From IMG/VR virus record IMGVR_UViG_3300048924_000191, positions 179,379 through 243,378 of that record: a stretch of 64,000 nt of DNA. One strand, given 5' to 3'. The position numbers and the translations under genes were made by a program. Of the stretch, positions 1-64,000 are shown in pieces (the stretch's first letter is position 1; the number at the start of each line of letters is the position of its first letter). The notes under the pieces are model-generated. The model did no database searches. It was not told where the DNA came from and was given only the letters and a program-made list of their open reading frames with translations.

Positions 1-455
1 ACGCTGAACCCGCTTTTGGTAAAGCGAGCTTTGAGCAGCCGATAGATCTGCAAGTTCATGAAGCCCGGAATCTGCTCAGGCGCGGATACCCAGATGATGG
101 GCTCGATTGTCTGCTCAGTCAGCGGCACCACTGGGTAGCCACATTCCTCACAGTTCTCTCCGATGAACGGAGTTCCTTTGGTGTGTCGACAAGGACACGC
201 CGGGATATTCGAGAACACATCTCCATCGTACCGGCTATACACCAACCGGTTGAACTTCTCCCGTCCAGGCTCAGTGCTCAAATCGAGCTCGTTTGCCAGA
301 ATGGGCCGAATCTCCAGCCGGCGGAAGACGTCATCAAAGTCAACCACCGTCGGGTAGATCCCCTTACGACCCGGATACCGCTGTCTGGGTGCGTGTATAT
401 CTTCGAGGATCTGGTCCGTGAAGTCTTCGTAAACCGCGGTAGAGAGTTGCGCCAT
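1..455 (-). CDS. Non-virion RNA polymerase beta'-like N-terminal subunit (phiKZ gp55-like), truncated by the window start
   Basis: Not in the ORF track. Manual translation from ATG 455 (RBS GGAGG) gives MAQLSTAVYEDF...GIYPTVVDFDD...FSNIPACPCRHTKG...ENCEECG, a CxC...CxxC Zn-binding motif. It lies directly downstream of chmA, as gp55 follows gp54 in phiKZ. Confidence 0.85.
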   Translation of the reverse strand, partial: MAQLSTAVYEDFTDQILEDIHAPRQRYPGRKGIYPTVVDFDDVFRRLEIRPILANELDLSTEPGREKFNRLVYSRYDGDVFSNIPACPCRHTKGTPFIGENCEECGYPVVPLTEQTIEPIIWVSAPEQIPGFMNLQIYRLLKARFTKSGFS

Positions 456-536
456 AATACCTCCGCAAAGACAATAAAGAAAAAATCAAGAGGGGTGGAA
501 ACCCACCCCTCGAGATCTCACTTGCCTGCGAAGCGA

Positions 537-2588
537 TTAACGACGATCCCAGTCATCGCTGAAGAAGCGACCACCACGACCTTCGCGATCACGATCGCGG
601 TCACGACCACGACGACGGCTCACGCCGCCTTCGGAGATTGCCTGCGACGAGAACAGACGGTTACCCACCGAACGACGACCCGACAGGGTGTCGCCACCGG
701 CGATGTACGGGCTCATGCGGGACTTGTCCAGGGCGGACGCGAGAGCCGGCAGCAGGTTCTTCTGGAAGACCAGCTGTTCGGCAGTCTGTACGACATGGAT
801 GTCCGGCACGAACTTGCGCAGGATGTGGTAACGCTCGGACAGGTTGTAGTCGACGGTGTGGCGGCTGTCTTCGAAGGTGAACTGGTAGTCGCGAACGAGC
901 TCCAGATCTTTCGAACCAGCACGGGTCAGCACAGCCGGTACGTTCCACTCGCTCAGCGGACGCAGAGTCGAGGTGTCCGGGTCGGTCCAGGTACCGATCA
1001 GAACGCGAGTACCCGCGGATTCAACAGGCAGAGGCATGCTGCCGCCGTTCATTTCGCGGTATTCTTCGCGGAAGCGGTCGTCGGTCAAAACGTCCCAGGC
1101 ATCGTACAGCTTGGTGCACAGGGCGTCGACTTTCGACTTGCTTTCCTCGGTGGCGATCTTCTCGAAGATCGACAGGATTGCGGCGTTCTGGCCGGAACTG
1201 GCGGTGACCATACCGAACGACACGTCGCGCTTGAAGAACGCGTCGATGAAGTCGGCGAAGTCGTCGTCGTTCATGTTGCTGGTGACCAGGTCCATTGCGT
1301 CGCGACGCTGATCATCTTCCAGATCCGCCAGCAGGGCGATATCCTTCAGATCGAACACCGGCTTGACTTTGCCACCGACGGTCTTGCGAGGACGCGCCAT
1401 GTTGGTCCAGCGGTAGTCGTTCGACAGCAGAGCCACGGAGCCCAGCGCCAGACCTACCAGACCCAGGCTGTTCGGGTAACCGTCGACCGGGGCGATGGAG
1501 TTGATGTTGATAACGCCCTGCATGAAGGCGGTTTCGTCATCTTCGTCGCGGCGGCGGGTACGCTTACGGCTCAGGCGGTTGCGGTCACGATCGTTGTCGT
1601 CGTCCTGGATGAACATATCCAGAGAGCAACGGGCTTCGACCATCGGAGTACGCTCGTACAGATCGTCCTCGTCATCGTCGGTCCGTTCCGAGTAGTGCGA
1701 AGTTACCAACGCATCGGTACGGATCGGCAGGCCGGAGGTGTCGTGGCCGAACGGCTGGTTGTAATCGATGGTGGCTTCCAGACGGTCGCCGCTGTCGATC
1801 AGTTCCGGACGCAGAGCGAACTCGCTGATTGCGTCTGGATTGCTGGCGTCCAGGATTTCCTGACGGTAACCGCACAGGGCATCGATGGCATTGTCGAAGA
1901 TCTGAGCAACCACGCGGTTGTTTTCTTTCTCGGAGACTTCCGAGATCAGATCCGCCAGGATCACCTGCGAGTTGACCAGCACGACACGTTTGCAACCCAG
2001 GCCGGCCGCTTCTTCACGAATGCCTTTGGTGTAGGCGTCGTTCATGCGGTCTTCCGGCAGCACCAGCGCCTCGTAGTTGTCGCCACGAGATACCGCGTTG
2101 CGGGTGGTCTGGGAACCCGGCTGCTCGATGCAGAGGGTGTAGACCAGAGTTACGCCGCCCGGGATCAGTTTCGGCAGAGGCAGGCAGACCAGCAGGGACG
2201 GCAGAGCACGCGAGCCTTTACGGCCGGTATACGGCAGAACCTGGAAGCGCGACTGCTGGATGTCCGGGTGGATGTTTGGATTGTCGAAGGTCTTGGCAGC
2301 CTTGAAGGTATCCATCAGGATAGCCAGGGCAGCGTCAGAAACACCCGACATTTGCGGGCGGTTCATGGCACGACCGAGGGACGCCATGTTGAAGCCACGG
2401 CCTTCGTCTTCTTCTTCACCACGACGCCCGCGCTTACCGCCACGGTCGCTGCGGTCACGGTCGCGGCCACCACGATCTTCATCACGGTCGCGGTCACGGT
2501 TTTCGGTGCGGTTCTCGCGGCCTTGATCGCCGGTCGACTTGTCGCCGCCGGTTGGTTCGTCGTCGAGTACCAGATCGTCATTGCTCAT
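537..2588 (-). CDS. chmA: Chimallin, major phage nuclear shell protein
   Basis: 683 aa with RBS AGGAG. Segments QPFGHDTSGLPIRTDALVT..DDLYE and LIGTWTD..LRPLSEWN match recalled chimallin segments (QPLHDTVGNPIRADIVVT..NEFYE; LGNWFD..RDRRDLD). Synteny between the nvRNAP gene and DNA polymerase agrees. Confidence 0.9.
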   Translation of the reverse strand: MSNDDLVLDDEPTGGDKSTGDQGRENRTENRDRDRDEDRGGRDRDRSDRGGKRGRRGEEEDEGRGFNMASLGRAMNRPQMSGVSDAALAILMDTFKAAKTFDNPNIHPDIQQSRFQVLPYTGRKGSRALPSLLVCLPLPKLIPGGVTLVYTLCIEQPGSQTTRNAVSRGDNYEALVLPEDRMNDAYTKGIREEAAGLGCKRVVLVNSQVILADLISEVSEKENNRVVAQIFDNAIDALCGYRQEILDASNPDAISEFALRPELIDSGDRLEATIDYNQPFGHDTSGLPIRTDALVTSHYSERTDDDEDDLYERTPMVEARCSLDMFIQDDDNDRDRNRLSRKRTRRRDEDDETAFMQGVININSIAPVDGYPNSLGLVGLALGSVALLSNDYRWTNMARPRKTVGGKVKPVFDLKDIALLADLEDDQRRDAMDLVTSNMNDDDFADFIDAFFKRDVSFGMVTASSGQNAAILSIFEKIATEESKSKVDALCTKLYDAWDVLTDDRFREEYREMNGGSMPLPVESAGTRVLIGTWTDPDTSTLRPLSEWNVPAVLTRAGSKDLELVRDYQFTFEDSRHTVDYNLSERYHILRKFVPDIHVVQTAEQLVFQKNLLPALASALDKSRMSPYIAGGDTLSGRRSVGNRLFSSQAISEGGVSRRRGRDRDRDREGRGGRFFSDDWDRR

Positions 2589-2642
2589 GTGTTGCTCCTA
2601 AAGGACAATTGTCTTGCGATAATGGATTGCACAACTTCTCCT

Positions 2643-2730
2643 AATCGCGTCAGAGATTCCCGATCACGACTCACCGTCGTGAGCCCATCGGGCCTAGATT
2701 TCCCGGTGTGCAGCCGGGTATAATGCGATT
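2643..2730 (-). promoter_or_regulatory. Structured 5' leader of chmA (putative three-way junction)
   Basis: AATCGC/GCGATT closes two hairpins, CCCGG-CTGCACA-CCGGG and CCCGAT..CTCAC-GACG-GTGAG..ATCGGG, about 55 nt upstream of the start codon. Confidence 0.5.
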
Positions 2731-2781
2731 CGGTTCAAACCTTATATTGCCAAAGTAAAGTCTTACATCGAATCTCCCCTT

Positions 2782-2822
2782 CTGAATCAGTACAGTAATG
2801 TACTAACGTGATATTTTTAATC
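2782..2822 (-). promoter_or_regulatory. Early-type promoter motif copy (proximal, upstream of chmA)
   Basis: GATTAA-N13-GTACATTA-N7-GATTCAG. It contains TACATTAC, 7/8 identical to the phiKZ early consensus TATATTAC. Confidence 0.6.
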
Positions 2823-2838
2823 ACAATCATCGTCACGT

Positions 2839-2879
2839 TTGTATCACGATGATAATGTATCACCCACGAATCTTTAAAC
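2839..2879 (-). promoter_or_regulatory. Early-type promoter motif copy (distal, upstream of chmA)
   Basis: GTTTAA-N13-ATACATTA-N7-GATACAA. It shares an identical 19-mer (atcacgatgataatgtatc) with the copy at 36356-36396. Confidence 0.6.
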
Positions 2880-2981
2880 GTGGTGGTAATACAATGAAGG
2901 CGGAGTTGCGTAATTCTCCCCGGTCCAGGGACCTGCGGCAGACAGGTCATGTGAGTTCTTCACATATAATGGATATTGTCC

Positions 2982-2993
2982 GTAACTTTTTAC
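2982..2993 (-). promoter_or_regulatory. Middle-type promoter motif GTAAAAAGTTAC
   Basis: Matches the phiKZ middle consensus AAanntTAC. The identical 12-mer recurs at 14754-14765 and 34371-34382, and a near copy lies on + at 27355-27365. Confidence 0.55.
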
Positions 2994-3011
2994 ATAGCGA
3001 GGGTAGAGTGG

Positions 3012-4124
3012 ATGTTCCAGCTATTTGATTCGAGGAATATCTTTGATCGCTCGCCGTTCCAGTACGCCAGGATGGACTACCTGCGAGAGCGGGTTGGTGA
3101 GAACTACAAGAAACTGGTGGACCAGCGGCGCTGGACTACGGGGCGGTTGGACAGCTCGCATTTACTGCGGTCTATCCTGCTCGGCCTCGCTGTTGAATTC
3201 AAGGGAGATCTACAGCAATACATTCAGGCAGTGGGGGCAGCTGAGCGAAGAGTCGTACCTACGCTGAACCTGACATCTTCCTACAGCCGTGGGCGGTTGT
3301 TCACCGAAGGCGTCTTCTACAACGACTGTCCTGAAATCATCATCGCCGCTCCAAGCTTTGATTGGACGGTCATGGATCTGTGGAAGGACTACCGGAAACT
3401 CAGTGCAGTAACGGTACTGTCTCACCCCATCACAGACATCGATGTAGTCGAGTTGGGGGTGATGAACAACTTCACCGTCAACAAACGGTTGGACTTGGCA
3501 ATCATCGCTATCGACATTCCGCTCCTGGCGGCGCAATGGCAGCTGTGGAGAGCCGGTAACCCAGACGGTACACCAGAACACTTCCTGACGGAGGTTCCTC
3601 TGGTAGGGGCGGTGAAGAGCCACCTCAACATCGCTTTCTTCAACAAGGTACGTGCGGCCATGGGGATCATCCCCTACATCAAGGCACGCACCAACCTGAC
3701 GTTCCAGCAGTTCCCGGCAGATGGCCCAGCCAACGACTTGGCAGCAACTGTAGTCAAGAACATCACGTCCAAGGCTATGCATGAGAACCAGATCCTCTCC
3801 AGCATCCCTGTGATCTTTGGCGACAACTATCTGGACAGCGTCAGGTTCCCTGATGTGATGACGAGTTTCCAGATTGCCTGGGCGGATCAGGCTTTCAAGA
3901 TGGACCCGGCTTCTGTAGTGCTTGAATGCATGAAGTACGTCGGAGACTCTCGTCTTCTGGATGTTCTCAAAATCATCCGCAGGACTTTGATTCAGAACGA
4001 AGAAGCCAAGACGCTGACGACAGGTTTGACCACCGCCGCTAGCGCCCTTCTCATGGATCGATTGACGGGGCTGGTAGTATCGCGTTTACCTAATCCGTTG
4101 GGTGTTGAAGAACCAACAGCATAA
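3012..4124 (+). CDS. Conserved jumbo-phage protein divergent from chmA (phiKZ gp52/gp53 position)
   Basis: Long ORF with phage codon usage. The start was moved to MFQLFDSR (ATG 3012). It ends at a bidirectional hairpin; the function is assigned by synteny only. Confidence 0.65.
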   Translation: MFQLFDSRNIFDRSPFQYARMDYLRERVGENYKKLVDQRRWTTGRLDSSHLLRSILLGLAVEFKGDLQQYIQAVGAAERRVVPTLNLTSSYSRGRLFTEGVFYNDCPEIIIAAPSFDWTVMDLWKDYRKLSAVTVLSHPITDIDVVELGVMNNFTVNKRLDLAIIAIDIPLLAAQWQLWRAGNPDGTPEHFLTEVPLVGAVKSHLNIAFFNKVRAAMGIIPYIKARTNLTFQQFPADGPANDLAATVVKNITSKAMHENQILSSIPVIFGDNYLDSVRFPDVMTSFQIAWADQAFKMDPASVVLECMKYVGDSRLLDVLKIIRRTLIQNEEAKTLTTGLTTAASALLMDRLTGLVVSRLPNPLGVEEPTA

Positions 4125-4127
4125 GAC

Positions 4128-4163
4128 TACAGGGAGTGGGGAATCCCCACTCCCTGTATGCCG
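4128..4163. terminator. Bidirectional hairpin with TATG tails
   Basis: Perfect 14-bp stem TACAGGGAGTGGGG-AAT-CCCCACTCCCTGTA between convergent genes, followed by TGCCG. Confidence 0.75.
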
Positions 4164-4580
4164 TCAAAGGACGGAGACGGCTTGTTGGGCCAGGTCTTCT
4201 TGTTCTTCGGTGTTGACGATACGCTGTTGGCTGAAGTGCAGGTGCAGGATCTCGCCATCGGTGACGTCGTTTGCTGCACGGATCATCAGCTCTTGCACCG
4301 ATTCGCCTTCTTTACCTTCGTACACGGCCGACAAGATCTCACCGCCGTTGGCAGGTCGGATTGCCAGATAGATAGTCGGCGGACCTAACGTTACCGACGC
4401 TACGTTTTGAATCACTTCGTTGACTATTGCTTGTGCCATCACAAAACCCTTCATGGTCGGCAAACGTTTAGCGACATCCCGCATGACTTCTTCCGAAGAC
4501 TGTTGGGCGGCTTGAGGGACCCTGATCGACGTACGGCAACTCTGGGCCCGCTGACTCAGTTCGAACACATCGATATTCAT
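4164..4580 (-). CDS. Hypothetical protein
   Basis: 138 aa, RBS AAGGAG, ends at the terminator. Confidence 0.7.
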   Translation of the reverse strand: MNIDVFELSQRAQSCRTSIRVPQAAQQSSEEVMRDVAKRLPTMKGFVMAQAIVNEVIQNVASVTLGPPTIYLAIRPANGGEILSAVYEGKEGESVQELMIRAANDVTDGEILHLHFSQQRIVNTEEQEDLAQQAVSVL

Positions 4581-4735
4581 TGTCGATTCTCCTTATTCTG
4601 ACAATGGGCGCAGAAGCCGCAATACTCACACCAAGGCACAGGTGGTGGCGCTGTCGGAACCGTTGTCGGCAGTGGTTTGCGGACTATCTCTGGACCAGCC
4701 GTGATGCGGTAGAGCAGATACATTAACCATTTCAT
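4577..4735 (-). CDS. 52-aa microprotein with CxxCxxCxxC motif
   Basis: Manual translation MKWLMYLLYRITAGPEIVRKPLPTTVPTAPPPVPWCEYCGFCAHCQNKENRQ. It has ATGA overlaps with both the polymerase stop and the next start, and fills the gap exactly. Confidence 0.65.
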   Translation of the reverse strand: MKWLMYLLYRITAGPEIVRKPLPTTVPTAPPPVPWCEYCGFCAHCQNKENRQ

Positions 4736-6885
4736 ATTTTCATCCCAAGGAAGTCGAACACCAAACGGTAGTTGTTTCGGTCAACAATGTGCAGACCGGT
4801 GGATTCCAGCGTGCGGTAGAAACCTTCGTTGATCTGGTAGGTCAGCTTACGCACGTTGGCCGCAGACTGGATCTCTACAGGCAACCCACACTGCTTGATC
4901 GACATGGTCGGCAGATACACTGTCGGCAGTTCTGTACGGCCGTGCTTCGCCATCCACGCAATCATACGTTCAGCCAACGCTCGGTCTTCGATCTCAGCCA
5001 GCCATTCCTGCGTTTTGGTTTTGTTCACCAACTCGGTAGTGACTTTAACCACAGGGATAGGCGGTTGAATCGATTCACCGTACTTTGGACCAAACACTTC
5101 TTGCCACATCTCGAAGTAAGGGACCTTGTTGGTCTCAGGTTTGATCGACGCAGACTTCAGGTAGGTGTACTCACCGCGCATGATCGAACGGATAGTGTCC
5201 AGTTCGAACTTAGCCACTTCTTCCAGCAGCTCTTTGGCCGAGATCTGTTCACTGTTGTTGGCAGCGTCCAGGATCTTACGGCGCATGCGGTCACCGCCTT
5301 GCAGCGTTTGTTTCTGGGTGGACGAACCACGCAGCCCCACGCCTTTGGTTTCAGTCTCGTCTTCTTCGTAGATGTTACCTTCCCGCATCGACATCAAGGC
5401 GTAATAGTGCTTCGCCAAGTTAGTCCGAGCAAAGACTGGGAAGCCGTACTCGTTCTTCATCGCCAGACGGAAGGTGTTGGCAACTTCCACACCAACGTTG
5501 GCAGACAACATAGCCAGCGAGTGCGCAATGCACTGACACGCCATGTACGTCGCCAGATACCAGATCCGGTCGTTAACCTCACCACGAATCATGTTACCCG
5601 AGTACCACTGCACCCAGTATTCGGTAGTGAAGATCGAGGAGTCAGTATCCGCTGCCAGACAGGCACGACGCTGGATAGACTTCAGACTCGCCACAGTGGG
5701 AGGCAGGTGATCAGGTACGAACAGACCAGAGATAAAGTCGGACCACTTCGCAGAGGACTGCATGAACTTCTGAGCAGTCTTACCGATGGTCTTCCAACCT
5801 TCCGGATTGTTCTCTTTCACCAGCTCGTGAGTTGTACCCTTGAGCACAGAGGCACACAAGGCGTTCACGTAAGCGATGTCAGTAGCATCCAGAGACTTCA
5901 GTGCTACGTCGGTATCGATATCGTCGGGAATGTCCGAAAGATCCAACGCGATCAGCTCGGACATCATTTGTCGAATGATGTCCGGGTTGTGCTTGGCTAC
6001 GTGGAACATGTCGCCAGAATACACGACAGCTGCGCGCTCCAGCGGAGTCATGCCCTCAGCCAGCTGCAAGAACTTCTCCAGCTCGTGCGGGATACGCCAG
6101 TACAGTCTACCAGAGTACTCGACCATGTCGACCACATCTTGAGCGGTCGGATAAACCAGATCGTACTTGGTGATGGTCTCCTGCATCCGATCGAGGTTTT
6201 CGATCGTTAAGATAGCCATTAAGTTTGCCCTGGCTATCTCTGGCGTATGGTAGTGCTTCGATCCCATGAGGAACCGTTCTACCGTGGCGTTACCGTAACC
6301 TGCGGCAGCACGGCAAAGCGAAGTCAGACTGGAGTGACCTGTCGCCAGATACAGCGCGTTACCTTCAAAGCCCCGCTGTCCAGATACCGAGTTGATTCGG
6401 ATCTTACGGGCATTCTGGTCGTAGTCCGCCAATGCAGACTTGAGCATCTCGCCCAACTGCTTGAACTGGAACATCGCCTTCTTGGACGTCTTACGGGCTT
6501 TGATGTTGTCGTCCTGCCATTCCGCAGTAACTGACTTCTCAACTTCCGGACGTTCATACACCACCATCGACGGCGAAACAATACGACCGCTGTCAGTGAT
6601 CTCCTGCACGTAGTTCAGGAAACTGGTGGTATCTTCTACCCGATGTCCTTTGGCTTTGCTGATCAGCTGGGTCATGGCCGGATCTTTGATCGCGAGCTCT
6701 TTCCCTTCCTTGATCTTTTCTTGAACGAACTTCAGACTCCCCGTGTAACCACGACGGAGCATCAGCGAAATGTACTTGGCGTTCTGCCTGACGTAACCAC
6801 GGCGAATGTCCAGGTTACGACGGTACTGCTCTACTGGGCGAACAAACGGGTTAGCCATCGTTACAGAATCTCTCGTTGTTGACAC
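4732..6885 (-). CDS. Family-B DNA polymerase, polymerase-domain subunit (phiKZ gp50-like)
   Basis: 717 aa with motifs KIRINSVSG, AADTDSS and KNEYGFPVFARTNLAKHYY. Syntenic with chmA. Confidence 0.9.
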   Translation of the reverse strand: MSTTRDSVTMANPFVRPVEQYRRNLDIRRGYVRQNAKYISLMLRRGYTGSLKFVQEKIKEGKELAIKDPAMTQLISKAKGHRVEDTTSFLNYVQEITDSGRIVSPSMVVYERPEVEKSVTAEWQDDNIKARKTSKKAMFQFKQLGEMLKSALADYDQNARKIRINSVSGQRGFEGNALYLATGHSSLTSLCRAAAGYGNATVERFLMGSKHYHTPEIARANLMAILTIENLDRMQETITKYDLVYPTAQDVVDMVEYSGRLYWRIPHELEKFLQLAEGMTPLERAAVVYSGDMFHVAKHNPDIIRQMMSELIALDLSDIPDDIDTDVALKSLDATDIAYVNALCASVLKGTTHELVKENNPEGWKTIGKTAQKFMQSSAKWSDFISGLFVPDHLPPTVASLKSIQRRACLAADTDSSIFTTEYWVQWYSGNMIRGEVNDRIWYLATYMACQCIAHSLAMLSANVGVEVANTFRLAMKNEYGFPVFARTNLAKHYYALMSMREGNIYEEDETETKGVGLRGSSTQKQTLQGGDRMRRKILDAANNSEQISAKELLEEVAKFELDTIRSIMRGEYTYLKSASIKPETNKVPYFEMWQEVFGPKYGESIQPPIPVVKVTTELVNKTKTQEWLAEIEDRALAERMIAWMAKHGRTELPTVYLPTMSIKQCGLPVEIQSAANVRKLTYQINEGFYRTLESTGLHIVDRNNYRLVFDFLGMKI

Positions 6886-7127
6886 ACTGGGGGTTGGTCT
6901 GGCGTATCGCCGAAGTGGCCGGCAGCGCCTTGGGACGACTCAAACCTCGACCCGCAGTGGAAACATACCCACGCCTTATCGTGCATGGTGTACGACACGG
7001 AATCATCTTCCGTACCACGGACCAGATCGACTCGCATGCCGAATTTGGTCCTGAACTCCGTCATTGCTTTGTAGAGTTCTTCTTCGTCGACAATGGGATC
7101 GACGACGGTGAGTGTGAGTCGGCTCAT
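6861..7127 (-). CDS. Small protein with putative Zn finger
   Basis: 88 aa containing WVCFHCGSRFESSQGAAGHFG...PVC; RBS GGAGG. Confidence 0.65.
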   Translation of the reverse strand: MSRLTLTVVDPIVDEEELYKAMTEFRTKFGMRVDLVRGTEDDSVSYTMHDKAWVCFHCGSRFESSQGAAGHFGDTPDQPPVCQQREIL

Positions 7128-7169
7128 GACCTTCCCTCCTGTTAACTACATCAGTTGGACGTTCGTTAA

Positions 7170-7218
7170 CAAAAAAAAAGACCACCCTACCCGCCCCTTT
7201 CGGAGCGGGTAGGTGTGC
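7170..7218 (-). terminator. Intrinsic terminator
   Basis: GC hairpin CCTACCCGC..GCGGGTAGG followed by a T9 run on the minus strand. Confidence 0.8.
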
Positions 7219-7219
7219 G

Positions 7220-7624
7220 TCACGGGTTGACGTACTCGAACGAGAAGTTCTCGATACCAGACTTGAGCGCCATGGTCTTGAGCGATTCGATCTGCTCGTC
7301 GGTGGCGTCAGGTAGACGCATGATCCGAGGGACGTTACCGCCACTCTCGATCGAGGTCTCGATGATCCACGGAATGCCGTAGTAACTCGGCACGCTGTTC
7401 GCGTCAATGAATTTGGCATAGAGGTAATCGGTATATCTCACCGGCTTTGGGTCGGGGATGAACGGCAGGTACTGGCGGTGATCTGCCACCGGGTCCTCAC
7501 CGATCGCCAGGAGAGTCTGTGCATCCAAGAAGCTAATCAACTTCAAGTTACGCAGTTTCTCCCCGGCAACAGTGGTGAAGGTCAGCGTTTGGCCGACCGC
7601 ATTGTTGTCCAACTTCATCGTCAC
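7220..7624 (-). CDS. Conserved hypothetical protein (phiKZ gp49 position)
   Basis: 134 aa with ATGA coupling to the upstream gene. It contains a Y..YLYAKF..YYGIPWI segment typical of the gene preceding the polymerase in these phages (recalled). Confidence 0.7.
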   Translation of the reverse strand: MTMKLDNNAVGQTLTFTTVAGEKLRNLKLISFLDAQTLLAIGEDPVADHRQYLPFIPDPKPVRYTDYLYAKFIDANSVPSYYGIPWIIETSIESGGNVPRIMRLPDATDEQIESLKTMALKSGIENFSFEYVNP

Positions 7625-7959
7625 TCCTCCAAGACAGCCAGGTAATAGCCGTCCTTATCAAACTCCAGGGACTTCACTTGACCCGTACGCATCAGGTCGA
7701 AGAGATTCACATCATCCACTTGAAGGAAGAGTTGTTCCAGATAGAAGCACCCGTAGCCCAGCTCTATTTCTTCGAAAGCCTTATCGTTGCCAGACATGGC
7801 ATTGAGGCACAACTGGACATGCTCCTCATAATCCATGGGGTGGCAACTGTGTTGCGGCGGGTAAGTGTCACAGGGCTCGTACTGGAACTCTTGATAGGCT
7901 AATGCCTGCAGAGCTAAGTAGAACTTAGGACTATACCCAATGAAGGAATGTTCTCCCAC
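7621..7959 (-). CDS. Hypothetical acidic protein
   Basis: 112 aa, GTG start with GGAG, part of a tightly packed operon. Confidence 0.65.
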   Translation of the reverse strand: MGEHSFIGYSPKFYLALQALAYQEFQYEPCDTYPPQHSCHPMDYEEHVQLCLNAMSGNDKAFEEIELGYGCFYLEQLFLQVDDVNLFDLMRTGQVKSLEFDKDGYYLAVLEE

Positions 7960-7977
7960 TCGGGTTCTCCAGTCAGT

Positions 7978-8421
7978 TTAAACGACCATCATTATCACGT
8001 TACAGTATATCTTCCGGTTAGCGCCGGTGAGACTGACTGTACCTTCGACTACCTTTGCTCCAACATACCCTAAGTGCTTTGTGTAACGAGCTATTGCTGG
8101 GTAGAAGGAGTTGACTACGTAATCGGCAACGATCAGCGCGTCTTCGAAATCTTTGACTCGGCCTTTGTCACACAACTCCATGGCTTTCTTCGCGAGTAGC
8201 CCTGGATCGGTAGTCGGTGGAGACTTAATCGAATCGTAATCCGTGAGAATGCCGGCAAGGTCATACCCCAAATCACATACTTCGTAATCCACCTGGTTAA
8301 TGAACTTGCGGGTCAGGTCAGTCACATCAACTACGACGTAGGACTTATCGCCGCGGTTATTGGACGCTGATGACCTGTCGTCGCTTGTTGAGTTCGATGA
8401 CCGTAAGTGATTTCGGATCAT
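7978..8421 (-). CDS. Hypothetical protein
   Basis: Start MIRNH with GAGG upstream; overlaps the upstream gene by 65 nt. Confidence 0.6.
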   Translation of the reverse strand: MIRNHLRSSNSTSDDRSSASNNRGDKSYVVVDVTDLTRKFINQVDYEVCDLGYDLAGILTDYDSIKSPPTTDPGLLAKKAMELCDKGRVKDFEDALIVADYVVNSFYPAIARYTKHLGYVGAKVVEGTVSLTGANRKIYCNVIMMVV

Positions 8422-8725
8422 GGGAGATGACCTCAATGTCTTCCAGGGCCGTTACGGGAAACCCGCACTGACCCACTGTGTTGTACAGCAAGTCGTACAG
8501 CCTGAGTGCTGGGTGACCCCGCGGTAAGTCCGGAAACATCCCAAACGGTGGTGGCCACGACAGCTGATGATTGGCAAACGGCATTTGCTCTGCAAACTGC
8601 CCAGCTCGGATACGCAGGATTGACATCGCAAACGAAAGCTGCTCTTGCGTCCTGTATCCAATTAAGCACTCGCTGTGAAAACTCACGCGATGCGGAATGC
8701 GGTTCAGTGGGATTAGGTTGGACAT
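8357..8725 (-). CDS. Hypothetical protein
   Basis: 122 aa; starts 3 nt after the upstream stop. Confidence 0.55.
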   Translation of the reverse strand: MSNLIPLNRIPHRVSFHSECLIGYRTQEQLSFAMSILRIRAGQFAEQMPFANHQLSWPPPFGMFPDLPRGHPALRLYDLLYNTVGQCGFPVTALEDIEVISHDPKSLTVIELNKRRQVISVQ

Positions 8726-8728
8726 CAG

Positions 8729-9049
8729 TCACCCCCAAATGAGTTTGAGACACGCAAGGTCTCGTCGGACTTCAGTATTGACGCTGACTAAGAACGCTTT
8801 GCGGTTAGCTAACTTGAAATGAACGCCGGCTCCTTCTAGAGCATTGAGGATATAACTGGACACTCGCTCGATGTCATTTGCATCAAGGTTGTAGTCCTCC
8901 TGCAAGATTTCGATGACGTCATCTTCCAACCACTGTTCGTAGTTAGCCAGCGTCAATATCCAACACGACAGCATATAAGCCACGGTATCTTCCTCGATAC
9001 CGTGGTGTCTGCTGATTTCGATCATGAGTGTTTCGGTACGTTCCATCAC
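8729..9049 (-). CDS. Hypothetical acidic protein
   Basis: 106 aa, RBS GAGG, coupled to its neighbour. Confidence 0.7.
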   Translation of the reverse strand: MMERTETLMIEISRHHGIEEDTVAYMLSCWILTLANYEQWLEDDVIEILQEDYNLDANDIERVSSYILNALEGAGVHFKLANRKAFLVSVNTEVRRDLACLKLIWG

Positions 9050-9471
9050 ATCCTCTCTCGACAGATTGTAACGGAGATCACACGGCCTGACTTTGGGAGG
9101 TAAACCCTATCGAAGAAGATCTGACTATCCTCGTGTCGCAGATAGTCTTTCAGGTACTTCACTATCCGGCGAGTTTCCCGATAGTCACTGCCGTGCAGAA
9201 CTGAGATCTCCTCGATGATACCGACATCGGATTCGACGTGGTGGTCGTGAGAGTGTTCCTGAAGGATGTCTACGAGATTGGCCAGAGCTTGGTACTCACA
9301 CTCTACCCAGAACTCAAACAACGCCCTCAGCAATTCACCGCTGATCTCCTCCCGAGTCGAACCTTGATAGTCCTCAGTCAACTCAAGACAGCTGATCGCA
9401 AGTTCTACCTTATCGATCAGCACCTGGTCAACATCGAAGACAAATGGCTCATCTTCGTTGTATTCCCTCAT
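9046..9471 (-). CDS. Hypothetical acidic protein
   Basis: Start MREYNED with an ATGA overlap. Confidence 0.7.
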   Translation of the reverse strand: MREYNEDEPFVFDVDQVLIDKVELAISCLELTEDYQGSTREEISGELLRALFEFWVECEYQALANLVDILQEHSHDHHVESDVGIIEEISVLHGSDYRETRRIVKYLKDYLRHEDSQIFFDRVYLPKSGRVISVTICRERM

Positions 9472-9863
9472 GAGACCACCAGTACATCGCCGTGTCGTGA
9501 CCACTCGACAGTGAAGATCTCTTCGGGGAACTCTCTGAGATCGTTCGGGAGGATATTCTCCAGTTCCATCAGCAGGTACTTGTACCGACGGTACTTGCCG
9601 ATGAACAACCCACTCAGGCCAAGGAACTCCCCGTACAGTCGTTCCCGTTCGATTTCCTTGACTTTATCGAGATCATTGAGAATGCGCTCAAACCCGTCGA
9701 ATGCATCATGGTCTCCTTCCAACAAGAGCGATACCAGCAAGAGACTGTACGTCTTGCGGATCACTTGGGATTTTACGAGCGGGTTGGAGACGTAGTCCGC
9801 CAGAGCCAACACCGCGCTGCCGGCATCTCGATCGATATCCAGCATTACTTTACGACGCGTCAT
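9468..9863 (-). CDS. Hypothetical protein
   Basis: Start MTRRKV with AAGGAAGG upstream. Confidence 0.65.
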   Translation of the reverse strand: MTRRKVMLDIDRDAGSAVLALADYVSNPLVKSQVIRKTYSLLLVSLLLEGDHDAFDGFERILNDLDKVKEIERERLYGEFLGLSGLFIGKYRRYKYLLMELENILPNDLREFPEEIFTVEWSRHGDVLVVS

Positions 9864-9882
9864 TTCTCTGCCTTCCTTCCAT

Positions 9883-10467
9883 TCATTCCAAGGGATCATT
9901 GGCCGTGCCAAGAGGTGGGGACAGTTCACCGGACTTGATGCGGGCTACGAAGTCATCTTCGATGGCTCGCTTGGCCAGCTCGGCAAACTTGTCGATTTCG
10001 GCTTGGGAGAGATCGTACTCTTCGATCACCTCGATCAAGACATGATTGCCGTCGACCATTACCACATCGGTGACGTTGAGCATGTCCTTGATAAACGAGA
10101 ACGTCCGCAGCATTGCTGACTTGTACTGGGAGTACCAGGAGTCGAGCATCACCGCCAGATTGTCGATGTTGTCCATTTCTGGTGGTTGGTTGGTCATCAA
10201 CATCAGACCTTCCCACGCACGCGTATCGTTCAGGAACGCCAGCGTCAACGCAGCTTCCAGAATCGGGGCTGGGTCGAGGTTGGTTGACTGCGCGACATCA
10301 TCGAGACCGAGATGGTCGCAGGTAAGAATGAATCGATGAAAACGGTTCCCGATCGTCTGTGTCTCTAGACAGTGATCGGAAGTCACGTAACTTCTTGTCG
10401 AAGTCGAGGGGGATGAACTCTCCAGCTTCTCGACAAGCTTCGAGGAAATCTTCGAATCGTTGCTCAC
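9883..10467 (-). CDS. Hypothetical acidic protein
   Basis: 194 aa, GTG start with GGAGG 5 nt upstream. The start is uncertain because of a 170-nt overlap. Confidence 0.65.
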   Translation of the reverse strand: MSNDSKISSKLVEKLESSSPSTSTRSYVTSDHCLETQTIGNRFHRFILTCDHLGLDDVAQSTNLDPAPILEAALTLAFLNDTRAWEGLMLMTNQPPEMDNIDNLAVMLDSWYSQYKSAMLRTFSFIKDMLNVTDVVMVDGNHVLIEVIEEYDLSQAEIDKFAELAKRAIEDDFVARIKSGELSPPLGTANDPLE

Positions 10468-10837
10468 GGGGGCCTCCGGGCAATAGAAAGTGAATTGTGA
10501 TCACATGGTCGTCGGGGAAGATCCGAGCCTCTGTGAACGTCCAGTCAAACTCAGCAGTCAGGCGCACCTCACGGCGTACGTGTTCTGTGAATTGAATAAC
10601 CGTGTTGGTGATTACCGCTCTGGCTTCAGGGGTGATTCTGAGTTTGTCTAGTTTCTGGTAAGGCGTCTCGGCCATCCAATCAAACGTACTAACCGCGGAG
10701 GCCAATAACAATTCGATTGGTTTATCGTGAGCGTAGAAGATGTCGTCGCCACCTTCCTCGAAAGCCCTTTTCAAACGACGGTACCACGATCGGGTTTCTA
10801 AGACGATGACATTACCAGGAGTGCTCGCCACAACCAT
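10298..10837 (-). CDS. Conserved hypothetical protein of the PhuZ-polymerase block
   Basis: 179 aa, RBS GGAG, C-terminal FEDFLEACREAGEFIP. Confidence 0.7.
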   Translation of the reverse strand: MVVASTPGNVIVLETRSWYRRLKRAFEEGGDDIFYAHDKPIELLLASAVSTFDWMAETPYQKLDKLRITPEARAVITNTVIQFTEHVRREVRLTAEFDWTFTEARIFPDDHVITIHFLLPGGPREQRFEDFLEACREAGEFIPLDFDKKLRDFRSLSRDTDDREPFSSIHSYLRPSRSR

Positions 10838-11258
10838 ACTCCTTCCCGAAACGCCTCATCCAGTCTTCGAGACGGAAGTCTTCCCCCATGGTGATCGAAA
10901 CCTGTTCACCGTGGCGATGGAGGTCGAAGTAGTGCCATGTTGGGAATTCGGCAAATTGACGTAACCACTGATCTACTCTGGTAATAAGCTCATCCGCTAA
11001 GTCATGCGGACTGAAATGTCGGTCGATCGATACTGGCATCATCCTAAGGTACGTTTCAGCCGAGAACTCAGCACGGCGTTTAGTCCAGGTCATCTTCTCG
11101 GTGAAGAAGTTATCGATAACTGCCCAGACCACCTCGCCGCATTGAACACGATCACGTCTGTTGAAGTCGATATCGTTCTTCTTCAGTTCGTGGGCCAGCC
11201 ATGACGCGATGTCATGGAAATCGATGAGACAGCTGTCTCCAGGCTCTTTCAATTGCAC
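10812..11258 (-). CDS. Conserved hypothetical protein of the PhuZ-polymerase block
   Basis: 148 aa ending MGEDFRLEDWMRRFGKEY; operon context. Confidence 0.7.
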   Translation of the reverse strand: MQLKEPGDSCLIDFHDIASWLAHELKKNDIDFNRRDRVQCGEVVWAVIDNFFTEKMTWTKRRAEFSAETYLRMMPVSIDRHFSPHDLADELITRVDQWLRQFAEFPTWHYFDLHRHGEQVSITMGEDFRLEDWMRRFGKEYGCGEHSW

Positions 11259-11640
11259 TGTTAGTCCCCATCATCAAAATGTCGCCTTCCAGGAAGAAGG
11301 TAATCCCGTTCTCTGTGACGTCGAAGTCACGAGGCGCTGGCAGAATGCGCAACAGGTCTATTCGTTCTGCGTGGGCAACGGTTAGTAATCGCCCTCGCTC
11401 TTCCTGGAAATTGTTTGGAATAGCGTCCAGCAAATGGGCACTCACGGTTGGTACTGCATGGGCCTTACTGTATACATTGGCAAACCACGTCTCATAGACG
11501 GCTGGTTCAAAAGGCCCTCCATTCTCCATCTTTCGACGCAGATCCTTCAGATCCACCACGGCGATCTTTGGACGTCTGAATAACTGGGATGGGTTCGAGT
11601 CGACACGGGCGGCTCTACCATCTATGTTCCATCTTGACAT
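11212..11640 (-). CDS. Hypothetical protein
   Basis: Start MSRWNID with GGGGG upstream; first gene of the block. Confidence 0.6.
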   Translation of the reverse strand: MSRWNIDGRAARVDSNPSQLFRRPKIAVVDLKDLRRKMENGGPFEPAVYETWFANVYSKAHAVPTVSAHLLDAIPNNFQEERGRLLTVAHAERIDLLRILPAPRDFDVTENGITFFLEGDILMMGTNSAIERAWRQLSHRFP

Positions 11641-11802
11641 CGATAAGCCCCCTGGTGTGTACATGATTAGCTGACTACGTAACAAAGTACGCCAATAGCT
11701 CCTGAGACGCTCTCTCGCACGTTTTCTCATCTGGCCCTACCGACGACAAAAAGAAAAGAAGAAAAGCTCACCACAGGCCGTTTAGGACTGTGGTGAGTAG
11801 GT

Positions 11803-12027
11803 CTAGCCAAATGACGGTATCGAGATACTGTCAGCAAATTCTGGCAACGTCGGCCGATTGATGACCTCATGCAAGTGAGGGTCGTATTTCTCTTCGGGGA
11901 ATGCACCGTGCCACTCACCGTGGATACAACGTCCGCAGAGTTGCTGCCCTCCGGAGTTTTCGCTCACGCTACAGCGCAAGTGATCCAGGTTGCCGCAATT
12001 ATCGCAGCAGAACCACATGTTGATCAT
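11803..12027 (-). CDS. Small Cys-rich Zn-binding protein
   Basis: 74 aa, CCDNCG..C..LCGRCIHGEWHG; RBS GAGG; followed by a terminator. Confidence 0.65.
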   Translation of the reverse strand: MINMWFCCDNCGNLDHLRCSVSENSGGQQLCGRCIHGEWHGAFPEEKYDPHLHEVINRPTLPEFADSISIPSFG

Positions 12028-12093
12028 GACGGCTTTCCTCAGTGAACGACATACAGCGGGGACCGAAGTCCCCGCCGCAGTCAGGTTGGTCTG

Positions 12094-13101
12094 TTAGAAC
12101 AGACCGGTCTCGTCATCGGCTTTACCGGAACCGCCCAGGAGGGAGACAACCGGAGCCTTGACTTGCTGTTGCTGTTCGAGATCCGTACGTTGCTTGATCA
12201 GGTCCTTGAACAGCGAAGCTGCCGAAGCAGTAGATACCGCGAAGTAGAACGAGTTCGCGTAGACATCGCCTTCGTTGTTGCGCATGTAGCCGGCGGTGTC
12301 GTAGACGGAGTTCAGCTTCGGAATGGTTTCGTTACGATCACGCGCCACGGCTGCGTAAGCAGCGATCGGCATTTCCAGATCTTTGAACTTGTTGACATCT
12401 GCGGCGATGTGCAGCAGAGCCACGCCAGGACCGAAGTGGGTGACGGTGTGGTAGTCGAACACGTTGTTGACGTCGGCAGTGTCCATCGATTCGTTCATGC
12501 CGCTGAACAGGATCGACATCGCAGCCAGGTCGAAGGTAGGACCGACGTTGTTGGCATCGCGGGACTTGCTTTCGTCGTTCTTGTGCAGTGCGATCACGAT
12601 CGGACGGCCGGTGGTGCGGGTGGTGTCTTCCATACCGGTCAGGGTGCGGATGAAGTTGTCGACACGCTTGTAGCTCTCGTTGGAGCTGACGGCCAGGATG
12701 GCGCAGTGGTGGCCTTTCTGGTGCAGGTACTTGACCATGATTTGCGCGATGGCAGGACCAGTACCGCCGGTCAGGCTGGTGACGATGATGTTCTTGTCAC
12801 CCGGCTGGAACTTGGACGTGATGTCCGGCATTGCAGCCAGTACCGCAGCACCCACCGCTTTACGGTCACCGCCAGCACCATCCATCACGGTACCGTCTGG
12901 ACGCTTGACGTGGTAGACCTTGTCAGCCGAAACGCCGACCAGGTTGGACAGCGAGGTATCGACGAAAGCGTATTGCTCATCACCCAGCAAGTGGGTGTGC
13001 TTCGGCGAATTGTCCTGATAGGCGCGCAGGATGTTGGCGCCAGTACCACCAGCGGCGTAGATGCGTACGGTGCGACGTTGTGCGGTAATCAATTCAGACA
13101 T
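12094..13101 (-). CDS. phuZ: PhuZ phage tubulin
   Basis: 335 aa with GGTGANI, GAGGDR and the tubulin signature GGTGP, plus an acidic C-tail ADDETGLF. Confidence 0.95.
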   Translation of the reverse strand: MSELITAQRRTVRIYAAGGTGANILRAYQDNSPKHTHLLGDEQYAFVDTSLSNLVGVSADKVYHVKRPDGTVMDGAGGDRKAVGAAVLAAMPDITSKFQPGDKNIIVTSLTGGTGPAIAQIMVKYLHQKGHHCAILAVSSNESYKRVDNFIRTLTGMEDTTRTTGRPIVIALHKNDESKSRDANNVGPTFDLAAMSILFSGMNESMDTADVNNVFDYHTVTHFGPGVALLHIAADVNKFKDLEMPIAAYAAVARDRNETIPKLNSVYDTAGYMRNNEGDVYANSFYFAVSTASAASLFKDLIKQRTDLEQQQQVKAPVVSLLGGSGKADDETGLF

Positions 13102-13180
13102 CTTGTATCTCCAGTGGATTGTAACAAAGTACGCAAGGCAGTGGTATGTCCACTACGAATCGCAATACGGAGGGTGGTTT

Positions 13181-14020
13181 ATGGACCCGATCTCTGTCGC
13201 GATGGTCCGCATCATGAATGGCGGTATCCCTCGTGACATTCTGAAACAGGTGTTTACTGCAAGACGCTATGACCCGACGGCTGACGATCGTTACTTCGAC
13301 AACTCGTTAGGTACATCGATTGAGGAACAGATCCGCCTCAAAGTCATTGAAGGTCGCGTGGCGATCGACATGAGCGTTATCGGTGGTACCGAAGTCACTC
13401 TGCCCATGCGGATGGCTCAACGTGAATACGTCGATGCATGGAACGTGATCTACCGATTCGACCGCAGGTTCACGGGCGGGCGGCGGATCATCTCGGTTTC
13501 GGAGATGACGTACGGCATGACTCAAGCGCTAGGCACCGGGGGTTCTCCTGGTTACGACAGCCGTGCGAGTCAATTCATGCTCAACTCTCGTAACCTTCTA
13601 CGAGCAACGACCGGTGTCGGTACGCTTTCGACGTCCTACGTCCAGCTCATCGGTCCCAACGCTGTACTGGTCAACGATGTCAACCAAGTGATCGGCGATT
13701 CCCTGTTGCGGTGTCGTCTGGCGCACGAAGCGAACTTCAACGACATCCAGCCTGCTTACTGGCATGACTTTGGCGAACTGATTGTCAGAGCGCTCAAGTC
13801 TTACATCTGGGCACAGCTGGTGATCGACATCGACGAGAACCAGATCCGCGGTGGTGCAACCATTGGCCGCATCCGTGAGATCGTTGACGGTTACGCTGAT
13901 GCTGAACAGATGTACATGGAGTTTCTCCAGAACGACTGGGCGAAGCTTCGTATCCTTTCTGACCCTCAGCAGATGCGGAAGATCAGCAAGTGGATTCTCG
14001 GCGGCAGGCCTCATCGGTAA
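13181..14020 (+). CDS. Conserved virion structural protein (phiKZ gp32-like, tentative)
   Basis: Start MDPISVAM with GGAGG and a TATG late-type motif upstream. Family call is from recall. Confidence 0.6.
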   Translation: MDPISVAMVRIMNGGIPRDILKQVFTARRYDPTADDRYFDNSLGTSIEEQIRLKVIEGRVAIDMSVIGGTEVTLPMRMAQREYVDAWNVIYRFDRRFTGGRRIISVSEMTYGMTQALGTGGSPGYDSRASQFMLNSRNLLRATTGVGTLSTSYVQLIGPNAVLVNDVNQVIGDSLLRCRLAHEANFNDIQPAYWHDFGELIVRALKSYIWAQLVIDIDENQIRGGATIGRIREIVDGYADAEQMYMEFLQNDWAKLRILSDPQQMRKISKWILGGRPHR

Positions 14021-14094
14021 CGTCATGGTGGTAATGTATCACCAGAAATCCGTAGAGTATCGGAGAGGGGTTTCGCCCCTCTCCGTCTATGCCG

Positions 14095-14604
14095 TCACTG
14101 TACCGATTCGCCTTTGAGCATCAAGTGCAAGGCATCCTTCTCATCCACAACGAGATGACCTTCGTCACGGAGCATGTCTTTGATCTCACCGTCACCATTC
14201 ATCAGGTAGAGGATCTTGGACATGCCTTGCGGTACAGTGTCCTCTGGACGAACGACTTGGACGACCTGATAGACATCACTCGTTTTGAGTTCAGGTACAT
14301 ACACGCCGTTGATCACGTTGTTCACTGCATTGTCTGCGTTCATGCTCGGCAAGCCGGAATGCACACCGTCACTGGAGCCCTCAGTGGAATAACCGAGGGT
14401 TGGGATGTGTACTCTCCATCCCTTGCTTTCCAGACTGTCTGCGATCTTGATCACCTCAGCAGTGATGTTGTCATCCTGCATAGGTAATTCAATCAGTACG
14501 TCTCCCTGAGAGACGTACCCTTCCTCGTTAGCAAACTTCGCTGACGTAGGATCGGCTTTTTCCATCGAGAGAGCATCGTCAAGCAGTTTAGCGTAAAGAG
14601 ACAT
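14095..14604 (-). CDS. Hypothetical protein
   Basis: 169 aa, GAGG upstream, ends at a hairpin. Confidence 0.7.
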   Translation of the reverse strand: MSLYAKLLDDALSMEKADPTSAKFANEEGYVSQGDVLIELPMQDDNITAEVIKIADSLESKGWRVHIPTLGYSTEGSSDGVHSGLPSMNADNAVNNVINGVYVPELKTSDVYQVVQVVRPEDTVPQGMSKILYLMNGDGEIKDMLRDEGHLVVDEKDALHLMLKGESVQ

Positions 14605-14753
14605 GGTAAGAAATCCTCAAAGAAGTAATCAAATCAATACATCCCATTAACATTCCATAATACTTAAAGTACTTAAACGACGTCATAGAGCCAGGTGGTT
14701 TTAGGACCACCTGGCATTTGAATAAGTTTTCTTAGATACGATTCTTTTATCCG

Positions 14754-14765
14754 GTAACTTTTTAC
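14754..14765 (-). promoter_or_regulatory. Middle-type promoter motif GTAAAAAGTTAC
   Basis: Identical to the copies at 2982 and 34371. Confidence 0.5.
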
Positions 14766-14966
14766 GATGGCTCTATAGGGCCTTCGGCCCTATTAAGAAG
14801 ATTCTGTCCGACTTCGCTTCGCTGGTCTACCAGAATCCTGGTTTATCCCTATCACCATCCAACCCGGATGTTTACTTCGTAAACATCCACCCTTCCTTCC
14901 TCTTTCCCAAGATGAATTTGAGTGGAACATAGAATAACTACAGCCCAGTAAGAACTCACCGAGAGC

Positions 14967-15007
14967 AAAAAAAAAGAAAGAGGTAGAGGAGCCGAAGCCC
15001 CTCTACC
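14967..15007 (-). terminator. Intrinsic terminator
   Basis: GGTAGAGGGGC-TTCG-GCTCCTCTACC followed by a long T run. Confidence 0.85.
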
Positions 15008-15010
15008 GAA

Positions 15011-15451
15011 TCATTGAATGATGATCGCACCGTCGGTGATGTAACCGACGTGACGGAACTGACGGATCAGGTGAACCATGATTGGGTCGATGGCAGCACG
15101 CACCCACCATTGATCGAATGTCTCGCCTTCGTTCATCGGAAACTCGATGACGACTACGTTACTCGAGTCGGTGAGAGCGCGCTTAGCCAATTGACTTGCC
15201 CAGACATGGGTTCGGAGCTTTCGTTTGCGGTTGACGTGTTTCCGGTAGTAGTCACTGACTGCATCGAACCACACCGTCCCCACGAAGTAGAACCACTCTT
15301 CATCATCGCCTGCGTGTTTCCGCAGTTTGTCCATGACCTCGACCTTGTCGACGATGTAGAGAATTTCCCGACGGTTCGATCGGTATTCTTTACTCTTCTT
15401 CATGCACTCGTCGTTAGCGATCGAACATCGGGTTACTTCAGAAAGCTCCAT
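15011..15451 (-). CDS. Hypothetical protein
   Basis: Start MELSEV with GGGAG upstream. Confidence 0.65.
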   Translation of the reverse strand: MELSEVTRCSIANDECMKKSKEYRSNRREILYIVDKVEVMDKLRKHAGDDEEWFYFVGTVWFDAVSDYYRKHVNRKRKLRTHVWASQLAKRALTDSSNVVVIEFPMNEGETFDQWWVRAAIDPIMVHLIRQFRHVGYITDGAIIIQ

Positions 15452-15461
15452 GTCCGTCTCC

Positions 15462-15812
15462 CTACTCGTCAAACCCCGTGTTGTCTTCGATCTCAGCCTT
15501 CCAGCGCCCACCGGCGGCTTCCAGAGAAATACCGTCAACATGACCGCCGTAGTGCTTCGCTACGCGCCGCAACAAGATCGGGTGGTAGTTGTGGTCGCCC
15601 ATGAGGACATCGCTCCCACAGAGCTTGTCGAGGAGACCTACGTCCACGTTCTCCACCTTTCCGTCAGGGTGGACTACCTGGATACCGTACCACTTGCAGT
15701 AGTTCTCCATGGTCACGATCGGCACGTCGTGCTTCTCGACGTAGATCAGTGGGAGACCACGCCAGGAGTAGTGGATATGGACCGGCGTCTTTTCGCGTTC
15801 TTGCTCAGACAT
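15462..15812 (-). CDS. Hypothetical protein
   Basis: 116 aa, TAATG coupling. Confidence 0.65.
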   Translation of the reverse strand: MSEQEREKTPVHIHYSWRGLPLIYVEKHDVPIVTMENYCKWYGIQVVHPDGKVENVDVGLLDKLCGSDVLMGDHNYHPILLRRVAKHYGGHVDGISLEAAGGRWKAEIEDNTGFDE

Positions 15813-16039
15813 TATTCTTCCTCGTCCGGCTCTTCACCGGGTGGTGGTTTCATGGATTCGCGCATCTCTTCAGCCTCGACGCGCTCTTGTTCTTCGACCA
15901 CGTAGATCCGACGGATCTGAGGAACGGTCATACCGTCGAAGTCGCCCTTGTTGGCACGGACCTCGTAGTCTTCCATCGCTTCTGGGTCGAAGTTCTCACC
16001 CATGTCAGCGATTGGGTATTTACTCTCTTTCTTGCTCAT
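15812..16039 (-). CDS. Small acidic hypothetical protein
   Basis: Start MSKKESK with GGAG upstream. Confidence 0.6.
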   Translation of the reverse strand: MSKKESKYPIADMGENFDPEAMEDYEVRANKGDFDGMTVPQIRRIYVVEEQERVEAEEMRESMKPPPGEEPDEEE

Positions 16040-16550
16040 GCTCTTCTCCAAACATCCGCACAGACAGTTGGTATAAATCTTTGGCGGAGTTGATGATTTC
16101 GAAATCGGTTGGTGTGCGCTCAGCCCAGGCACGCTCACAGAAGGTGTAATCGGGACACCCTTCACCGATAACCTTGTAGACGTGCTTCTTGCACAACACC
16201 ATACCGAACCATTTGTAGAGGCGTTTGAAATACGTGACCCTAGTGTATTCCCGAATCTCGTACATCACGCCCATTTGAGGAGTCCACCGCTTAGCGCGGG
16301 TGATCTCCTCTTCGTGACTACCCTCCTTACCGACAATCAATTGGCCGAGTGGAATGGTTTTGATATTCGGCAGTCCGTCACTGTTGATCCCACGGATCAA
16401 TGCCAGGTACGTCCACCGCAATTGGAAGCCAGTGGTGTCAGTGATAGACCCAATGTCGACTTCGCCCCGGTTGTACAAGACTTTGTCGAACGCGATCAGA
16501 ATCTTCTTGTGACCTCCTTTGGAGTCACGACTTTCCTGGAATTGAATCAT
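16020..16550 (-). CDS. Hypothetical protein
   Basis: 176 aa, GAGG upstream. Confidence 0.65.
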   Translation of the reverse strand: MIQFQESRDSKGGHKKILIAFDKVLYNRGEVDIGSITDTTGFQLRWTYLALIRGINSDGLPNIKTIPLGQLIVGKEGSHEEEITRAKRWTPQMGVMYEIREYTRVTYFKRLYKWFGMVLCKKHVYKVIGEGCPDYTFCERAWAERTPTDFEIINSAKDLYQLSVRMFGEEHEQERE

Positions 16551-16557
16551 ACAGACC

Positions 16558-17373
16558 TCAGAACTTGGTGATAGACACGCCGTTGTTGAGGAAGGTACGT
16601 TCCTCCAGTTGATTCATACGAAGGTCGGTGATGACCCCTGGAGCTTTACGAACGAACTCGAGGTCTTTGCGTAGAAACGCAATACCGCCTTTGCTGTCGT
16701 CAATGCGATGGCAGAACGGTTGTGGAACATTGGGACAGATCTTCATGTGCTCTGGCGCTACCCACAACCGCCCTCTGAGCGGCCGTCCATACATCGAACG
16801 GATCTCACTGGTCAGGTATTTCGGCCAATCGCTCAGCCCGCCCTCATCCTCACGATGGGCCATGTCGGTACATTCGGCCTGATTCATCCACCAGAGGAGG
16901 AAATCATCCGGTTTAGGCGGCTCTTCTGGAAGTTCCAGCTCAGCCGATGTAGCCGACTCGATCTGCTGGTTGGCTTCTTCAGCTTCACGCAAGATCAGCT
17001 GCCAACGATGCGCTGGTCCGCAATGTGCCCACTGACCCCAGACTTTGGGTGAGAACTTCTCAACCCATTCGTCCGGTGGCTGGAACCGATCGGTGAACGT
17101 GTAGTGGGTAAGACCAGACTCGAAGATCTCGATGTCTCGAGCTTCAGGCCAGGCCTTACTGATCAACTGCACGTCCTCGGCGTAGGCGACGATGATGCAA
17201 CCTTCCACCTTATCGCCGTAGGTGCCGGTACACCACCATGGATGCGGCCAAGGCCAGTGTGCTTCCACCGGCCGACAGTCCGTGTAGTCGGAGTGAAACC
17301 GCACACGATGTACGACCTTCCCTTCCGGCACTGGGGCTTTGATGATTTTGTGTTGAATTACTTCTACGGCCAC
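16558..17373 (-). CDS. Hypothetical two-domain protein
   Basis: 271 aa with a Trp-rich WPWPHPWWCTG..TDRF N-terminal half; GGAGG upstream. Confidence 0.7.
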   Translation of the reverse strand: MAVEVIQHKIIKAPVPEGKVVHRVRFHSDYTDCRPVEAHWPWPHPWWCTGTYGDKVEGCIIVAYAEDVQLISKAWPEARDIEIFESGLTHYTFTDRFQPPDEWVEKFSPKVWGQWAHCGPAHRWQLILREAEEANQQIESATSAELELPEEPPKPDDFLLWWMNQAECTDMAHREDEGGLSDWPKYLTSEIRSMYGRPLRGRLWVAPEHMKICPNVPQPFCHRIDDSKGGIAFLRKDLEFVRKAPGVITDLRMNQLEERTFLNNGVSITKF

Positions 17374-17374
17374 G

Positions 17375-18136
17375 TTAGACCTCCCAGGACAGTTTGAAAT
17401 CGCCAGCGATCGCGATGGTCAATTGCTTGAGCGTCGGGATGTAGCTGACGGTAAAGCCGGCGTCGTTCAGACGACGGGTGCTGTCCAGATCCAGTTGGCC
17501 ATCGACCAGGATACGACGGCGCAGCTTCTTGACGATAGCGAGGTAGGTCGGAGAGGACGCTTCAGCTTCGGTGTCAGCCTGAATCTGTGCAGGCGTACGT
17601 GCAGGCTTGCCCAGACGCACATCAGGATCTGGCGACACCACACCGCGGAAGATTTCCAGGTACTTGATAATCGAGTCGAGTTCACTCCACTTCACCGATG
17701 GGATACAGCCACCCAGAACCAGACGTTCCGGTTCTTGCAGCATCTTCTCGTGGAACTCGTTCAGCGGAGTCATCGGAACCTCGACCTTCCCGATCACACG
17801 AGGTTTGCCGATGCTGAGCTCAGTGACAGGCCCTGCTGGGGGAGTTTGCTCCCAAACGATTTCGGCATCGACGATCTTGGACTTCTCCGAGCGACGATTG
17901 ACCACCGCGTTGTGGACGATCTGCTGGAACTCTTCTTCCGACATCATCGGCATGCTTTCGAAGCTGGTGTCTTTGCCCAGTTCAGCGTCCAGTTCACCAG
18001 CCTTCACGGCACGGTCCACGACACCACTGAAGAATTCCTGAGACAGTTGCTCGTGGGTCATCAGATGTTCTTCTTGCATGTAGGCCATCAGACCAGCCAT
18101 GCGGGAATTTTGTTGCGAAGTGATAAATTGAGTCAT
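17375..18136 (-). CDS. Hypothetical protein
   Basis: The real start is probably MTQFITS (GGAG), because a terminator hairpin at 18171-18194 interrupts the longer frame's leader. Confidence 0.7.
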   Translation of the reverse strand: MTQFITSQQNSRMAGLMAYMQEEHLMTHEQLSQEFFSGVVDRAVKAGELDAELGKDTSFESMPMMSEEEFQQIVHNAVVNRRSEKSKIVDAEIVWEQTPPAGPVTELSIGKPRVIGKVEVPMTPLNEFHEKMLQEPERLVLGGCIPSVKWSELDSIIKYLEIFRGVVSPDPDVRLGKPARTPAQIQADTEAEASSPTYLAIVKKLRRRILVDGQLDLDSTRRLNDAGFTVSYIPTLKQLTIAIAGDFKLSWEV

Positions 18137-18227
18137 GGTATTTCTCCAATGGTTCATCAAACGGCATACAGGGAGGTATCCGAAGACACCTCCCCAAATG
18201 ATCAATAACAAGGGTAAGAACTTACCT

Positions 18228-18398
18228 TCAGTCCACGTCTTCAGCGCAGGACTTGCAGTAGAACTCATGGGTGTAGGTACCGTTACTTACGGGTCTGGAA
18301 ATCTTCACGACCGCCCGCTTCGTACAGTTGTTTCCGTCGCAGTCCTGGACGTCACCTGAGTGTAAGTGTTCGCGTTTGACTTGTTTCACTACTTCCAT
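18228..18398 (-). CDS. 56-aa McsA-like Zn-finger microprotein
   Basis: Manual translation MEVVKQVKREHLHSGDVQDCDGNNCTKRAVVKISRPVSNGTYTHEFYCKSCAEDVD. It has RBS GGGGAGG, its own promoter-like motif and its own terminator. Confidence 0.75.
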   Translation of the reverse strand: MEVVKQVKREHLHSGDVQDCDGNNCTKRAVVKISRPVSNGTYTHEFYCKSCAEDVD

Positions 18399-18428
18399 TT
18401 CGATGTCCTCCCCGGACAGTTTATTGCA

Positions 18429-18469
18429 GTGATTCGTGTTGGGAATGTACGATCTAATTCTTTTTGGAT
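18429..18469 (-). promoter_or_regulatory. Degenerate early-type promoter motif
   Basis: ATCCAA-N13-GTACATTC-N7-GAATCAC. Confidence 0.45.
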
Positions 18470-18507
18470 CGAATCATTTGACTCTCTCATCCTATCGGAA
18501 CGAACGT

Positions 18508-19728
18508 ATGGAGAATATCAAGTCTGTAATGGACCGGCATTGCAAGCATCTGACGTTCGATAAGTCGATGCTCACCCGTGTCCAAGCGTACCAAATGCAG
18601 TTCGCCAACAAGAACGAAGCGCACATCACCTTCTTCGGCGGAAACCTCATGGGCGTTGAAGCCGTTCGCTTCAAACCCGAAGATCGGAACAAGTGGTTCG
18701 AAGAAGTTCTCGAAGTCGACGAGACAGCACTCGAAGATGACCTGCACGCATTGCCAGAAGTTGTGACGCACCGTCATGTATCTTCTGACGTGATGAACTT
18801 ATCGTGTGTCTGGGTCATTCACAAGTTCCTCACCTCCGACAAACTCAACGACGATCAGAAGTACGACGGCGCTATGGCCTCTGCCCTGATCCTGCAATAC
18901 AAGTTCATCACCTCGATCATGACCAACATGTTTCACTGGTCAGCCGATCCAATCATCGCACAAGCCACCTACGCGGCGCTCAGCAAGCGTTTCGGCTTGA
19001 AGGTGGCTGGTACATGGGGTGAGCTGCTAAGACAGCGTGCAGACGACATTGTGCGCAAAGGCGGTCTGCACTACCAACGTCTGGTGAAGTTCGATAAAGA
19101 CATCGACTACATCGTCAACGATATCCAGGGTCGAATCAAATCCTTCCTCAACAACATCCGTGACGTGTTCGAGATTGTTCGTCACTCGCCCGAGATGCAG
19201 ATCCGAAACTTCGGGAGCACGATCGAGTTGGATGGGGAGATCAAGATTCGAGATACGACCCGTATGGTTACCCAGTACCGTAACTATTTACTGGAGATCC
19301 TCCCAGACAGGAACGCTTTCATCATCAACGAGTTGGTTGGGGTGATTGCCAAGACTGTACCGCAGATGACCAATGACTTGCTGACGAAGGTCTTGACGTA
19401 CTTCGCTAACAACGCTTCGGTCAAAGCCGACCCACGGGTTCAGCGAATCTGCGATCTGGTACTCCAGCATGCGTTCAACCATCTGGCAACCAACCCCGAC
19501 ACGATGTTGTCGAAGTCTGACCTCCCGGGCTTGATCCGCAAGATGCGAAACCTCTACCAGGCCAGTCGGACCACCAACCCGATGATCCTGGAGATGCGTG
19601 AGTTGACTGAGGCTATTGCCAAAGTCGCTACTGGGTCGAAGAACAAAGTGCTCATCCCTGCGATCCGTAACGCAGCGTTGCTGTACATCCTGGTGCGTGC
19701 GTTCACGTACAACCACTACCGCAAGTAA
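18508..19728 (+). CDS. Conserved jumbo-phage protein next to terminase (probably virion-associated)
   Basis: About 406 aa from MENIKS, convergent on terminase. Function not recognised. Confidence 0.6.
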   Translation: MENIKSVMDRHCKHLTFDKSMLTRVQAYQMQFANKNEAHITFFGGNLMGVEAVRFKPEDRNKWFEEVLEVDETALEDDLHALPEVVTHRHVSSDVMNLSCVWVIHKFLTSDKLNDDQKYDGAMASALILQYKFITSIMTNMFHWSADPIIAQATYAALSKRFGLKVAGTWGELLRQRADDIVRKGGLHYQRLVKFDKDIDYIVNDIQGRIKSFLNNIRDVFEIVRHSPEMQIRNFGSTIELDGEIKIRDTTRMVTQYRNYLLEILPDRNAFIINELVGVIAKTVPQMTNDLLTKVLTYFANNASVKADPRVQRICDLVLQHAFNHLATNPDTMLSKSDLPGLIRKMRNLYQASRTTNPMILEMRELTEAIAKVATGSKNKVLIPAIRNAALLYILVRAFTYNHYRK

Positions 19729-19729
19729 A

Positions 19730-19769
19730 CGACATACAGCCGGTGGGGAGACCCACCGGCTGTATGCTG
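19730..19769. terminator. Symmetric bidirectional hairpin with TATG tails
   Basis: CATACAGCCGGTGGG-GAGA-CCCACCGGCTGTATG between convergent genes. Confidence 0.8.
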
Positions 19770-19771
19770 TC

Positions 19772-21988
19772 TCAGTAACGACGGAACGGTGCTTTGATCC
19801 CGTTGTAGATACTCTTGCCACTGAAGACAGGGGTGGAGTAACGGGCGCGAGCATCTTCGTACTTCTGCTCTTTCGCTTCTTTCGACGCACGATCCATGGA
19901 ACCGACCGTATCTTCATCTGTCCGATCTGCCAGTTCTGACTTGGCAGACTTGAGGCGTGCTTGATAGTACTGAATCTCGACCGCAGACCGAGCCTTCTCC
20001 ATCTTGTCTTCCAAAGCACGGATGTTGGCCTGCAGACGTTCTTCCCGGTTGAACTTCGCAAGTTCTTTCGGCGTCTGGTCGTTGTTGGCGAACCGGAGTT
20101 TGGAGAGGACTTCACGAGGATCGATACCGTAGTGATCCAGGTTACGAGCATATCGCAGGAACCAGTTAGCGATCAGCCACGAGATGACATGGTCGTCGTG
20201 CCCGGAGGCTTGGTGGTCGATACGACCCTTACGCATCACGAGGCTCGAAAGCTCGTCCACGAGTTGTGGGTCGCGAATCAACGTAGCCGACTGGTTAGTC
20301 GCAGCACGCAGCACGTCAGAGTACAACTCAGTACGCAGATCACTGTTGGTGTTGAAACCAAAATCACTGCGAAACGGCGCGTACTTACGTTCAGACGGAG
20401 AACCGATCGAGTATTCCCGATAGGTCTTGCGATCCCGTTCGGTATCATCAGCGCGGTCAACGACTCGGCTGTAGATCCGACGACCTGGGTCCACACCTTT
20501 GAGCGGCAGCTTCAGAATCAGCTTGTCGCCAATACCAGCCCAGGAGGACTTGTTCTCAGGGACCAGCGTCATCATGTCGAAGAGTACCATGAAATCAACC
20601 AGCCAATCCCCGAAGTGCTCGAGGAAGGTTTCGTTGACCATGAAGGCAAACAGACTCTCAGTGGTATCCGTCGCAATCGCCACGCCAGTGATCGCATCTC
20701 GACCAACGGCGTTGGAGGTATCGAGACCCATGACCGAACGACGAGCCAAAGCTTCTTCGTACGGAACGTGGAATCGGATACGGTAATGGCGCTTCGGATC
20801 GATCCGCTCGATGACCTCGTTGTTGACCCAGTTCCTGATCTTGTTCAGCAGTTTCTCAGGGATTGGGTTGGAGGCACTACCGAACGTCCACTGACTCAGA
20901 TAGTCACGCTTGGTCTGATCCAGGGATGCGGATGCACGGTTGATCTTTTCTTTCAGCCATTCGTCGGTGTAACCCAACTGTCGGTGGTTGAAGGAGATGT
21001 CCACCCGAGGTACGACCTTGTCGTTACTGTTTGCGCAAATGATGCTAACAGCTTCGGCACGGTTCTTGGCGTCGTACAGGAACTCGCCGAACGGCATGGC
21101 CACCTTTTTGATCTTGTTGTACACGTACTGACCAGAGTCGGTCGACAAGTCACCGGCCGTAGTTGTGAACAGCAGGAAGTGGATAGCCCCTTTACGTGCG
21201 GCTTCGTCAAACGTCTGAGTGCCGGCAGCAATCATCGCTGGGATGGAAATTGCGGCATACGGCAAGAATGGTGGTTCGTCAGAGGTGATGACCGTAGGCG
21301 ATTGACCACGGGCCACGTTGTTCGCTGCTTCCGGATCGCCTTGCGGGATGTAGGTCTTGGTCCGGTTACCACGAGCGAAGTTGGTGAACTCGTGCTGGTT
21401 GTCCGTATCCTTGCCGGTGAGTTCCCACATCCATTTCGGCAATGACGCACGAATCTCTTTGTATTCGCGGATTTCCTCTTTACGCAAGTCGGACTTGGTG
21501 AAGAGAATGTGCTGCGAGCCGTACGCCCAAAACATGTGCCAAGCCACGATCAACATACGGGTGTTCAGCGACTTACCCGTCTGACGGATCTGCTGGAGAT
21601 ACACAACGAACGAATTGAGCACCGACCAGAACAGCGCGATGTTACCCCGGTTGGCAATCAGAGGTCCAGAGCCACCACCCGACTTGGCAGGTACCCGCAT
21701 GATCTCACGCAGTACGAACCATGGGTTGTGCTCAGCCTCAAGGAGGATCAGCTCTTTCTGGTCGTCAGTGAGGTCTTCGCTATAGACGTTAACCCCAGAC
21801 AACGAAGCGTTGTACAGCGTGAGCGGGAAGTACCAATGCTTGATCCCCATCTCTCGAAACTTGTAAGACTGTTCCAACCAGCTTTGATTTCGAGTTCCCT
21901 TCAACACGCCGAAGCGTGTCTCCAACCCTGGGATATCCGGCACAGCGGTCGGATACTTTTCCCAGTCCTCTTCGTAGAGAATTGGCAT
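19772..21988 (-). CDS. terL: Terminase large subunit
   Basis: 738 aa with Walker A QQIRQTGKS, Walker B ITSDE, and nuclease GLDTS..GRD and GHDDHVISW. Matches the phiKZ gp25 position. Confidence 0.93.
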   Translation of the reverse strand: MPILYEEDWEKYPTAVPDIPGLETRFGVLKGTRNQSWLEQSYKFREMGIKHWYFPLTLYNASLSGVNVYSEDLTDDQKELILLEAEHNPWFVLREIMRVPAKSGGGSGPLIANRGNIALFWSVLNSFVVYLQQIRQTGKSLNTRMLIVAWHMFWAYGSQHILFTKSDLRKEEIREYKEIRASLPKWMWELTGKDTDNQHEFTNFARGNRTKTYIPQGDPEAANNVARGQSPTVITSDEPPFLPYAAISIPAMIAAGTQTFDEAARKGAIHFLLFTTTAGDLSTDSGQYVYNKIKKVAMPFGEFLYDAKNRAEAVSIICANSNDKVVPRVDISFNHRQLGYTDEWLKEKINRASASLDQTKRDYLSQWTFGSASNPIPEKLLNKIRNWVNNEVIERIDPKRHYRIRFHVPYEEALARRSVMGLDTSNAVGRDAITGVAIATDTTESLFAFMVNETFLEHFGDWLVDFMVLFDMMTLVPENKSSWAGIGDKLILKLPLKGVDPGRRIYSRVVDRADDTERDRKTYREYSIGSPSERKYAPFRSDFGFNTNSDLRTELYSDVLRAATNQSATLIRDPQLVDELSSLVMRKGRIDHQASGHDDHVISWLIANWFLRYARNLDHYGIDPREVLSKLRFANNDQTPKELAKFNREERLQANIRALEDKMEKARSAVEIQYYQARLKSAKSELADRTDEDTVGSMDRASKEAKEQKYEDARARYSTPVFSGKSIYNGIKAPFRRY

Positions 21989-22042
21989 GTGAATTCCTTA
22001 GCGACATAGAGCCACTGGGGAGGCAGAGCCTCCCCAGATAAC

Positions 22043-23761
22043 TCAGACCTGATGGACTGGCAGACCACTCACACCCAACTGTAGTTCGCCAGCGGTCAGT
22101 TTCCTGATCCAGCGTACGTACAGCGTCGCACCTTCTGGCAAGTCATTGACGAACGTCAAGTCCTGCTTCCATTGCGAAATAGGGAATGTGAACGACTGGG
22201 TACGAGTCACGATGATGAAGTGAGTCGGTGGTGGCGACTTGTTCTCGGTCTGTGGATCGTACAGCGGCTCTGCCGTGTAGAAGACGCTATCCAGCCACGC
22301 TTCCTGCGTGTCCAGCCCTTGCGAGATGTTGACGGTACTGAGACCAGCGCCAGTAGCGTGGACGACAGCTTCAAGCTTATCGCCGTACCACTTCTTCTGG
22401 TTGCCCGCAAACTTGACCTTCCAGTTGCTGGCCCGTTGACCACCAGACCGCAGCAGAGAGATCTGCACTTGCTGTGCATGACGCTCATCGCCGTAGCGCT
22501 GATCGAGTTCCTTCAACCGCACACCAAACGTCAGGTGCTGAGTCGAGGTGAACTCCAATCCGTCAAAGGCAGGTGACATCTCCGACAGCTCGACAGCCGA
22601 CTTCGGAACACGGTACCCAACCTGACGAGTCAGATCGAACATCCAGAATTCCAGAGCGTACCCAACGACGTCGGATACCCAGGTCGGGAAGGCGAACAGT
22701 TTCAGAGTGCGGGTCGGGTCAGCCGGCAGACCGACGATGACGTACGGCACCAACACGTCGCCGTTTGCCGACGTACCTTGCAGGTACGAGTACTCGGCAG
22801 CAGGGTTTGGCGTGTAGGACAGCGACACCTCGTGCGGCGTACCACTGATCGATGGAGACCAGTACTTGAAACCAAGCAGTTTGAACTTGCCGTTGGCGTC
22901 TTCGTCAACCACGTCGTCGATGACATAACGACCGCTGGTGTACGTCACCTTCGCTCGCATCATGAGCGTTGCCATGGTAGCGTTGGTGTAGATCTCCAGC
23001 GTGTTCGGCTTGGTAGCCGACAGGTACGGGCTGAGCAGTTCGATGGACTCGATACGCTCAAGGTCGTCTTCAGGGTGACGAACGATATTGGTGTTGTACA
23101 CCAGACACCGAGCCACGTCAGTCGGAGCACCGGCCTTGTTGTAAGTCACTACCGAAACAGGTTGACCGTTCGGCAGGTTCTTCATCGTGAAGCCCATCAC
23201 AGGCGCCCAGATTGCCCGGTTGTTCGGATCTGGGTTCCAGGCCAGCGACAACGGAATCTCAGGACCCACGTAATCACCGTTCTGGCGATAGAAGGCACTG
23301 ATGATTTCACCGCTGTCTTTGTCGACGTCGGTTCCGTTGAAGACCAGGATGTGGTCAGCCTGCTCACCGTAGGCGTGCAGACGGGAGTTGATATCCAGAC
23401 GGTGAGGGGTTACGCGGGTGTCGATCATGACCCGGAACGATTCGCTCAGCTTACCCGGACCACCACCCAGCAGCTTGTCTTCATCATCGACATCGTCGTC
23501 GTTGTGAGGAATGTGCCAAGCCACCAGATCGGCAACAAAGGTGGTGGGGTCGACCCTCGCCACGCGTTTGAAGCCGTTGGTGTAGTCGATGATGCTGTCG
23601 TCTTCTCGAGGGACGTACTCACCTTCGCCTTTGATGATCTCACTACCGCTGTCCATGTCGCGGTACTTGTAGAGATCCTTGATGTTGAACTGCAAGCTAC
23701 GGCGGTCATCGTTCAGGATGACACTATCGCCATTGCTGAGCTGCTGTTTAGTTTCAGCCAT
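22043..23761 (-). CDS. Virion structural protein (phiKZ gp26-like)
   Basis: 572 aa; conserved gp25-gp30 gene order. Confidence 0.7.
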   Translation of the reverse strand: MAETKQQLSNGDSVILNDDRRSLQFNIKDLYKYRDMDSGSEIIKGEGEYVPREDDSIIDYTNGFKRVARVDPTTFVADLVAWHIPHNDDDVDDEDKLLGGGPGKLSESFRVMIDTRVTPHRLDINSRLHAYGEQADHILVFNGTDVDKDSGEIISAFYRQNGDYVGPEIPLSLAWNPDPNNRAIWAPVMGFTMKNLPNGQPVSVVTYNKAGAPTDVARCLVYNTNIVRHPEDDLERIESIELLSPYLSATKPNTLEIYTNATMATLMMRAKVTYTSGRYVIDDVVDEDANGKFKLLGFKYWSPSISGTPHEVSLSYTPNPAAEYSYLQGTSANGDVLVPYVIVGLPADPTRTLKLFAFPTWVSDVVGYALEFWMFDLTRQVGYRVPKSAVELSEMSPAFDGLEFTSTQHLTFGVRLKELDQRYGDERHAQQVQISLLRSGGQRASNWKVKFAGNQKKWYGDKLEAVVHATGAGLSTVNISQGLDTQEAWLDSVFYTAEPLYDPQTENKSPPPTHFIIVTRTQSFTFPISQWKQDLTFVNDLPEGATLYVRWIRKLTAGELQLGVSGLPVHQV

Positions 23762-23804
23762 TGCGAATACCCATGATTGAGAGGGGAGTTACCTCCCCTG
23801 TCGA

Positions 23805-26435
23805 TTACGAAAGACCTACGGATTCCCAAGTCTGGTGGGGATGCGGGTGGTCGCGCTGATCGTGTTCGAAGCCTTCCTCGACAATGACTAGATGACGGTT
23901 CAAGACAACGTTGTTGTTCAAGAACAGTTTGATCGCTCGGTCAAGGACACGATACTGATACACGTTAAGTTCAATCACACCAGTTTCAGGGTGCGGGTGA
24001 ATCACGACGAACTGTTCGTCTACGTCGTTGAGTGCTGGGTCGTACTTGAGAATCCAGTCGTACCCTGCCAGACGTTTACGCAGCCAGTCATCGCTGTACT
24101 CACCCTTGAACTCGTCCATCGGCAGAATGCCGTTGAGCATGTCGTAGATCAGCTTCGTGGTGAACGGACTGAACACCTGCCACCAATACTCGATCGGCGT
24201 AGGGTTCGGTTGTTCTGGTAGAGGAAGTTCGACAGTCAGGTAATCTTCCACCTTCTTGTCGATCACCTCAGCGGCTTCGAGCAACGTGTACGTGTCGGTA
24301 TCCGTTACACCCAGCATGTTGATCACCGGGTGCTGGACCATGTACGGCAGCCCGTTACGTGCGATCTCCGGCAACGTCTGGTTGTCCTCGGTAAAGCCGA
24401 GTTCATCGCGGGTGTAGATCGCCCCACCGATGCAGACGTGATTCACCTTGTCTTCCCGCACGTTGTAGCGCGAGTTGTGACTCAGTTGCCGGTACGCCAC
24501 GAAACCAGTTTCAGCCGGAGGTCTTGCCGACATATCCGACTTGCAGAAGCTGCGACTACGCAGGTGGATGTCTTGCACCGGCCCTGGCTTCAGATATGCC
24601 TTGTTGACAATACAGAACTCAGGGAACTCGAAGTAGTAATCGATCTCCGGTACGAGCTCATGTCCGTTCATCCAGATGTTGGTCTGACCAAACGGAATGT
24701 CAAGCACGCCCACTGCAGATACACGACCCACACGGATCTCATCGGCGTTGAGGCTGAATGCCAACAGATCGTCCCGGTAGTTCAGTTGCAGGTCATACGC
24801 CAAGAAGTCGACGCTGTTGCGAACTGCCGTGCTGAACTTCGCACGGTCCACGTACCAGACCACCTTTCCGCCTTGGATCTTGTAGTACCGCTCATCGCCA
24901 GTGATGTCCTGCCAATCGTTCTTGCGGACACCGTTGTAGATGTGGCTGATGTAGAAGCGGTAATCCATGGTCGGATCGATCACCGTGCCGTCGACATCGA
25001 AGTCAGTCGACGAACCATCCCCACCGTACCCGTAGAACCCTTCGAGGTAACGGGTATTGTTGTTGCGGATCGGGTATTCGTACGACGCATCGTGCAGATA
25101 CCACCCGAGCAACGTGCCATCGGCCGCGTACTCGTAAATCGTCGAACGATCCCACAAGCCTTCAGGCAGCGTAGCCCACTTGTCGGTACCTGGGGTGACT
25201 TTGATCGGCGTGTTGTTGATCCGCTTGCTAATGGCGTTGTAGCCCAAGGCCTTCTCTACCATCAAGCGAGTGATCCCACCCTGGGGCGCTGCCATGACTT
25301 TCGGGTAGAAGCTGTCTTCCAACTCGGCAGCTTGCCACACCTCCATGGACTTCTCGCCAATCATCGCCTTGATCCGTTGTGGTTCAGGCAGACGGAACAG
25401 ATCCTTGATGTGGTGCGCTTCATCCGGTAGAGGACGATTCTTCCCACTGTCGCGGATAATCAGCTCAAGGCGCAAGTCATGGTTCCAGGTCCAATCACGA
25501 TCGTACTCGATGTACGCAGCCAGGTAAGCCTGACCAATAGCGTAATCGCGATGCGTCACCATCCGAATCGAATCCGGTTGGTTGAAGTGGTAATAGTACC
25601 CGGTATACACCGCTGCCTTGGTGTAGCGTAGCAGATAGATGTCGATATCGTCGTAGAAGTCGACTGTCTCACCGAGACCTGCTCGAGTGATCAGATACTT
25701 GCCGATCTCATCCATCCGACTATCAAACGGCAGGATGTCTTTGACCAACACTTCGACCACTTCCTTGACGGTAGCATCGCGGTAGTATTCGATCACATCG
25801 CCCAAGTTGGCGGTTGTTGGGTTGATATCCTTGACGCGCATGCCGTTGACAAACGCCCACGCATAACCCTGCTTCTGCTGGGCAGCTCGCCACATGTTCT
25901 GGTACAGGATGAACTCGTTCTGAGTGGTCGGAACGATACCCTCGATCTCGATACCGCCATTGAAGGGGTACTTGCTCGAGTCATCCATCGCCAACCCAGA
26001 CCGCCAACGGATGTAGGGTTGTTCGAGACCGAGGTTGGCAACCTTAGGCGTATGTAGGAATGCGATGACCAAAGCGCCCATTCCGGTGTACAGGAAGTAA
26101 GCGCGGTGGGTCGGGAAGTGTTTCCCCTGCTTGGTGTAGAGGTCGACCAGCAGAGAGGTCGCAATGCAATGCCCACGCACAGCAACCCACTTGTTGACGA
26201 TAGTGTCCATTCCCACCAAAACCGGCGGAAGATCACCGATCATGAAACAGTGGTAGAACTCGCCTTGGGTTGGTAGGTTGTAAACACGCATGCCGATCTT
26301 GACGCTCGACAGAGCACCGAGTCTCGGGCTGAAACGGGTGGGTGCAACGATGTACTGCCGGTCCTGACCTGGTCCACACCAGATCCGACGGTAGGCATCG
26401 TTGACCAGGAAGTCGGCCGGTTGTCTCATGTTCAC
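23805..26435 (-). CDS. Virion structural protein (phiKZ gp27-like)
   Basis: 876 aa; synteny. Confidence 0.7.
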   Translation of the reverse strand: MNMRQPADFLVNDAYRRIWCGPGQDRQYIVAPTRFSPRLGALSSVKIGMRVYNLPTQGEFYHCFMIGDLPPVLVGMDTIVNKWVAVRGHCIATSLLVDLYTKQGKHFPTHRAYFLYTGMGALVIAFLHTPKVANLGLEQPYIRWRSGLAMDDSSKYPFNGGIEIEGIVPTTQNEFILYQNMWRAAQQKQGYAWAFVNGMRVKDINPTTANLGDVIEYYRDATVKEVVEVLVKDILPFDSRMDEIGKYLITRAGLGETVDFYDDIDIYLLRYTKAAVYTGYYYHFNQPDSIRMVTHRDYAIGQAYLAAYIEYDRDWTWNHDLRLELIIRDSGKNRPLPDEAHHIKDLFRLPEPQRIKAMIGEKSMEVWQAAELEDSFYPKVMAAPQGGITRLMVEKALGYNAISKRINNTPIKVTPGTDKWATLPEGLWDRSTIYEYAADGTLLGWYLHDASYEYPIRNNNTRYLEGFYGYGGDGSSTDFDVDGTVIDPTMDYRFYISHIYNGVRKNDWQDITGDERYYKIQGGKVVWYVDRAKFSTAVRNSVDFLAYDLQLNYRDDLLAFSLNADEIRVGRVSAVGVLDIPFGQTNIWMNGHELVPEIDYYFEFPEFCIVNKAYLKPGPVQDIHLRSRSFCKSDMSARPPAETGFVAYRQLSHNSRYNVREDKVNHVCIGGAIYTRDELGFTEDNQTLPEIARNGLPYMVQHPVINMLGVTDTDTYTLLEAAEVIDKKVEDYLTVELPLPEQPNPTPIEYWWQVFSPFTTKLIYDMLNGILPMDEFKGEYSDDWLRKRLAGYDWILKYDPALNDVDEQFVVIHPHPETGVIELNVYQYRVLDRAIKLFLNNNVVLNRHLVIVEEGFEHDQRDHPHPHQTWESVGLS

Positions 26436-27328
26436 TTCATCCCGGTGAGGTGGTTCATGTTCTTGATGAACTCTTTGTCGTCCCCACGGCTGATCAGCTT
26501 CTCGATGATCTTGCCGAGTCCACTCTTCTGGTAGGTCCGTTCCTTACAAGCGGTATAGACCATGGCCATGAAGGCAGGCGGGTACTCCAGAGCCACAGCC
26601 ACAGCTTCACGGTACTGAGGACCGAAGTTGAAGCCGAGTGCAGAATAGAAGTAATCGACGATGAGGTTGTGCAGACGCTCGGTGTCGAGCTTCTCGATAA
26701 CCCACTTGACGAAATCGCGGATGTTGTTCAGTCGAGGAACTTCCCCGAGGAACTGCTCGATGGTCACCATGTCGAACCCTGGGATCAATCGAGTAGCGCG
26801 AGTAAGCAGGCGTTCGCGATCGTCAGCCGTCGGATGTTCCGGCAGTGGGTTGAACAACTGGATGTAGTAGACCGCAGCCAGAATGCGGAACTGCTGCATC
26901 TGACCAAACTCCAGACCCAGACGAACCATTGGACCGGAGATCCAGTTGATGAAGATCTTCGCTGGGAAGTTGCCGAGGTTCAGCAGGTCCGCAGCGATAC
27001 CTTTATTCTGCTGGGTGTACCACATCTCAACCAGATGACCGTAGAGTACGGCATGGTTGTAGACGTCAAGCTTTACTGGCGTACGGTCTGCACGCAGCAA
27101 CGAACGACCATCGATGACCACCGAAGACTCCAGGTTTGGGGAATCGAGTTTGGTGATCGGTTGGCCGTACGGTTGGAACGTATCCACTCCCGCAGGAACC
27201 AGCTTTACGCCGGGTGCTCCTTGAGCAGTTACCAGCGCAGAATCGATTTCAAGGCGTCTGATCCCCGAGAAAGTTTTCGAGAGATCGTAACGCGAACAGG
27301 GAGTGGTTTGATAGGGCGTAAGGAACAT
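26432..27328 (-). CDS. Virion structural protein (phiKZ gp28-like)
   Basis: Start MFLTPY with GGAG upstream; synteny. Confidence 0.65.
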   Translation of the reverse strand: MFLTPYQTTPCSRYDLSKTFSGIRRLEIDSALVTAQGAPGVKLVPAGVDTFQPYGQPITKLDSPNLESSVVIDGRSLLRADRTPVKLDVYNHAVLYGHLVEMWYTQQNKGIAADLLNLGNFPAKIFINWISGPMVRLGLEFGQMQQFRILAAVYYIQLFNPLPEHPTADDRERLLTRATRLIPGFDMVTIEQFLGEVPRLNNIRDFVKWVIEKLDTERLHNLIVDYFYSALGFNFGPQYREAVAVALEYPPAFMAMVYTACKERTYQKSGLGKIIEKLISRGDDKEFIKNMNHLTGMK

Positions 27329-27493
27329 TGCTCGCGTCTCCAACTTATGTGAGTTAAAAAGTTACAAATTAGTACTTGGCGCAGAAACAAAAATAGTATG
27401 CTAACTCCAGCGTATCGGTCATCGACCGGCTGAAGTTAGGCAACCATACCATTCCCCGACGTTCTGCGCAGAACTTACTCCTGGGAGTTAACC

Positions 27494-29575
27494 ATGCCTG
27501 TCGCTCAAACCAGTTCTCTGCCGCGGGTTAATTTCCGCGGGACGGACGACCGTAGCCCGGTGAATATCGCTACGCCTTCCGAAGCGTTGCCGATCCGTAT
27601 CCCACTGTTCATGGACTTTGCGCCATGGGGTGAGGAAAACCGCGCTCGCTACATCAACACCAACACCGCCACGGCTTTGTACGGTTCCGACCTGCTCGAG
27701 CCGCTGTCGCCTTTCTTCACTCACCAGACCCAGTTCCTGAAGTCTCACCTGGAAGCTGGTGGTAAAGCACTGCTCCTGGGTCTGCGTCCTGCTGACGCCA
27801 AGCAGGCTACCGGCCGTATGGTCCTCGACCTTGTCGCCGACGACATCCCGCTGTACGAGCGTAACCTCGACGGCAGCTTGAAGTTCGACGGCACTGGCGC
27901 TCGCATCCCGACTGGCGATACCGTTCCTGGTTTCCGTGGTCAATGGCGTGTGGTCGAAATCGTTGCAGGTCCTGAAGGTACCAACGGCTATGGCGCAGGT
28001 TCTCGTGCTGCCGGTGCTCTGGTATCGGTCAAGGACGGTAGCGTGTCCGAAGTGGTTCCGGTCACTGACTGGGCTGCTCGCTTCCGTGGTGCTCGCGGTA
28101 GCAACATCGGCTTCCGCATGTGGGCTCCAACCAGCAAGTCGTCTGAACCTCTGGACGAAAGCCTGGTAGAGCAGCTGAAGTCTCGGCTGTACCGCATTCA
28201 GATGATCGAACGTGCGACCTCGGCTTCGACCGCATCGCCGATTCGTACCATCACTGCAGAATCCTACTGTACCTTCAGCTTCAAGAAGGGCGTGGTCGAT
28301 CGCTCGACTCGCACGCAGTACAGCTTCGACAAGGCCATCGTGCCACGTTACGAGTCGAAGAAGGAAACTGCCTTCACCGGTTTCGGTCCGATGGAAAAGG
28401 CGTTCGCTTACGATGCCAACATCACCGAGTTGCTGACCAAGCTTTCCGAAGCTGAAGCAGCGCACACCGGCGAAGACTTCAGCGACATCCACCTGTTCAA
28501 CTTCCTGTCGGGCGTTGACATGGACGGTAACCCTTACCACACGTTCGTGCTGGAAGGTCCGACCACTGGTGGCGTGTACCTGAACGAGACCTCGAACCTG
28601 TACCTCAAAGGTGGTAGCGACGGTACTCTGACCCCAGAAGGCTACAACACTCTGGTTGACGAGTTGTTGACCAACATCGAGAACTCGCCGATTCCGTTCA
28701 AGTCGATCGCGCGCATGCCGTACGACTCGGTCTGGGATTCCGGTTTCCCGCTGGCAACCAAGATCAAGTTCGGCAAGTTCCACCAGATCCGTCCAGACGT
28801 GCTGATCCACTGCTGCACCCAGGACGTGTCCAAGCGCATCAACACCTCGGCCGAGGACTCCTCGATCGGCGTGGCTCTGCGTTCGGCCTTCCGCTCCATG
28901 CAGGAATCCGCCGAGTTCGGTACCAAAGCCATGCGCTTCTGCCTCGTGCCGAACGCCGGTTATCTGATCGAGGATGACTACGATCAGCTGGTTCCGTTCC
29001 TGGAATACCTCTGCATCCTCGGTGCCAAGTACCTGAGCTCGGACTCCGGTTCGATGACCAGCGAGTTCACCTTCGGCCGTGGCGAGAAGACCATCATCAC
29101 TCGTTACCGCGACCACAACGCCGTCTTCCGCGACGACGATGTGCGTGTGAACGACTGGGACAACGGTCTGAACCTCGCCACCGAGTACGACATGTCTCGT
29201 CTGGCCTGGCTGGGCGTGCAGTCGATCCACGAGGACCACACTTCGGTACTGCACAGTTACCTGAACGTGGTCATCATCTGTAACCTCACCCGGATCGGCC
29301 ACATCGTCTGGCGTGAACTGGCAGGTGACGATCAGTTGGAAGACGATGCGTTCCTGGAAGAAGTAGAACGCCGCGTCATCGCGAAGACCACCAACCCTGA
29401 CCGTTACGACGGTCGTGTTGACGTGACGCCGAACGCGTACTACACCGCGCTGGATGAGGCGATGGGTACCGCATGGCACCTCGACATCAACATGGAAGGT
29501 GAAGGTCTGCGCGGCGTGGAGAACCTGGCCATCATCGCCCAACGTCGCCGCAACGAGGATACTGCCAATGGCTAA
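27494..29575 (+). CDS. Tail sheath protein (phiKZ gp29-like)
   Basis: 693 aa with strong codon bias, directly followed by the tube gene. Contains YDSVWDSGF and YL.GG.DG sheath-like segments. Confidence 0.85.
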   Translation: MPVAQTSSLPRVNFRGTDDRSPVNIATPSEALPIRIPLFMDFAPWGEENRARYINTNTATALYGSDLLEPLSPFFTHQTQFLKSHLEAGGKALLLGLRPADAKQATGRMVLDLVADDIPLYERNLDGSLKFDGTGARIPTGDTVPGFRGQWRVVEIVAGPEGTNGYGAGSRAAGALVSVKDGSVSEVVPVTDWAARFRGARGSNIGFRMWAPTSKSSEPLDESLVEQLKSRLYRIQMIERATSASTASPIRTITAESYCTFSFKKGVVDRSTRTQYSFDKAIVPRYESKKETAFTGFGPMEKAFAYDANITELLTKLSEAEAAHTGEDFSDIHLFNFLSGVDMDGNPYHTFVLEGPTTGGVYLNETSNLYLKGGSDGTLTPEGYNTLVDELLTNIENSPIPFKSIARMPYDSVWDSGFPLATKIKFGKFHQIRPDVLIHCCTQDVSKRINTSAEDSSIGVALRSAFRSMQESAEFGTKAMRFCLVPNAGYLIEDDYDQLVPFLEYLCILGAKYLSSDSGSMTSEFTFGRGEKTIITRYRDHNAVFRDDDVRVNDWDNGLNLATEYDMSRLAWLGVQSIHEDHTSVLHSYLNVVIICNLTRIGHIVWRELAGDDQLEDDAFLEEVERRVIAKTTNPDRYDGRVDVTPNAYYTALDEAMGTAWHLDINMEGEGLRGVENLAIIAQRRRNEDTANG

Positions 29576-30434
29576 CTTGAGGTACAAGGATACGCTGACC
29601 AACAAAGGGTCGGCCTCTACCGCTCAAACCACCATCCTGAACCTCGCGGTCCAGGGTCAACAAGGTTACCTGACGGATATGGCTTTCTATCCGTCGGCAA
29701 CCGACTACATCAACAAGAACCTGATCATCAAGGTTCTGCAGATCCCTCTGGGTCTGATGATGATGCCGAATGCGCAGGCCTACATCGCTGCGTACAAGAA
29801 CATCATCGAGAACTGGATGCAGGGCTGGTCTGGCTTCAACCAGACGCTCAGCGTGGAATCGCAAGAAACCGCTCTGGGTAACGCCGGTGAGATGTTCCAG
29901 ACCCCTGGCCGCGTGAGCCGCGCTCGTTCGCAGATCACGTCGACCATTGTGGAGAAGGATCGTCGTCCGATCATCCGCTTCCTGAAGGACTACGTCCGCT
30001 ACCTCATCGGCGACCCGGATACCGGTCACCCGCTGTTGTCGGCGGTGTCCAACGAGTTCACCGACCAGCTGGCCGACGTTTACGCCGGTTGCATCCTGGC
30101 CTGGGAACCGGACAAGACCTTCCGCTACGTGGAAAACGCGTGGATGATCGCGAACTTCTACCCGAACGGCGAAATCGGCGAGGACACTGGTCAACGTGTT
30201 CTGCAACAAGCCGGTGAGACCCGCACCTACAACCTGCAATGGGCAGGCTGGCAGAAAGTGGGCTACGCTGTCGAGAAGCTGGCACAAGGCTTCATGGATG
30301 CTGTTCGTGTCACTGGTATCGATCCGTCGTACCAGCAGACCGCTGTGAAGTCTGTCGACGCCAACACCGCGGCAGTACCGACTGGCTTCCAGGAGCAGAT
30401 CACTGCCATGAAGTCGAACATGGTTCGTCCGTAA
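29568..30434 (+). CDS. Tail tube protein (phiKZ gp30-like)
   Basis: Start MANLRYK with GAGG upstream, overlapping the sheath stop; strong codon bias. Confidence 0.8.
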   Translation: MANLRYKDTLTNKGSASTAQTTILNLAVQGQQGYLTDMAFYPSATDYINKNLIIKVLQIPLGLMMMPNAQAYIAAYKNIIENWMQGWSGFNQTLSVESQETALGNAGEMFQTPGRVSRARSQITSTIVEKDRRPIIRFLKDYVRYLIGDPDTGHPLLSAVSNEFTDQLADVYAGCILAWEPDKTFRYVENAWMIANFYPNGEIGEDTGQRVLQQAGETRTYNLQWAGWQKVGYAVEKLAQGFMDAVRVTGIDPSYQQTAVKSVDANTAAVPTGFQEQITAMKSNMVRP

Positions 30435-30449
30435 GGGCTGACCAAGAGC

Positions 30450-30490
30450 ACCACACTGCGCTTCGGCGCAGTGTGGGCTTTATTTTTGTT
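30450..30490 (+). terminator. Intrinsic terminator
   Basis: CCACACTGCGC-TTCG-GCGCAGTGTGG followed by a T-rich tail. Confidence 0.85.
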
Positions 30491-30515
30491 TACGTGATTA
30501 GGGAAGGGATCATAC

Positions 30516-30833
30516 ATGTCTGCACAACAAACACTGCTTGGTGCGTTGAAGGAGCTGGAAGGCGATTTAGCGGTCACTGGACGTGGAACTGGGGGCATCG
30601 TATACATGGACGCTCCAAATGCTTCTGAAGGCGTCCGTAGGGTCTTAGAGAGCCTGTCTGAAGTTGGTAATGTCGTCAACTACAGCCAAAACATCTGTGA
30701 TGTGCGTTTCCTTGAAGGTAGCGATTACCGAATCGATGAAATCAGCATGACGCGTGAGTCGATGATCAACACGCTGGCTGGGAAGTTGGTATTGCCCAAA
30801 GGTACCAAGTTCAACATTACCTCACGTCGATAA
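30516..30833 (+). CDS. Hypothetical protein
   Basis: 105 aa, GGGA upstream, followed by a bidirectional hairpin. Confidence 0.6.
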   Translation: MSAQQTLLGALKELEGDLAVTGRGTGGIVYMDAPNASEGVRRVLESLSEVGNVVNYSQNICDVRFLEGSDYRIDEISMTRESMINTLAGKLVLPKGTKFNITSRR

Positions 30834-30903
30834 ACAAAAAAAAAGAAAGCTACAGGAGCAGGCTTGCGCCTGCTCCTGTATGCCGTTAACCTCACTTGAG
30901 GAT

Positions 30904-31047
30904 CTAGGGCTTTCTCAACTTCTTCAACAGCCGTCGTCGCGCATTCTTCTTACGCAACGATAGGTTATTGAATTGTTGTCTTACGCGTTTCTTATCCACT
31001 GGCGGTTCAACGTAGTTGATCATGTCGCCGTCGAAGTCAGCCGTCAT
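30904..31047 (-). CDS. 47-aa microprotein with RNAP catalytic-like ADFDGD motif and basic tail
   Basis: Manual translation MTADFDGDMINYVEPPVDKKRVRQQFNNLSLRKKNARRRLLKKLRKP. RBS GAGGAG lies 7 nt upstream, the start is 4 nt after the upstream stop, and a terminator follows. Confidence 0.7.
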   Translation of the reverse strand: MTADFDGDMINYVEPPVDKKRVRQQFNNLSLRKKNARRRLLKKLRKP

Positions 31048-31051
31048 GACC

Positions 31052-31639
31052 TCACTCCTCGAACGGATTGAGAGGACACTCTTTCAGTTCGACCATCCCG
31101 ACCTTCTGATCGCCCACTTGATAGTAGGCGTTACCGGTACGAAACTTCGCGTCGACGTTCACCACGACCAGATGTCCGTAGACCCTGAAAGTGATTCGCT
31201 CACCATCCCCAGCCTTGTTGTAGGTGGAGTGGGTGAGTTCCACGCTACGGTCTTTGTGGTTGTAGGCGGTGATCTTCAGCGAACCTTCGTCAACGACGTG
31301 AATGAACAGAGACATGTCGTTGACTTGGCGATTACCGTACAGCTTACCGCCCAGGGACAACTGCACCTTCTTCTTCACCGCCGCTGCAATACCCGGCTCG
31401 CAGAGAACTGACTCTGGGAAAGGTTCAGGTTTCACACCGCGAGCGCGCTGGCTGAACTGACTCTCGCCACCGAAGTATTCGATCTCAAGGATCTCGCGGA
31501 TGATTTTCGGCCGAGGAGCTGGCTTGATACCCAGCCGGCGTTCGAGGTTCTCCACCATGTTGAACACGTCATTGATGCGGATCTGCCACGGTTCCAGTGA
31601 CGATTGGTCCAGCTGGAGATTCATTTGTTCTTTCGACAT
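31052..31639 (-). CDS. Hypothetical protein
   Basis: 195 aa, AAGGA upstream. Confidence 0.7.
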   Translation of the reverse strand: MSKEQMNLQLDQSSLEPWQIRINDVFNMVENLERRLGIKPAPRPKIIREILEIEYFGGESQFSQRARGVKPEPFPESVLCEPGIAAAVKKKVQLSLGGKLYGNRQVNDMSLFIHVVDEGSLKITAYNHKDRSVELTHSTYNKAGDGERITFRVYGHLVVVNVDAKFRTGNAYYQVGDQKVGMVELKECPLNPFEE

Positions 31640-31647
31640 ACTTGTCC

Positions 31648-31926
31648 TTAAGACTTCAGATTTTTGGTCATGGATTTGAACAACTCCCCGGCTTCATTCA
31701 TGACGCGGGAGTATTCGTTCTTGGACAACCTGGGACGACATCGTGCGAGGTCGGCACGAAGAGCGCGGTACCAGCTGCCGGCCAGAGTCGGGTCAGCGTA
31801 GTGGCGTTGAGTAATCCCCAACGCCACCTGACGTGCTGTACCATCGAGACAGCCTACAGCGAATGCCGTGAACATCTCCGGTATTTCGAAATACCCAGGA
31901 GCTGCTTTAAGTTGCTCACGGTCCAT
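31648..31926 (-). CDS. Hypothetical protein
   Basis: 92 aa, GGAG upstream. Confidence 0.65.
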   Translation of the reverse strand: MDREQLKAAPGYFEIPEMFTAFAVGCLDGTARQVALGITQRHYADPTLAGSWYRALRADLARCRPRLSKNEYSRVMNEAGELFKSMTKNLKS

Positions 31927-31929
31927 GTC

Positions 31930-32901
31930 TTACTCCAGGTGGTGCTGCGTCATGGCGATCTGGAGCAGGTAGTAGAAGTGGATGCCAGTGCCAGTCAGCA
32001 GGTAATTGCGTTCCTCATACGCCATGAGATTACGGCTGACCAGGGTATTGACCATGAAGCTCCAGGCACCATCGCCGAACTGTGTACAGGCTTCTTCTTG
32101 CAGCGCCCAACGCTGTTCGAACTCAGCATCGAACAGAGCCGGATCAACGAAGCGCAGAGAGCGCTGAAGGAACGTCAGCAGTTCGTCAATGATAGACGTA
32201 GGCTGTTGCTCCAACAGGCCCCACAGAAGAACGTGAGCCAGCTCTGTCATGACGAAGCCATACTCACTGTCGTCGCGAGTCATCAGTTCGTGCTGGTCTA
32301 CAGCCACGTCTACAGCGCCCAGAGACAGACCGATGGCACCGAGGCTGATGTACGTTGCCAGCACTTGCTCATTGACCGTGTGGACGATGGCAGAAGCCGC
32401 AGGGTTTTCACCTTCGAGCAGATTGACGATCCGAATGGAACGAGGGTAACGCAGATCCAGGTTCTCCTGATCGTACACCACACCAGACACCGAGAAACCT
32501 TTGGTAGTATTTGGGTAGTAACTTTCAGTACGGACCGTGATGGCATCCTTGGTGTGCTCGGACACGTCAGCGCCGACGGGGTGGATCACGATCATGTTCT
32601 TCGAGAAGTGAACGAACGCACCTGCCGAATGATCCGGACGATTATCACGAACCACACGATACCCGCTGGCGTTCATCACGGCGATGATATCAGCGCCCTG
32701 ACTGAAACCCTGATTGAGAAGGTCTTCATCACGCAGGTCGGTCTCAATGCATTCACGCACCACTTGCGGATGGATGTTACTGCCTTCCCAGCTCATGCTG
32801 CGAACCTCACTGCCCTGAGGAATCTTCAGGATGTCGATGAGTTCGTTAACCATGTCGCGACGGCTGGTACCCAATACAACTTTGAGGGGATTCTGTTTCA
32901 T
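31930..32901 (-). CDS. Hypothetical protein
   Basis: 323 aa, GGAG upstream. Confidence 0.75.
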   Translation of the reverse strand: MKQNPLKVVLGTSRRDMVNELIDILKIPQGSEVRSMSWEGSNIHPQVVRECIETDLRDEDLLNQGFSQGADIIAVMNASGYRVVRDNRPDHSAGAFVHFSKNMIVIHPVGADVSEHTKDAITVRTESYYPNTTKGFSVSGVVYDQENLDLRYPRSIRIVNLLEGENPAASAIVHTVNEQVLATYISLGAIGLSLGAVDVAVDQHELMTRDDSEYGFVMTELAHVLLWGLLEQQPTSIIDELLTFLQRSLRFVDPALFDAEFEQRWALQEEACTQFGDGAWSFMVNTLVSRNLMAYEERNYLLTGTGIHFYYLLQIAMTQHHLE

Positions 32902-32989
32902 GGTGTATCTCCAGTGTGATCTGCATGATTAGTGCAGTAATTAGAAAAGTAACGGCATAAAGCCCGGCGCTAGGCCGGGCGATATACTT

Positions 32990-33960
32990 GATAGGTCAGC
33001 GCCCCCGGATTTTCACCGAGACCCTACGTCACCCGCGTACGTGGTTTCTCTCCACTACCTCCCAGTACCACGGGAGGGCAGGACTTGAACCTGCGACTTA
33101 CGCTTCGTTTCCGTTGCTCTAAATGTTGAGCTACACGCTGGGAAATTGCTGGCTGTACCGGACTAGTCCCGGTGACCGTCGTGTCTGACCCAGTACCCAG
33201 ATCAGCGGTGCTTCAGACTACCATTGTGGCGGGATTCGAACCCGTATGAGTTCCTCACATCAACGGCACGGATGCCGGAGCCGATCTACAACGGCCATCA
33301 CCAGGTGGAGTTGCACCACCCCCTACAATGGTAACGCGCGTACCCCAACATTCCAGCCCTTTCACGGCTATCCGGTTTGATAGGATACGAACAAGGCCCC
33401 AAGTGGTGGATTCGAACCACCTCAGAAGGATGAACGACGTTTACCAAAGTTTACGTACAAGCCAGCTGTGCCTGCGTCATGGTAAGCGTATCGAACATCT
33501 ATTCCTGACAACCCATCTGTGACCGAGGGATAAAACAGAGCCTAGGGTGGGAGTCGAACCCATATGCCTGAAACTTAAGTGACGTACCGCTGTACGGTAC
33601 GTGCCACCCCGTGGCCATCACCGAGAGGTTTCGAACCTCTCCCCTAGACGTAAATCTTACAAAGAGCATAAGGTCAGGCAGTCCGTAGACTGCCGTACCA
33701 AAGGAATAAGGCCGCCTCCAACTGCCGGCACAGAAACCCGTTGGAGGACTTACGCTTGAAGCATCACTGACGTCCCCAGCGATCAAGGAGCCTTCATACG
33801 CTTCAGGCTTATTTGGCTGCGGTGATAGGTTGAGTCTATTCTTCCAGTCACTTGCCCAGCAGGGTACGGCGCTTTGCCTCCGGAGTTATCCTGATAGACC
33901 AAGATAACGACGAATTTTACTTTGTAGCTATGAAGATCCGAGAGGGCGGTGCGCCTAGGG
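32990..33960 (-). ncRNA. Putative ~1-kb structured RNA with multiple T-loop (tRNA-like) modules
   Basis: No credible ORF. Eight hairpins with 4-5-bp stems and 7-nt T-loop-like loops, plus nested long-range helices, lie between tRNA-Asn and a terminator. Confidence 0.65.
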
Positions 33961-33985
33961 TAGGTGACGCTCGGATCTAAAGAAA

Positions 33986-34061
33986 TGGCTCCACGACCTG
34001 GACTCGAACCAGGGACCTGCGAGTTAACAGCCCGTTGCTCTACCGACTGAGCTATCGTGGA
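33986..34061 (-). tRNA. trnN: tRNA-Asn(GTT)
   Basis: 76-nt cloverleaf TCCACGA...CTGTTAA...GGTTCGAGTCC...TCGTGGAG-CCA with encoded CCA. Confidence 0.95.
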
Positions 34062-34068
34062 ATGAAAG

Positions 34069-34145
34069 TGGCGCCGCGTAGGGGACTTGAACCCCTGACC
34101 CCTAGCGTGACAGGCTAGTGCTCTAACCAGCTGAGCTAACGCAGC
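34069..34145 (-). tRNA. trnD: tRNA-Asp(GTC)
   Basis: 77-nt cloverleaf GCTGCGT...CTAGC-CTGTCAC-GCTAG...GGTTCAAGTCC...ACGCGGCG-CCA. Confidence 0.95.
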
Positions 34146-34370
34146 GATTTGGACATCTTTAGATTCTCGTGAGAGATGGCCAGAACTCACATCTCGCCGG
34201 CAGGCGGAACGCGCAGGGTAAACCTCGCATCGCCTCGCTGGCATCGTCCGAAACCGCGGCCAAGCAGCCCAAATGGCAGCAGCGCGTTTCCGGAAGCCGA
34301 GAACAACCGAACGCAGCCACGAGCAAGTAGGACGTTAGGCAGTTCTCGAACATAAGATACTACCTGATCT

Positions 34371-34382
34371 GTAACTTTTTAC
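34371..34382 (-). promoter_or_regulatory. Middle-type promoter motif upstream of the tRNA/ncRNA locus
   Basis: GTAAAAAGTTAC. Confidence 0.55.
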
Positions 34383-34391
34383 AGGAGTGTC

Positions 34392-34730
34392 TTATTTTGC
34401 TCGCCGTGGCATGTTGACCACGACCACTTGTGAACGCTCAGGATGAGCGAACATGTCTTTCGGACAACGTCCGGCGACGGAGTAACCACGCGGATGTTTC
34501 ATGTACACCATCTTCGCAGCCAACAGCTGACGGACCTGGGAAGACTTATTGAGCTTGACGTCGCTCAATGCATTGCAGATGTCTCGCAAGTTAGCGTCGT
34601 TGGTGACGTGCTCTTTGGTGTGATCGAGTCGAAACACAACACGCAGATCGAACTCCTTGCGCAGTGCTGCTTCGAACTTACCGATGGTGCTGACATCGTG
34701 GTTGCTCAAACGATGTACGATTTCCGACAT
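34392..34730 (-). CDS. Hypothetical protein, paralog of the upstream gene
   Basis: 112 aa; IGKFEAALRKEFDLRVVFRL. Confidence 0.65.
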   Translation of the reverse strand: MSEIVHRLSNHDVSTIGKFEAALRKEFDLRVVFRLDHTKEHVTNDANLRDICNALSDVKLNKSSQVRQLLAAKMVYMKHPRGYSVAGRCPKDMFAHPERSQVVVVNMPRRAK

Positions 34731-34757
34731 GGTGACGCTCCTTCTGGATGATTTTGC

Positions 34758-35198
34758 TTATTCGCCGAAACGGATGTTCTTTACCAAAGTATTACCGCTT
34801 GCTACCACACCTGCCTTACCGATGAATTCGATCTCGGCCTTTTCCAGATCGATACCTTCAGCAAAAACGCCGCCACGATAAGGCCGCACGTATTCACGAA
34901 TAGCAGCACGCAACTGCGCAACGGTGCGGACAGCAGTAAAGTCGTTCGAGACCTTATCGCTAAGATCATGAACTTGCGTACCGGTCCATTTGATGGTGGT
35001 CTTCGGATGCAGTCGGATCACCACGCGGATACCATATTCGCGATGGAAGGCAGTCTCCAGATCGCCGATGTTTTTGAGCTCGTGTCGACCTAGCCCGGTC
35101 TTGGATTTACCGCCCATCGCTTTGCCGACAGCCTTGGTGGACTTGCTGAAGTTATCCAAAGCTTGAGCTGCGGTTGCGTACTTACGTTTGCTGTTCAT
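34758..35198 (-). CDS. Hypothetical protein, paralog of the downstream gene
   Basis: 146 aa; IGDLETAFHREYGIRVVIRL. Confidence 0.7.
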   Translation of the reverse strand: MNSKRKYATAAQALDNFSKSTKAVGKAMGGKSKTGLGRHELKNIGDLETAFHREYGIRVVIRLHPKTTIKWTGTQVHDLSDKVSNDFTAVRTVAQLRAAIREYVRPYRGGVFAEGIDLEKAEIEFIGKAGVVASGNTLVKNIRFGE

Positions 35199-35208
35199 GC
35201 CGTTCCCC

Positions 35209-35637
35209 TTAATGATCGAAGTAAACCAGAACGCGAATGTCTGGACGAGTCTTCAATTCGAAAAATTCTTCCAGGAAGTCATCGACATCGCCCGCATCGC
35301 TGTTATCGCGGAAGAGGACTTCAGACAGATAGTCACGCCAATCCCACCCGCTTCCCGTAGGTTGACCGTCCAACAACATCGGCTGGTCGAAGTTGAACGT
35401 CAGCAGATCTTCGAGCATGAACCAGCAATGCCCGTAATCGCTATCAAGGTACTCGCGGTACGTGGTGCCGTCCGGTATCCCAGCAGTGCCGATGAAACGA
35501 TCGTGCTGGTGACCGAACTCCTTACCCAAGAACATAGCGGCGAATTCATCGGACGGCTTGTGGCTGACCTCATCGATCTTCTTCCACTTACCGTCTGTCT
35601 GCACTTCCAAGTAATAGTAGATTGCTTGACCCATCAT
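35209..35637 (-). CDS. Hypothetical acidic protein
   Basis: 142 aa, AAGGAG upstream. Confidence 0.7.
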   Translation of the reverse strand: MMGQAIYYYLEVQTDGKWKKIDEVSHKPSDEFAAMFLGKEFGHQHDRFIGTAGIPDGTTYREYLDSDYGHCWFMLEDLLTFNFDQPMLLDGQPTGSGWDWRDYLSEVLFRDNSDAGDVDDFLEEFFELKTRPDIRVLVYFDH

Positions 35638-35758
35638 AAACTCCTTCGTTACAAAAAATAAAAAGAGAGGGCATACAGCCGGGACCGAAGTCCCGGCTGT
35701 ATGTGTCGCGCGTCGCTAGGACGTTGGCCGTTCCAGGCGGCGCGCCAACCAGGCCGAA

Positions 35759-36229
35759 TCAGTTGGCGAAGGTGCTGGCTGCGCTTTCGCCCAGATAGCT
35801 GACGACCTTCTTCAGGTCGGTCTTCTTGCGGCCGCTGCCCAGGATGACGTCGGTGGTGGAGACGCCGAACTTCTGCCACGGTTTGCCCATGGCGGTGCCG
35901 GAACGCTCGCGCTCGTAGCTGTTTTCGATGGTGCTGTAGCCCAGCTTGACTTTCAGCGAACCGGACTTCAGTTCCGGGTTGGCTTTCATGTGGTCTTGCT
36001 GCAGCTCGCCGTGGGCCAGGGCCAGACCGGCGGTGATGTCCAGGGTGAAGTCTTGGCTGTCTTTCAGGCCGTCCATGGTCAGGGTCGGCGGCAGGAAGCG
36101 GGCGAAGACGTCATCGAGTTGCTTCTCGTCCTTGGGCACGGTCACGTTGGTGGTTGCATCCAGTACCAGCTCCGGCTTGACAGCGTCGGCGATTTCGCGG
36201 ATACGTGGGTTCAGTTCTTCACGGGACAT
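35759..36229 (-). CDS. Probably highly expressed early protein
   Basis: 156 aa with extreme GC3 codon bias, its own promoter motif, a structured leader and a terminator. Confidence 0.8.
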   Translation of the reverse strand: MSREELNPRIREIADAVKPELVLDATTNVTVPKDEKQLDDVFARFLPPTLTMDGLKDSQDFTLDITAGLALAHGELQQDHMKANPELKSGSLKVKLGYSTIENSYERERSGTAMGKPWQKFGVSTTDVILGSGRKKTDLKKVVSYLGESAASTFAN

Positions 36230-36355
36230 GGGGCATTTCCTTGATGGTAGTGTTGCTGATGGATCGAGAGGACTCTCGAGGGTTTCGTTCGTTCACATGA
36301 CAGTGAGTGTTTGTAACTACTTACAAGCAACCCATGAAGGATTGCGAGAAGATGC

Positions 36356-36396
36356 TGGAATCACGATGATAATGTATCGCTGTGTTTTGGTTAACT
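36356..36396 (-). promoter_or_regulatory. Early-type promoter motif
   Basis: AGTTAA-N13-ATACATTA-N7-GATTCCA. Confidence 0.65.
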
Positions 36397-36452
36397 TCGC
36401 AAAAAAAAAAGAATGGTAGAGCAGCACCCGAAAGGGTGCTGCTCTCATACCG

Positions 36453-36653
36453 TCACTCTTTCGGAGTGAACGCTTTCTTCATCAGCTTGTAGCCGCCGAA
36501 GACGGCCAGGCCCGCGACAGCAGCGCCGACGACGACAGCGCCGACTGGGTGAGCGGAGGCGAGGTCTTTGGCACGGGTAACCAGAGTGGCGCCGCGGATA
36601 GCTTCAGCAGTAACAGCAACAACAGCAGCAGCGCCTTGGATTTCAGCAGCCAT
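36453..36653 (-). CDS. 66-aa Ala/Val-rich membrane microprotein
   Basis: C-terminal helix VGAVVVGAAVAGLAVFGGYKLMKK; AAGGAG; flanked by a promoter motif and a U-tract terminator. Confidence 0.75.
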   Translation of the reverse strand: MAAEIQGAAAVVAVTAEAIRGATLVTRAKDLASAHPVGAVVVGAAVAGLAVFGGYKLMKKAFTPKE

Positions 36654-36704
36654 GGTAAATCTCCTTGTGTCTTAAATAGGTAGGGTATTGCTAAGAGGTT
36701 GGTA

Positions 36705-36745
36705 TTGATTCGGAACAGCTATGTATTACTGAAAATCTTTTAACT
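36705..36745 (-). promoter_or_regulatory. Early-type promoter motif
   Basis: AGTTAA-N13-ATACATAG-N7-GAATCAA. Confidence 0.75.
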
Positions 36746-36749
36746 GCGA

Positions 36750-37742
36750 TTACTTCATGAGGCGTGCGTTTGCGATCGTGTTGTTTACCAGATCGTTGAC
36801 GTACGCAGGATCAGCTGTGCGCAGTTGGACCATCAGATTGGTGATCTGAACTGGTGTCATGTGTACAGCTGTGATGCGCAGCGCCAGACGTGCACGACGG
36901 TAGCGATCGCCAGTTTCCGGAAGCATGCCGGCCAGTTCTTCCACTCGTTCTTGCAGAGTGTTGTCAGGCGTACCGGTCAGATAGGCTTCGACCCGCGCCA
37001 TGATAGCGGTGAGATCTACCTTGTCCGGATCTTCGATCTTGGCCCTTGCATGGACTTGGGTCATCTCCATGCGTGCACGCGCCTCTACTGGGAGTTCGGT
37101 AGAGAACGGAAGCCGTGCTGGACCACCATGATCCAGGTTAGGGAAGCTCCCGTAGTTCAGCAACGTGAACGACTCGTCGAACCCTTCGCCACGAGGCTCG
37201 TCTTCTATCGTTCCCGGCGCTGGCGCAAGGATGTCCTTGACCCCGTTAAGGTGATCACCCTCGAAGTCTTCCGGAACACTGTCGCCGATGACGATTTCGC
37301 GATTCACCAACCAACCCACTTTGGCGTGGATGGGGAGCATGTTGGCGATATTGCAAATGCGCGAGACAACCTCGGAGATACCCACGCCGTAACCGTCTTT
37401 ACCGCCCATCGCTTGATGGATGGATTCGAAGGTCACCGCACCCGTGGGGTACAGACCCGACAGTGGAGCCGGTACGTTTTGAACAACCACCTCGTTCTCG
37501 CCGCCGGTGAAGCGGTCGAAGAAGATCACGTTACCGACAGGGGTAACGATCCCCACGACACGACGGTTGTTCTCAGGGCCGGTGTTGAAGCGGAAGCGAG
37601 TGCCCATAGGCAGACCCAGAGCCATCGACATCATGGGTTCGAAGTAACCGGTGCTACCACGAAACTCTTCCTTGTATTCGATGTCCACGATCTTGCGAGT
37701 GTTTTCTTCGAACAGGGAGGTGAGGAATTCTGCTGCGTTCAT
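36750..37742 (-). CDS. Hypothetical protein
   Basis: 330 aa, AGGAG upstream. Confidence 0.75.
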   Translation of the reverse strand: MNAAEFLTSLFEENTRKIVDIEYKEEFRGSTGYFEPMMSMALGLPMGTRFRFNTGPENNRRVVGIVTPVGNVIFFDRFTGGENEVVVQNVPAPLSGLYPTGAVTFESIHQAMGGKDGYGVGISEVVSRICNIANMLPIHAKVGWLVNREIVIGDSVPEDFEGDHLNGVKDILAPAPGTIEDEPRGEGFDESFTLLNYGSFPNLDHGGPARLPFSTELPVEARARMEMTQVHARAKIEDPDKVDLTAIMARVEAYLTGTPDNTLQERVEELAGMLPETGDRYRRARLALRITAVHMTPVQITNLMVQLRTADPAYVNDLVNNTIANARLMK

Positions 37743-37805
37743 TGTGTTGTCTCCTAAGACGGTGTAAGGACCCTACACCCGTAAGGTCCCGTTGATTGAA
37801 TGAAA

Positions 37806-38210
37806 TTAAACGGCAGGGCTCAGGCTGAGCTTGAAGTTGGTGTTTGTGTTCACCACTTTCGCGATCAGACTGGTAGAGAACGCGATACCAGCGGCGTGTT
37901 GCTCAACGCCGTTGTTCAGGCCGGCCATGACTTCCTGGAAGAAGTCGTCAGCGATCGGCTCGATCACGCCATCGACTTGCAGGCCGGTGATCGACCATGG
38001 ATCGACGTTGGCTACCGAGTTCTCGATGATGTCGATTTCCTCGGCGGTGAGTTCTTCAACGGGACGAGCGTGCAGTTCTTGCAGCTTGTCGTTGATGGCG
38101 TTGAACTGCACCAGCGCTTCAGGAGAGAAGCGGGCAGAGGGTTCGCCTTCGGTAGCCACGATGCGAGCAATGATGGTGGCTTCCAGAGTTTGTGTGTTCA
38201 GTGCTTTCAT
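37806..38210 (-). CDS. Hypothetical acidic protein
   Basis: 134 aa, AGGAGG upstream. Confidence 0.75.
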   Translation of the reverse strand: MKALNTQTLEATIIARIVATEGEPSARFSPEALVQFNAINDKLQELHARPVEELTAEEIDIIENSVANVDPWSITGLQVDGVIEPIADDFFQEVMAGLNNGVEQHAAGIAFSTSLIAKVVNTNTNFKLSLSPAV

Positions 38211-38261
38211 TTCAGTGTCCTCCTAGGACGGTGTATGACTCATTAGTGAGTCAGCATTGGT

Positions 38262-38302
38262 TTGATTCATGACAACTATGTATCATTGAAACTATTTTAA
38301 CT
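38262..38302 (-). promoter_or_regulatory. Early-type promoter motif
   Basis: AGTTAA-N13-ATACATAG-N7-GAATCAA. Confidence 0.75.
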
Positions 38303-38447
38303 TCGATATTTCTTCCTTCAATTGGACCTTCATCTTCTGGCCCAATTCGCTCTTATCTGTCCAGACTTTGACAGTAAGATACGCGCTCCCAAGAAGGCTG
38401 GTAATACCAACCACGTTGACAACTACCTTAAAGACTGAGAGGTTCAT
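38292..38447 (-). CDS. 51-aa single-pass membrane microprotein
   Basis: MNLSVFKVVVNVVGITSLLGSAYLTVKVWTDKSELGQKMKVQLKEEISKLK; ATGA-coupled; not in the ORF track. Confidence 0.65.
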   Translation of the reverse strand: MNLSVFKVVVNVVGITSLLGSAYLTVKVWTDKSELGQKMKVQLKEEISKLK

Positions 38448-38587
38448 TCTCCACGTTCCTTCTTGCCGTCGGCACGACCCTTATACGCCATTGCGATAAT
38501 GACACCGCCAGCGGCAGCGCCGATGATAGCGGACTGCACAGCCACGCGTGCGATCAGAAAGAGAGCATAACCGTTCGGTATATTCAT
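38444..38587 (-). CDS. 47-aa single-pass membrane microprotein
   Basis: MNIPNGYALFLIARVAVQSAIIGAAAGGVIIAMAYKGRADGKKERGE; AGGAG; not in the ORF track. Confidence 0.7.
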   Translation of the reverse strand: MNIPNGYALFLIARVAVQSAIIGAAAGGVIIAMAYKGRADGKKERGE

Positions 38588-38611
38588 GATGTTTCTCCTG
38601 ACAGGGTTGTA

Positions 38612-38652
38612 TTGATTCACGTTGGCTATGTGTCAGTGTAAAATCTTTAACT
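38612..38652 (-). promoter_or_regulatory. Early-type promoter motif
   Basis: AGTTAA-N13-ACACATAG-N7-GAATCAA. Confidence 0.75.
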
Positions 38653-38708
38653 TTAATTCAACGGCATAAAGACCACCTACGGCCGCAAAGCCGTAGGTGG
38701 TCAGGCCA

Positions 38709-40106
38709 TCACTCGATCTTGTCGACGACGTTCTTGATGAGGGACGCCATGAGGGTGGTGGTGTACACCGCCTGCTCATAGACAACACTCTCCAGACCGG
38801 CGATACGACCAGCTGCATCTTCCAGCGCCGAGCACACACCCTTCAGATCGGACTTCTCTTCCGAGGTCAGCGTTGCGGTATTGCCGCGAGCAGACTTCAG
38901 AGCCGATTCGAAGTCGTCCAGGTTCAGACGATCGGTGGTGAACTTCACGTAACCACGAACCATTTCAGCCGCTTTCACCAACTCTTCGTAGGTGGCAGCA
39001 GACTTCATCTTCGAGGCATTGACGTGCTGGTGATACTTGTCGACGCCTTTCTTGATCGCATCGACATCACTTGCCGTATGCAGGGCGTCGTTAACGCCAT
39101 GAGCGAACCGGTTACCGTTCTGCCCGATGGCGCCTTGGATGGCGGCATGACGTACGGAACCGACAAACAGCTTCCAGGTAGCGGTACCCACACCCTTGGC
39201 CAGACCCATCTTCGAGAAGCTGTGTTCGTTGGAGCGCGAGAAGACAGGAACTGCCAGGTGAGCCATCTTGCCAGGCTTGTCTTTGGCGTTGATGGTGAAG
39301 TTACCCAGCAGACCGCCCTTAGCAGTCGCAACGTTCGACAGTTCACCGAAGTGACGGCCATTCATTGCGTTAGCCACACCAGCCTTGACATTGGTACCCA
39401 GCAGGGACTTGGCCATCGATACGACTTCGGACAGACCCTTAAGCGCAGCGTCGTGAGCGTGAGTCAGAAGTTCGGTCTGGCGATGCAGAGCAGCGTCCAG
39501 GTCGTTGACTTCTTTACCTTCCACAGTCAGGAACCGACGGAAGCCGTCGTGCTTGAGGATCACACCGCCTTCACGTAGTTTGGCTGCGATCGGAGTCAGC
39601 ATGTGCATGGCTTCTTCGAGGGCCTTGTTAGCGCTCTCGAGTTTGGCCTTGTCACGACGCAGGAACTCCATGATGCGACCTTCCGCACTGAAGTCCAGAG
39701 TGAGCGCACGGCACTCACGAGCGATCTCAGCCGAACGACGCGCATCACGCGCCAGACCACGCATCCGACCTTCATCACTGCCTGCCGATTCGAACGACTC
39801 AGCAGTCGCCGGCAGCTTCCAGGCGCGTACCACGGTGTTGAACTCGCGGTGCAGGCTTTCGATCGCCACTTCAGCAGTCAGGGTGTCGTTGGCTTCGGCC
39901 AGTACTTCAGCACGATCGCCAATCTCATCCAGGTGGTCAGCCACTTCACCAGCGTCAGCCGCAGAAGAGATCTCAGCCGCCAGACTGTTTTCGGTCACGT
40001 CGTCCAGGCGATGAACGACGGCGTCGTCGACCGCACCGGTGTCCTCAGGCGTGATAGCGCCCGATTCGGCGGTGTAGCCTTTCAACAGCTCTTCGATGTC
40101 ATTCAT
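38709..40106 (-). CDS. Internal head (ejection) protein, paralog 2
   Basis: 465 aa with an acidic propeptide and repeated A/S-x-E sites (AIE, SFE, SAE) typical of prohead-protease substrates; in the protease operon. Confidence 0.7.
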   Translation of the reverse strand: MNDIEELLKGYTAESGAITPEDTGAVDDAVVHRLDDVTENSLAAEISSAADAGEVADHLDEIGDRAEVLAEANDTLTAEVAIESLHREFNTVVRAWKLPATAESFESAGSDEGRMRGLARDARRSAEIARECRALTLDFSAEGRIMEFLRRDKAKLESANKALEEAMHMLTPIAAKLREGGVILKHDGFRRFLTVEGKEVNDLDAALHRQTELLTHAHDAALKGLSEVVSMAKSLLGTNVKAGVANAMNGRHFGELSNVATAKGGLLGNFTINAKDKPGKMAHLAVPVFSRSNEHSFSKMGLAKGVGTATWKLFVGSVRHAAIQGAIGQNGNRFAHGVNDALHTASDVDAIKKGVDKYHQHVNASKMKSAATYEELVKAAEMVRGYVKFTTDRLNLDDFESALKSARGNTATLTSEEKSDLKGVCSALEDAAGRIAGLESVVYEQAVYTTTLMASLIKNVVDKIE

Positions 40107-40118
40107 GTTGGGAAACCC

Positions 40119-41486
40119 TTACGAAATGTCGCGAGCCAGGATGGCCAGGCGAGTGGTGGTGTAGAGCGCCTGATCGTACAGGATCTCGCTGACGACGTAG
40201 ACGTTCCACGCAGCGTGACTCAGAGCGCCGATCGCCTTGCTCTTGGTAGCGCTGTGGGCGTCGTCCAGTTCGTTGAAGACGTTCCAGTCCATGGTCGCGT
40301 CGGTGTACTTGTTGTACGCCAGCACGAGATCGAAGACCTGCTTCATGTCCTGAGCAGATGCCGCGCTGGTAACGCTGGACCGGTCCTTAACGTACCGGGA
40401 CATGGTTTTACCCATAGCCACACCACCAGCTGCTGCGGCGACAATTGGACCGATTGCCGGACCACCAATTGCGAGGGTGAGCAGAGTAGCAGCGTTACCA
40501 GAAGCCACACCACCAGCCACGGCAAAGATACCGCCGGCAACACGAGAACCTACCGTGCTGTGGATGTCCTTGGTGTGGCGGTAGTAGTAAGGAACCGGCA
40601 CTTCGGACTTCTTGATCTCGACAGTGTGGTTACCCATCAGGAAACCGACGCTGGTCGACAGTTCGTTGATGGCCTTGAACTCACCGGACGACAAGATCTG
40701 CTCGATGGTCAGCTCAGGGTTGGCCTTGACCTTGGCAACGGCGGTATGGATCGCAGCCATCGCGCTGTGGATAGCGCTGTGAGCTTTGGCCATCCACGCG
40801 GCTTCTTCTTTGATCGCCGCCGGCAGGTTGGTCACCGCACCGTTGTGGCGAGTCATGAAGCGAGCAACGCCGTTGTTGTGGACGATCTTCGGCTGATCTT
40901 TCAGTTCGGCGATGTTCGCCTCGACACGGCGGGAAGCGTTCTGCAATGCAGCGCGTGCGGTTTCCAGGCGCGCCTTGTGACGACCCAACACCTTGACGAT
41001 ACCGGACGATTCGGTCGAAACATCAGCCAGGTTGAGAGCGGCTTGATTGGCGATACCGCCGAACTTACGGCTGTCGTTCTTGATCGCAGTCGCGCGCTCG
41101 ATTGGCGTTTGGGCAGCTTCGGTGGAATAGGACTGCCACGAAGCTTGCATGCCGAAAGCACGCACGGTGGTGCCGTATTCACGAACCAGACCTTCGACGG
41201 TGATTTCAGCCACCTTCAGTTCGGTTTCGCTTGGCGCATCTTCGCCGGTCTTGGCGAGTTGGGTCTCGACGACTTCGGCGCGATCGGCGATGTCGTTCAG
41301 AGTACCGCCCAGATCTTCGGAGCGCTTCAGGTCTTCGACGATCGAGGCAACGGTAGGTTCACCAGCGCCGTCGGCTTGATCCATCAGGGAGCTGTCGAGT
41401 TCTTCGATCGGACCTTCGGTCGGCATGTCAACGACAGCCGCTTCGGTGGTCAGCTGCGACAGCATATCGGCAATATTGTGGCTCAT
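40119..41486 (-). CDS. Internal head (ejection) protein, paralog 1
   Basis: Start MSHNIAD; acidic N-region with STE sites. Aligns with paralog 2 (VEGLVREYGTTVRAF vs IESLHREFNTVVRAW). Confidence 0.7.
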   Translation of the reverse strand: MSHNIADMLSQLTTEAAVVDMPTEGPIEELDSSLMDQADGAGEPTVASIVEDLKRSEDLGGTLNDIADRAEVVETQLAKTGEDAPSETELKVAEITVEGLVREYGTTVRAFGMQASWQSYSTEAAQTPIERATAIKNDSRKFGGIANQAALNLADVSTESSGIVKVLGRHKARLETARAALQNASRRVEANIAELKDQPKIVHNNGVARFMTRHNGAVTNLPAAIKEEAAWMAKAHSAIHSAMAAIHTAVAKVKANPELTIEQILSSGEFKAINELSTSVGFLMGNHTVEIKKSEVPVPYYYRHTKDIHSTVGSRVAGGIFAVAGGVASGNAATLLTLAIGGPAIGPIVAAAAGGVAMGKTMSRYVKDRSSVTSAASAQDMKQVFDLVLAYNKYTDATMDWNVFNELDDAHSATKSKAIGALSHAAWNVYVVSEILYDQALYTTTRLAILARDIS

Positions 41487-41496
41487 GGGGAGGTTC

Positions 41497-42294
41497 TCAC
41501 CATCTGAAGGTTGCGGGAACTTGAATGGAGCGCTTGTGCTCTTCATACAAGGAATTGAGGATCTTGACGTGCGGCATGCTTTCGAAGCTCTCGGCGTTCA
41601 TGGCTTCAGGAACGCTGTTACGCAACCGCTGCAAGTTGAACTCCACTTCGACCTTGTCCAGGATGAGCGTAACGTCCTTGGATTCCAGCGAAGGAGTGTT
41701 GTACTTCGACGCCACCGCAATCCCCGGAGTGGTGACACTGTCCCAGGTGATGATCTTGGTGATGTGTTTGCGACTGGTAGCGAAGTCACGACGCGCAAAG
41801 CTGCGAATCGAATACGCCACATCCGCATGCGGGTTTTCCAACAGCAGACGGAATTCGTCAGCCTTGTACCCAGCAGGTTTGACTTCGCCAATGACGGCGA
41901 CAACCTTGCGGCCTTTCTCGTCAGTCACAGTGTTGAACGACAACTTGATAGCACGGATGTGCGACGAGGTGTTGGTCTCCAGGATCGAGCAGATACGAGC
42001 AAACCAATCCGCATCGCTTTGACCTGGTTGACGAACTGGGTGACCCCACTCGCTGTACATCCGACCGCCCTTCAGTTCAGCCAGGAAATCACGATCGTTC
42101 TCGATGTAGCGCATTGCTGTCGCTTCATCGTAGATCCAACCGCCATTACCAAACGCTGCGAAGGCGCCGAGGATGATCTCGTAGTAACCGTTGTCGAGTT
42201 GTTTGAGGATGCCTTTCTTGAGCGTCCCTTGCAGCGCGACGTTACTGTACGTCGCAAAATACTGCTGGTCGCTTCTAGCCGCTGCTGCGCCCAT
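41497..42294 (-). CDS. Prohead protease (phiKZ gp175 / SPN3US gp245-like)
   Basis: 265 aa with GYYEIILG, SEWGHP, YSIRS and ITWD, plus a C-terminal AESFES candidate autocleavage site. Confidence 0.9.
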   Translation of the reverse strand: MGAAAARSDQQYFATYSNVALQGTLKKGILKQLDNGYYEIILGAFAAFGNGGWIYDEATAMRYIENDRDFLAELKGGRMYSEWGHPVRQPGQSDADWFARICSILETNTSSHIRAIKLSFNTVTDEKGRKVVAVIGEVKPAGYKADEFRLLLENPHADVAYSIRSFARRDFATSRKHITKIITWDSVTTPGIAVASKYNTPSLESKDVTLILDKVEVEFNLQRLRNSVPEAMNAESFESMPHVKILNSLYEEHKRSIQVPATFRW

Positions 42295-42306
42295 GTTGGT
42301 TTTCCT

Positions 42307-43029
42307 TTATTGGCGCAAGAACCATTCCACTCGTTCGTTACGCTCCGCAGGGTGGGCCAGTGCAGAAGTCTGGCCGGGGCTGTAGAACGAACCGCCGGTT
42401 TTGGTACTGAAGTTGTTTGCGCCGTAGCTGACGTTCTTGAACCCGACGATGACCGGCGGCTTGGTTTTGAAGAGTTCCTTGGAACCCAACTGTTCGCGGT
42501 AGAACTTTGTCGGGTCATCGGGATTGCGACAGAGTCGCCCAGCACCAAACTCCAAAATGGCAGGATCTGCGCCGATCGTCACACCATTGTCGCGCCCAGT
42601 GTTCATGAACATCCAGGCAAGGTCCTCTTGATCGTAGTACCACGGGATCTTGGCCTTACCCCAATGTTCAGTGAAGATCGGGTGCGGGAGGTTGTCGTTC
42701 ATCACCAGATTGACGTTGGCAATGACCTTGGAACCCTTGTCGTAATGCAGCTCGATGTAACGGACGTTGTCGACCACCACCTTACCGATACGGTCCGGTT
42801 CTGTCCGGACCATGTTGGTTTGAGTGCAAGACGCGTAGAAGTTGTCCTCGGTAATGATAGCCATGAAACCGAGAATGTTCGTAACGTCTTCAATCAAAGC
42901 CAGTCCCCGTTCGGCGAACCGTTCGGGGATCTGGACTCTGAGGGGTTCTAACGCAACCAGTGCCTCACCAACCAACTTGAGGCAACTGTCTACCCGTTCC
43001 TTCGAGCGAATGTAGTCACTTTTTCTCAT
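42307..43029 (-). CDS. Small virion RNAP subunit (phiKZ gp176-like)
   Basis: 240 aa at the gp176 position between the protease and the gp177 homolog. Confidence 0.7.
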   Translation of the reverse strand: MRKSDYIRSKERVDSCLKLVGEALVALEPLRVQIPERFAERGLALIEDVTNILGFMAIITEDNFYASCTQTNMVRTEPDRIGKVVVDNVRYIELHYDKGSKVIANVNLVMNDNLPHPIFTEHWGKAKIPWYYDQEDLAWMFMNTGRDNGVTIGADPAILEFGAGRLCRNPDDPTKFYREQLGSKELFKTKPPVIVGFKNVSYGANNFSTKTGGSFYSPGQTSALAHPAERNERVEWFLRQ

Positions 43030-43048
43030 GACGATTCGCCTTTACGGA

Positions 43049-44434
43049 TTAGGCTGCACGTTCAGCCGAGATCTGCGATGCCACCCACAGCGAGATGTAA
43101 CGCAGGGTCGCCAGGAAGTCGAACTGAGTTTCAGCCATGCCTGGGTTCTGCTTCTCGATATCGAGCATGATGTCGATGAACCGAGCAGCGTCGGTGTGGG
43201 CGTACCAGGTCACGCAGATGCAGGTGGCGATCAGGTAGATCGGCTCAGCATCACGCCACTCGGAACTCAACACCTGATCGACCACAGTACGCAGACGGCT
43301 CCAGGCGCGCTCTTTGTCGTCACCCTCGATAACCATCTTGCCTTGTTCAACCACAGCGTCCAAGTCAGCCCGCAGCGAGTTCATGATGGCTTTGCGGGAG
43401 TTCGCTTTGCGATCCTGCGCAGCCGCCTGCTGACGAACCAGACGGTCCTTCTCGTAAGCGGCCATCATGCGCTCGATGTTTTCAGGTACCAGCAGCGCTT
43501 GACCACGATGAGGACGACCCAGAATCTCGTTACCCATCAGGGCTTCGACGGTCAGACCTTTCTCCAGCAGATCGCGGTACACTTCACCACACAACACAAC
43601 CTTCTCGCCCGGACGGATGATCAGGGAGCTGTAGATGTTGGTATCACGAATCGAAGTACCCAGACGAGCCAGCACTGCCATCGCTGCCTTACCAGCCACG
43701 TTGGACATGACGGCACGGTTGGCGTTGTAGTTGCTCAGCGTACCAGGCACGCCTTCTTTCGGCTGGCTGATCGCTTGCAGGACGATGCTGGCAGGCAGCG
43801 AGTAGACGTCGTCCAGCTGAGTAACGTTACGCACACCACCAACTACTTCGATGATTTGCTTCAGGCCTTCACCGCCGTTGGCAGACAACAGCTCAGCCAT
43901 GTCGGTGTTGAAGTCCTGGTCGTTGGTGACCTGCACCAACTGGAGGATTTCGTCAGGCTCGTACGAACCGAGGTTGATCGCGCCCGGGCTGTTGGCAGTC
44001 GGGACATCGTTCCAGCGGTCGATCAGATCACGGCCGATGTGGCTGGTGTAGATTTCCGGCACGTACTTGATATCGAACTCGATCGGCGGACGGCCAGACT
44101 GGTAGCTGTCCATCATGTCGGAATACGACTGGAGCACACGGCGGATGTGAGGCATGACCTCGGTGCGGGTGAACGACAATGTGCTGCGTACTGCCGAAAC
44201 GGCGCCGTTCAGGTAGGTCTTGCGAACTTCGTTGTGACGCTCGTCACGAGAGCAGTCCACGATTGCGCTGATGGCGCCGTCGTAGGTAGCCTTCTCCGGA
44301 TCGATACCGGCGATGGACAGCTCATGGACCAGCAGGGCCAGAGGGGTGTTGGCGACAGGAGTCAGGATCAGACCGTCGCTGCTGAGTTTCTGCGTCAGAG
44401 CTACTACGCTCTTCAGTGCATTTGGATCAAGCAT
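43049..44434 (-). CDS. Virion head protein (phiKZ gp177-like)
   Basis: 461 aa; synteny. Confidence 0.7.
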   Translation of the reverse strand: MLDPNALKSVVALTQKLSSDGLILTPVANTPLALLVHELSIAGIDPEKATYDGAISAIVDCSRDERHNEVRKTYLNGAVSAVRSTLSFTRTEVMPHIRRVLQSYSDMMDSYQSGRPPIEFDIKYVPEIYTSHIGRDLIDRWNDVPTANSPGAINLGSYEPDEILQLVQVTNDQDFNTDMAELLSANGGEGLKQIIEVVGGVRNVTQLDDVYSLPASIVLQAISQPKEGVPGTLSNYNANRAVMSNVAGKAAMAVLARLGTSIRDTNIYSSLIIRPGEKVVLCGEVYRDLLEKGLTVEALMGNEILGRPHRGQALLVPENIERMMAAYEKDRLVRQQAAAQDRKANSRKAIMNSLRADLDAVVEQGKMVIEGDDKERAWSRLRTVVDQVLSSEWRDAEPIYLIATCICVTWYAHTDAARFIDIMLDIEKQNPGMAETQFDFLATLRYISLWVASQISAERAA

Positions 44435-44621
44435 AGCGGGTCTTCTCGGTCAGGACGTTGTTGAGGGTCGAAGACGCCAGAACGCGAATGGCGTTTTGGG
44501 TGAGTTTCTCGCCTTCGAGTTCACCGGCAACCTCGTTGCCAACGATCTCACAGGCGATAGCCGTGACGAGATCGACTGCCGAGCCAAGCACTGGCAGGTT
44601 GTTCAATTCATTAGGGGTCAT
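44427..44621 (-). CDS. Small hypothetical protein
   Basis: 64 aa; overlaps the next start by 8 nt and fills the gap after the terminator. Confidence 0.55.
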   Translation of the reverse strand: MTPNELNNLPVLGSAVDLVTAIACEIVGNEVAGELEGEKLTQNAIRVLASSTLNNVLTEKTRYA

Positions 44622-44682
44622 CTATCCCACCTCTTAAAGTGCATACGTCCGCCCAAGAGGGCGGACGTACTGTTTGTCGACC

Positions 44683-47600
44683 TTAGCCAAAATACATCTG
44701 GAACGCTTCCTCACCCACGTACCGCATGAGGGTGTTGGTGGAGCCGCCCGAGAACGGTCCGAGGATGATACGGTCGATTGGCGATTTGGCACCGAAGATC
44801 ATGTCGATCGGTTCGTTGGTAGTCAGCGTACGGTTGTTGCCGAACAGCGTCTCACCCACGGTCGACTTCATCTGGTTCCCCACCACCAACTTATCCGCAG
44901 TACCCATCGGTACACCCACAGTCATGTGGACGATGATGACGGCTTGTTGGTTCTCCAGAGCATTCTTGCCGATCCGCACGCCGCGAGGTACTTGCCCGGA
45001 GGTATAGTCCTTGCCAAGACGACGTGCTTTACGACGACGCTCCTTCTCCGCCAAGGTCACGATCGCTTGCAGCGACTCCGACATGTCGTCGACATCACCA
45101 CAATAGAAGACCTCAACTTTCGATACCACACCAACAGCCCCAGCCTCTGGCGCCATGCCGGCCAGACGTCCCATGACCTCACGGTCTGCTTCGTCATACA
45201 GTCCGTCATCGGAGGAGACTGCACCCCTGATATCGCATAGAATTGTCTTAAGATCCACCGTATCGCCTACATTGACGAGGTTGTTAATCTCGTAATCAAA
45301 GTTGACGGTGATTGGTTTCTCTTTCGACACGTAGGTACGCATCCGTTGAGCAAAGGCGATCGACAGAGAGCAGGAGTCCTCTACCGTGTACACTGCCTCA
45401 CGAAGCGCAATCCTAGCCATGCACCCAGCCATGTAGTCAACACGACGTGGGTTGATTGGGTCAGGCTTGAAGAACCCACGGTTGTACGCCAATACATCGA
45501 ACTCATTGACTTTGTCGCCGAGTTTGAACGTAGTCGCCAGGGTGTTCGGATAGGACGAACCTTCCGCATTGGTGTGGATCAGACCCAACTCATGCCGTTC
45601 CACTCGACCGTCTTCGTACTTGACCGCGATGTGGTCAGCAGACAGCTCCGTGATCTCACCCTTACCGGTTGCAGTTACGGCGAACTCAGGACCTTCACGA
45701 CCTGCGATCGCACGCTCCATGCCGGTACGCGCAGCAGGGACTTCATAACCCTCGGCCATGATACCGTGACCGTGCTGTACGTTGATGAAGTTACGGCGTT
45801 TCGGATCGTCACCCTCTGCGTCGAATGCCAGTTGAGCCGACGTCGACATGATGCAGGAGTTACCGTCACGCTTAGCGTCGTACAGACGCACCGTACCACG
45901 GGTAGTGGTCAGGTTAGCGTTAGGTGACATGTAGGTAATGATCGCCACGTCACCGGAGTCGACAGTACCCTCGGACATGAAGCCCAAGTCTTCCATCGGG
46001 AACAGACGAGCAGAGGCCACCATCGCACGACGACTTCGCCCACCGCGGCCTGTGTACGTCACCACTTCCCGTTCCCGTAGAGCGTGGATTGGGTTGATGT
46101 TGTTCACTGGCGATGTGGTTGGGTCCATCACGAGGATGTTGGTTGGATCGTTCGGGTTGATCGTTACCGACCCCCGGCCGCCTGCTGCACGAGCATTGTA
46201 CTGACGCACAGCTTTCGCCAGCGTTTCGTAAATGATGCCCGGTACGCGTTCGTAACCACGGATACGCTCCAGCAGTTCCACCCGCTTGTTCTTGTCCTCC
46301 CGGCGGTTGCTGACCTGAGCGGTGGTCAACATCTCCACCGAACGAATCAACAGACCCGTAAAGGTCCGAGGCTCGCCCATCCACTTCAGCAGATCTTCCG
46401 TGATTGGATCGACAAACAACGTGTTGAGAGAATCCAGCTCGCGCAGATAACGACTACCGATACGCGAACGGTCCAATACAGCAGCGTACACGTCCTTATC
46501 GTTGAACATACCCGAGTTGTAGGACTTGATCGACTCGTGGAACAGATTGAAGCCACTGAAGATCATCGACACCATTGGGTTGTTGCGGTCGAACACCAGC
46601 GTCTCGTTCTTGAAACGTACGGCGAACTCATCCTGAGTCAGGTTAGCACGTTCGCTCATGAGCACGCGCCGTACCTTCGCCTTGGTGATCTTGAGCAACC
46701 CATCCAGCCCCAGCAGGTAACCCAAGGCAACCCCGATAGGGATGTTCTTGGAATAGACCTTGACCTCAGCCATCATGGTTGGTGTAACGCCAGCCTCGAT
46801 CGGAATCCCACACAGCTCGAAGATACTACCCTCGTCTTCCAGCTTCCCGCCAGTGATCGAATAGACCGCACCGATCTTGTCCATGATCAATGCGCCTTTC
46901 GGTCCGCGACCCACCAACACCCAACCATCTTTCTCAAACGCCAGTTCGCGTTCGCTGTAGTCGTTCTGAGCAATGCGACGACGGTGGTCGAACCAGAAGT
47001 TCAACTTACCCGCACTGAAGCTCAGAAGACGTTCAGAGATCTCGGTGTAGATCAACGGAACATCGGCCTTATAGTCAACCACGGTACTGAGCACCGCTTT
47101 GTGGACTACAGGGTCTTGCGTGTCCTGCGCTTTCATCACCAGACGCTCAACGAACCAACGGTTCATGTCAAACGTCTTACGCTCAGATCGCTCCACGAAG
47201 ACCTTCGAGTAGTAACTCGACAGCGCCACACGAGACGGCGAGATCTTGCGGATCGGCAAGTCGGTACGCTGCTTACGCATGCGGTACTCAGTGCCTTTGT
47301 ACAGGAACGTGCCATTCGGACGAAGGCGAGGGATTGCAAACCGAACTGTCGACGGTAGACCTACAGCCGGAACCAGTTTCACGATGTGGATCTCGTTGTC
47401 CGTCACCGCGTCTTGTTCGTATTCGACTGTATAGCCAGTCACTGCCACTGGAGACTTCTGGATCGCCATGACGCAACGCAGGATATCCTTACGCAACGTC
47501 TTCTCGATGTACTGCTTGTCGAACTCATCCACACGCGAATGGAGCATCGACCGATCAATGACGGTTTTGTCGTCAGTGATGGGCTTTGGCTCAATGATCA

Positions 47601-48999
47601 GGTCTTCTTCGGCGATCTTCATCGCCTCGACCAAAGACTCACCAGACCCGTACGGGTCTTTGATGTTCTTGTGAGCTTCTGCAAGGCGCTTCAGACGGTT
47701 GTGGTCAGCAGGGCTGAGGAAACCCTTGAGCTGCAACTCGTCGGCTTTGATAAGCATCGCTGAGCCGTCTGCTTCAAGCGCTACGTGCTTGGTCTGCAAC
47801 ACATCGATGTCGATGGTTTTGGTGTCGATGACGTTACCTTCTTCATCGAACACTTCTTCCGTCTGCGACGCAGTGCGCACGCGCTCCAGATCCTCGAGTT
47901 CCTTCTCGAGTGCCGAAATGGTTTCGATCTCGTCGATAACCACGTCGTCTTCGTCCACCGTCTCGTTGGCGTCCATCCCAAACTCGAGATCGTCCAACTT
48001 CTCGTCTGGGGTGTCGATGGTAACAACCTTCTCGTCGACCACCTCTTCCTTGGTAGGTGTTTCGAGTGGCGAAGTAGCCTGGTGCAGTTTGTACAACATG
48101 CGCAGGAACTTCAGCTGGAAGATCTTCGATTCCATGCCAGACAGCTTGACGATCGGAAGCTCTACCTGAGCATTCGGATCTTTCTTGAGCTGCTCCTGAA
48201 CGGCCTTGTATTCTTCGATCACCTCTTTAGGGGAGATGATGAAGTCGTCCAGCCATTTCAGGTTGACCGAGACCCAGCCATTCAACCGACGGAAGATCAG
48301 GTTGATTTTGCCGTATTGCTCAGGATCGATTTGACCGAACAGCGATTCCTTACGCAATGGACCTGCCCACTTGAACAGATCGGCCATGGTCAGCATCTCA
48401 GCGCTACCGAAGTGCTTGAGCGTATCGCTACTCTGACGAGCAGCCAGCTCTCGCAACTGCGTCAGCGTCGGCATGACGTCTGGCAGATCGATCTCGATGA
48501 ACTGTTGACGGCGTGAGGTCCTGGTCGTCTTGTTGACGTTCAGCACCACTTCCTTCATCACGTTGTACCACTGATAATAGCTGGAACGGAACGTAGGTGG
48601 GTACTTGACCAGATGCGACAACATTGCGTAGTTGAATACAGGCAACACGCGGTCATCCAGATCCAGGCGTTCCAAGTTCTTCAACGGACGGAACGCACGG
48701 TTCTTGCGACGGAACTCGGTGATCATGCCCTGAGCGTTGGTGTACTTACGCTGAGGACCACCGATTGGATCGTGATACTGGGTTTCGTGATAGATGTAGA
48801 TAACACCCGGGATACTGCGCAGCATGGGATCGCTGATTTGCGGACCCATGGTAACGCCATCCACCGGAGCGAAGTGCAGCAAAGCCCGCTTCGGCAGTTG
48901 GAGACGAGCGATCGGATAAACGACCGGGATGTCCAACTGAGAGTTCTTGAACAGACCAAAGCGGCGGTTGTACACAGAGTACTCGAGCATCTCCGCCAC
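44683..48999 (-). CDS. Virion RNA polymerase beta-like subunit (phiKZ gp178-like)
   Basis: 1438 aa with rpoB-like motifs LREREVVTYTGRGGR, GFMSEGTVDSG, RRNFINVQHGH, VEDS and ADKLVVGNQMK. Confidence 0.92.
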   Translation of the reverse strand: MAEMLEYSVYNRRFGLFKNSQLDIPVVYPIARLQLPKRALLHFAPVDGVTMGPQISDPMLRSIPGVIYIYHETQYHDPIGGPQRKYTNAQGMITEFRRKNRAFRPLKNLERLDLDDRVLPVFNYAMLSHLVKYPPTFRSSYYQWYNVMKEVVLNVNKTTRTSRRQQFIEIDLPDVMPTLTQLRELAARQSSDTLKHFGSAEMLTMADLFKWAGPLRKESLFGQIDPEQYGKINLIFRRLNGWVSVNLKWLDDFIISPKEVIEEYKAVQEQLKKDPNAQVELPIVKLSGMESKIFQLKFLRMLYKLHQATSPLETPTKEEVVDEKVVTIDTPDEKLDDLEFGMDANETVDEDDVVIDEIETISALEKELEDLERVRTASQTEEVFDEEGNVIDTKTIDIDVLQTKHVALEADGSAMLIKADELQLKGFLSPADHNRLKRLAEAHKNIKDPYGSGESLVEAMKIAEEDLIIEPKPITDDKTVIDRSMLHSRVDEFDKQYIEKTLRKDILRCVMAIQKSPVAVTGYTVEYEQDAVTDNEIHIVKLVPAVGLPSTVRFAIPRLRPNGTFLYKGTEYRMRKQRTDLPIRKISPSRVALSSYYSKVFVERSERKTFDMNRWFVERLVMKAQDTQDPVVHKAVLSTVVDYKADVPLIYTEISERLLSFSAGKLNFWFDHRRRIAQNDYSERELAFEKDGWVLVGRGPKGALIMDKIGAVYSITGGKLEDEGSIFELCGIPIEAGVTPTMMAEVKVYSKNIPIGVALGYLLGLDGLLKITKAKVRRVLMSERANLTQDEFAVRFKNETLVFDRNNPMVSMIFSGFNLFHESIKSYNSGMFNDKDVYAAVLDRSRIGSRYLRELDSLNTLFVDPITEDLLKWMGEPRTFTGLLIRSVEMLTTAQVSNRREDKNKRVELLERIRGYERVPGIIYETLAKAVRQYNARAAGGRGSVTINPNDPTNILVMDPTTSPVNNINPIHALREREVVTYTGRGGRSRRAMVASARLFPMEDLGFMSEGTVDSGDVAIITYMSPNANLTTTRGTVRLYDAKRDGNSCIMSTSAQLAFDAEGDDPKRRNFINVQHGHGIMAEGYEVPAARTGMERAIAGREGPEFAVTATGKGEITELSADHIAVKYEDGRVERHELGLIHTNAEGSSYPNTLATTFKLGDKVNEFDVLAYNRGFFKPDPINPRRVDYMAGCMARIALREAVYTVEDSCSLSIAFAQRMRTYVSKEKPITVNFDYEINNLVNVGDTVDLKTILCDIRGAVSSDDGLYDEADREVMGRLAGMAPEAGAVGVVSKVEVFYCGDVDDMSESLQAIVTLAEKERRRKARRLGKDYTSGQVPRGVRIGKNALENQQAVIIVHMTVGVPMGTADKLVVGNQMKSTVGETLFGNNRTLTTNEPIDMIFGAKSPIDRIILGPFSGGSTNTLMRYVGEEAFQMYFG

Positions 49000-49001
49000 A
49001 G

Positions 49002-50678
49002 TTAAACTCCTTTCATGTGCTTGAGTTCGACTTCAGTTGGCTGACGTACGTGGTCGAAGCGACCCGTGAGGTTACGGATGACCAGGTCAGTCGTGTCATA
49101 AGACACGCTGGCACGAGGACGTCCAGACGGCATGACCCAGGCTTCTCGCGTACCGAGATAATGTTCAGTTTCAGCCAACGCTTCATCCGACATCGCCGAA
49201 GTAGCAGAACCGGTATCACCGTCGAAGTCAGCGCCGAGGCCAGACAGACGACTTGGGTGAGGAGACTCGGAGTCATGGAACGACGACAACCCGTATTTGG
49301 GGTATTCGTTCGCAATGCCATCCGGACCTTCAATCGGCTCCCAGTTGTGGTCGAGCTCACGACGCATCTCACCGATCGTGGTAGATCGCACGTAGATCCG
49401 CGAAGGGTACGTGGAGTTTTCCGATTCGATCGGGTAACGGACAACGTCGGTGAAGTACTTCGCCCACTTGTTGTAACCACACAGATACAGCAACTCGATC
49501 AACGTCATCGGGTGAACGTGTTCACGGTTGAAACCGTTCGGGAGTTCGTCAATGCTGTCGAACACCTTAAAGGTACCCTCGCCCAGATAGACGAGTTTCA
49601 GGTAATGACCTGCGATTTCAACAGGACGCTGACGCGCTTCGATGTTGACGAGTGAGTTGATCAGACCCCGCATCCCGTCTTCGGTCACCCAGCTGTCCCG
49701 TTCGGTAGGGCTGAGAGACACCCACGTCTGTTTCAACGTGTCTTTATCGATCAGGGGTACATCGCCCTCACCTGCGTTCATCAACTGCTCAAGGAAGCCT
49801 GTACGCAGCCAGTGGATAACCAGCGGCGCCATACTCGTCGCAGTCTGGTGGACACCCAGCACCGTAGCGTCATAGCCGGGTACGTTCGGGGAGTCAAGGT
49901 GAGCACCAGAGGTGTTCATCGCCGTCAGTACGTTTCGCGTACCCTCGTGAACGCGGCTACTGGCCCAACGATCTCGCTGGAAACCATTCTTGCCACCGAT
50001 GATACCTTCGATGTAATCGAACAACGCATTGACCGCAGCCTGAAGTGCAGAACGGTTGTGATCGTAAGCCGGCGACTCCATGTCTCGACTCGGCGTGATC
50101 GATTTACTGATCGCCAAGATCCGGTAGTAGAAGTCGTTGATCTCGTGCTTGACCACACGTCCATCGTCACCCATTTCCAGGTCACGCATACCGGCAGGCA
50201 TAACCGGAATGTTGATGGTGGTCCAACGATGCCGCCACCGCTCCAGGAAGTCGACCGTATCGCTGCGAGACAGAGAATCGTTCTTGACGAGCTCGATCTC
50301 ATTCATGTGACGGAAGAAGAACGAATACCCACTCTCCGCATCTTCCTCGATGCTGACCACGAAGTCTTTGCGAATCGGGTCAAACTTCGCTGTCCTCGCA
50401 CCCGACAGGATGTCGCCGTACAACGACTTGACGTTGAGGAGTTCACGGTAGACCTTCGGGTGGATGATCCGTACACCCAACTGAATCTTGCCGTAGGTCT
50501 GATCGCGCTCCTTCGAACCGACCATCCCAAAGATCCGGGTCGAGAACAAACCGTCCGGGTGGAAGTTGCTGGTAGCGCCCTCCATGATGTCCAGACGGGT
50601 GATCGGGGCGATGTGCCTGAGATCAGCGTCTTCCGTATGGAGAATCCAAATAAGCGCCGGAAGTCCTTCAGGAATCAT
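49002..50678 (-). CDS. Virion RNA polymerase beta'-like catalytic subunit (phiKZ gp180-like)
   Basis: 558 aa; FHPDGLFSTRIFG and the catalytic GADFDGD. Confidence 0.95.
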   Translation of the reverse strand: MIPEGLPALIWILHTEDADLRHIAPITRLDIMEGATSNFHPDGLFSTRIFGMVGSKERDQTYGKIQLGVRIIHPKVYRELLNVKSLYGDILSGARTAKFDPIRKDFVVSIEEDAESGYSFFFRHMNEIELVKNDSLSRSDTVDFLERWRHRWTTINIPVMPAGMRDLEMGDDGRVVKHEINDFYYRILAISKSITPSRDMESPAYDHNRSALQAAVNALFDYIEGIIGGKNGFQRDRWASSRVHEGTRNVLTAMNTSGAHLDSPNVPGYDATVLGVHQTATSMAPLVIHWLRTGFLEQLMNAGEGDVPLIDKDTLKQTWVSLSPTERDSWVTEDGMRGLINSLVNIEARQRPVEIAGHYLKLVYLGEGTFKVFDSIDELPNGFNREHVHPMTLIELLYLCGYNKWAKYFTDVVRYPIESENSTYPSRIYVRSTTIGEMRRELDHNWEPIEGPDGIANEYPKYGLSSFHDSESPHPSRLSGLGADFDGDTGSATSAMSDEALAETEHYLGTREAWVMPSGRPRASVSYDTTDLVIRNLTGRFDHVRQPTEVELKHMKGV

Positions 50679-50738
50679 GCATATTCCCCTTTAGAACGAA
50701 GTTGTATGAGTAAGAGCCTCCCTTAGGAGTCCCGTTTT

Positions 50739-53700
50739 ATGGCTAAGAATGACAAGGTGGACTTCGGTGAAGCCGACCTGGATGACTTCAATTTCGACGC
50801 GCTCGACTTTGGAGACCCGTTCGAACAGAAAGCTCCAAAATCCGGTGGTGCTCGTGAGGCTGTTACTGAGTTTGCCTCCAGTGCGGTACATGCAGCGAAA
50901 GATCGCTTGCTGGATCGCGGCACCATCCGTCGACTGATTTCTGGGGGCCTGCATAAAGGTTACACGCAGGCCTTCAACGCATACGATGCCATCGAGGGCG
51001 GGCTTGCTGATATCATCAAGGACAACGCTACCGAACTGAACGGTACGTTGCTCAACATGAAGCGCAAGACCGATCGCTGGAGTCCTTTGGCAAAACGCAT
51101 GATGCCAAAGTTCTTACGCGACGCAATGGAGGATGCGGACTATGCCAATAGTTCCAGTTCTTCATCGTCCGGTGGTAATGACGAGCTGAACATTAACCTC
51201 GCTGGACTGGATAAGCTGTTTGCCAGTCAGATGAAGGATCAAACCGATCGCAAGATTGGTGACGCTATTCGCGACAACCGGGAACAGAAGCGCTTCATGA
51301 CCGAGGCGCAACTGCAACTGAACATCGGTCGTGGTATTGGTCGTCTGGTAGGCTATCAAGATAACGTCACGATCAACTACCACCGCAAGTCGCTCGAGAT
51401 CGGTTACCGCCAACTCGACGTTGCTGTGCGTATGCTGCAACTTCAAAACCAGCACTTCTCGGAGTCTGGTGAGACGCTCAAACTCATCCTCAAGAACACG
51501 GGCCTTCCTGACTTCGTGAAGATGAAACACATCGAAGTGCTCAAGCAGACGATGGCGAATAAACTCGCCTCGAACGCCATGAACACGGTCGGTAACTGGG
51601 CGTCCAACTTCTTCACTGGGGTTAAACAAAACTCCTCCGACATGCTCGGTGCGTTCCTCCAGTTCCGCGACACGATCGAGAGCCAGACTCAGTTGGGACA
51701 ATCGAGAGCTTCGGCTTTCGGTAGTACACTCGGCGGCATGGCAGGTAGTTTCGCAGGCGGCGCAGCTGAACAAGGTCTCCATGCTGTTGTTGAAAGACTC
51801 AAGCCGTACCTCTCCAAGATCCCGGGCTTTGATCGGGTAGGTGAGAATCTGCGCTCTACCTTCACCGGCATTCCGCAGAAAATCAACGCCTGGAGTAAAT
51901 CCGAGAATACCAAAGACGGCATCTCAGGTTGGATAGAGGAGGGATTGAAGTCACTCTTCGACACCTACACTGCAACCGGTAGTATTTCCGGCATGCCATC
52001 CATCGAGTTGGACCAGCCTGCGATCTTCGATAACCTCTTCCACAAGAGCGTAACCGAAGTCATCCCAGGCTACCTGGCCAGCATCGATAAGTGGATCAAG
52101 GTAGTGGCCACTGGTGAAGACCAGGAAGAGATGGCGTACAGTCACTACACGGGCGGTATGGTGAGTCGCTCCACGCTGAACGAACAACATGTTCGCGTGT
52201 CGTTGAAGAACAACACCGGTAAAGCACTGCGTCAGGAGATCGACGGACTGCTGCGAGACATGGGCGCGGCTGACCTTTCTAACGAAGCCCAGCGTGCACT
52301 ACGTCGCCGTTTGATGAAAGACCTGGCGGGCGGTAACCCATTCAATCCATCGAAGTACGTGGAAGTCGGTGCGTGGGATAACACCGAGGAATGGATCGCC
52401 GATGAGATCATCACGTTCGTTGCTAACCGCTTTGATCTCGATCCTAGCGGTCAACCGGTCAGTCAGTCCACTGAGAGTAAGGAACGGCTGAACAACTTCA
52501 CCGAACGGTACGATGCAACTCAACGCCGTATGCCAGAATTTGGCCAGCGGATGAACGTACTCCAGAAAGTGACTGGGCGTCGAGCTTGGCGTGAACTGGG
52601 TCTGTCGAAGTACAACGGTATCGAAGGCGATAACATCGACCTGGACGCTGTGTATGACCGGGTGCTGGACAACGACGATATTGCGTTCGATCCAAGTGCC
52701 AAGGTTCCGACCGACAAGAAAGAACTGGCAGAGTACCTCAAACGCAAGAAGAAAGCCGAGGAGGATCTCCTGCGTTACGGTATCGGCAACAACGACAAGG
52801 TTGACGTCGATGCTGGAGTCGCTTCTTCCAGATTCGGTCCTCGTCGTGCAAAAGCCGATCGGGTAACTGAAGAGCTTAAGCTGGATCTGTCCAATGCGTT
52901 TGAGAACATGCCGAAAGCGTTTGACGCCAACGTCAAGTTCCCTGACTTGATGATGACCTCCGATGAGATCACTCAAGGTAAGCTCGATACTGTCGTCGAT
53001 GCGTTGACGGCCAGTAACGGGTTCTTGGAAGCGATTCTGGAATCCATCCCGTACGCTGGCATTGCCGGGCACGGAGAAGACGGTGAAGGTCCTGGTCCTG
53101 AAGACAGTCCTGACACCGGCGGTGGTGGTAGTGGCCGTCGTGGTTGGGGTCGTCGTATCCTGGGTGGATTGGGTTGGGCGACTAAAGGCGCTGCGAAGGG
53201 ACTGTACGGTTACTTCAAAGGCTCCTACAAGATGATCGGTAAGGGCCTGTTTGGCGGCGCTAAGCTGGCTAACTGGGCAGCGCGTGCACCATTCCGCTCG
53301 ATCACAGGTCTGGGTGTTACTGACATCTATCTGCGCGGTTCTGAAGATCCAGTCATGACTGCTCGCGACATCCGTCGTGGGTTCTACATGGACGTCAAGT
53401 CCGGGAAGATCATCGAGTCCTTGAAGGACATCGGTGGTGCAGTACGTGACATCAGGACCAACCTGCTCGTCCTGACGGAAGAAGACTTCGCTGCCGGACT
53501 GTATAGCGGCGATGGCGAATCCTTGGCCGGGTACTTGAGTCGCAAAGCCATGGGCCTTGCCGGTACGCTGGCTCGTGGGATGGGTTGGTACATGGGTACC
53601 ACGTACGGCCTGATGTGGAAAGGCGCCAAGAAACTCACTGAGGTCGCTTGGGATCAGTTCGTGCAGTTCGATGCTTACTTCCCTGGTGAAGACGAACCCC

Positions 53701-56700
53701 GCATCACGTCCAAGAAAATGAAGCGCGGTTACTATCGCGACGAGGAAGGTCAACCAATCATGTCCCTCAAGGACATTAAAGGCGCCGTCTACGACATCGA
53801 GGGTAACCTCGTCGTCAGTCTCGAAGAGCTGCAGAAGTACAAGTCCTTCTACACCCGCAATGGTTCGTTGCTCTACACCTTCGGGCGTGGTGTCGTGAAC
53901 CTCGGCGGTAAGGCGCTGGAACTTGGCGCTAAAGCCGCGGTCTGGTACGGGAAGCAGATTGGTAAGTTCTACAAGGGAATGTGGAGCGCCAGTAAGTGGG
54001 CCGCACGTAAGGTCGGTGGGTTGTTTGGAATCGGCAAAGGCGGATCGTCTCACGGCGCTATGGGCGGCATGGATGACGAGCTGGGCGAGACCATGGTGGA
54101 AATCCAAGGTCGTCAGCTCGACACTCAGCTGGAGATGCTGAACATCCTGCGTACTGCGTTCGACAAAGCACCTGTTCGTGGAGACACGGACGGTAACGGC
54201 GTACGCGATTGGTCGTGGCGTGACATCCTGGATCGTCGTAAGGCGGCGAAGGATAAAGACGTCGTAGAGGGCGGTGACAACTCGGACGTAGTTGACGCAC
54301 TCGATAAGCTGGGGGATCGTCTCGATACCAAGCTTGAAGACCTGATCGAAACCACCGAAGAGGCTGGTGAAAACAGCTGGCTGGAAAACGCAGCTGACAT
54401 GGCCGATATCAAGGACGGCATGGGTGGTGGTAAGCGTGGACGTCGCGGTGCTCGCAGACCCCCTCGAGGGAAAGCGGGTTGGCTTCGCCGTGGATGGGAA
54501 GCGACGAAGGCGGGTGCGAAGTGGGCATGGAACAGTCCTATGCTTCGAGCCGGTGCGATGTTTGCAGGTACCACATTGTTGCGTGGTGGGGCGATGTTAC
54601 TGGGCGGTGCCGCTAGCTTGATCGGTGGTGCTATCAGTCTGCCTGCTCTTGCAATCGCTGCTGTGGTGGGTGTTGTGGCGTATGCCGGTTACCGGTACTA
54701 CAAAGCGAACCAGGCGAAGAGCTTCCCGCTGTTCTATCTTCGGATGGCGCAGTACGGTGTTAACGGTACCGATGAGAAGCGCGTTGCTGCAATGCTCGAA
54801 GTCGAGAAGCAGGCTGCTGCAGGTCTGCGTATTGGAGCTGACGGTAAAGCCACCATGGATGCTAGCGGCATCAACATGGATGCACTGGCTCAGAAGTTCG
54901 GCCTGGATTCCCAAGAACGCGTGCAGCAATTCGCCAATTGGGTAGGTCAGCGCTTCCGTCCAGTGTTCCTTGCGCACAGCACAGCCATGCAACAGATCCA
55001 CGGTCACACCAACCTCGCTGAAGCCGACAAGGGCATCGGGGATGGAGACCTTGAGATGTTCATGTCGTCGGTCAACCTACCAGGGATGGATAAGGTCTAC
55101 GACGATGTGGATACCTCGCCGTTCGATTCGGATCTGGACATGGACGCCGATGATGTTAAGTCGGCAGTGGCTAACGTCCGCGATCGTCGCAACATGGATA
55201 AGCTGTCTGGTAAGGCTAACAACATAGCGGACAAAGTAGCGGTGGCTGGTGTAACAGCTACTGCGGCAGCGGCTGCTAACCAGAAGGCCGATGGCGTGAC
55301 ACGTCTCAACGTTTCGGCGAAGGGGAGTGACGATCCACGTCAGATCGCATCTGGACTTAAGTTGACGGCTACGGGCTTGGCAGGGGCGGGTGGTGCCGCG
55401 ATGATGTACGCTGCCAAAGCCAGTGCTCAGGCGAGGATCTCTTCGCTCAACATCCCAACGGCGGTGCGTTACAAGACGTACGGTCTGGTGGAGTTCGAGC
55501 TGCCTAAGTGCACACAGTTGCAACAGGTGGAAGAGGTCTATTGGGACAACGTGGTGTACTCGGGTACCAGCAAGGCAACATTCGCAGGTGACGAGGACAA
55601 GCTGAAGCAGAAGGTGTTCGACATCTTCAAGCCAGCCACTGACTTGGAACACGAGGAAGTGACCCGTTGGTTGGAGTATCGTTTCATTCCAGCATTCCTA
55701 CAATACTGCATCTCGATCCGTCGTCGTTACAATGGCGACGCTCGAGACGGTTGGCGTAACCTCACCGGCACCCTCATGAAGGAAGTGTTGGATGAGACAA
55801 CGAGAGCAGCGGTGGAAACCATGTTCTCCAGCCGAAGTGTGTGGGAAGTCCAGAACTCGCCATGGCCTGGCTACCAACTGGAGAAACTTCCTGGGTCGAC
55901 CAAGATGTATATCGAGGCTCTCGATACGGGCGATACCAGTAAGGTACTTGACGTACAGGGAATGGAATCCCAAGCAAGGACCCAAGCGTCGAACAACGAC
56001 TACGGGACTAAGCTGTCCAACATCGCGCTGGGTAACACTCGCGCTAACCCAATCGGTCCGGGTGTTGGCAACAACAACTCGACCATGGGGAACTACGCCA
56101 ACATCTTCAGTGGTAAATCTGTTGCTGGTGGTGCTTCCGGTCAATCGCCTGCGGGTTACGGCGACGGTAGCATGCTGTACAAGGGATCGTTCGGTAACGT
56201 GGTCCAACACCCTGGTGGTGGTACGGGCGGTGATATCAACTCACTTCCTGATAACCGTGGTGCAGGTCTGGCTGAAATGGGGCCGATCATCACTGGTGCG
56301 GCGAAGATGGTTGGGTTTGATCCTACGATCTCTCTCAACGTTGCAGCCACCGAATCGGGTCTCGACCCGAAAGCCAGTAGCGGTATCGCTAACGGGTTGT
56401 TCCAGTTCATCGACACGACCTGGGACTCGATGCTGACAAGGTACGGTCCAAAGTACGGCATTGCGCCAGGCACCCCTCCGACTGATCCTCGGGCTAACGC
56501 CATCCTCGGCGTCTGCTACCTCAAGGAAAACTACGAGGGCTTGAAGCAGTCGTTGGGTAAAGACATCACTGACCTTGACCTCTACATGGCCCACTTCTTG
56601 GGCTTGGGCGGTGCGAAGCGGTTCTTGGCCGCTCCGCGTGGCGATGCGGCGTACCTGCACGTTGGTAACGGTTCGGCAACTCCTCAGAAGAGAAAACGCG

Positions 56701-57485
56701 ACGGTGGTAACGCCGTGGTTGGTTCCAACGCGTCGATCTTCCTGAAGGACTACAAGTCGCCCAACCCAACCAACTATCGGAACGTCGGTGAGATTCTGGC
56801 AGAGATGGATCGTCGGATGAACATCGGTCGGAAGAAAGCAGGGAACCCAGCCAGCAGCACAGCGACTTCGGAAACGCCGTCTTCGGTACCGTCTAACGGA
56901 GCACCGAGCGATACCACACCGGCGAACGGTGGCGTGGCTGCTGGTGGTGATGCTCCGGCAGCGGCGGGTGCAGGCGGTCCAGCAATCCCTGGTGTTAGTT
57001 CGCCAGCGGTATTGGCAGGTGCAGGTGGCGATAAGACCACTCCATCATCAGTACTGGATCAAGCGGCGGCTGCGTCTTCGAGTGCTTCGGCCTCGTCGAT
57101 CCCAGCGAGCGATCCTGCTCCGGCTACACCTGGTCCAGACCTGTCGTCGTTGGACGATCTGAAACCAGCAGGCTTCCAACCATCGGCTCCACAACCTACC
57201 CCAGTGTCTGCTTCGCAAGCGGCTGCTAAAGCTGCAGCGGATAGTTCTGAGATTGCATCGCAAGCCAACATGGAGTCCACCAACTCCATCCTTAATGAAC
57301 AGCTCTCAGTGGCCAAGGATAGCCGTCAACTGTTGGCTGACATCAAAGGGCTGTTGGAAAGTGGTGCGTTGATGAAGACACCGGCTGACCCACAGCAACA
57401 AACCCCACGGGCAGGCCAACTCGCTAAGAGTGAACCCTTCCCACGTAATCCTGTCAGCAACAAAAGGACGGATGCGGTAACGTGA
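50739..57485 (+). CDS. Tape-measure / cell-puncturing protein with C-terminal lytic transglycosylase (phiKZ gp181-like)
   Basis: 2248 aa; SLT motif ATESGLDP..ANGLFQFIDTTW and LYMAHFLG; TATG late-type motif upstream. Confidence 0.9.
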   Translation: MAKNDKVDFGEADLDDFNFDALDFGDPFEQKAPKSGGAREAVTEFASSAVHAAKDRLLDRGTIRRLISGGLHKGYTQAFNAYDAIEGGLADIIKDNATELNGTLLNMKRKTDRWSPLAKRMMPKFLRDAMEDADYANSSSSSSSGGNDELNINLAGLDKLFASQMKDQTDRKIGDAIRDNREQKRFMTEAQLQLNIGRGIGRLVGYQDNVTINYHRKSLEIGYRQLDVAVRMLQLQNQHFSESGETLKLILKNTGLPDFVKMKHIEVLKQTMANKLASNAMNTVGNWASNFFTGVKQNSSDMLGAFLQFRDTIESQTQLGQSRASAFGSTLGGMAGSFAGGAAEQGLHAVVERLKPYLSKIPGFDRVGENLRSTFTGIPQKINAWSKSENTKDGISGWIEEGLKSLFDTYTATGSISGMPSIELDQPAIFDNLFHKSVTEVIPGYLASIDKWIKVVATGEDQEEMAYSHYTGGMVSRSTLNEQHVRVSLKNNTGKALRQEIDGLLRDMGAADLSNEAQRALRRRLMKDLAGGNPFNPSKYVEVGAWDNTEEWIADEIITFVANRFDLDPSGQPVSQSTESKERLNNFTERYDATQRRMPEFGQRMNVLQKVTGRRAWRELGLSKYNGIEGDNIDLDAVYDRVLDNDDIAFDPSAKVPTDKKELAEYLKRKKKAEEDLLRYGIGNNDKVDVDAGVASSRFGPRRAKADRVTEELKLDLSNAFENMPKAFDANVKFPDLMMTSDEITQGKLDTVVDALTASNGFLEAILESIPYAGIAGHGEDGEGPGPEDSPDTGGGGSGRRGWGRRILGGLGWATKGAAKGLYGYFKGSYKMIGKGLFGGAKLANWAARAPFRSITGLGVTDIYLRGSEDPVMTARDIRRGFYMDVKSGKIIESLKDIGGAVRDIRTNLLVLTEEDFAAGLYSGDGESLAGYLSRKAMGLAGTLARGMGWYMGTTYGLMWKGAKKLTEVAWDQFVQFDAYFPGEDEPRITSKKMKRGYYRDEEGQPIMSLKDIKGAVYDIEGNLVVSLEELQKYKSFYTRNGSLLYTFGRGVVNLGGKALELGAKAAVWYGKQIGKFYKGMWSASKWAARKVGGLFGIGKGGSSHGAMGGMDDELGETMVEIQGRQLDTQLEMLNILRTAFDKAPVRGDTDGNGVRDWSWRDILDRRKAAKDKDVVEGGDNSDVVDALDKLGDRLDTKLEDLIETTEEAGENSWLENAADMADIKDGMGGGKRGRRGARRPPRGKAGWLRRGWEATKAGAKWAWNSPMLRAGAMFAGTTLLRGGAMLLGGAASLIGGAISLPALAIAAVVGVVAYAGYRYYKANQAKSFPLFYLRMAQYGVNGTDEKRVAAMLEVEKQAAAGLRIGADGKATMDASGINMDALAQKFGLDSQERVQQFANWVGQRFRPVFLAHSTAMQQIHGHTNLAEADKGIGDGDLEMFMSSVNLPGMDKVYDDVDTSPFDSDLDMDADDVKSAVANVRDRRNMDKLSGKANNIADKVAVAGVTATAAAAANQKADGVTRLNVSAKGSDDPRQIASGLKLTATGLAGAGGAAMMYAAKASAQARISSLNIPTAVRYKTYGLVEFELPKCTQLQQVEEVYWDNVVYSGTSKATFAGDEDKLKQKVFDIFKPATDLEHEEVTRWLEYRFIPAFLQYCISIRRRYNGDARDGWRNLTGTLMKEVLDETTRAAVETMFSSRSVWEVQNSPWPGYQLEKLPGSTKMYIEALDTGDTSKVLDVQGMESQARTQASNNDYGTKLSNIALGNTRANPIGPGVGNNNSTMGNYANIFSGKSVAGGASGQSPAGYGDGSMLYKGSFGNVVQHPGGGTGGDINSLPDNRGAGLAEMGPIITGAAKMVGFDPTISLNVAATESGLDPKASSGIANGLFQFIDTTWDSMLTRYGPKYGIAPGTPPTDPRANAILGVCYLKENYEGLKQSLGKDITDLDLYMAHFLGLGGAKRFLAAPRGDAAYLHVGNGSATPQKRKRDGGNAVVGSNASIFLKDYKSPNPTNYRNVGEILAEMDRRMNIGRKKAGNPASSTATSETPSSVPSNGAPSDTTPANGGVAAGGDAPAAAGAGGPAIPGVSSPAVLAGAGGDKTTPSSVLDQAAAASSSASASSIPASDPAPATPGPDLSSLDDLKPAGFQPSAPQPTPVSASQAAAKAAADSSEIASQANMESTNSILNEQLSVAKDSRQLLADIKGLLESGALMKTPADPQQQTPRAGQLAKSEPFPRNPVSNKRTDAVT

Positions 57486-57536
57486 TAAGTGGGCGGGATA
57501 TCCCGCCCACCTCTTTTCAGTGACGTGGAGACACGT

Positions 57537-59525
57537 ATGGCAAAGAAACGAATCTTGGATGCGGAGTGGGCAGGTAATGCCTTCCTCGCACCTCGAAGCG
57601 CGCTCAGTGATGCGACGAACAACATGCGTCGGTTCTACACGTCGACTTCCCGTAAGTTCACGGACACTTCACTCGGCGGTAGTTTCGAGATCAACCCGCT
57701 GTCCCAACTGACGGCAAACTGTGACTTCAAACATCCATCCATCTACAGTGCTTCGTTAGGTACTGGACGGTGGTACGGGGAGGTTCTGCAAGATTCTGCG
57801 CAATTGATTCACGTCCGTTGTGGTGTCCCTCAATTCAACACCATGACCAACTTCTTCGGCAACTTCTACAACGTCTACGCAGGTTCCATGGCTCGTTCGG
57901 GTCGTGCGCCTTCGGTGTGGTTCGAAGTAGGACGAGTGGCAGGGGTGATTGGCACGCTACCATTACAGCCTTTCATCTTCGCGGGTTCTGTGGTGAAGTT
58001 CTTCCTCGGCATGCCGCGGTCGAAGTACTACTACCTCAAGCCATCGATGTACTCGTTCTGGTACGCGATGAGTGGTTTTGTCAACGCCGTCTTCGTGAAC
58101 CTCGGTCTGTCGCCACACTTCTCCAACGCAGACCAACGGCAGTTCATGGACCCCAACGTCATTCCTGACGATCGTGACATCACCTCGATGCACCGGATGA
58201 TTCCGGATGTGGTGATGAAGGATGGTGGTATCGACGTCTTCGCCCTGGCTACCAAACCTCAGCGTCTGGCTAACCAGTACTTCGAGAAACTCAACGAAGT
58301 GATGGATGGGTTGACTGATAACCCTGCTACTCGTGACGAAGAGTTGCGTACGCTGCTGGCTAAAGGTGTCGATGCTGGCATCAAGGCGATCCAAGATCCG
58401 GGTGCTTCGCTCAAGGAGTACGAAGACGCTTACCTCAAGTTCAACGGTAAGTTCAAGAACGACAGTTCGTATGCGTCGGACTCTGTTGGCGAAGACAAAG
58501 ACTACTTCGACCAGATGCAGGAAGCTTTCCGTGCAGAACGTCGGATGGGTGCTGACTTCGTTACCTTCCGGGTGAACTACACCGGCAGTAACTCCGACAG
58601 CTGGAACAACCAGGCAGGCGATCCTTCGATCAAGTCCGAGATCAACAACATGTCGTCCAAAGCACGAGCGGCACGTTTCAACATCATGGACGGTAACGTT
58701 GGTGGTCCGCTCGGTACGTTGGTGGGTATTGCGTCTGACATCGCTAAAGGCATTCTTACTTCGGCTCAGGTCGAGGGCTTCATTGCGGTGGCAGGTAACG
58801 CCTTTGCTGACATCCAGCGTACGTACGAATCGTCGTCCTGTGACGTCAACCGTACGACCTTCACCATCCCTCTGCGTTCTTGGGCTGCGGATGACTGGGT
58901 ACGTCTGAAGAACCTGTTCATTCCACTGGGCGCTATCTTTGCGATGGCATTGCCGCGAGCAACGGGTCGTGCTTCCTACGACGGTCCTCCATTGCTCGAG
59001 ATCTTCAACCGCGGCCACACGTTGATTCGTGAGGGCATGGTGGAGTCGATCACGGTGGAGCGGAACGTGGGCGATATCGGGATGGGTCGTGAAGCGAAGA
59101 CACTCGGTATCGACGTCAACGTCACAATCATCGACATGTCTACCATGGTTTCGATGCCAATCAACCCTGGCTTCTCTGGCGTGAACGGTGTGTTCTCGTT
59201 GGCGGTTGAAGGCATCGGTGCTGCTGGCGGTGCTGTGTCGGGCGCGGGTGCCAGCGCAGGTGCTTCGGCCGGTGAGACAGTAGCGGCTGCTTTGTCCAAG
59301 TCGACCTACGGCGAGGATAACAAGTACACCGACTATCTGGCTACTCTGACTAGTCTTCCATTGGAAACGCTCATCAACGGCACTCGTCGTTGGAGACTGA
59401 ACATGGCTCGTACGCGAGCTGAGTTCAACCAGTGGAAATCTGCTAACCGCGTGGTATCCGGCTTGATGGATAACTTCACCGGTGAGATGATCAAAGCTAC
59501 AGGTGCTCCGACCAGCCGTCCGTAA
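57537..59525 (+). CDS. Tail-tip/baseplate protein (phiKZ gp182-like)
   Basis: Start MAKKRIL with GGAG upstream; follows the gp181 homolog. Confidence 0.75.
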   Translation: MAKKRILDAEWAGNAFLAPRSALSDATNNMRRFYTSTSRKFTDTSLGGSFEINPLSQLTANCDFKHPSIYSASLGTGRWYGEVLQDSAQLIHVRCGVPQFNTMTNFFGNFYNVYAGSMARSGRAPSVWFEVGRVAGVIGTLPLQPFIFAGSVVKFFLGMPRSKYYYLKPSMYSFWYAMSGFVNAVFVNLGLSPHFSNADQRQFMDPNVIPDDRDITSMHRMIPDVVMKDGGIDVFALATKPQRLANQYFEKLNEVMDGLTDNPATRDEELRTLLAKGVDAGIKAIQDPGASLKEYEDAYLKFNGKFKNDSSYASDSVGEDKDYFDQMQEAFRAERRMGADFVTFRVNYTGSNSDSWNNQAGDPSIKSEINNMSSKARAARFNIMDGNVGGPLGTLVGIASDIAKGILTSAQVEGFIAVAGNAFADIQRTYESSSCDVNRTTFTIPLRSWAADDWVRLKNLFIPLGAIFAMALPRATGRASYDGPPLLEIFNRGHTLIREGMVESITVERNVGDIGMGREAKTLGIDVNVTIIDMSTMVSMPINPGFSGVNGVFSLAVEGIGAAGGAVSGAGASAGASAGETVAAALSKSTYGEDNKYTDYLATLTSLPLETLINGTRRWRLNMARTRAEFNQWKSANRVVSGLMDNFTGEMIKATGAPTSRP

Positions 59526-59583
59526 ACAAAAAAAAAGAAAGCCACAGCCAGGACCGCGAGGTCCTGGCTGTATGCTGTTGTGG

Positions 59584-60033
59584 TTATTTAGCGATCTTGT
59601 TATAAGCATCGATCAACCACTGCGGGGCAGGTTGGGGGTCGGTGTATTCGGACACTACCGACACACCCACTTCATTCCAACGATAGTCCTGCTTGCGGGT
59701 ATCGCCTTTAGGGACGATCCAGCAAGCAGGTTTACCGAAGTACGGCATGAGATCGAGTTCGATGTCAAGATCGTTCTCAGCCACGATCGGATCATCCGCG
59801 AAACGAAACACTGGGATCATCTCGTGGGTAGTCATGTCGTACTCGAACACCATCCCTTCCATTACTTTCGCCGCCGCTTCCCAACCCATGTCTGGGTCTT
59901 GAATGGCGAACGACCCGACGATACCGAACTTAGCCGGAGCAGGTACCATCAGACATGGGGTGTCGGGTAGATCCATTTTAAGGATCTGTTCGATGGTGTA
60001 TAATTCGCCACGGCGTGGTTTATTAGTGTTCAT
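59584..60033 (-). CDS. Hypothetical protein
   Basis: 149 aa, AGGAGG upstream. Confidence 0.7.
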   Translation of the reverse strand: MNTNKPRRGELYTIEQILKMDLPDTPCLMVPAPAKFGIVGSFAIQDPDMGWEAAAKVMEGMVFEYDMTTHEMIPVFRFADDPIVAENDLDIELDLMPYFGKPACWIVPKGDTRKQDYRWNEVGVSVVSEYTDPQPAPQWLIDAYNKIAK

Positions 60034-60098
60034 TGTAGTGACCTCCTAGGTCGATGTATTGACGGCATAAGCGGGGCGACTTGCGCCGCCCCGATAGA

Positions 60099-60224
60099 TC
60101 AGCTTACGGCAGGTGCCGGACGCTTGCTCAGTACTTCAGCTTCCAGCAGACGGCGCTTGTAGCGGCCGGACATCATGAGCGCACCGATAATCATGCCAGC
60201 GCCCAGGAACAGGAAACGGTCCAT
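60099..60224 (-). CDS. 41-aa single-pass membrane microprotein
   Basis: MDRFLFLGAGMIIGALMMSGRYKRRLLEAEVLSKRPAPAVS; AAAGGAG, own promoter motif and own terminator; not in the ORF track. Confidence 0.75.
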   Translation of the reverse strand: MDRFLFLGAGMIIGALMMSGRYKRRLLEAEVLSKRPAPAVS

Positions 60225-60251
60225 GGTGATTCTCCTTTACAAAGGGGATGG

Positions 60252-60292
60252 TTGATTCAATCCCACTATGTATCATCATAAATCGTTTAACT
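60252..60292 (-). promoter_or_regulatory. Early-type promoter motif
   Basis: AGTTAA-N13-ATACATAG-N7-GAATCAA. Confidence 0.75.
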
Positions 60293-61303
60293 TGCCTGTG
60301 TGAACAGAGCTCCTGGGTACATCAGGGTCATGACGTCGTACGGTGTCTTCGGAGGGTAACTGATAGCCGTCAGACAGTAGGACCGCTGAGGTTCTTCGAG
60401 GAACCACAGTTTCTTGGCGTCAGCGCTCGACACTTGGAAAGGTTCGAGGTTTGGAATCAGAACGCCATTGCGGTTGTACTTGTCCCAGTTGGGATTGATG
60501 CGCACCAACGTATTGATCAACTCGATCCGTTTGGCAGGATAGGTCGGAGGAGTGTCGTTGGTCCCGAAGAAGAACTGAGTCAGGATCATGTTGATTGCAT
60601 CTGGGTTACGCTCGAGGAACGCCGCAACGCCAATCTTGTCGATGACCTTGTTGATCCCGGCGAGGTCAGATCCATAGACCGCATCTGTGGAGATGTAGGC
60701 CCACGCGTTACGACGAACCTGCTCGTTACGAGAATCCTCGATCACGTAGTCAACAAGATCCGGAATACCGTAACTCATCAATGCTGAAGCGATGCCTGAG
60801 ATGATCGCACTCTCAGCCTCGATGTTGATGATGCTGGCCAACTCGGAGTTACCAGTCATCTCAGCAATGAACTCGAACAACGAGGAGGCGTCCTTGACAT
60901 CCACTACGTTGACGATACTCGGAATGCCGTTGAACAACACATCGATGTTCTTCTTGGCATTCGGTCCAATCAACGTACCGGCAGCATCACCAATGACGTT
61001 CTTGAGACTCCCGCCCAACTGACCCAACAGATTGGGAAGTGACGTACCCATCGCACCAAGCGCACGATCGATCATGTCCTGACGATCGATGTTGCCCTTC
61101 TTGGCAGCCATGATTATCTGCGCAAGTTGTTTTGGCGAATTCTTGTTGGTGTAAAGACCATCAACAGCATCGGCGTAAATGCCCTTGACGCTGTCGTACA
61201 TGCTGTTGTGTGATTCTTGTGAGGCTACCCCGTACGCATCTTGTACGAGTACCTGAGTGCTACCATCCCCTTGGAAGAGGGTAGACGAAAGACGGCCGGT
61301 CAT
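60287..61303 (-). CDS. Conserved jumbo-phage protein, probably virion structural
   Basis: Start MTGRLSS with GGAG upstream; located after the tail module. Confidence 0.6.
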   Translation of the reverse strand: MTGRLSSTLFQGDGSTQVLVQDAYGVASQESHNSMYDSVKGIYADAVDGLYTNKNSPKQLAQIIMAAKKGNIDRQDMIDRALGAMGTSLPNLLGQLGGSLKNVIGDAAGTLIGPNAKKNIDVLFNGIPSIVNVVDVKDASSLFEFIAEMTGNSELASIINIEAESAIISGIASALMSYGIPDLVDYVIEDSRNEQVRRNAWAYISTDAVYGSDLAGINKVIDKIGVAAFLERNPDAINMILTQFFFGTNDTPPTYPAKRIELINTLVRINPNWDKYNRNGVLIPNLEPFQVSSADAKKLWFLEEPQRSYCLTAISYPPKTPYDVMTLMYPGALFTQAS

Positions 61304-61387
61304 ACGGACACTCCAATGAGGTTGGCTACACACCATAGACAAAAAAAAAGACGGCATAGAGCGGTGGGTTTCCCCACCGCTCTACTT

Positions 61388-61942
61388 TTACGCAGCTTGC
61401 TGGTAACGCTCTCGGAGATCGATGAAGAACTCCGTCAGCCACCGCACATCTTTCGGTTCTACGATCTGATACTTCTTGCGGATCACCTGCGCTGGCGAAA
61501 GTCCGGACAGTTCAGCATCCGTGAATTGACGTTTCGCAGCGTAGTAGTAATAGTGCTCGAGTGGAAGTGTCGATTCCGTCAAGAGCTGTTTGAGCTCAGG
61601 ATGGTTCTCGAACTTCCATTCCAACGCCACCTTGAAGTCTTCCTGGAACTTGTCGTACCAGACAGTCTTCAATTCCTTACCGTACGCCTTCGACTGGAAC
61701 CCGTCCATGGAACGGAATTCTTCGTATTGGAGTCCGGTCTTCAGGTAATACCACAGACCCTCGGCAGTACGGAAACGGCCATGTACAGGGTGCTGTACAG
61801 CAACGTCCGCCAGGTTAGTACCGAGACGACCCAACCGAGTCGCCCCACGAGTATAGAAGTTGATGTGGGTAATACCGTCATTCGCAGGGTTCAGCTCCAA
61901 AAGTCTTTCATCACTCAGCATCTTCTTCATCCTCGTCGTCAT
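61388..61942 (-). CDS. Conserved phage protein, possibly NADAR/YbiA-like
   Basis: DGITHINFYTRG..LGRLGTN....HPVHGRFRTAEGLWYYLK. The fold guess is from recall and the start is uncertain. Confidence 0.5.
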   Translation of the reverse strand: MTTRMKKMLSDERLLELNPANDGITHINFYTRGATRLGRLGTNLADVAVQHPVHGRFRTAEGLWYYLKTGLQYEEFRSMDGFQSKAYGKELKTVWYDKFQEDFKVALEWKFENHPELKQLLTESTLPLEHYYYYAAKRQFTDAELSGLSPAQVIRKKYQIVEPKDVRWLTEFFIDLRERYQQAA

Positions 61943-62351
61943 CGTCCTCGAGATTTGCAGGAGGGACGTAACGATTACGCACAAGCACCTTGTGGATGTT
62001 ACTGTAGTTGTTGGGGAAGTTCAGTTGTATCGTGTACTGAACGGATTCAGCACCCAATACGGCGACCCCTTCTTCAAACCGTTTCAAAGGAAGCCGGTCC
62101 TTGGTTAGGGCACGCGTCAGGTTGCTTTTGTCCTGATCGACACGCTTCTTGTCCACCTCGCCCTGGGCGTTGGTGTGGAGCCTCGTGAAATACCGCTCGA
62201 CACGATGTTCCCACTCACTTGGCATGATGCCTTGCGCAATCAGCATATCGCGAAAAAGAATGGCGAGGACGTTAGTGGCCTCCCCCTTCTTTTTGTCAGG
62301 CGCTAACAACAGCTCCCTGAAGGTGGTTTTCTGTTGAGACCTTGTTTTCAT
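61911..62351 (-). CDS. Conserved hypothetical protein
   Basis: 146 aa with an acidic C-tail. Confidence 0.7.
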   Translation of the reverse strand: MKTRSQQKTTFRELLLAPDKKKGEATNVLAILFRDMLIAQGIMPSEWEHRVERYFTRLHTNAQGEVDKKRVDQDKSNLTRALTKDRLPLKRFEEGVAVLGAESVQYTIQLNFPNNYSNIHKVLVRNRYVPPANLEDDDDEDEEDAE

Positions 62352-62415
62352 TTCTACATCCTTCGGGCGTGTCCGAACTTACGCGTGGGCGATGGTTCGG
62401 CAAACAGGACTGGTA

Positions 62416-62919
62416 CTACTTACTTACAGCGAGAGTGAGACAGAACTCAAGGACCGTACAAGTATCTTTCACCACGGGCGTGAACTCACGACGTAGGTAC
62501 GGATACAGGACGTGTTGCTCATCCAGTTGTTCTTTCTCAAAGAGGTTATGTATGATTACGATCTTTTCCGTTAAGAGTCTCACAACGCTCTCAATGGCCC
62601 TGTAGCCAAACTTATGACTATACAGGTAGTCTGGCATCCGAACACGCAGAACCTCGCGTCTACGGTCCTTCCAGCCAGGCAGGATCGCTTCCTCGTCGGT
62701 AACGTTGAGGATCAGAAACTCCAACCGCTCGAACAGCTGGGTCAGCGTATCCGAATACATGGGTGGAGCCACATCGAGGTGGTTGATAGTGAGTTCCCCG
62801 TAAACGAGTTCCTCAAACCGTTTAGCCAACTCGAACATTCGTTCCCAGGGTTCGTCCGGTAAGGGTTCCGGCGGTGGGTCCTGGATGTCAAACAACCACC
62901 GTATAAATCGTCTGAACAT
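62416..62919 (-). CDS. Conserved hypothetical protein
   Basis: 167 aa, AGGAGG upstream. Confidence 0.7.
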   Translation of the reverse strand: MFRRFIRWLFDIQDPPPEPLPDEPWERMFELAKRFEELVYGELTINHLDVAPPMYSDTLTQLFERLEFLILNVTDEEAILPGWKDRRREVLRVRMPDYLYSHKFGYRAIESVVRLLTEKIVIIHNLFEKEQLDEQHVLYPYLRREFTPVVKDTCTVLEFCLTLAVSK

Positions 62920-62956
62920 ATCCCCCTCCTAAGAGGGCATAAGGGAGAAACGAGAA

Positions 62957-63391
62957 ATGAGCCAAGATATCCTGACCACTGCCGACCTGACCAACCCATC
63001 GGAAGCCGTGCGGTTTACTCAACGCGCCCGTCGGGTGATGTTCGATGAACTTACAGAAGGCGGGGCCAAACTGACCGACAACTTCAAAGAGGTGAAAGAA
63101 CTCCTCAAGGACGTTGACGCCACGGCACTGCTGACCCGTAAACTCGACATCGAAGAGTCGGCCAGTAACGAAGCAACTCGTGCGCTCAACAACCACAGAC
63201 AACTGCGTGAAATGCTGGGTGGGCGAGACCCGTTCCGTCGTGATGACGACTCTCCACTGCCTGTGGCTGAGCGAGTGGAAGGTGCTCTACCAGGACAGTT
63301 GCCTAATGTTCCGGTTCGCTTTGTTCCGGGGGAACTTGATCAAGGAGAGCAGCAACTCGTTGTTGCCGACTTTGTTCAACAAGCCGAATGA
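62957..63391 (+). CDS. Hypothetical protein
   Basis: 144 aa, GGGAG upstream, divergent from the previous gene. Confidence 0.65.
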   Translation: MSQDILTTADLTNPSEAVRFTQRARRVMFDELTEGGAKLTDNFKEVKELLKDVDATALLTRKLDIEESASNEATRALNNHRQLREMLGGRDPFRRDDDSPLPVAERVEGALPGQLPNVPVRFVPGELDQGEQQLVVADFVQQAE

Positions 63392-64000
63392 TCTCAGGGT
63401 TGTAACAAACCCTCGAGGTTGCGATGTATTGCAACGCCACCGTTTTGATGAGCATGGCGCTGCGGCAGAGGAACGGGTTGCGGATCTCTGGCGTAGCGTC
63501 TGGCACCACACCGCTTGAAGCAATCATCGGTGTGATCAAAACGAATGTCGGGATGGGATATTCCAACAACGTCGTCATGTAATGGTGAGCGAACCAGTCT
63601 TCGTGGTTGTAGATCGCCATCATTTCGTACGAGTGGTCGAGCATCCGAGGCGTGAGATCTTTGGGATCGACGTACACCGTCCTCACCACTACCTCTTGAG
63701 GCATGTAGTGTTCGACCGACCGGCGGATGACTTCAGCCGACTCTGCGTCTAGGTCGTAAGGCCAGAGATTGATGTCGAGCGCCATCGACTCTACCTGAGC
63801 GCCGCGCAACATGTCCGCCCGTCCCTCAAGCATGTCCTGCCGCAGGTCGAAGACGAAGTTGGACAGCTTGGAGTAGAAGATCGTATCGATGTCCCGAGCG
63901 GCATACAGCTTTTGGAACTCAGCGTCATCGATGACGCCGTTGGTGAGCTCGTGAAAATTGTTGTCGACGTGTCGATCCCGATAGGCATCAGAATTAACCA
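63303..64000 (-). CDS. Hypothetical protein, 5' end beyond the window
   Basis: The 63303..63833 frame stays open to the window end (VNSDAYRDRHVDNNFHELTNG...). Confidence 0.65.
   Translation of the reverse strand, partial: VNSDAYRDRHVDNNFHELTNGVIDDAEFQKLYAARDIDTIFYSKLSNFVFDLRQDMLEGRADMLRGAQVESMALDINLWPYDLDAESAEVIRRSVEHYMPQEVVVRTVYVDPKDLTPRMLDHSYEMMAIYNHEDWFAHHYMTTLLEYPIPTFVLITPMIASSGVVPDATPEIRNPFLCRSAMLIKTVALQYIATSRVCYNPEIIRLVEQSRQQRVAALLDQVPPEQSEPEH

What the first reader, a model, noticed from the sequence alone, without database searches (positions are those of the whole stretch)
36356..38652. Tripartite fixed-spacing early promoter defines a regulon that includes chmA
SEEN: the minus-strand motif AGTTAA-N13-ATACATAG-N7-GAATCAA occurs with invariant spacing at 36705, 38262, 38612 (one mismatch) and 60252. 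Variants lie at 36356, 2839, 2782 and 18429, always 30-250 nt upstream of a start codon. KNOWN: phiKZ early genes are read by the injected virion RNAP from a short TATATTAC motif, and the 2782 copy contains TACATTAC. INFERENCE: this is an extended virion-RNAP promoter with extra upstream (AGTTAA) and downstream (GAATCAA) elements, which predicts the set of genes expressed before the nucleus is built.
Basis: partly seen in the sequence, partly recalled or inferred. Interest (0 to 1): 0.62.

Follow-up and report, generated by a model that had tools for sequence, protein, structure and literature searches.

The report
Early promoters of a nucleus-forming jumbo phage
The repeated three-part motif is real and is most likely this giant phage's version of the known phiKZ-type early promoter, read by the RNA polymerase the virion injects; it sits before the nuclear-shell, tubulin and second-polymerase genes, so it is a new example of a known signal, not a new kind.

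Summary
The exact motif occurs four times in the window against 0 expected, and a fifth time elsewhere in the 243-kb genome.

It is the best-conserved form of a family of about 26 sites. All lie on the minus strand, between genes and pointing the same way as the gene downstream.

Shared layout, counted from the T of the core:
- TTAA(A) at -18 to -14
- T-tract at -9 to -7
- T at -3
- core TACAT[T/A] at 0 to 5
- TGA at +13 to +15

phiKZ's early promoters (TATATTAC) have all of these blocks in the same register. So the "extra" upstream and downstream elements are not extra. The downstream G sits where phiKZ-type early transcripts are reported to start.

Sites head the units for chmA, PhuZ and the five non-virion RNA polymerase subunits (the gp55-like gene only by read-through). 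None lies in the virion-gene block.

The cultured relative pPa_SNUABM_DT01 also has 26 sites, all on one strand, and seven of them lie at orthologous operons.

The virion-polymerase reading is therefore supported by sequence. No RNA data exist to confirm it.

The chmA and polymerase promoters form a second subclass (core TACATTA[C/T], weak flanks). DT01 shows the same split.

The parts
38612..38652 (-). Class I promoter-like site (core CACATAG, one mismatch). Predicted start is the G at 38618. It heads two small membrane-type ORFs of 47 and 51 aa.
   Evidence: 41.0 bits. DT01 has a class I site at the same place, after its virion-gene block.
38661..38703 (-). Terminator-like hairpin with a TTTATGCC tail. 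It closes the virion-gene block just upstream of site 38632.
   Evidence: Read directly. This tail is enriched 16.6-fold in upstream regions.
38292..38587 (-). Two small ORFs (47 aa at 38444-38587, 51 aa at 38292-38447), each with one hydrophobic helix.
   Evidence: No PHROG match for the 47-aa ORF. DT01 has 46- and 45-aa ORFs at the same position.
38262..38302 (-). Class I site, exact motif. Predicted start is the G at 38268. It heads the 134-aa and 330-aa ORFs.
   Evidence: 45.6 bits. Its upstream element overlaps the end of the 51-aa ORF.
36750..38210 (-). Two orphan ORFs: 134 aa (37806-38210) and 330 aa (36750-37742).
   Evidence: No PHROG or Pfam match. No usable ESM Atlas match for the 330-aa protein.
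36705..36745 (-). Class I site, exact motif. Predicted start is the G at 36711. It heads a 66-aa ORF (36453-36653).
   Evidence: 39.4 bits.
36418..36445 (-). Terminator-like hairpin after the 66-aa ORF.
   Evidence: 12 pairs, 8 of them G-C.
36356..36396 (-). Class II site (core TACATTAT). Predicted start is the G at 36362. It heads a 156-aa ORF (35759-36229, phrog_9746).
   Evidence: (34.4 bits). DT01 has a class II site at the same position, after a terminator.
60252..60292 (-). Class I site, exact motif. Predicted start is the G at 60258. It heads a 41-aa ORF (60099-60224) that is followed by a hairpin with a TTATGCC tail.
   Evidence: (43.7 bits). The TAA stop of the upstream 338-aa gene lies inside the AGTTAA element.
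18429..18469 (-). Weaker site (core TACATTC). Predicted start is the G at 18435. It heads a 56-aa ORF.
   Evidence: 27.9 bits.
14018..14058 (-). Predicted start is the G at 14024. It points through the opposite-strand DUF7484 gene towards phuZ.
   Evidence: (30.4 bits). In DT01 the phuZ ortholog has a site 36 nt upstream of it.
12094..13101 (-). PhuZ-type phage tubulin, 335 aa.
   Evidence: Pfam TubZ_C_2 at 28.6 bits (cut-off 27) and Tubulin at 30.4 bits, just under its cut-off of 33.
2839..2879 (-). Class II site (core TACATTAT). This is the distal chmA promoter; predicted start is the G at 2845.
   Evidence: 36.5 bits.
2782..2822 (-). Class II site (core TACATTAC). This is the proximal chmA promoter; predicted start is the G at 2788.
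   Evidence: 36.1 bits.
537..2588 (-). chmA (nuclear shell protein), 683 aa. A terminator-like hairpin at about 490-515 follows it, then the gp55-like non-virion polymerase subunit.
   Evidence: phrog_4795, E 9.4e-25. Hairpin read. gp55 match to PDB 7OGP chain A, E 2.4e-65.
44683..50678 (-). Two virion RNA polymerase subunit genes (1438 aa and 558 aa), the proposed reader of the motif. No motif site lies in front of them.
   Evidence: phrog_3148 and phrog_2986. Same gene order as phiKZ gp178-gp181 and as DT01's annotated virion polymerase genes. No site between 38632 and 60272.

Best explanation
These are the early promoters of a DT01-like chimallivirus, most likely recognised by the multisubunit RNA polymerase that is packaged in the virion and injected with the DNA.

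Counted from the conserved G taken as +1, the layout is:
- TTAA(A) at about -32 to -28
- T-tract at -23 to -21
- T at -17
- eight-base core TACAT[T/A][A/G][C/T] at -14 to -7
- T-G-A at -1 to +2

Transcription would start at that G, so GAATCAA would be the first bases of the RNA.

About 26 such sites head units that contain chmA, PhuZ, the five non-virion polymerase subunits (the gp55-like gene only by read-through of the terminator-like hairpin after chmA) and many small orphan genes. These are the genes needed before the nucleus and the second polymerase exist.

Shown here: the motif family, its strand and position bias, its register match to phiKZ, its gene set, and its conservation in relatives.

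Inferred: the start point, the early timing, and which polymerase reads it.
For: 1. Statistics. The exact motif occurs 4 times against 0 expected. All 26 scan hits are on the minus strand and between genes, and none on the plus strand is genuine. TACATTA is the most enriched 7-mer upstream of genes, at 20.7-fold.

2. Register match to phiKZ.
- In 33 forward TATATTAC sites, A at -15 is 27/33, T at -8 is 28/33, T at +13 is 28/33 and G at +14 is 25/33.
- Frequency-matrix correlation with this genome's sites peaks at offset 0: r 0.635 overall and 0.579 for flanks alone, against 0.38 or less at every other offset.
- Published: phiKZ-family early elements lie near -10 and the start is 6 nt downstream of the element; AR9 is ...TATATTAT-N6-G (PMC7598289, PMC5312081). 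phiKZ has an extended -10 box plus a T-rich part upstream of -19 (PMC8244752).

3. Gene set.
- chmA and PhuZ.
- Orthologs of phiKZ gp68, gp71-73, gp74, gp123 and gp55, by matches to PDB 7OGP: E 3.8e-27, 7.6e-110, 2.4e-64, 1.1e-49 and 2.4e-65.
- In phiKZ these subunits are products of early genes (PMC4666361).

4. Virion polymerase genes are present, and no site precedes them.

5. Conservation.
- DT01 has 26 sites, all on one strand, including before chmA, gp71-73/gp74, the gp68 unit, the gp123 unit and phuZ.
- The IMG/VR relative G002 keeps the gp123-unit site.
- Near-identical strains differ at 0 of 301 motif positions, against 1.58% of other intergenic positions.
Against: There is no transcript evidence of any kind. 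The phage is known only from root and rhizosphere metagenomes, and no RNA run holds it.

The core also resembles an extended -10 element (TGnTAnAnT), so host polymerase use cannot be excluded from sequence alone. Some phiKZ relatives (RSL2, RSF1) need host polymerase despite encoding virion polymerase genes (PMC5468394).

A terminator-like hairpin stands between chmA and the gp55-like gene. That gene belongs to a motif-headed unit only if there is read-through.

The site that would serve phuZ lies 923 nt upstream, across an opposite-strand gene.
Confidence: 0.8

Rival explanations
1. The sites are early promoters read by the host sigma-70 polymerase, with TGnTACATT acting as an extended -10 element.
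For: T at -3 (23/26) and G or A at -2, followed by TACATT, gives TGnTAnAnT. The conserved G lies about where a sigma-70 start would fall. Rifampicin-sensitive phiKZ relatives exist (PMC5468394).
Against: A consensus sigma-70 scan calls none of the sites in its proper register. No -35 hexamer sits at 16-18 bp. The C at core position 3 never varies, and no TATAAT-like variants appear although the scan would tolerate one core mismatch. The flanks match phiKZ's rifampicin-independent early promoters base for base.
Confidence: 0.08
2. The exact tripartite copies (class I) are a separate promoter class, read at another time or with an added phage factor, and are not simply strong early promoters.
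For: Class I has a different core (TACATAG or TACATGA) and much stronger flanks than class II, in both G000 and DT01. Leave-one-out flank scores are 27.8 against 9.7 (p 3e-6) and 29.5 against 11.5 (p 3e-5). Class I heads only small, non-conserved genes: 0 of 19 first genes are conserved, against 8 of 33 for class II (Fisher p 0.02).
Against: Both classes share the same geometry, and TACAT and the TGA lie at identical spacing. The difference could be compensation for a weaker core. It could also reflect copying of promoter cassettes; DT01 class I copies are alike even at spacer positions (0.55 identity). phiKZ shows no such split.
Confidence: 0.1
3. The motif is an operator for a dimeric DNA-binding protein, or an N4-style hairpin promoter, because some copies have inverted repeats around the core.
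For: Some copies show GATGA-TACATNG-TCNTC or GATA-CAT-TATC symmetry.
Against: Across the 26 sites the five-pair stem has 2.15 complementary pairs per site, against 1.86 when arms are swapped between sites (p 0.04, uncorrected). Eight sites have 0 or 1 pair. The conserved blocks are not symmetric.
Confidence: 0.02

Closest known systems
phiKZ early promoters (TATATTAC class), attributed to the virion RNA polymerase
   Same: The eight-base core lies in the same place, and TACATTAC matches 7 of 8 bases. The upstream TT(c)AAA and T-tract, and T-G-A six bases after the core, are all in the same register. About 26-33 sites per genome, almost all on one strand. Present before chmA. One phiKZ site even has the core TACATTAT.
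   Different: Core position 3 is C here instead of T, in a 54% G+C genome. The upstream block reads AGTTAA here, against ATTCAAA or TTAAAAA in phiKZ. This genome and DT01 show two core subclasses that were not seen in phiKZ.
AR9 early promoters (AAATATATATTAT-N6-G)
   Same: A conserved element near -10 with the start at a G six bases downstream. Transcripts do not depend on new protein synthesis (PMC5312081).
   Different: AR9's element is longer and fully A+T. Its genome contains uracil. No sequence comparison was run here.
Pseudomonas phage pPa_SNUABM_DT01 (MW735835.1), the closest cultured relative
   Same: Same core GATACAT[T/G/A][A/G]T-N5-TGA. 26 sites, all on one strand, at orthologous operons. 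Same two subclasses.
   Different: Its upstream block is ATTCGAA or ATTGAAA rather than AGTTAA, and its class I core is mostly TACATGAT. Only 50% amino-acid identity in a virion polymerase subunit. The DT01 genome paper has no promoter analysis: the word 'promoter' occurs 0 times.
Bacterial sigma-70 extended -10 promoters
   Same: TGn before a TA-A-T-like hexamer, with a purine start about 7-8 nt downstream.
   Different: No -35 hexamer at 16-18 bp, an invariant C in the hexamer, and sites not called by a consensus scan.

Membership tests
phiKZ-type early (virion polymerase) promoter | Highly conserved element of about 8-10 nt related to TATATTAC, centred near -10 | tested here: met
   TACAT is invariant in 23 of 26 sites (CACAT in 3). 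TACATTAC matches phiKZ's core at 7 of 8 bases.
phiKZ-type early (virion polymerase) promoter | T/A-rich upstream element at fixed distance (upstream of -19) | tested here: met
   TTAA at -18 to -15 and the T-tract at -9 to -7 from the core T lie in the same columns as in phiKZ. Flank-only correlation is 0.579 at offset 0.
phiKZ-type early (virion polymerase) promoter | Transcription start 6 nt downstream of the element | tested here: inconclusive
   G at +14 is conserved in 24 of the first 26 aligned sites and in 25 of 33 phiKZ sites. No 5'-end data exist for this phage.
phiKZ-type early (virion polymerase) promoter | Located before early genes, including the non-virion polymerase subunits and chmA, and not before virion genes | tested here: met
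   The gp55-like gene is reached only by read-through of a hairpin.
phiKZ-type early (virion polymerase) promoter | The phage encodes a virion-packaged multisubunit RNA polymerase | tested here: met
   Genes are present (phrog_3148 and phrog_2986, with phiKZ-like gene order). Packaging in the virion was not testable.
phiKZ-type early (virion polymerase) promoter | Activity independent of host polymerase and of new protein synthesis | not testable with these tools
   Needs infection experiments with rifampicin and chloramphenicol.
Sigma-70 promoter | TTGACA and TATAAT hexamers 16-18 bp apart | tested here: not met
   The scan of 35600-38900 calls no site in register. Its only overlap is a shifted TTAACC-17-TATCAT at 36394-36366.
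N4-type hairpin promoter | Conserved inverted repeat forming a stem around a short loop | tested here: not met
   2.15 against 1.86 complementary pairs per site, p 0.04 uncorrected; many sites have none.

The most novel reading that the evidence does not exclude
The virion polymerase of this phage lineage may use a two-tier promoter code that has been kept since G000 and DT01 diverged.
- Class I: core TACATAG or TACATGA with near-invariant flanks. It drives small, fast-evolving orphan genes, possibly immediate host-takeover functions.
- Class II: core TACATTA[C/T] with loose flanks. It drives the conserved core set (chmA, PhuZ, all non-virion polymerase subunits).

Class is kept at the seven orthologous positions compared. 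If real, promoter sequence alone would sort early genes into two expression programmes.
Probability: 0.3. Interest if true: 0.55.

Novelty: new member of a known kind. Interest (0 to 1): 0.35.

Why it matters
The motif gives a sequence-only map of the likely first-wave genes of an uncultivated rhizosphere nucleus-forming phage. It shows that the phiKZ early-promoter design is kept, block for block, in a distant high-G+C lineage with a changed core.

It also flags about 20 small orphan genes with the strongest promoters as candidates for host takeover. DT01 is cultured, so the start site, the timing and the two-class idea can all be tested directly.

Tried and rejected
- Hairpin or operator reading: arm complementarity is barely above the swapped control. 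Rejected as a general feature.
- Duplication of gene plus promoter: the roughly 102-aa genes behind three strong copies are not paralogs at E 1e-5. Class I copies in G000 are near random identity outside the motif (0.28-0.31).
- Three plus-strand TACATAG/TACATTA sites that I first included (genome 7158, 125973, 182369) score under 12 bits and were dropped.
- Known RNA family: only two tRNAs were found in the window.
- RNA evidence: no RNA-seq holder was found. Read laying was not run, because contigs cannot show starts.
- Close matches in the phage collection: megablast of the region and tblastn of chmA found nothing.
- More relatives: the IMG/VR search with the 1438-aa polymerase subunit returned only a near-identical strain.
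- Experimental phiKZ start coordinates: the supplements of two papers were not held. A full-text search for TATATTAC was uninformative.
- The 330-aa orphan has no usable ESM Atlas match.
- The chmA leader is not unusually structured (z -0.82).
- My terminator finder under-calls. The figure of 95 genes inside motif-headed units is an upper estimate.
Full report
**Source.** The window is the last 64 kb of a single 243,378-bp contig with 54% G+C. The contig is classed as complete, with direct terminal repeats. Near-identical DNA occurs in root and rhizosphere metagenomes. No RNA run holds it.

It is a chimallivirus.
- Window 537-2588 (-) matches the nuclear shell family (phrog_4795, E 9.4e-25).
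- Window 44683-50678 (-) encodes two large polymerase subunits of the virion set. Next to them is a gp181-like 2248-aa lysin on the opposite strand, as in phiKZ.
- The closest cultured phage is Pseudomonas phage pPa_SNUABM_DT01, with 50% identity in the 558-aa subunit.

**Observation.** The exact motif occurs at the four stated places, with none in 100 shuffles. A fifth exact copy lies at genome 123016-123056.

**The family.** I aligned intergenic TACAT[T/A] sites. The fixed layout, counted from the T of the core, is:
- TTAA at -18 to -15
- T-tract at -9 to -7
- T at -3
- TACAT[T/A] at 0 to 5
- TGA at +13 to +15, with G at +14 in 24 of 26

A position-weight scan finds 26 sites of 12 bits or more on the minus strand. 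There is no genuine site on the plus strand. Maxima in random sequence were 11-17 bits. All sites lie between my gene calls and point at a gene. Only about 10% of the genome is intergenic, and 78% of genes are on the minus strand.

TACATTA is the most enriched 7-mer upstream of genes, at 20.7-fold. The other enriched words are ribosome-binding sites and terminator tails. In near-identical strains, 0 of 301 motif positions differ, against 1.58% of other intergenic positions.

**Comparison with phiKZ.** I took the phiKZ record and aligned its 33 forward TATATTAC sites. There are 9 on the reverse strand and 10-12 in the backwards-read controls. The columns agree with this genome's sites:
- A-rich TT(c)AAA at -18 to -14
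- TTT at -9 to -7
- T at +13 (28 of 33) and G at +14 (25 of 33)

The correlation of the two frequency matrices peaks at offset 0. It is 0.635 overall and 0.579 with the core removed, against 0.38 or less at every other offset. The phiKZ chmA promoter reads TATATTAC, six bases, then GAATC.

The literature fits this.
- Every polymerase-encoding jumbo phage has such an element near -10, with the start 6 nt downstream of it. AR9 has ...TATATTAT-N6-G (PMC7598289, PMC5312081).
- phiKZ's element is an extended -10 box with a T-rich part upstream of -19.
- PHIKZ054 (chmA) has an early promoter plus a middle promoter (PMC8244752).

The G of GAATCAA is the predicted start.

**Genes served.** Matches to the solved phiKZ non-virion polymerase (PDB 7OGP) place all five subunit orthologs behind sites:

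| phiKZ subunit | Position relative to the site | E-value |
|---|---|---|
| gp68-like | first gene after genome site 171817 | 3.8e-27 |
| gp71-73-like | first gene after site 166773 | 7.6e-110 |
| gp74-like | second gene after site 166773 | 2.4e-64 |
| gp123-like | second gene after site 39505 | 1.1e-49 |
| gp55-like | directly after chmA, beyond a terminator-like hairpin | 2.4e-65 |

In phiKZ these subunits are products of early genes, while the virion set is encoded by middle genes (PMC4666361). chmA has two tandem sites, with cores at window 2802 and 2859. PhuZ (window 12094-13101) is served only by the site at 14038. No site lies between 38632 and 60272, which is the virion-gene block that includes the virion polymerase genes.

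Predicted leaders are mostly 16-63 nt long.

**Relatives.** DT01 has 26 sites, all on its plus strand. A loosened pattern gave 12 forward, 1 reverse and 0 control matches. Seven DT01 sites stand at orthologous units:
- chmA plus the gp55-like gene
- gp71-73/gp74 plus helicase
- the gp68 unit
- the gp123 unit
- phuZ
- the small membrane ORFs after the virion block
- the unit after those ORFs

A partial IMG/VR relative (G002, about 67% nucleotide identity in conserved genes) has six sites, all on one strand. They include the gp123 unit. The DT01 genome paper contains no promoter analysis.

| | Class I | Class II |
|---|---|---|
| Core | TACATAG in G000; TACATGA or TACATAG in DT01 | TACATTA[C/T] |
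| Flank score, G000 | 27.8 | 9.7 (p 3e-6) |
| Flank score, DT01 | 29.5 | 11.5 (p 3e-5) |
| Genes headed | small orphan genes | chmA, PhuZ, all polymerase units |
| First genes conserved in the other phage | 0 of 19 | 8 of 33 |

Flank scores are leave-one-out values. The conservation counts use tblastn; Fisher p is 0.02, or 0.002 if chmA and the first gene of DT01's gp123-like unit are counted.

In G000, class I copies are near random identity outside the motif. They are therefore not recent segment copies. phiKZ shows no such split. The cause could be two functional tiers, compensation for a weaker core, or shared descent of promoter cassettes. I cannot decide between these.

**Rivals.**
- A consensus sigma-70 scan does not call the sites, and the core does not vary as sigma-70 hexamers do. 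Host polymerase still cannot be excluded without drug experiments, because some phiKZ relatives are rifampicin sensitive (PMC5468394).
- Inverted repeats around the core are not a general feature.
- No Rfam family matches.

**Verdict.** It is a new member of a known kind, the clade-specific form of the phiKZ-type early promoter. The "extra elements" claim is not supported. chmA belongs to the weaker-flank subclass, not to the exact tripartite set. Timing, start point and the identity of the polymerase remain untested.

Noticed in passing
window 13181-14058: The only motif site that could serve phuZ (12094-13101, -) has its core T at 14038, 923 nt upstream. A plus-strand DUF7484 gene (13181-14020) lies between them, so an early transcript would run antisense through that gene. 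In DT01 the site is 36 nt from phuZ.
   Followed up: partly
window 38661-38703, 60072-60095; genome-wide: Many terminator-like hairpins end in TTTATGC(C) instead of a T-run (7-mer enriched 16.6-fold; 13 of 53 intergenic hairpins have a TATG tail). This resembles phiKZ's hairpin-TTAT terminators. The tail contains TATG, which is the phiKZ late-promoter consensus.
   Followed up: partly
L021:8081-8131, L022:14966-15020, L025:2965-3022 (minus strand): Three predicted leaders behind sites with strongly conserved flanks share a GATCC-N4-GGATC hairpin followed by CACACCGACCTAGGAGG (or a close variant) just before the start codon. The downstream genes are not paralogs.
   Followed up: no
window 2589-2845: The chmA leader is long (200 and 257 nt from the two predicted starts). 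It begins with a ribosome-binding site followed by ATG-TAA (about 2763-2768), a start-stop mini-ORF. The fold is not unusual (z -0.82).
   Followed up: partly
window 33986-34145: tRNA-Asn and tRNA-Asp genes lie on the minus strand, downstream of the gene run that starts at site 36376, with a terminator-like hairpin (35672-35703) in between. The DT01 paper reports the same tRNA pair.
   Followed up: no
window 62537-62552: A weak core-plus-TGA match lies inside the 3' end of ORF 62416-62919, 201 nt before the 146-aa gene. The orthologous operon in G002 and in DT01 has a site upstream, so this may be a degenerate or embedded promoter.
   Followed up: partly
window 60287-60292, 38292-38302: The upstream AGTTAA block overlaps the end of the preceding gene. 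At 60287-60289 that gene's TAA stop lies inside AGTTAA. Promoters are packed against the coding sequence.
   Followed up: no
L021:8779 to L022:2292 (genome 48.8-62.3 kb, plus strand): Two tandem paralog arrays (13 and 4 members) lie on the plus strand. No early-type site precedes any plus-strand gene.
   Followed up: no
L022:7084-8409 and L027:8501-10081: The 441-aa and 526-aa proteins are paralogs, and both sit in motif-headed units. The 526-aa gene is next to the gp68-like polymerase subunit. Function unknown (phrog_3141).
   Followed up: no
whole genome: A bioRxiv paper (10.1101/2024.08.29.610337) describes JPTI55, a compost jumbo phage similar to DT01 that infects Pseudomonas fluorescens SBW25. 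It could be a cultured relative closer to this rhizosphere phage. I did not compare sequences.
   Followed up: no

What the first reader, a model, noticed from the sequence alone, without database searches (positions are those of the whole stretch)
36453..38587. Early regulon is dominated by single-pass membrane microproteins missed by the ORF track
SEEN: three of the four best promoter copies sit directly before tiny hydrophobic ORFs: 38444-38587 (47 aa, GAAAGGVII) coupled to 38292-38447 (51 aa), 36453-36653 (66 aa, GAVVVGAAVAG), and 60099-60224 (41 aa, GAGMIIG). Each has one helix, three with small-xxx-small packing motifs, followed by a basic tail. KNOWN: Chimalliviridae enclose the injected genome in an early lipid vesicle before the shell forms. 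INFERENCE: a set of immediate-early inner-membrane peptides that may remodel that vesicle, exclude superinfection or block membrane-bound defence sensors.
Basis: partly seen in the sequence, partly recalled or inferred. Interest (0 to 1): 0.66.

Follow-up and report, generated by a model that had tools for sequence, protein, structure and literature searches.

The report
Early-promoter membrane microproteins of a jumbo phage
Four tiny genes in a phiKZ-like giant phage are real, conserved genes for probable single-pass membrane proteins. Each sits just behind a copy of the promoter that also drives the phage's known early genes, but what they do is untested.

Summary
The window is the last 64 kb of a 243-kb phiKZ-like jumbo phage from root and rhizosphere metagenomes.

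**Promoter.** A 41-nt promoter box occurs four times exactly in the window. A matrix built from it finds 24 sites genome-wide. All 24 are on one strand and all are intergenic. Its layout matches the phiKZ early (virion RNA polymerase) promoter. It also precedes the chimallin-like gene, the homologue of non-virion RNA polymerase subunit gp68, and an RNA polymerase beta gene.

**The small ORFs.** Three of the four exact copies are followed by ORFs of 47+51, 66 and 41 aa.
- Each has a Shine-Dalgarno site, a 17-25 residue uncharged hydrophobic run and a basic C-terminal side.
- All are under purifying selection: 30 of 41 changes against a 94% relative are synonymous.
- All keep their length, position and promoter in diverged relatives. 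The equivalent genes in the cultured Pseudomonas phage pPa_SNUABM_DT01 are annotated as hypothetical.
- The 66-aa protein belongs to an undescribed family (A-x-A-H-P, TM, G-x-Y-K). It forms a conserved promoter-gene-terminator unit.

- Public gene callers already call all four ORFs.
- "Dominated" overstates the case. Small hydrophobic proteins are strongly enriched (11/44 against 5/230) but are a minority of promoter-proximal genes.
- The 66-aa protein has two helices.

Early timing, membrane insertion and function are all inferred. I found no RNA data.

The parts
38671..38702 (-). Hairpin ending the upstream 465-aa virion-protein gene. It insulates the next transcription unit.
   Evidence: Read from the sequence. 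Kept in L007, L009 and L011 with compensatory stem changes. The pattern scan did not list it because its T-run is short.
38612..38652 (-). Promoter copy in front of the 47-aa gene: TTAAA/T-rich part, GAC-ACATAG core, N7, GAATCAA.
   Evidence: Exact match; matrix score 49.8. Conserved in L007, L009 and L011.
38444..38587 (-). 47-aa gene. ATG start 6 nt after AGGAGA. Hydrophobic run 15-35, conserved G23-xxx-G27-G28, basic tail.
   Evidence: pN/pS 0.09 against L007. A 47-aa orthologue sits in the same place in L009, L010 and L011. The 58-aa GTG start used by JGI lies at or upstream of the expected transcript start.
38292..38447 (-). 51-aa gene, translationally coupled to the 47-aa gene by an ATGA overlap. 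Hydrophobic run 8-26, then a charged helical tail.
   Evidence: pN/pS 0.13. Orthologues of 49-50 aa with the same 4-nt overlap in L009-L011.
38262..38302 (-). Promoter copy in front of the soluble 134-aa gene. Its upstream edge overlaps the stop of the 51-aa gene.
36750..38210 (-). 134-aa and 330-aa genes of unknown function, lying between the microprotein units.
   Evidence: No PHROG or Pfam family. pN/pS 0.13 for the 134-aa gene.
36705..36745 (-). Promoter copy in front of the 66-aa gene.
   Evidence: Conserved in L007, L009-L011. Same type of box in L030, L031 and L032.
36453..36653 (-). 66-aa gene: amphipathic helix 2-34, A-H-P kink, hydrophobic helix 37-55, G-x-Y-K and a basic tail. Member of a family of 64-101 aa proteins.
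   Evidence: pN/pS 0.16. Homologues at 66-73% identity. Profile search and alignment A2.
36408..36445 (-). Intrinsic terminator (12-bp stem plus T-run) closing the monocistronic 66-aa unit.
   Evidence: Equivalent hairpin plus T-run after the family gene in L030, L031, L032 and pPa_SNUABM_DT01.
36354..36401 (-). Promoter copy with an ACATTA core (the phiKZ-like variant), in front of the 156-aa gene at 35759-36229.
   Evidence: Matrix score 40.0. Kept in L007, L030 and pPa_SNUABM_DT01.
60252..60292 (-). Promoter copy in front of the 41-aa gene.
   Evidence: The core and downstream box are kept in L029.
60099..60224 (-). 41-aa gene. Hydrophobic run 4-20 with G10-xxx-G14, then an Arg/Lys-rich tail.
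   Evidence: A 40-aa homologue at 74% identity in the same synteny in L029.
60071..60093 (-). GC-rich hairpin after the 41-aa gene, without a clear T-run.
   Evidence: Read from the sequence. A hairpin is also present in L029.
537..2858 (-). Context: a chimallin-like 683-aa gene preceded by two tandem promoter copies, with cores at 2801 and 2858.
   Evidence: PDB chimallin 7sqq/8igg at E 0.005. It is the best own-genome hit of phiKZ gp54, at E 0.003.

Best explanation
These are real, conserved genes for small bitopic inner-membrane proteins. Each unit is driven by its own copy of the phage's virion-RNA-polymerase (early) promoter, so they would be among the first phage products made after injection.

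Shown:
- The ORFs evolve as proteins and keep their length, position, SD site and promoter across diverged relatives.
- The promoter type is shared with the chimallin-like gene and with RNA polymerase genes, and it matches the phiKZ early promoter in layout.
- Small hydrophobic proteins are enriched behind it.

Inferred:
- Transcription in the first minutes.
- Insertion into the inner membrane, N-out/C-in for the 41-, 47- and 51-aa proteins by the positive-inside rule.
- Oligomerisation through the conserved G-xxx-G faces.

Most likely role (a weak inference from precedent): these proteins act on the host envelope right after entry. That could mean excluding superinfecting phage or blocking host membrane proteins or sensors. 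It could also mean decorating inner-membrane-derived membranes, including the EPI vesicle, after it has formed. They would not be building the vesicle.
For: Coding:
- Pooled over the 47-, 51- and 66-aa genes, 30 of 41 substitutions against L007 are synonymous where 25% is expected (p 1.4e-10). Their pN/pS of 0.09-0.16 equals that of neighbouring genes.
- Codon-usage scores are positive.
- Orthologues of the same length sit in the same place in L009-L011 and L029.
- In the cultured phage pPa_SNUABM_DT01, tiny hydrophobic ORFs of similar size occupy the same position.

Promoter:
- 24 sites, all on one strand and all intergenic.
- The layout (T-rich part, ACAT core, N5, TGAAT) equals phiKZ's TATATTAC-N5-TGAAT sites.
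- The gp68 homologue starts +40 nt after a site here and +41 nt in phiKZ.
- An RNA polymerase beta gene and the chimallin-like gene also follow sites.
- Literature: such motifs were early promoters whenever tested (PMC7598289, PMC8244752).

Membrane character: hydrophobic runs and charge bias are conserved across relatives.

Enrichment: 11/44 against 5/230 small hydrophobic proteins (p 1.4e-6).

phiKZ itself has small N-terminal-TM ORFs right after two early-type sites.
Against: - No RNA or protein evidence. The only run labelled RNA is probably DNA and covers other parts of the stretch.
- The four exact copies carry ACATAG, where the copies before the chimallin-like gene, the gp68 homologue and the RNA polymerase beta gene carry ACATTA, as in phiKZ. 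Their timing could therefore differ.
- The 41-aa hydrophobic stretch is short and only moderately hydrophobic.
- No dedicated topology predictor was available.
- None of the four has any Pfam, PHROG or NCBIfam family. The 66-aa family has no match in phiKZ or 201phi2-1. Nothing therefore ties them to a known function.
Confidence: 0.6

Rival explanations
1. They are lysis-timing proteins (holin, antiholin or spanin-like), not early host-takeover factors.
For: One hydrophobic helix plus a charged C-terminal tail is the classic holin build. A paralogous-looking 102-aa protein with an N-terminal TM, behind another promoter copy, hits the Rz-like spanin phrog_1152 at 1.6e-7.
Against: They share their promoter type with the chimallin-like gene and RNA polymerase genes. 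Their neighbours are virion and unknown genes, not lysis genes. No lysis enzyme was found among the neighbours scanned. The likely spanin pair lies about 140 kb away, at G000 75097-75857. None of the four has a holin family hit.
Confidence: 0.12
2. They are phage-encoded components that act on the EPI vesicle or on the hand-over of the genome to the nucleus.
For: The phage has virion and non-virion RNA polymerases and a weak chimallin match. The vesicle is derived from the inner membrane, and early mRNAs are translated near it (bioRxiv 10.1101/2024.03.24.586471; PMC13282480). The 66-aa unit is conserved as a stand-alone promoter-gene-terminator module.
Against: The vesicle forms at injection, before phage protein synthesis. 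The 66-aa family is absent from phiKZ and 201phi2-1, which do make vesicles. There are no localisation data.
Confidence: 0.13
3. The conserved feature is the RNA or DNA (leader, regulatory element) and the small ORFs are not translated.
For: No translation evidence was obtainable. The 47-aa protein diverges fast between distant relatives (pN/pS 0.5-0.8, with saturated synonymous sites).
Against: There is a strong excess of synonymous change at short distance. Reading frame, length, start, SD site and the ATGA coupling are all preserved at 34-49% amino-acid identity. No Rfam match in 35600-39000, the stretch that holds the 47-, 51- and 66-aa genes.
Confidence: 0.04

Closest known systems
Hypothetical proteins PA10_00100, PA10_00101 and PA10_00102 of Pseudomonas phage pPa_SNUABM_DT01 (MW735835)
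   Same: Same place: after the protease and two roughly 420-470 aa structural genes. Same order: terminator, promoter box, two tiny hydrophobic ORFs (46 and 45 aa), then a 90-aa protein with N-H-P followed by a hydrophobic helix, then terminator, promoter and a roughly 156-aa gene. The 90-aa protein matches the A2 profile at E 0.009. The 46-aa protein shares F4, L5, L7, G10, G14, G20 and R21 with the 41-aa protein.
   Different: Sequence similarity is weak and not significant on its own. The pair is separated by 2 nt rather than overlapping. There is no functional annotation in that record either.
phiKZ early (virion RNA polymerase) promoters and the small ORFs behind them
   Same: Same promoter layout, and the same genes behind it (gp54/chimallin and gp68). 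phiKZ has a 68-aa and a 109-aa ORF with an N-terminal TM directly after two such sites.
   Different: The core is TATATTAC in phiKZ against ACATTA or ACATAG here. No sequence homologue of the 66-aa family is found in phiKZ or 201phi2-1. Synteny breaks after the protease.
T4 Imm and Sp, T5 Llp: small early membrane or lipoproteins that exclude superinfecting phage (from established knowledge, not tested here)
   Same: Small, envelope-located, made early by a virulent phage. This genome also has a 42-aa lipobox ORF in an operon behind a promoter copy.
   Different: No sequence or family relationship. Exclusion activity is untested.
Class III-type holins and antiholins
   Same: One hydrophobic helix and a charged C-terminal tail.
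   Different: They share their promoter class with early genes, no lysis enzyme was found among the neighbours scanned, and there is no holin family hit.

Membership tests
phiKZ-type virion-RNAP early promoter | AT-rich conserved box of about 10 nt near -10, with a T-rich stretch upstream | tested here: met
   Consensus A-T-AAA ... TT ... T-ATACATT ... TGAAT. Same layout as phiKZ sites. Described in PMC7598289 and PMC8244752.
phiKZ-type virion-RNAP early promoter | Lies upstream of, and co-oriented with, early operons, including chimallin and non-virion RNAP genes | tested here: met
   All 24 of 24 sites are intergenic and on one strand. Sites lie before the chimallin-like gene, the gp68 homologue and an RNAP beta gene.
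phiKZ-type virion-RNAP early promoter | Drives rifampicin-resistant transcription in the first minutes of infection | not testable with these tools
   No usable RNA run.
Chimalliviridae (nucleus-forming phiKZ-like phages) | Split multisubunit virion and non-virion RNA polymerases | tested here: met
   phrog_3148 at E 0, phrog_2986 and phrog_3295. 39% identity to the DT01 virion RNAP subunit. gp68 homologue at 2e-30.
Chimalliviridae (nucleus-forming phiKZ-like phages) | Chimallin (ChmA) shell protein | tested here: inconclusive
   The 683-aa protein matches PDB chimallin at E 0.005 over about 350 residues and is the best own-genome hit of phiKZ gp54 at E 0.003. A direct genome search with gp54 found nothing.
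Single-pass (bitopic) inner-membrane microproteins | One hydrophobic segment long enough to span the bilayer, with charge bias across it | tested here: met
   Uncharged runs of 17-25 residues, Kyte-Doolittle 1.43-1.99, and C-side Lys/Arg in excess, all kept in relatives. The 41-aa protein is borderline. No DeepTMHMM available.
Single-pass (bitopic) inner-membrane microproteins | Found in the membrane fraction | not testable with these tools
   Needs fractionation or imaging.
Holins | Encoded beside an endolysin or spanin, and expressed late | tested here: not met
   Neighbours are virion and unknown genes. The spanin-like pair is at G000 75097-75857. The promoter type is shared with early genes.
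Superinfection-exclusion proteins of the T4 Imm/Sp kind | Sequence membership in those families | tested here: not met
   No PHROG, Pfam or NCBIfam hit for any of the four.
Superinfection-exclusion proteins of the T4 Imm/Sp kind | Blocks entry of a second phage when expressed alone | not tested
   Bench assay.

The most novel reading that the evidence does not exclude
The 66-aa A-H-P/TM/Y-K family has its own early promoter and terminator across a whole clade. Together with the coupled 47/51-aa pair, it could be a phage-encoded membrane component that marks or opens the inner-membrane-derived EPI vesicle. Possible roles are mRNA exit or hand-over of the genome to the nascent nucleus. That would make these the first phage-made integral membrane proteins of that compartment.
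Probability: 0.1. Interest if true: 0.85.

Novelty: new member of a known kind. Interest (0 to 1): 0.5.

Why it matters
A 2026 review lists the small uncharacterised genes of jumbo phages as an open question (PMC13282480). How the membrane-bound first stage of infection is managed is also unknown.

This work gives a short, well-defined target list. It contains four conserved microproteins and one new family, each with mapped promoters and terminators and with equivalents in a cultured Pseudomonas phage. All can be tested directly by knockdown, tagging and exclusion assays.

It also shows that membrane microproteins are a statistically enriched class behind the early promoter. They are not an annotation artefact.

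Tried and rejected
- Complex prediction of the 47-aa with the 51-aa protein gave no verdict (score 0.02). It counts neither for nor against binding.
- The ESM Atlas look-alike search gave nothing above chance: scores were at or below 0.80, and the structural neighbours are generic helical-hairpin fragments.
- tblastn of the neighbouring 330-aa and 465-aa proteins, and of two family members, against cultured phages found nothing. blastn of the region also found nothing.
- The word search for the 51-aa protein found only itself. Its orthologues were found through synteny instead.
- Read laying: all runs are contigs. The one RNA-labelled run is probably DNA and covers only 35700-35793, 36120-36382 and a poor 41-nt match. 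There is therefore no expression evidence.
- The three long hits of the profile search (506, 1194 and 2161 aa, each with many stretches) look compositional (Ala/Gly-rich) and were set aside.
- phiKZ gp74 is not the counterpart of the 717-aa RNAP beta protein. Which phiKZ subunit it matches was not settled.
The analysis was redone by reference.
- No alternative genetic code was used.
Full report
**What the window is.** The window is bases 179379-243378 of a 243,378-bp virus record with direct terminal repeats. It encodes split multisubunit RNA polymerase subunits. The 1438-aa protein matches phrog_3148 at E 0. It is 39% identical to the virion RNA polymerase subunit of Pseudomonas phage pPa_SNUABM_DT01 and about 35% identical to those of 201phi2-1 and PhiPA3. 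A 683-aa protein (window 537-2588, minus strand) matches PDB chimallin weakly (E 0.005). It is also the best own-genome hit of phiKZ gp54. The phage is therefore a distant phiKZ-like jumbo phage. Nucleus formation is likely but not proven. Near-identical DNA occurs in root and rhizosphere metagenomes from many studies.

**The promoter.** Read on the transcribed (minus) strand, the repeat has four elements:
- a TTAAA/T-rich part;
- GAT-ACAT followed by AG or TA;
- five to seven variable bases;
- TGAAT or GAATCAA.

Its strict 3' half has four exact copies in the window and five in the genome. A position matrix converges on 24 sites. All are on the minus strand, none on the plus strand, and all lie in the 10% of the genome that is non-coding (p 7.5e-25). 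Locally shuffled genomes give 0.2 hits.

The layout is that of the phiKZ early promoter. Upstream of phiKZ gp54 the sequence reads T-rich, TATATTAC, five bases, TGAATC, and other phiKZ sites repeat this pattern. The gene content behind the sites agrees:
- The homologue of phiKZ gp68, the fifth non-virion polymerase subunit (BLASTP 2e-30), starts 40 nt after a site here and 41 nt after one in phiKZ.
- An RNA polymerase beta gene (phrog_3295, 2e-162) follows another site.
- The chimallin-like gene follows two tandem sites.

The literature states that such motifs, found in every RNA-polymerase-encoding jumbo phage, proved to be early promoters whenever tested. It also states that phiKZ gp54 carries one (PMC7598289, PMC8244752). 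I therefore read the motif as the virion-polymerase early promoter. This is orthology-based inference, not measurement.

**The microproteins.** Behind three of the four exact copies lie SD-led ORFs:
- 47 aa (38444-38587), overlapping by ATGA a 51-aa ORF (38292-38447);
- 66 aa (36453-36653);
- 41 aa (60099-60224).

The region reads as a chain of insulated units. In order: hairpin, promoter, 47+51; promoter, 134+330; promoter, 66, strong terminator; promoter, 156, terminator.

Each small protein has one uncharged hydrophobic run of 17-25 residues with more Lys/Arg on its C side. This pattern is kept in relatives. The AlphaFold2 model of the 66-aa protein, made with a 16-sequence alignment (mean pLDDT 71.5), has two helices, 2-34 and 36-62, broken at a conserved A-H-P.

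**Are they genes?** Yes.
- Against a relative 94% identical in DNA (L007), the 47-, 51- and 66-aa ORFs show 11/3, 11.5/5.5 and 7/3 synonymous/non-synonymous changes. Their pN/pS is 0.09-0.16, like the neighbouring genes at 0.09-0.13. Pooled, 30 of 41 changes are synonymous against 25% expected (p 1.4e-10).
- In more distant relatives (L009, L010, L011), at 34-73% amino-acid identity, the ORFs keep their length, order, SD site, ATGA overlap and promoter box.
- The 41-aa ORF has a 40-aa homologue, in the same synteny and with the promoter, in L029.
- All four are already called as genes in public sets. JGI's 58-aa GTG start for the 47-aa gene would begin at or before the expected transcript start, so it is probably wrong.

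**A new small family.** A profile of the 66-aa protein, searched against 1.84 billion representatives, found a family of 64-101 aa proteins. They share an amphipathic N-terminal helix, A-x-A-H-P, a Gly/Ala-rich hydrophobic helix, G-x-Y-K and a basic stretch. Many also have a variable Pro/Ala-rich tail.

In three further loci (L030-L032) the family gene again has the promoter box upstream and a hairpin plus T-run downstream. In L030 it lies downstream of the S80 head protease, as it does here.

In the cultured phage pPa_SNUABM_DT01 the same position holds, in order: a terminator, a promoter box, a 46-aa and a 45-aa hydrophobic ORF, a 90-aa protein that weakly matches the profile (E 0.009), a terminator, a promoter and a roughly 156-aa gene. 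All are annotated as hypothetical.

phiKZ and 201phi2-1 lack the family, and synteny breaks there. No Pfam, PHROG or NCBIfam model covers any of the four proteins.

**How general is the association?** I used a simple codon-usage gene call (274 genes) and one uniform hydrophobicity rule: 17 residues without D, E, K or R, with mean Kyte-Doolittle of at least 1.4. Small (120 aa or less) hydrophobic proteins then number:
- 6 of 22 first genes after a site, against 10 of 252 other genes (p 6e-4);
- 11 of 44 genes starting within 1 kb of a site, against 5 of 230 (p 1.4e-6).

The class is strongly enriched but does not dominate. Most first genes are larger proteins without that character, among them the chimallin-like protein, polymerase subunits and an Arc-like regulator.

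A post-hoc observation concerns the core variant. Of the six sites with the ACATAG core, five precede small hydrophobic proteins. Of the sixteen other first genes, one does (hypergeometric p about 0.001, my arithmetic). Either the strongest copies are reserved for these genes, or ACATAG marks a sub-class whose timing may differ.

phiKZ itself has a 68-aa and a 109-aa ORF with an N-terminal TM directly behind early-type sites. The association is therefore probably a family trait. My literature searches found no description of it.

**Mechanism.**
- Shown: these are coding genes with conserved dedicated promoters of the type that drives canonical early genes, and their hydrophobic and charge architecture is conserved.
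- Inferred: they are transcribed early by the injected polymerase, inserted into the inner membrane, and self-associate or pair through the conserved G-xxx-G faces.

The function is open. By precedent (T4 Imm and Sp, T5 Llp; my knowledge), envelope-level exclusion or interference with host membrane proteins is the most likely role. An early-type operon elsewhere in this genome also holds a 42-aa lipobox ORF and several multi-TM small proteins, which fits this reading.

A role at the EPI vesicle is possible only after the vesicle has formed. The vesicle is reported to arise at injection from host membrane and injected proteins (bioRxiv 10.1101/2024.03.24.586471; PMC13282480). A lysis-timing role is less likely given the promoter class and the neighbours.

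**Verdict.** This is a new member of a known kind (early phage membrane microproteins), including one undescribed small family. It has clear experimental handles but no functional evidence yet.

Noticed in passing
L010:2118-2660 (relative of the window's 38588-38708 spacer): A 180-aa GIY-YIG / I-TevI-like homing endonuclease gene is inserted exactly at the promoter core in front of the 47-aa gene. It replaces the upstream half of the box and leaves the downstream GAATCAA part.
   Followed up: partly
window 2801 and 2858 (cores), gene 537-2588 (-): Two tandem promoter copies precede the chimallin-like gene. Its product has a long Asp/Arg/Gly-rich, probably disordered, N-terminal extension that PDB chimallins did not align to.
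   Followed up: partly
window 38588-38620: The JGI gene call gives the 47-aa gene a 58-aa GTG start. That start lies at or upstream of the expected transcript start and has no SD site. The ATG at 38587 has AGGAGA upstream and is the start used in all relatives.
   Followed up: yes
window 18228-18398 (-), promoter core at 18448: Another promoter copy precedes a 56-aa soluble, Cys-rich microprotein with two Cys pairs. It looks like a zinc ribbon.
   Followed up: no
G000:C1:121544-122965 (outside the window; L001): This is a membrane island behind the best-scoring promoter copy and a second copy. It holds a 103-aa three-TM protein, a 123-aa soluble protein, a 42-aa ORF with a lipobox, a 34/39-aa TM ORF and a 112-aa three-TM protein. 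None has a family match.
   Followed up: partly
G000:C1:73976-75857 (outside the window; L013): A likely spanin pair: a 145-aa protein with an N-terminal TM and coiled coil, overlapping a 108-aa lipobox protein (weak LysC-like hit). It lies just upstream of a promoter copy, which is followed by three similar proteins with an N-terminal TM and coiled coil (105, 106 and 111 aa). A 102-aa look-alike elsewhere hits the Rz-like spanin phrog_1152.
   Followed up: partly
L030:2871-3295: In this more distant relative, the slot of the 47/51 pair holds a single 96-aa protein with an N-terminal TM, behind a terminator and a promoter box. The position and type are kept while the sequence has turned over.
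   Followed up: partly
whole window (habitat and host lead): Near-identical DNA is held by root, rhizosphere and plant metagenomes from at least ten studies. The closest cultured relative infects P. aeruginosa. A compost jumbo phage described as similar to it (JPTI55) infects P. fluorescens SBW25 (bioRxiv 10.1101/2024.08.29.610337). This suggests a Pseudomonas host and a possible laboratory system.
   Followed up: no
genome-wide promoter set (cores listed): The sites fall into two core variants. ACATAG has six sites, five of them before small hydrophobic proteins. ACATT(A/G/C) is the phiKZ-like variant, found before the chimallin-like gene, the gp68 homologue and the RNA polymerase beta gene. 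Whether this reflects promoter strength or a separate timing class is unknown.
   Followed up: partly
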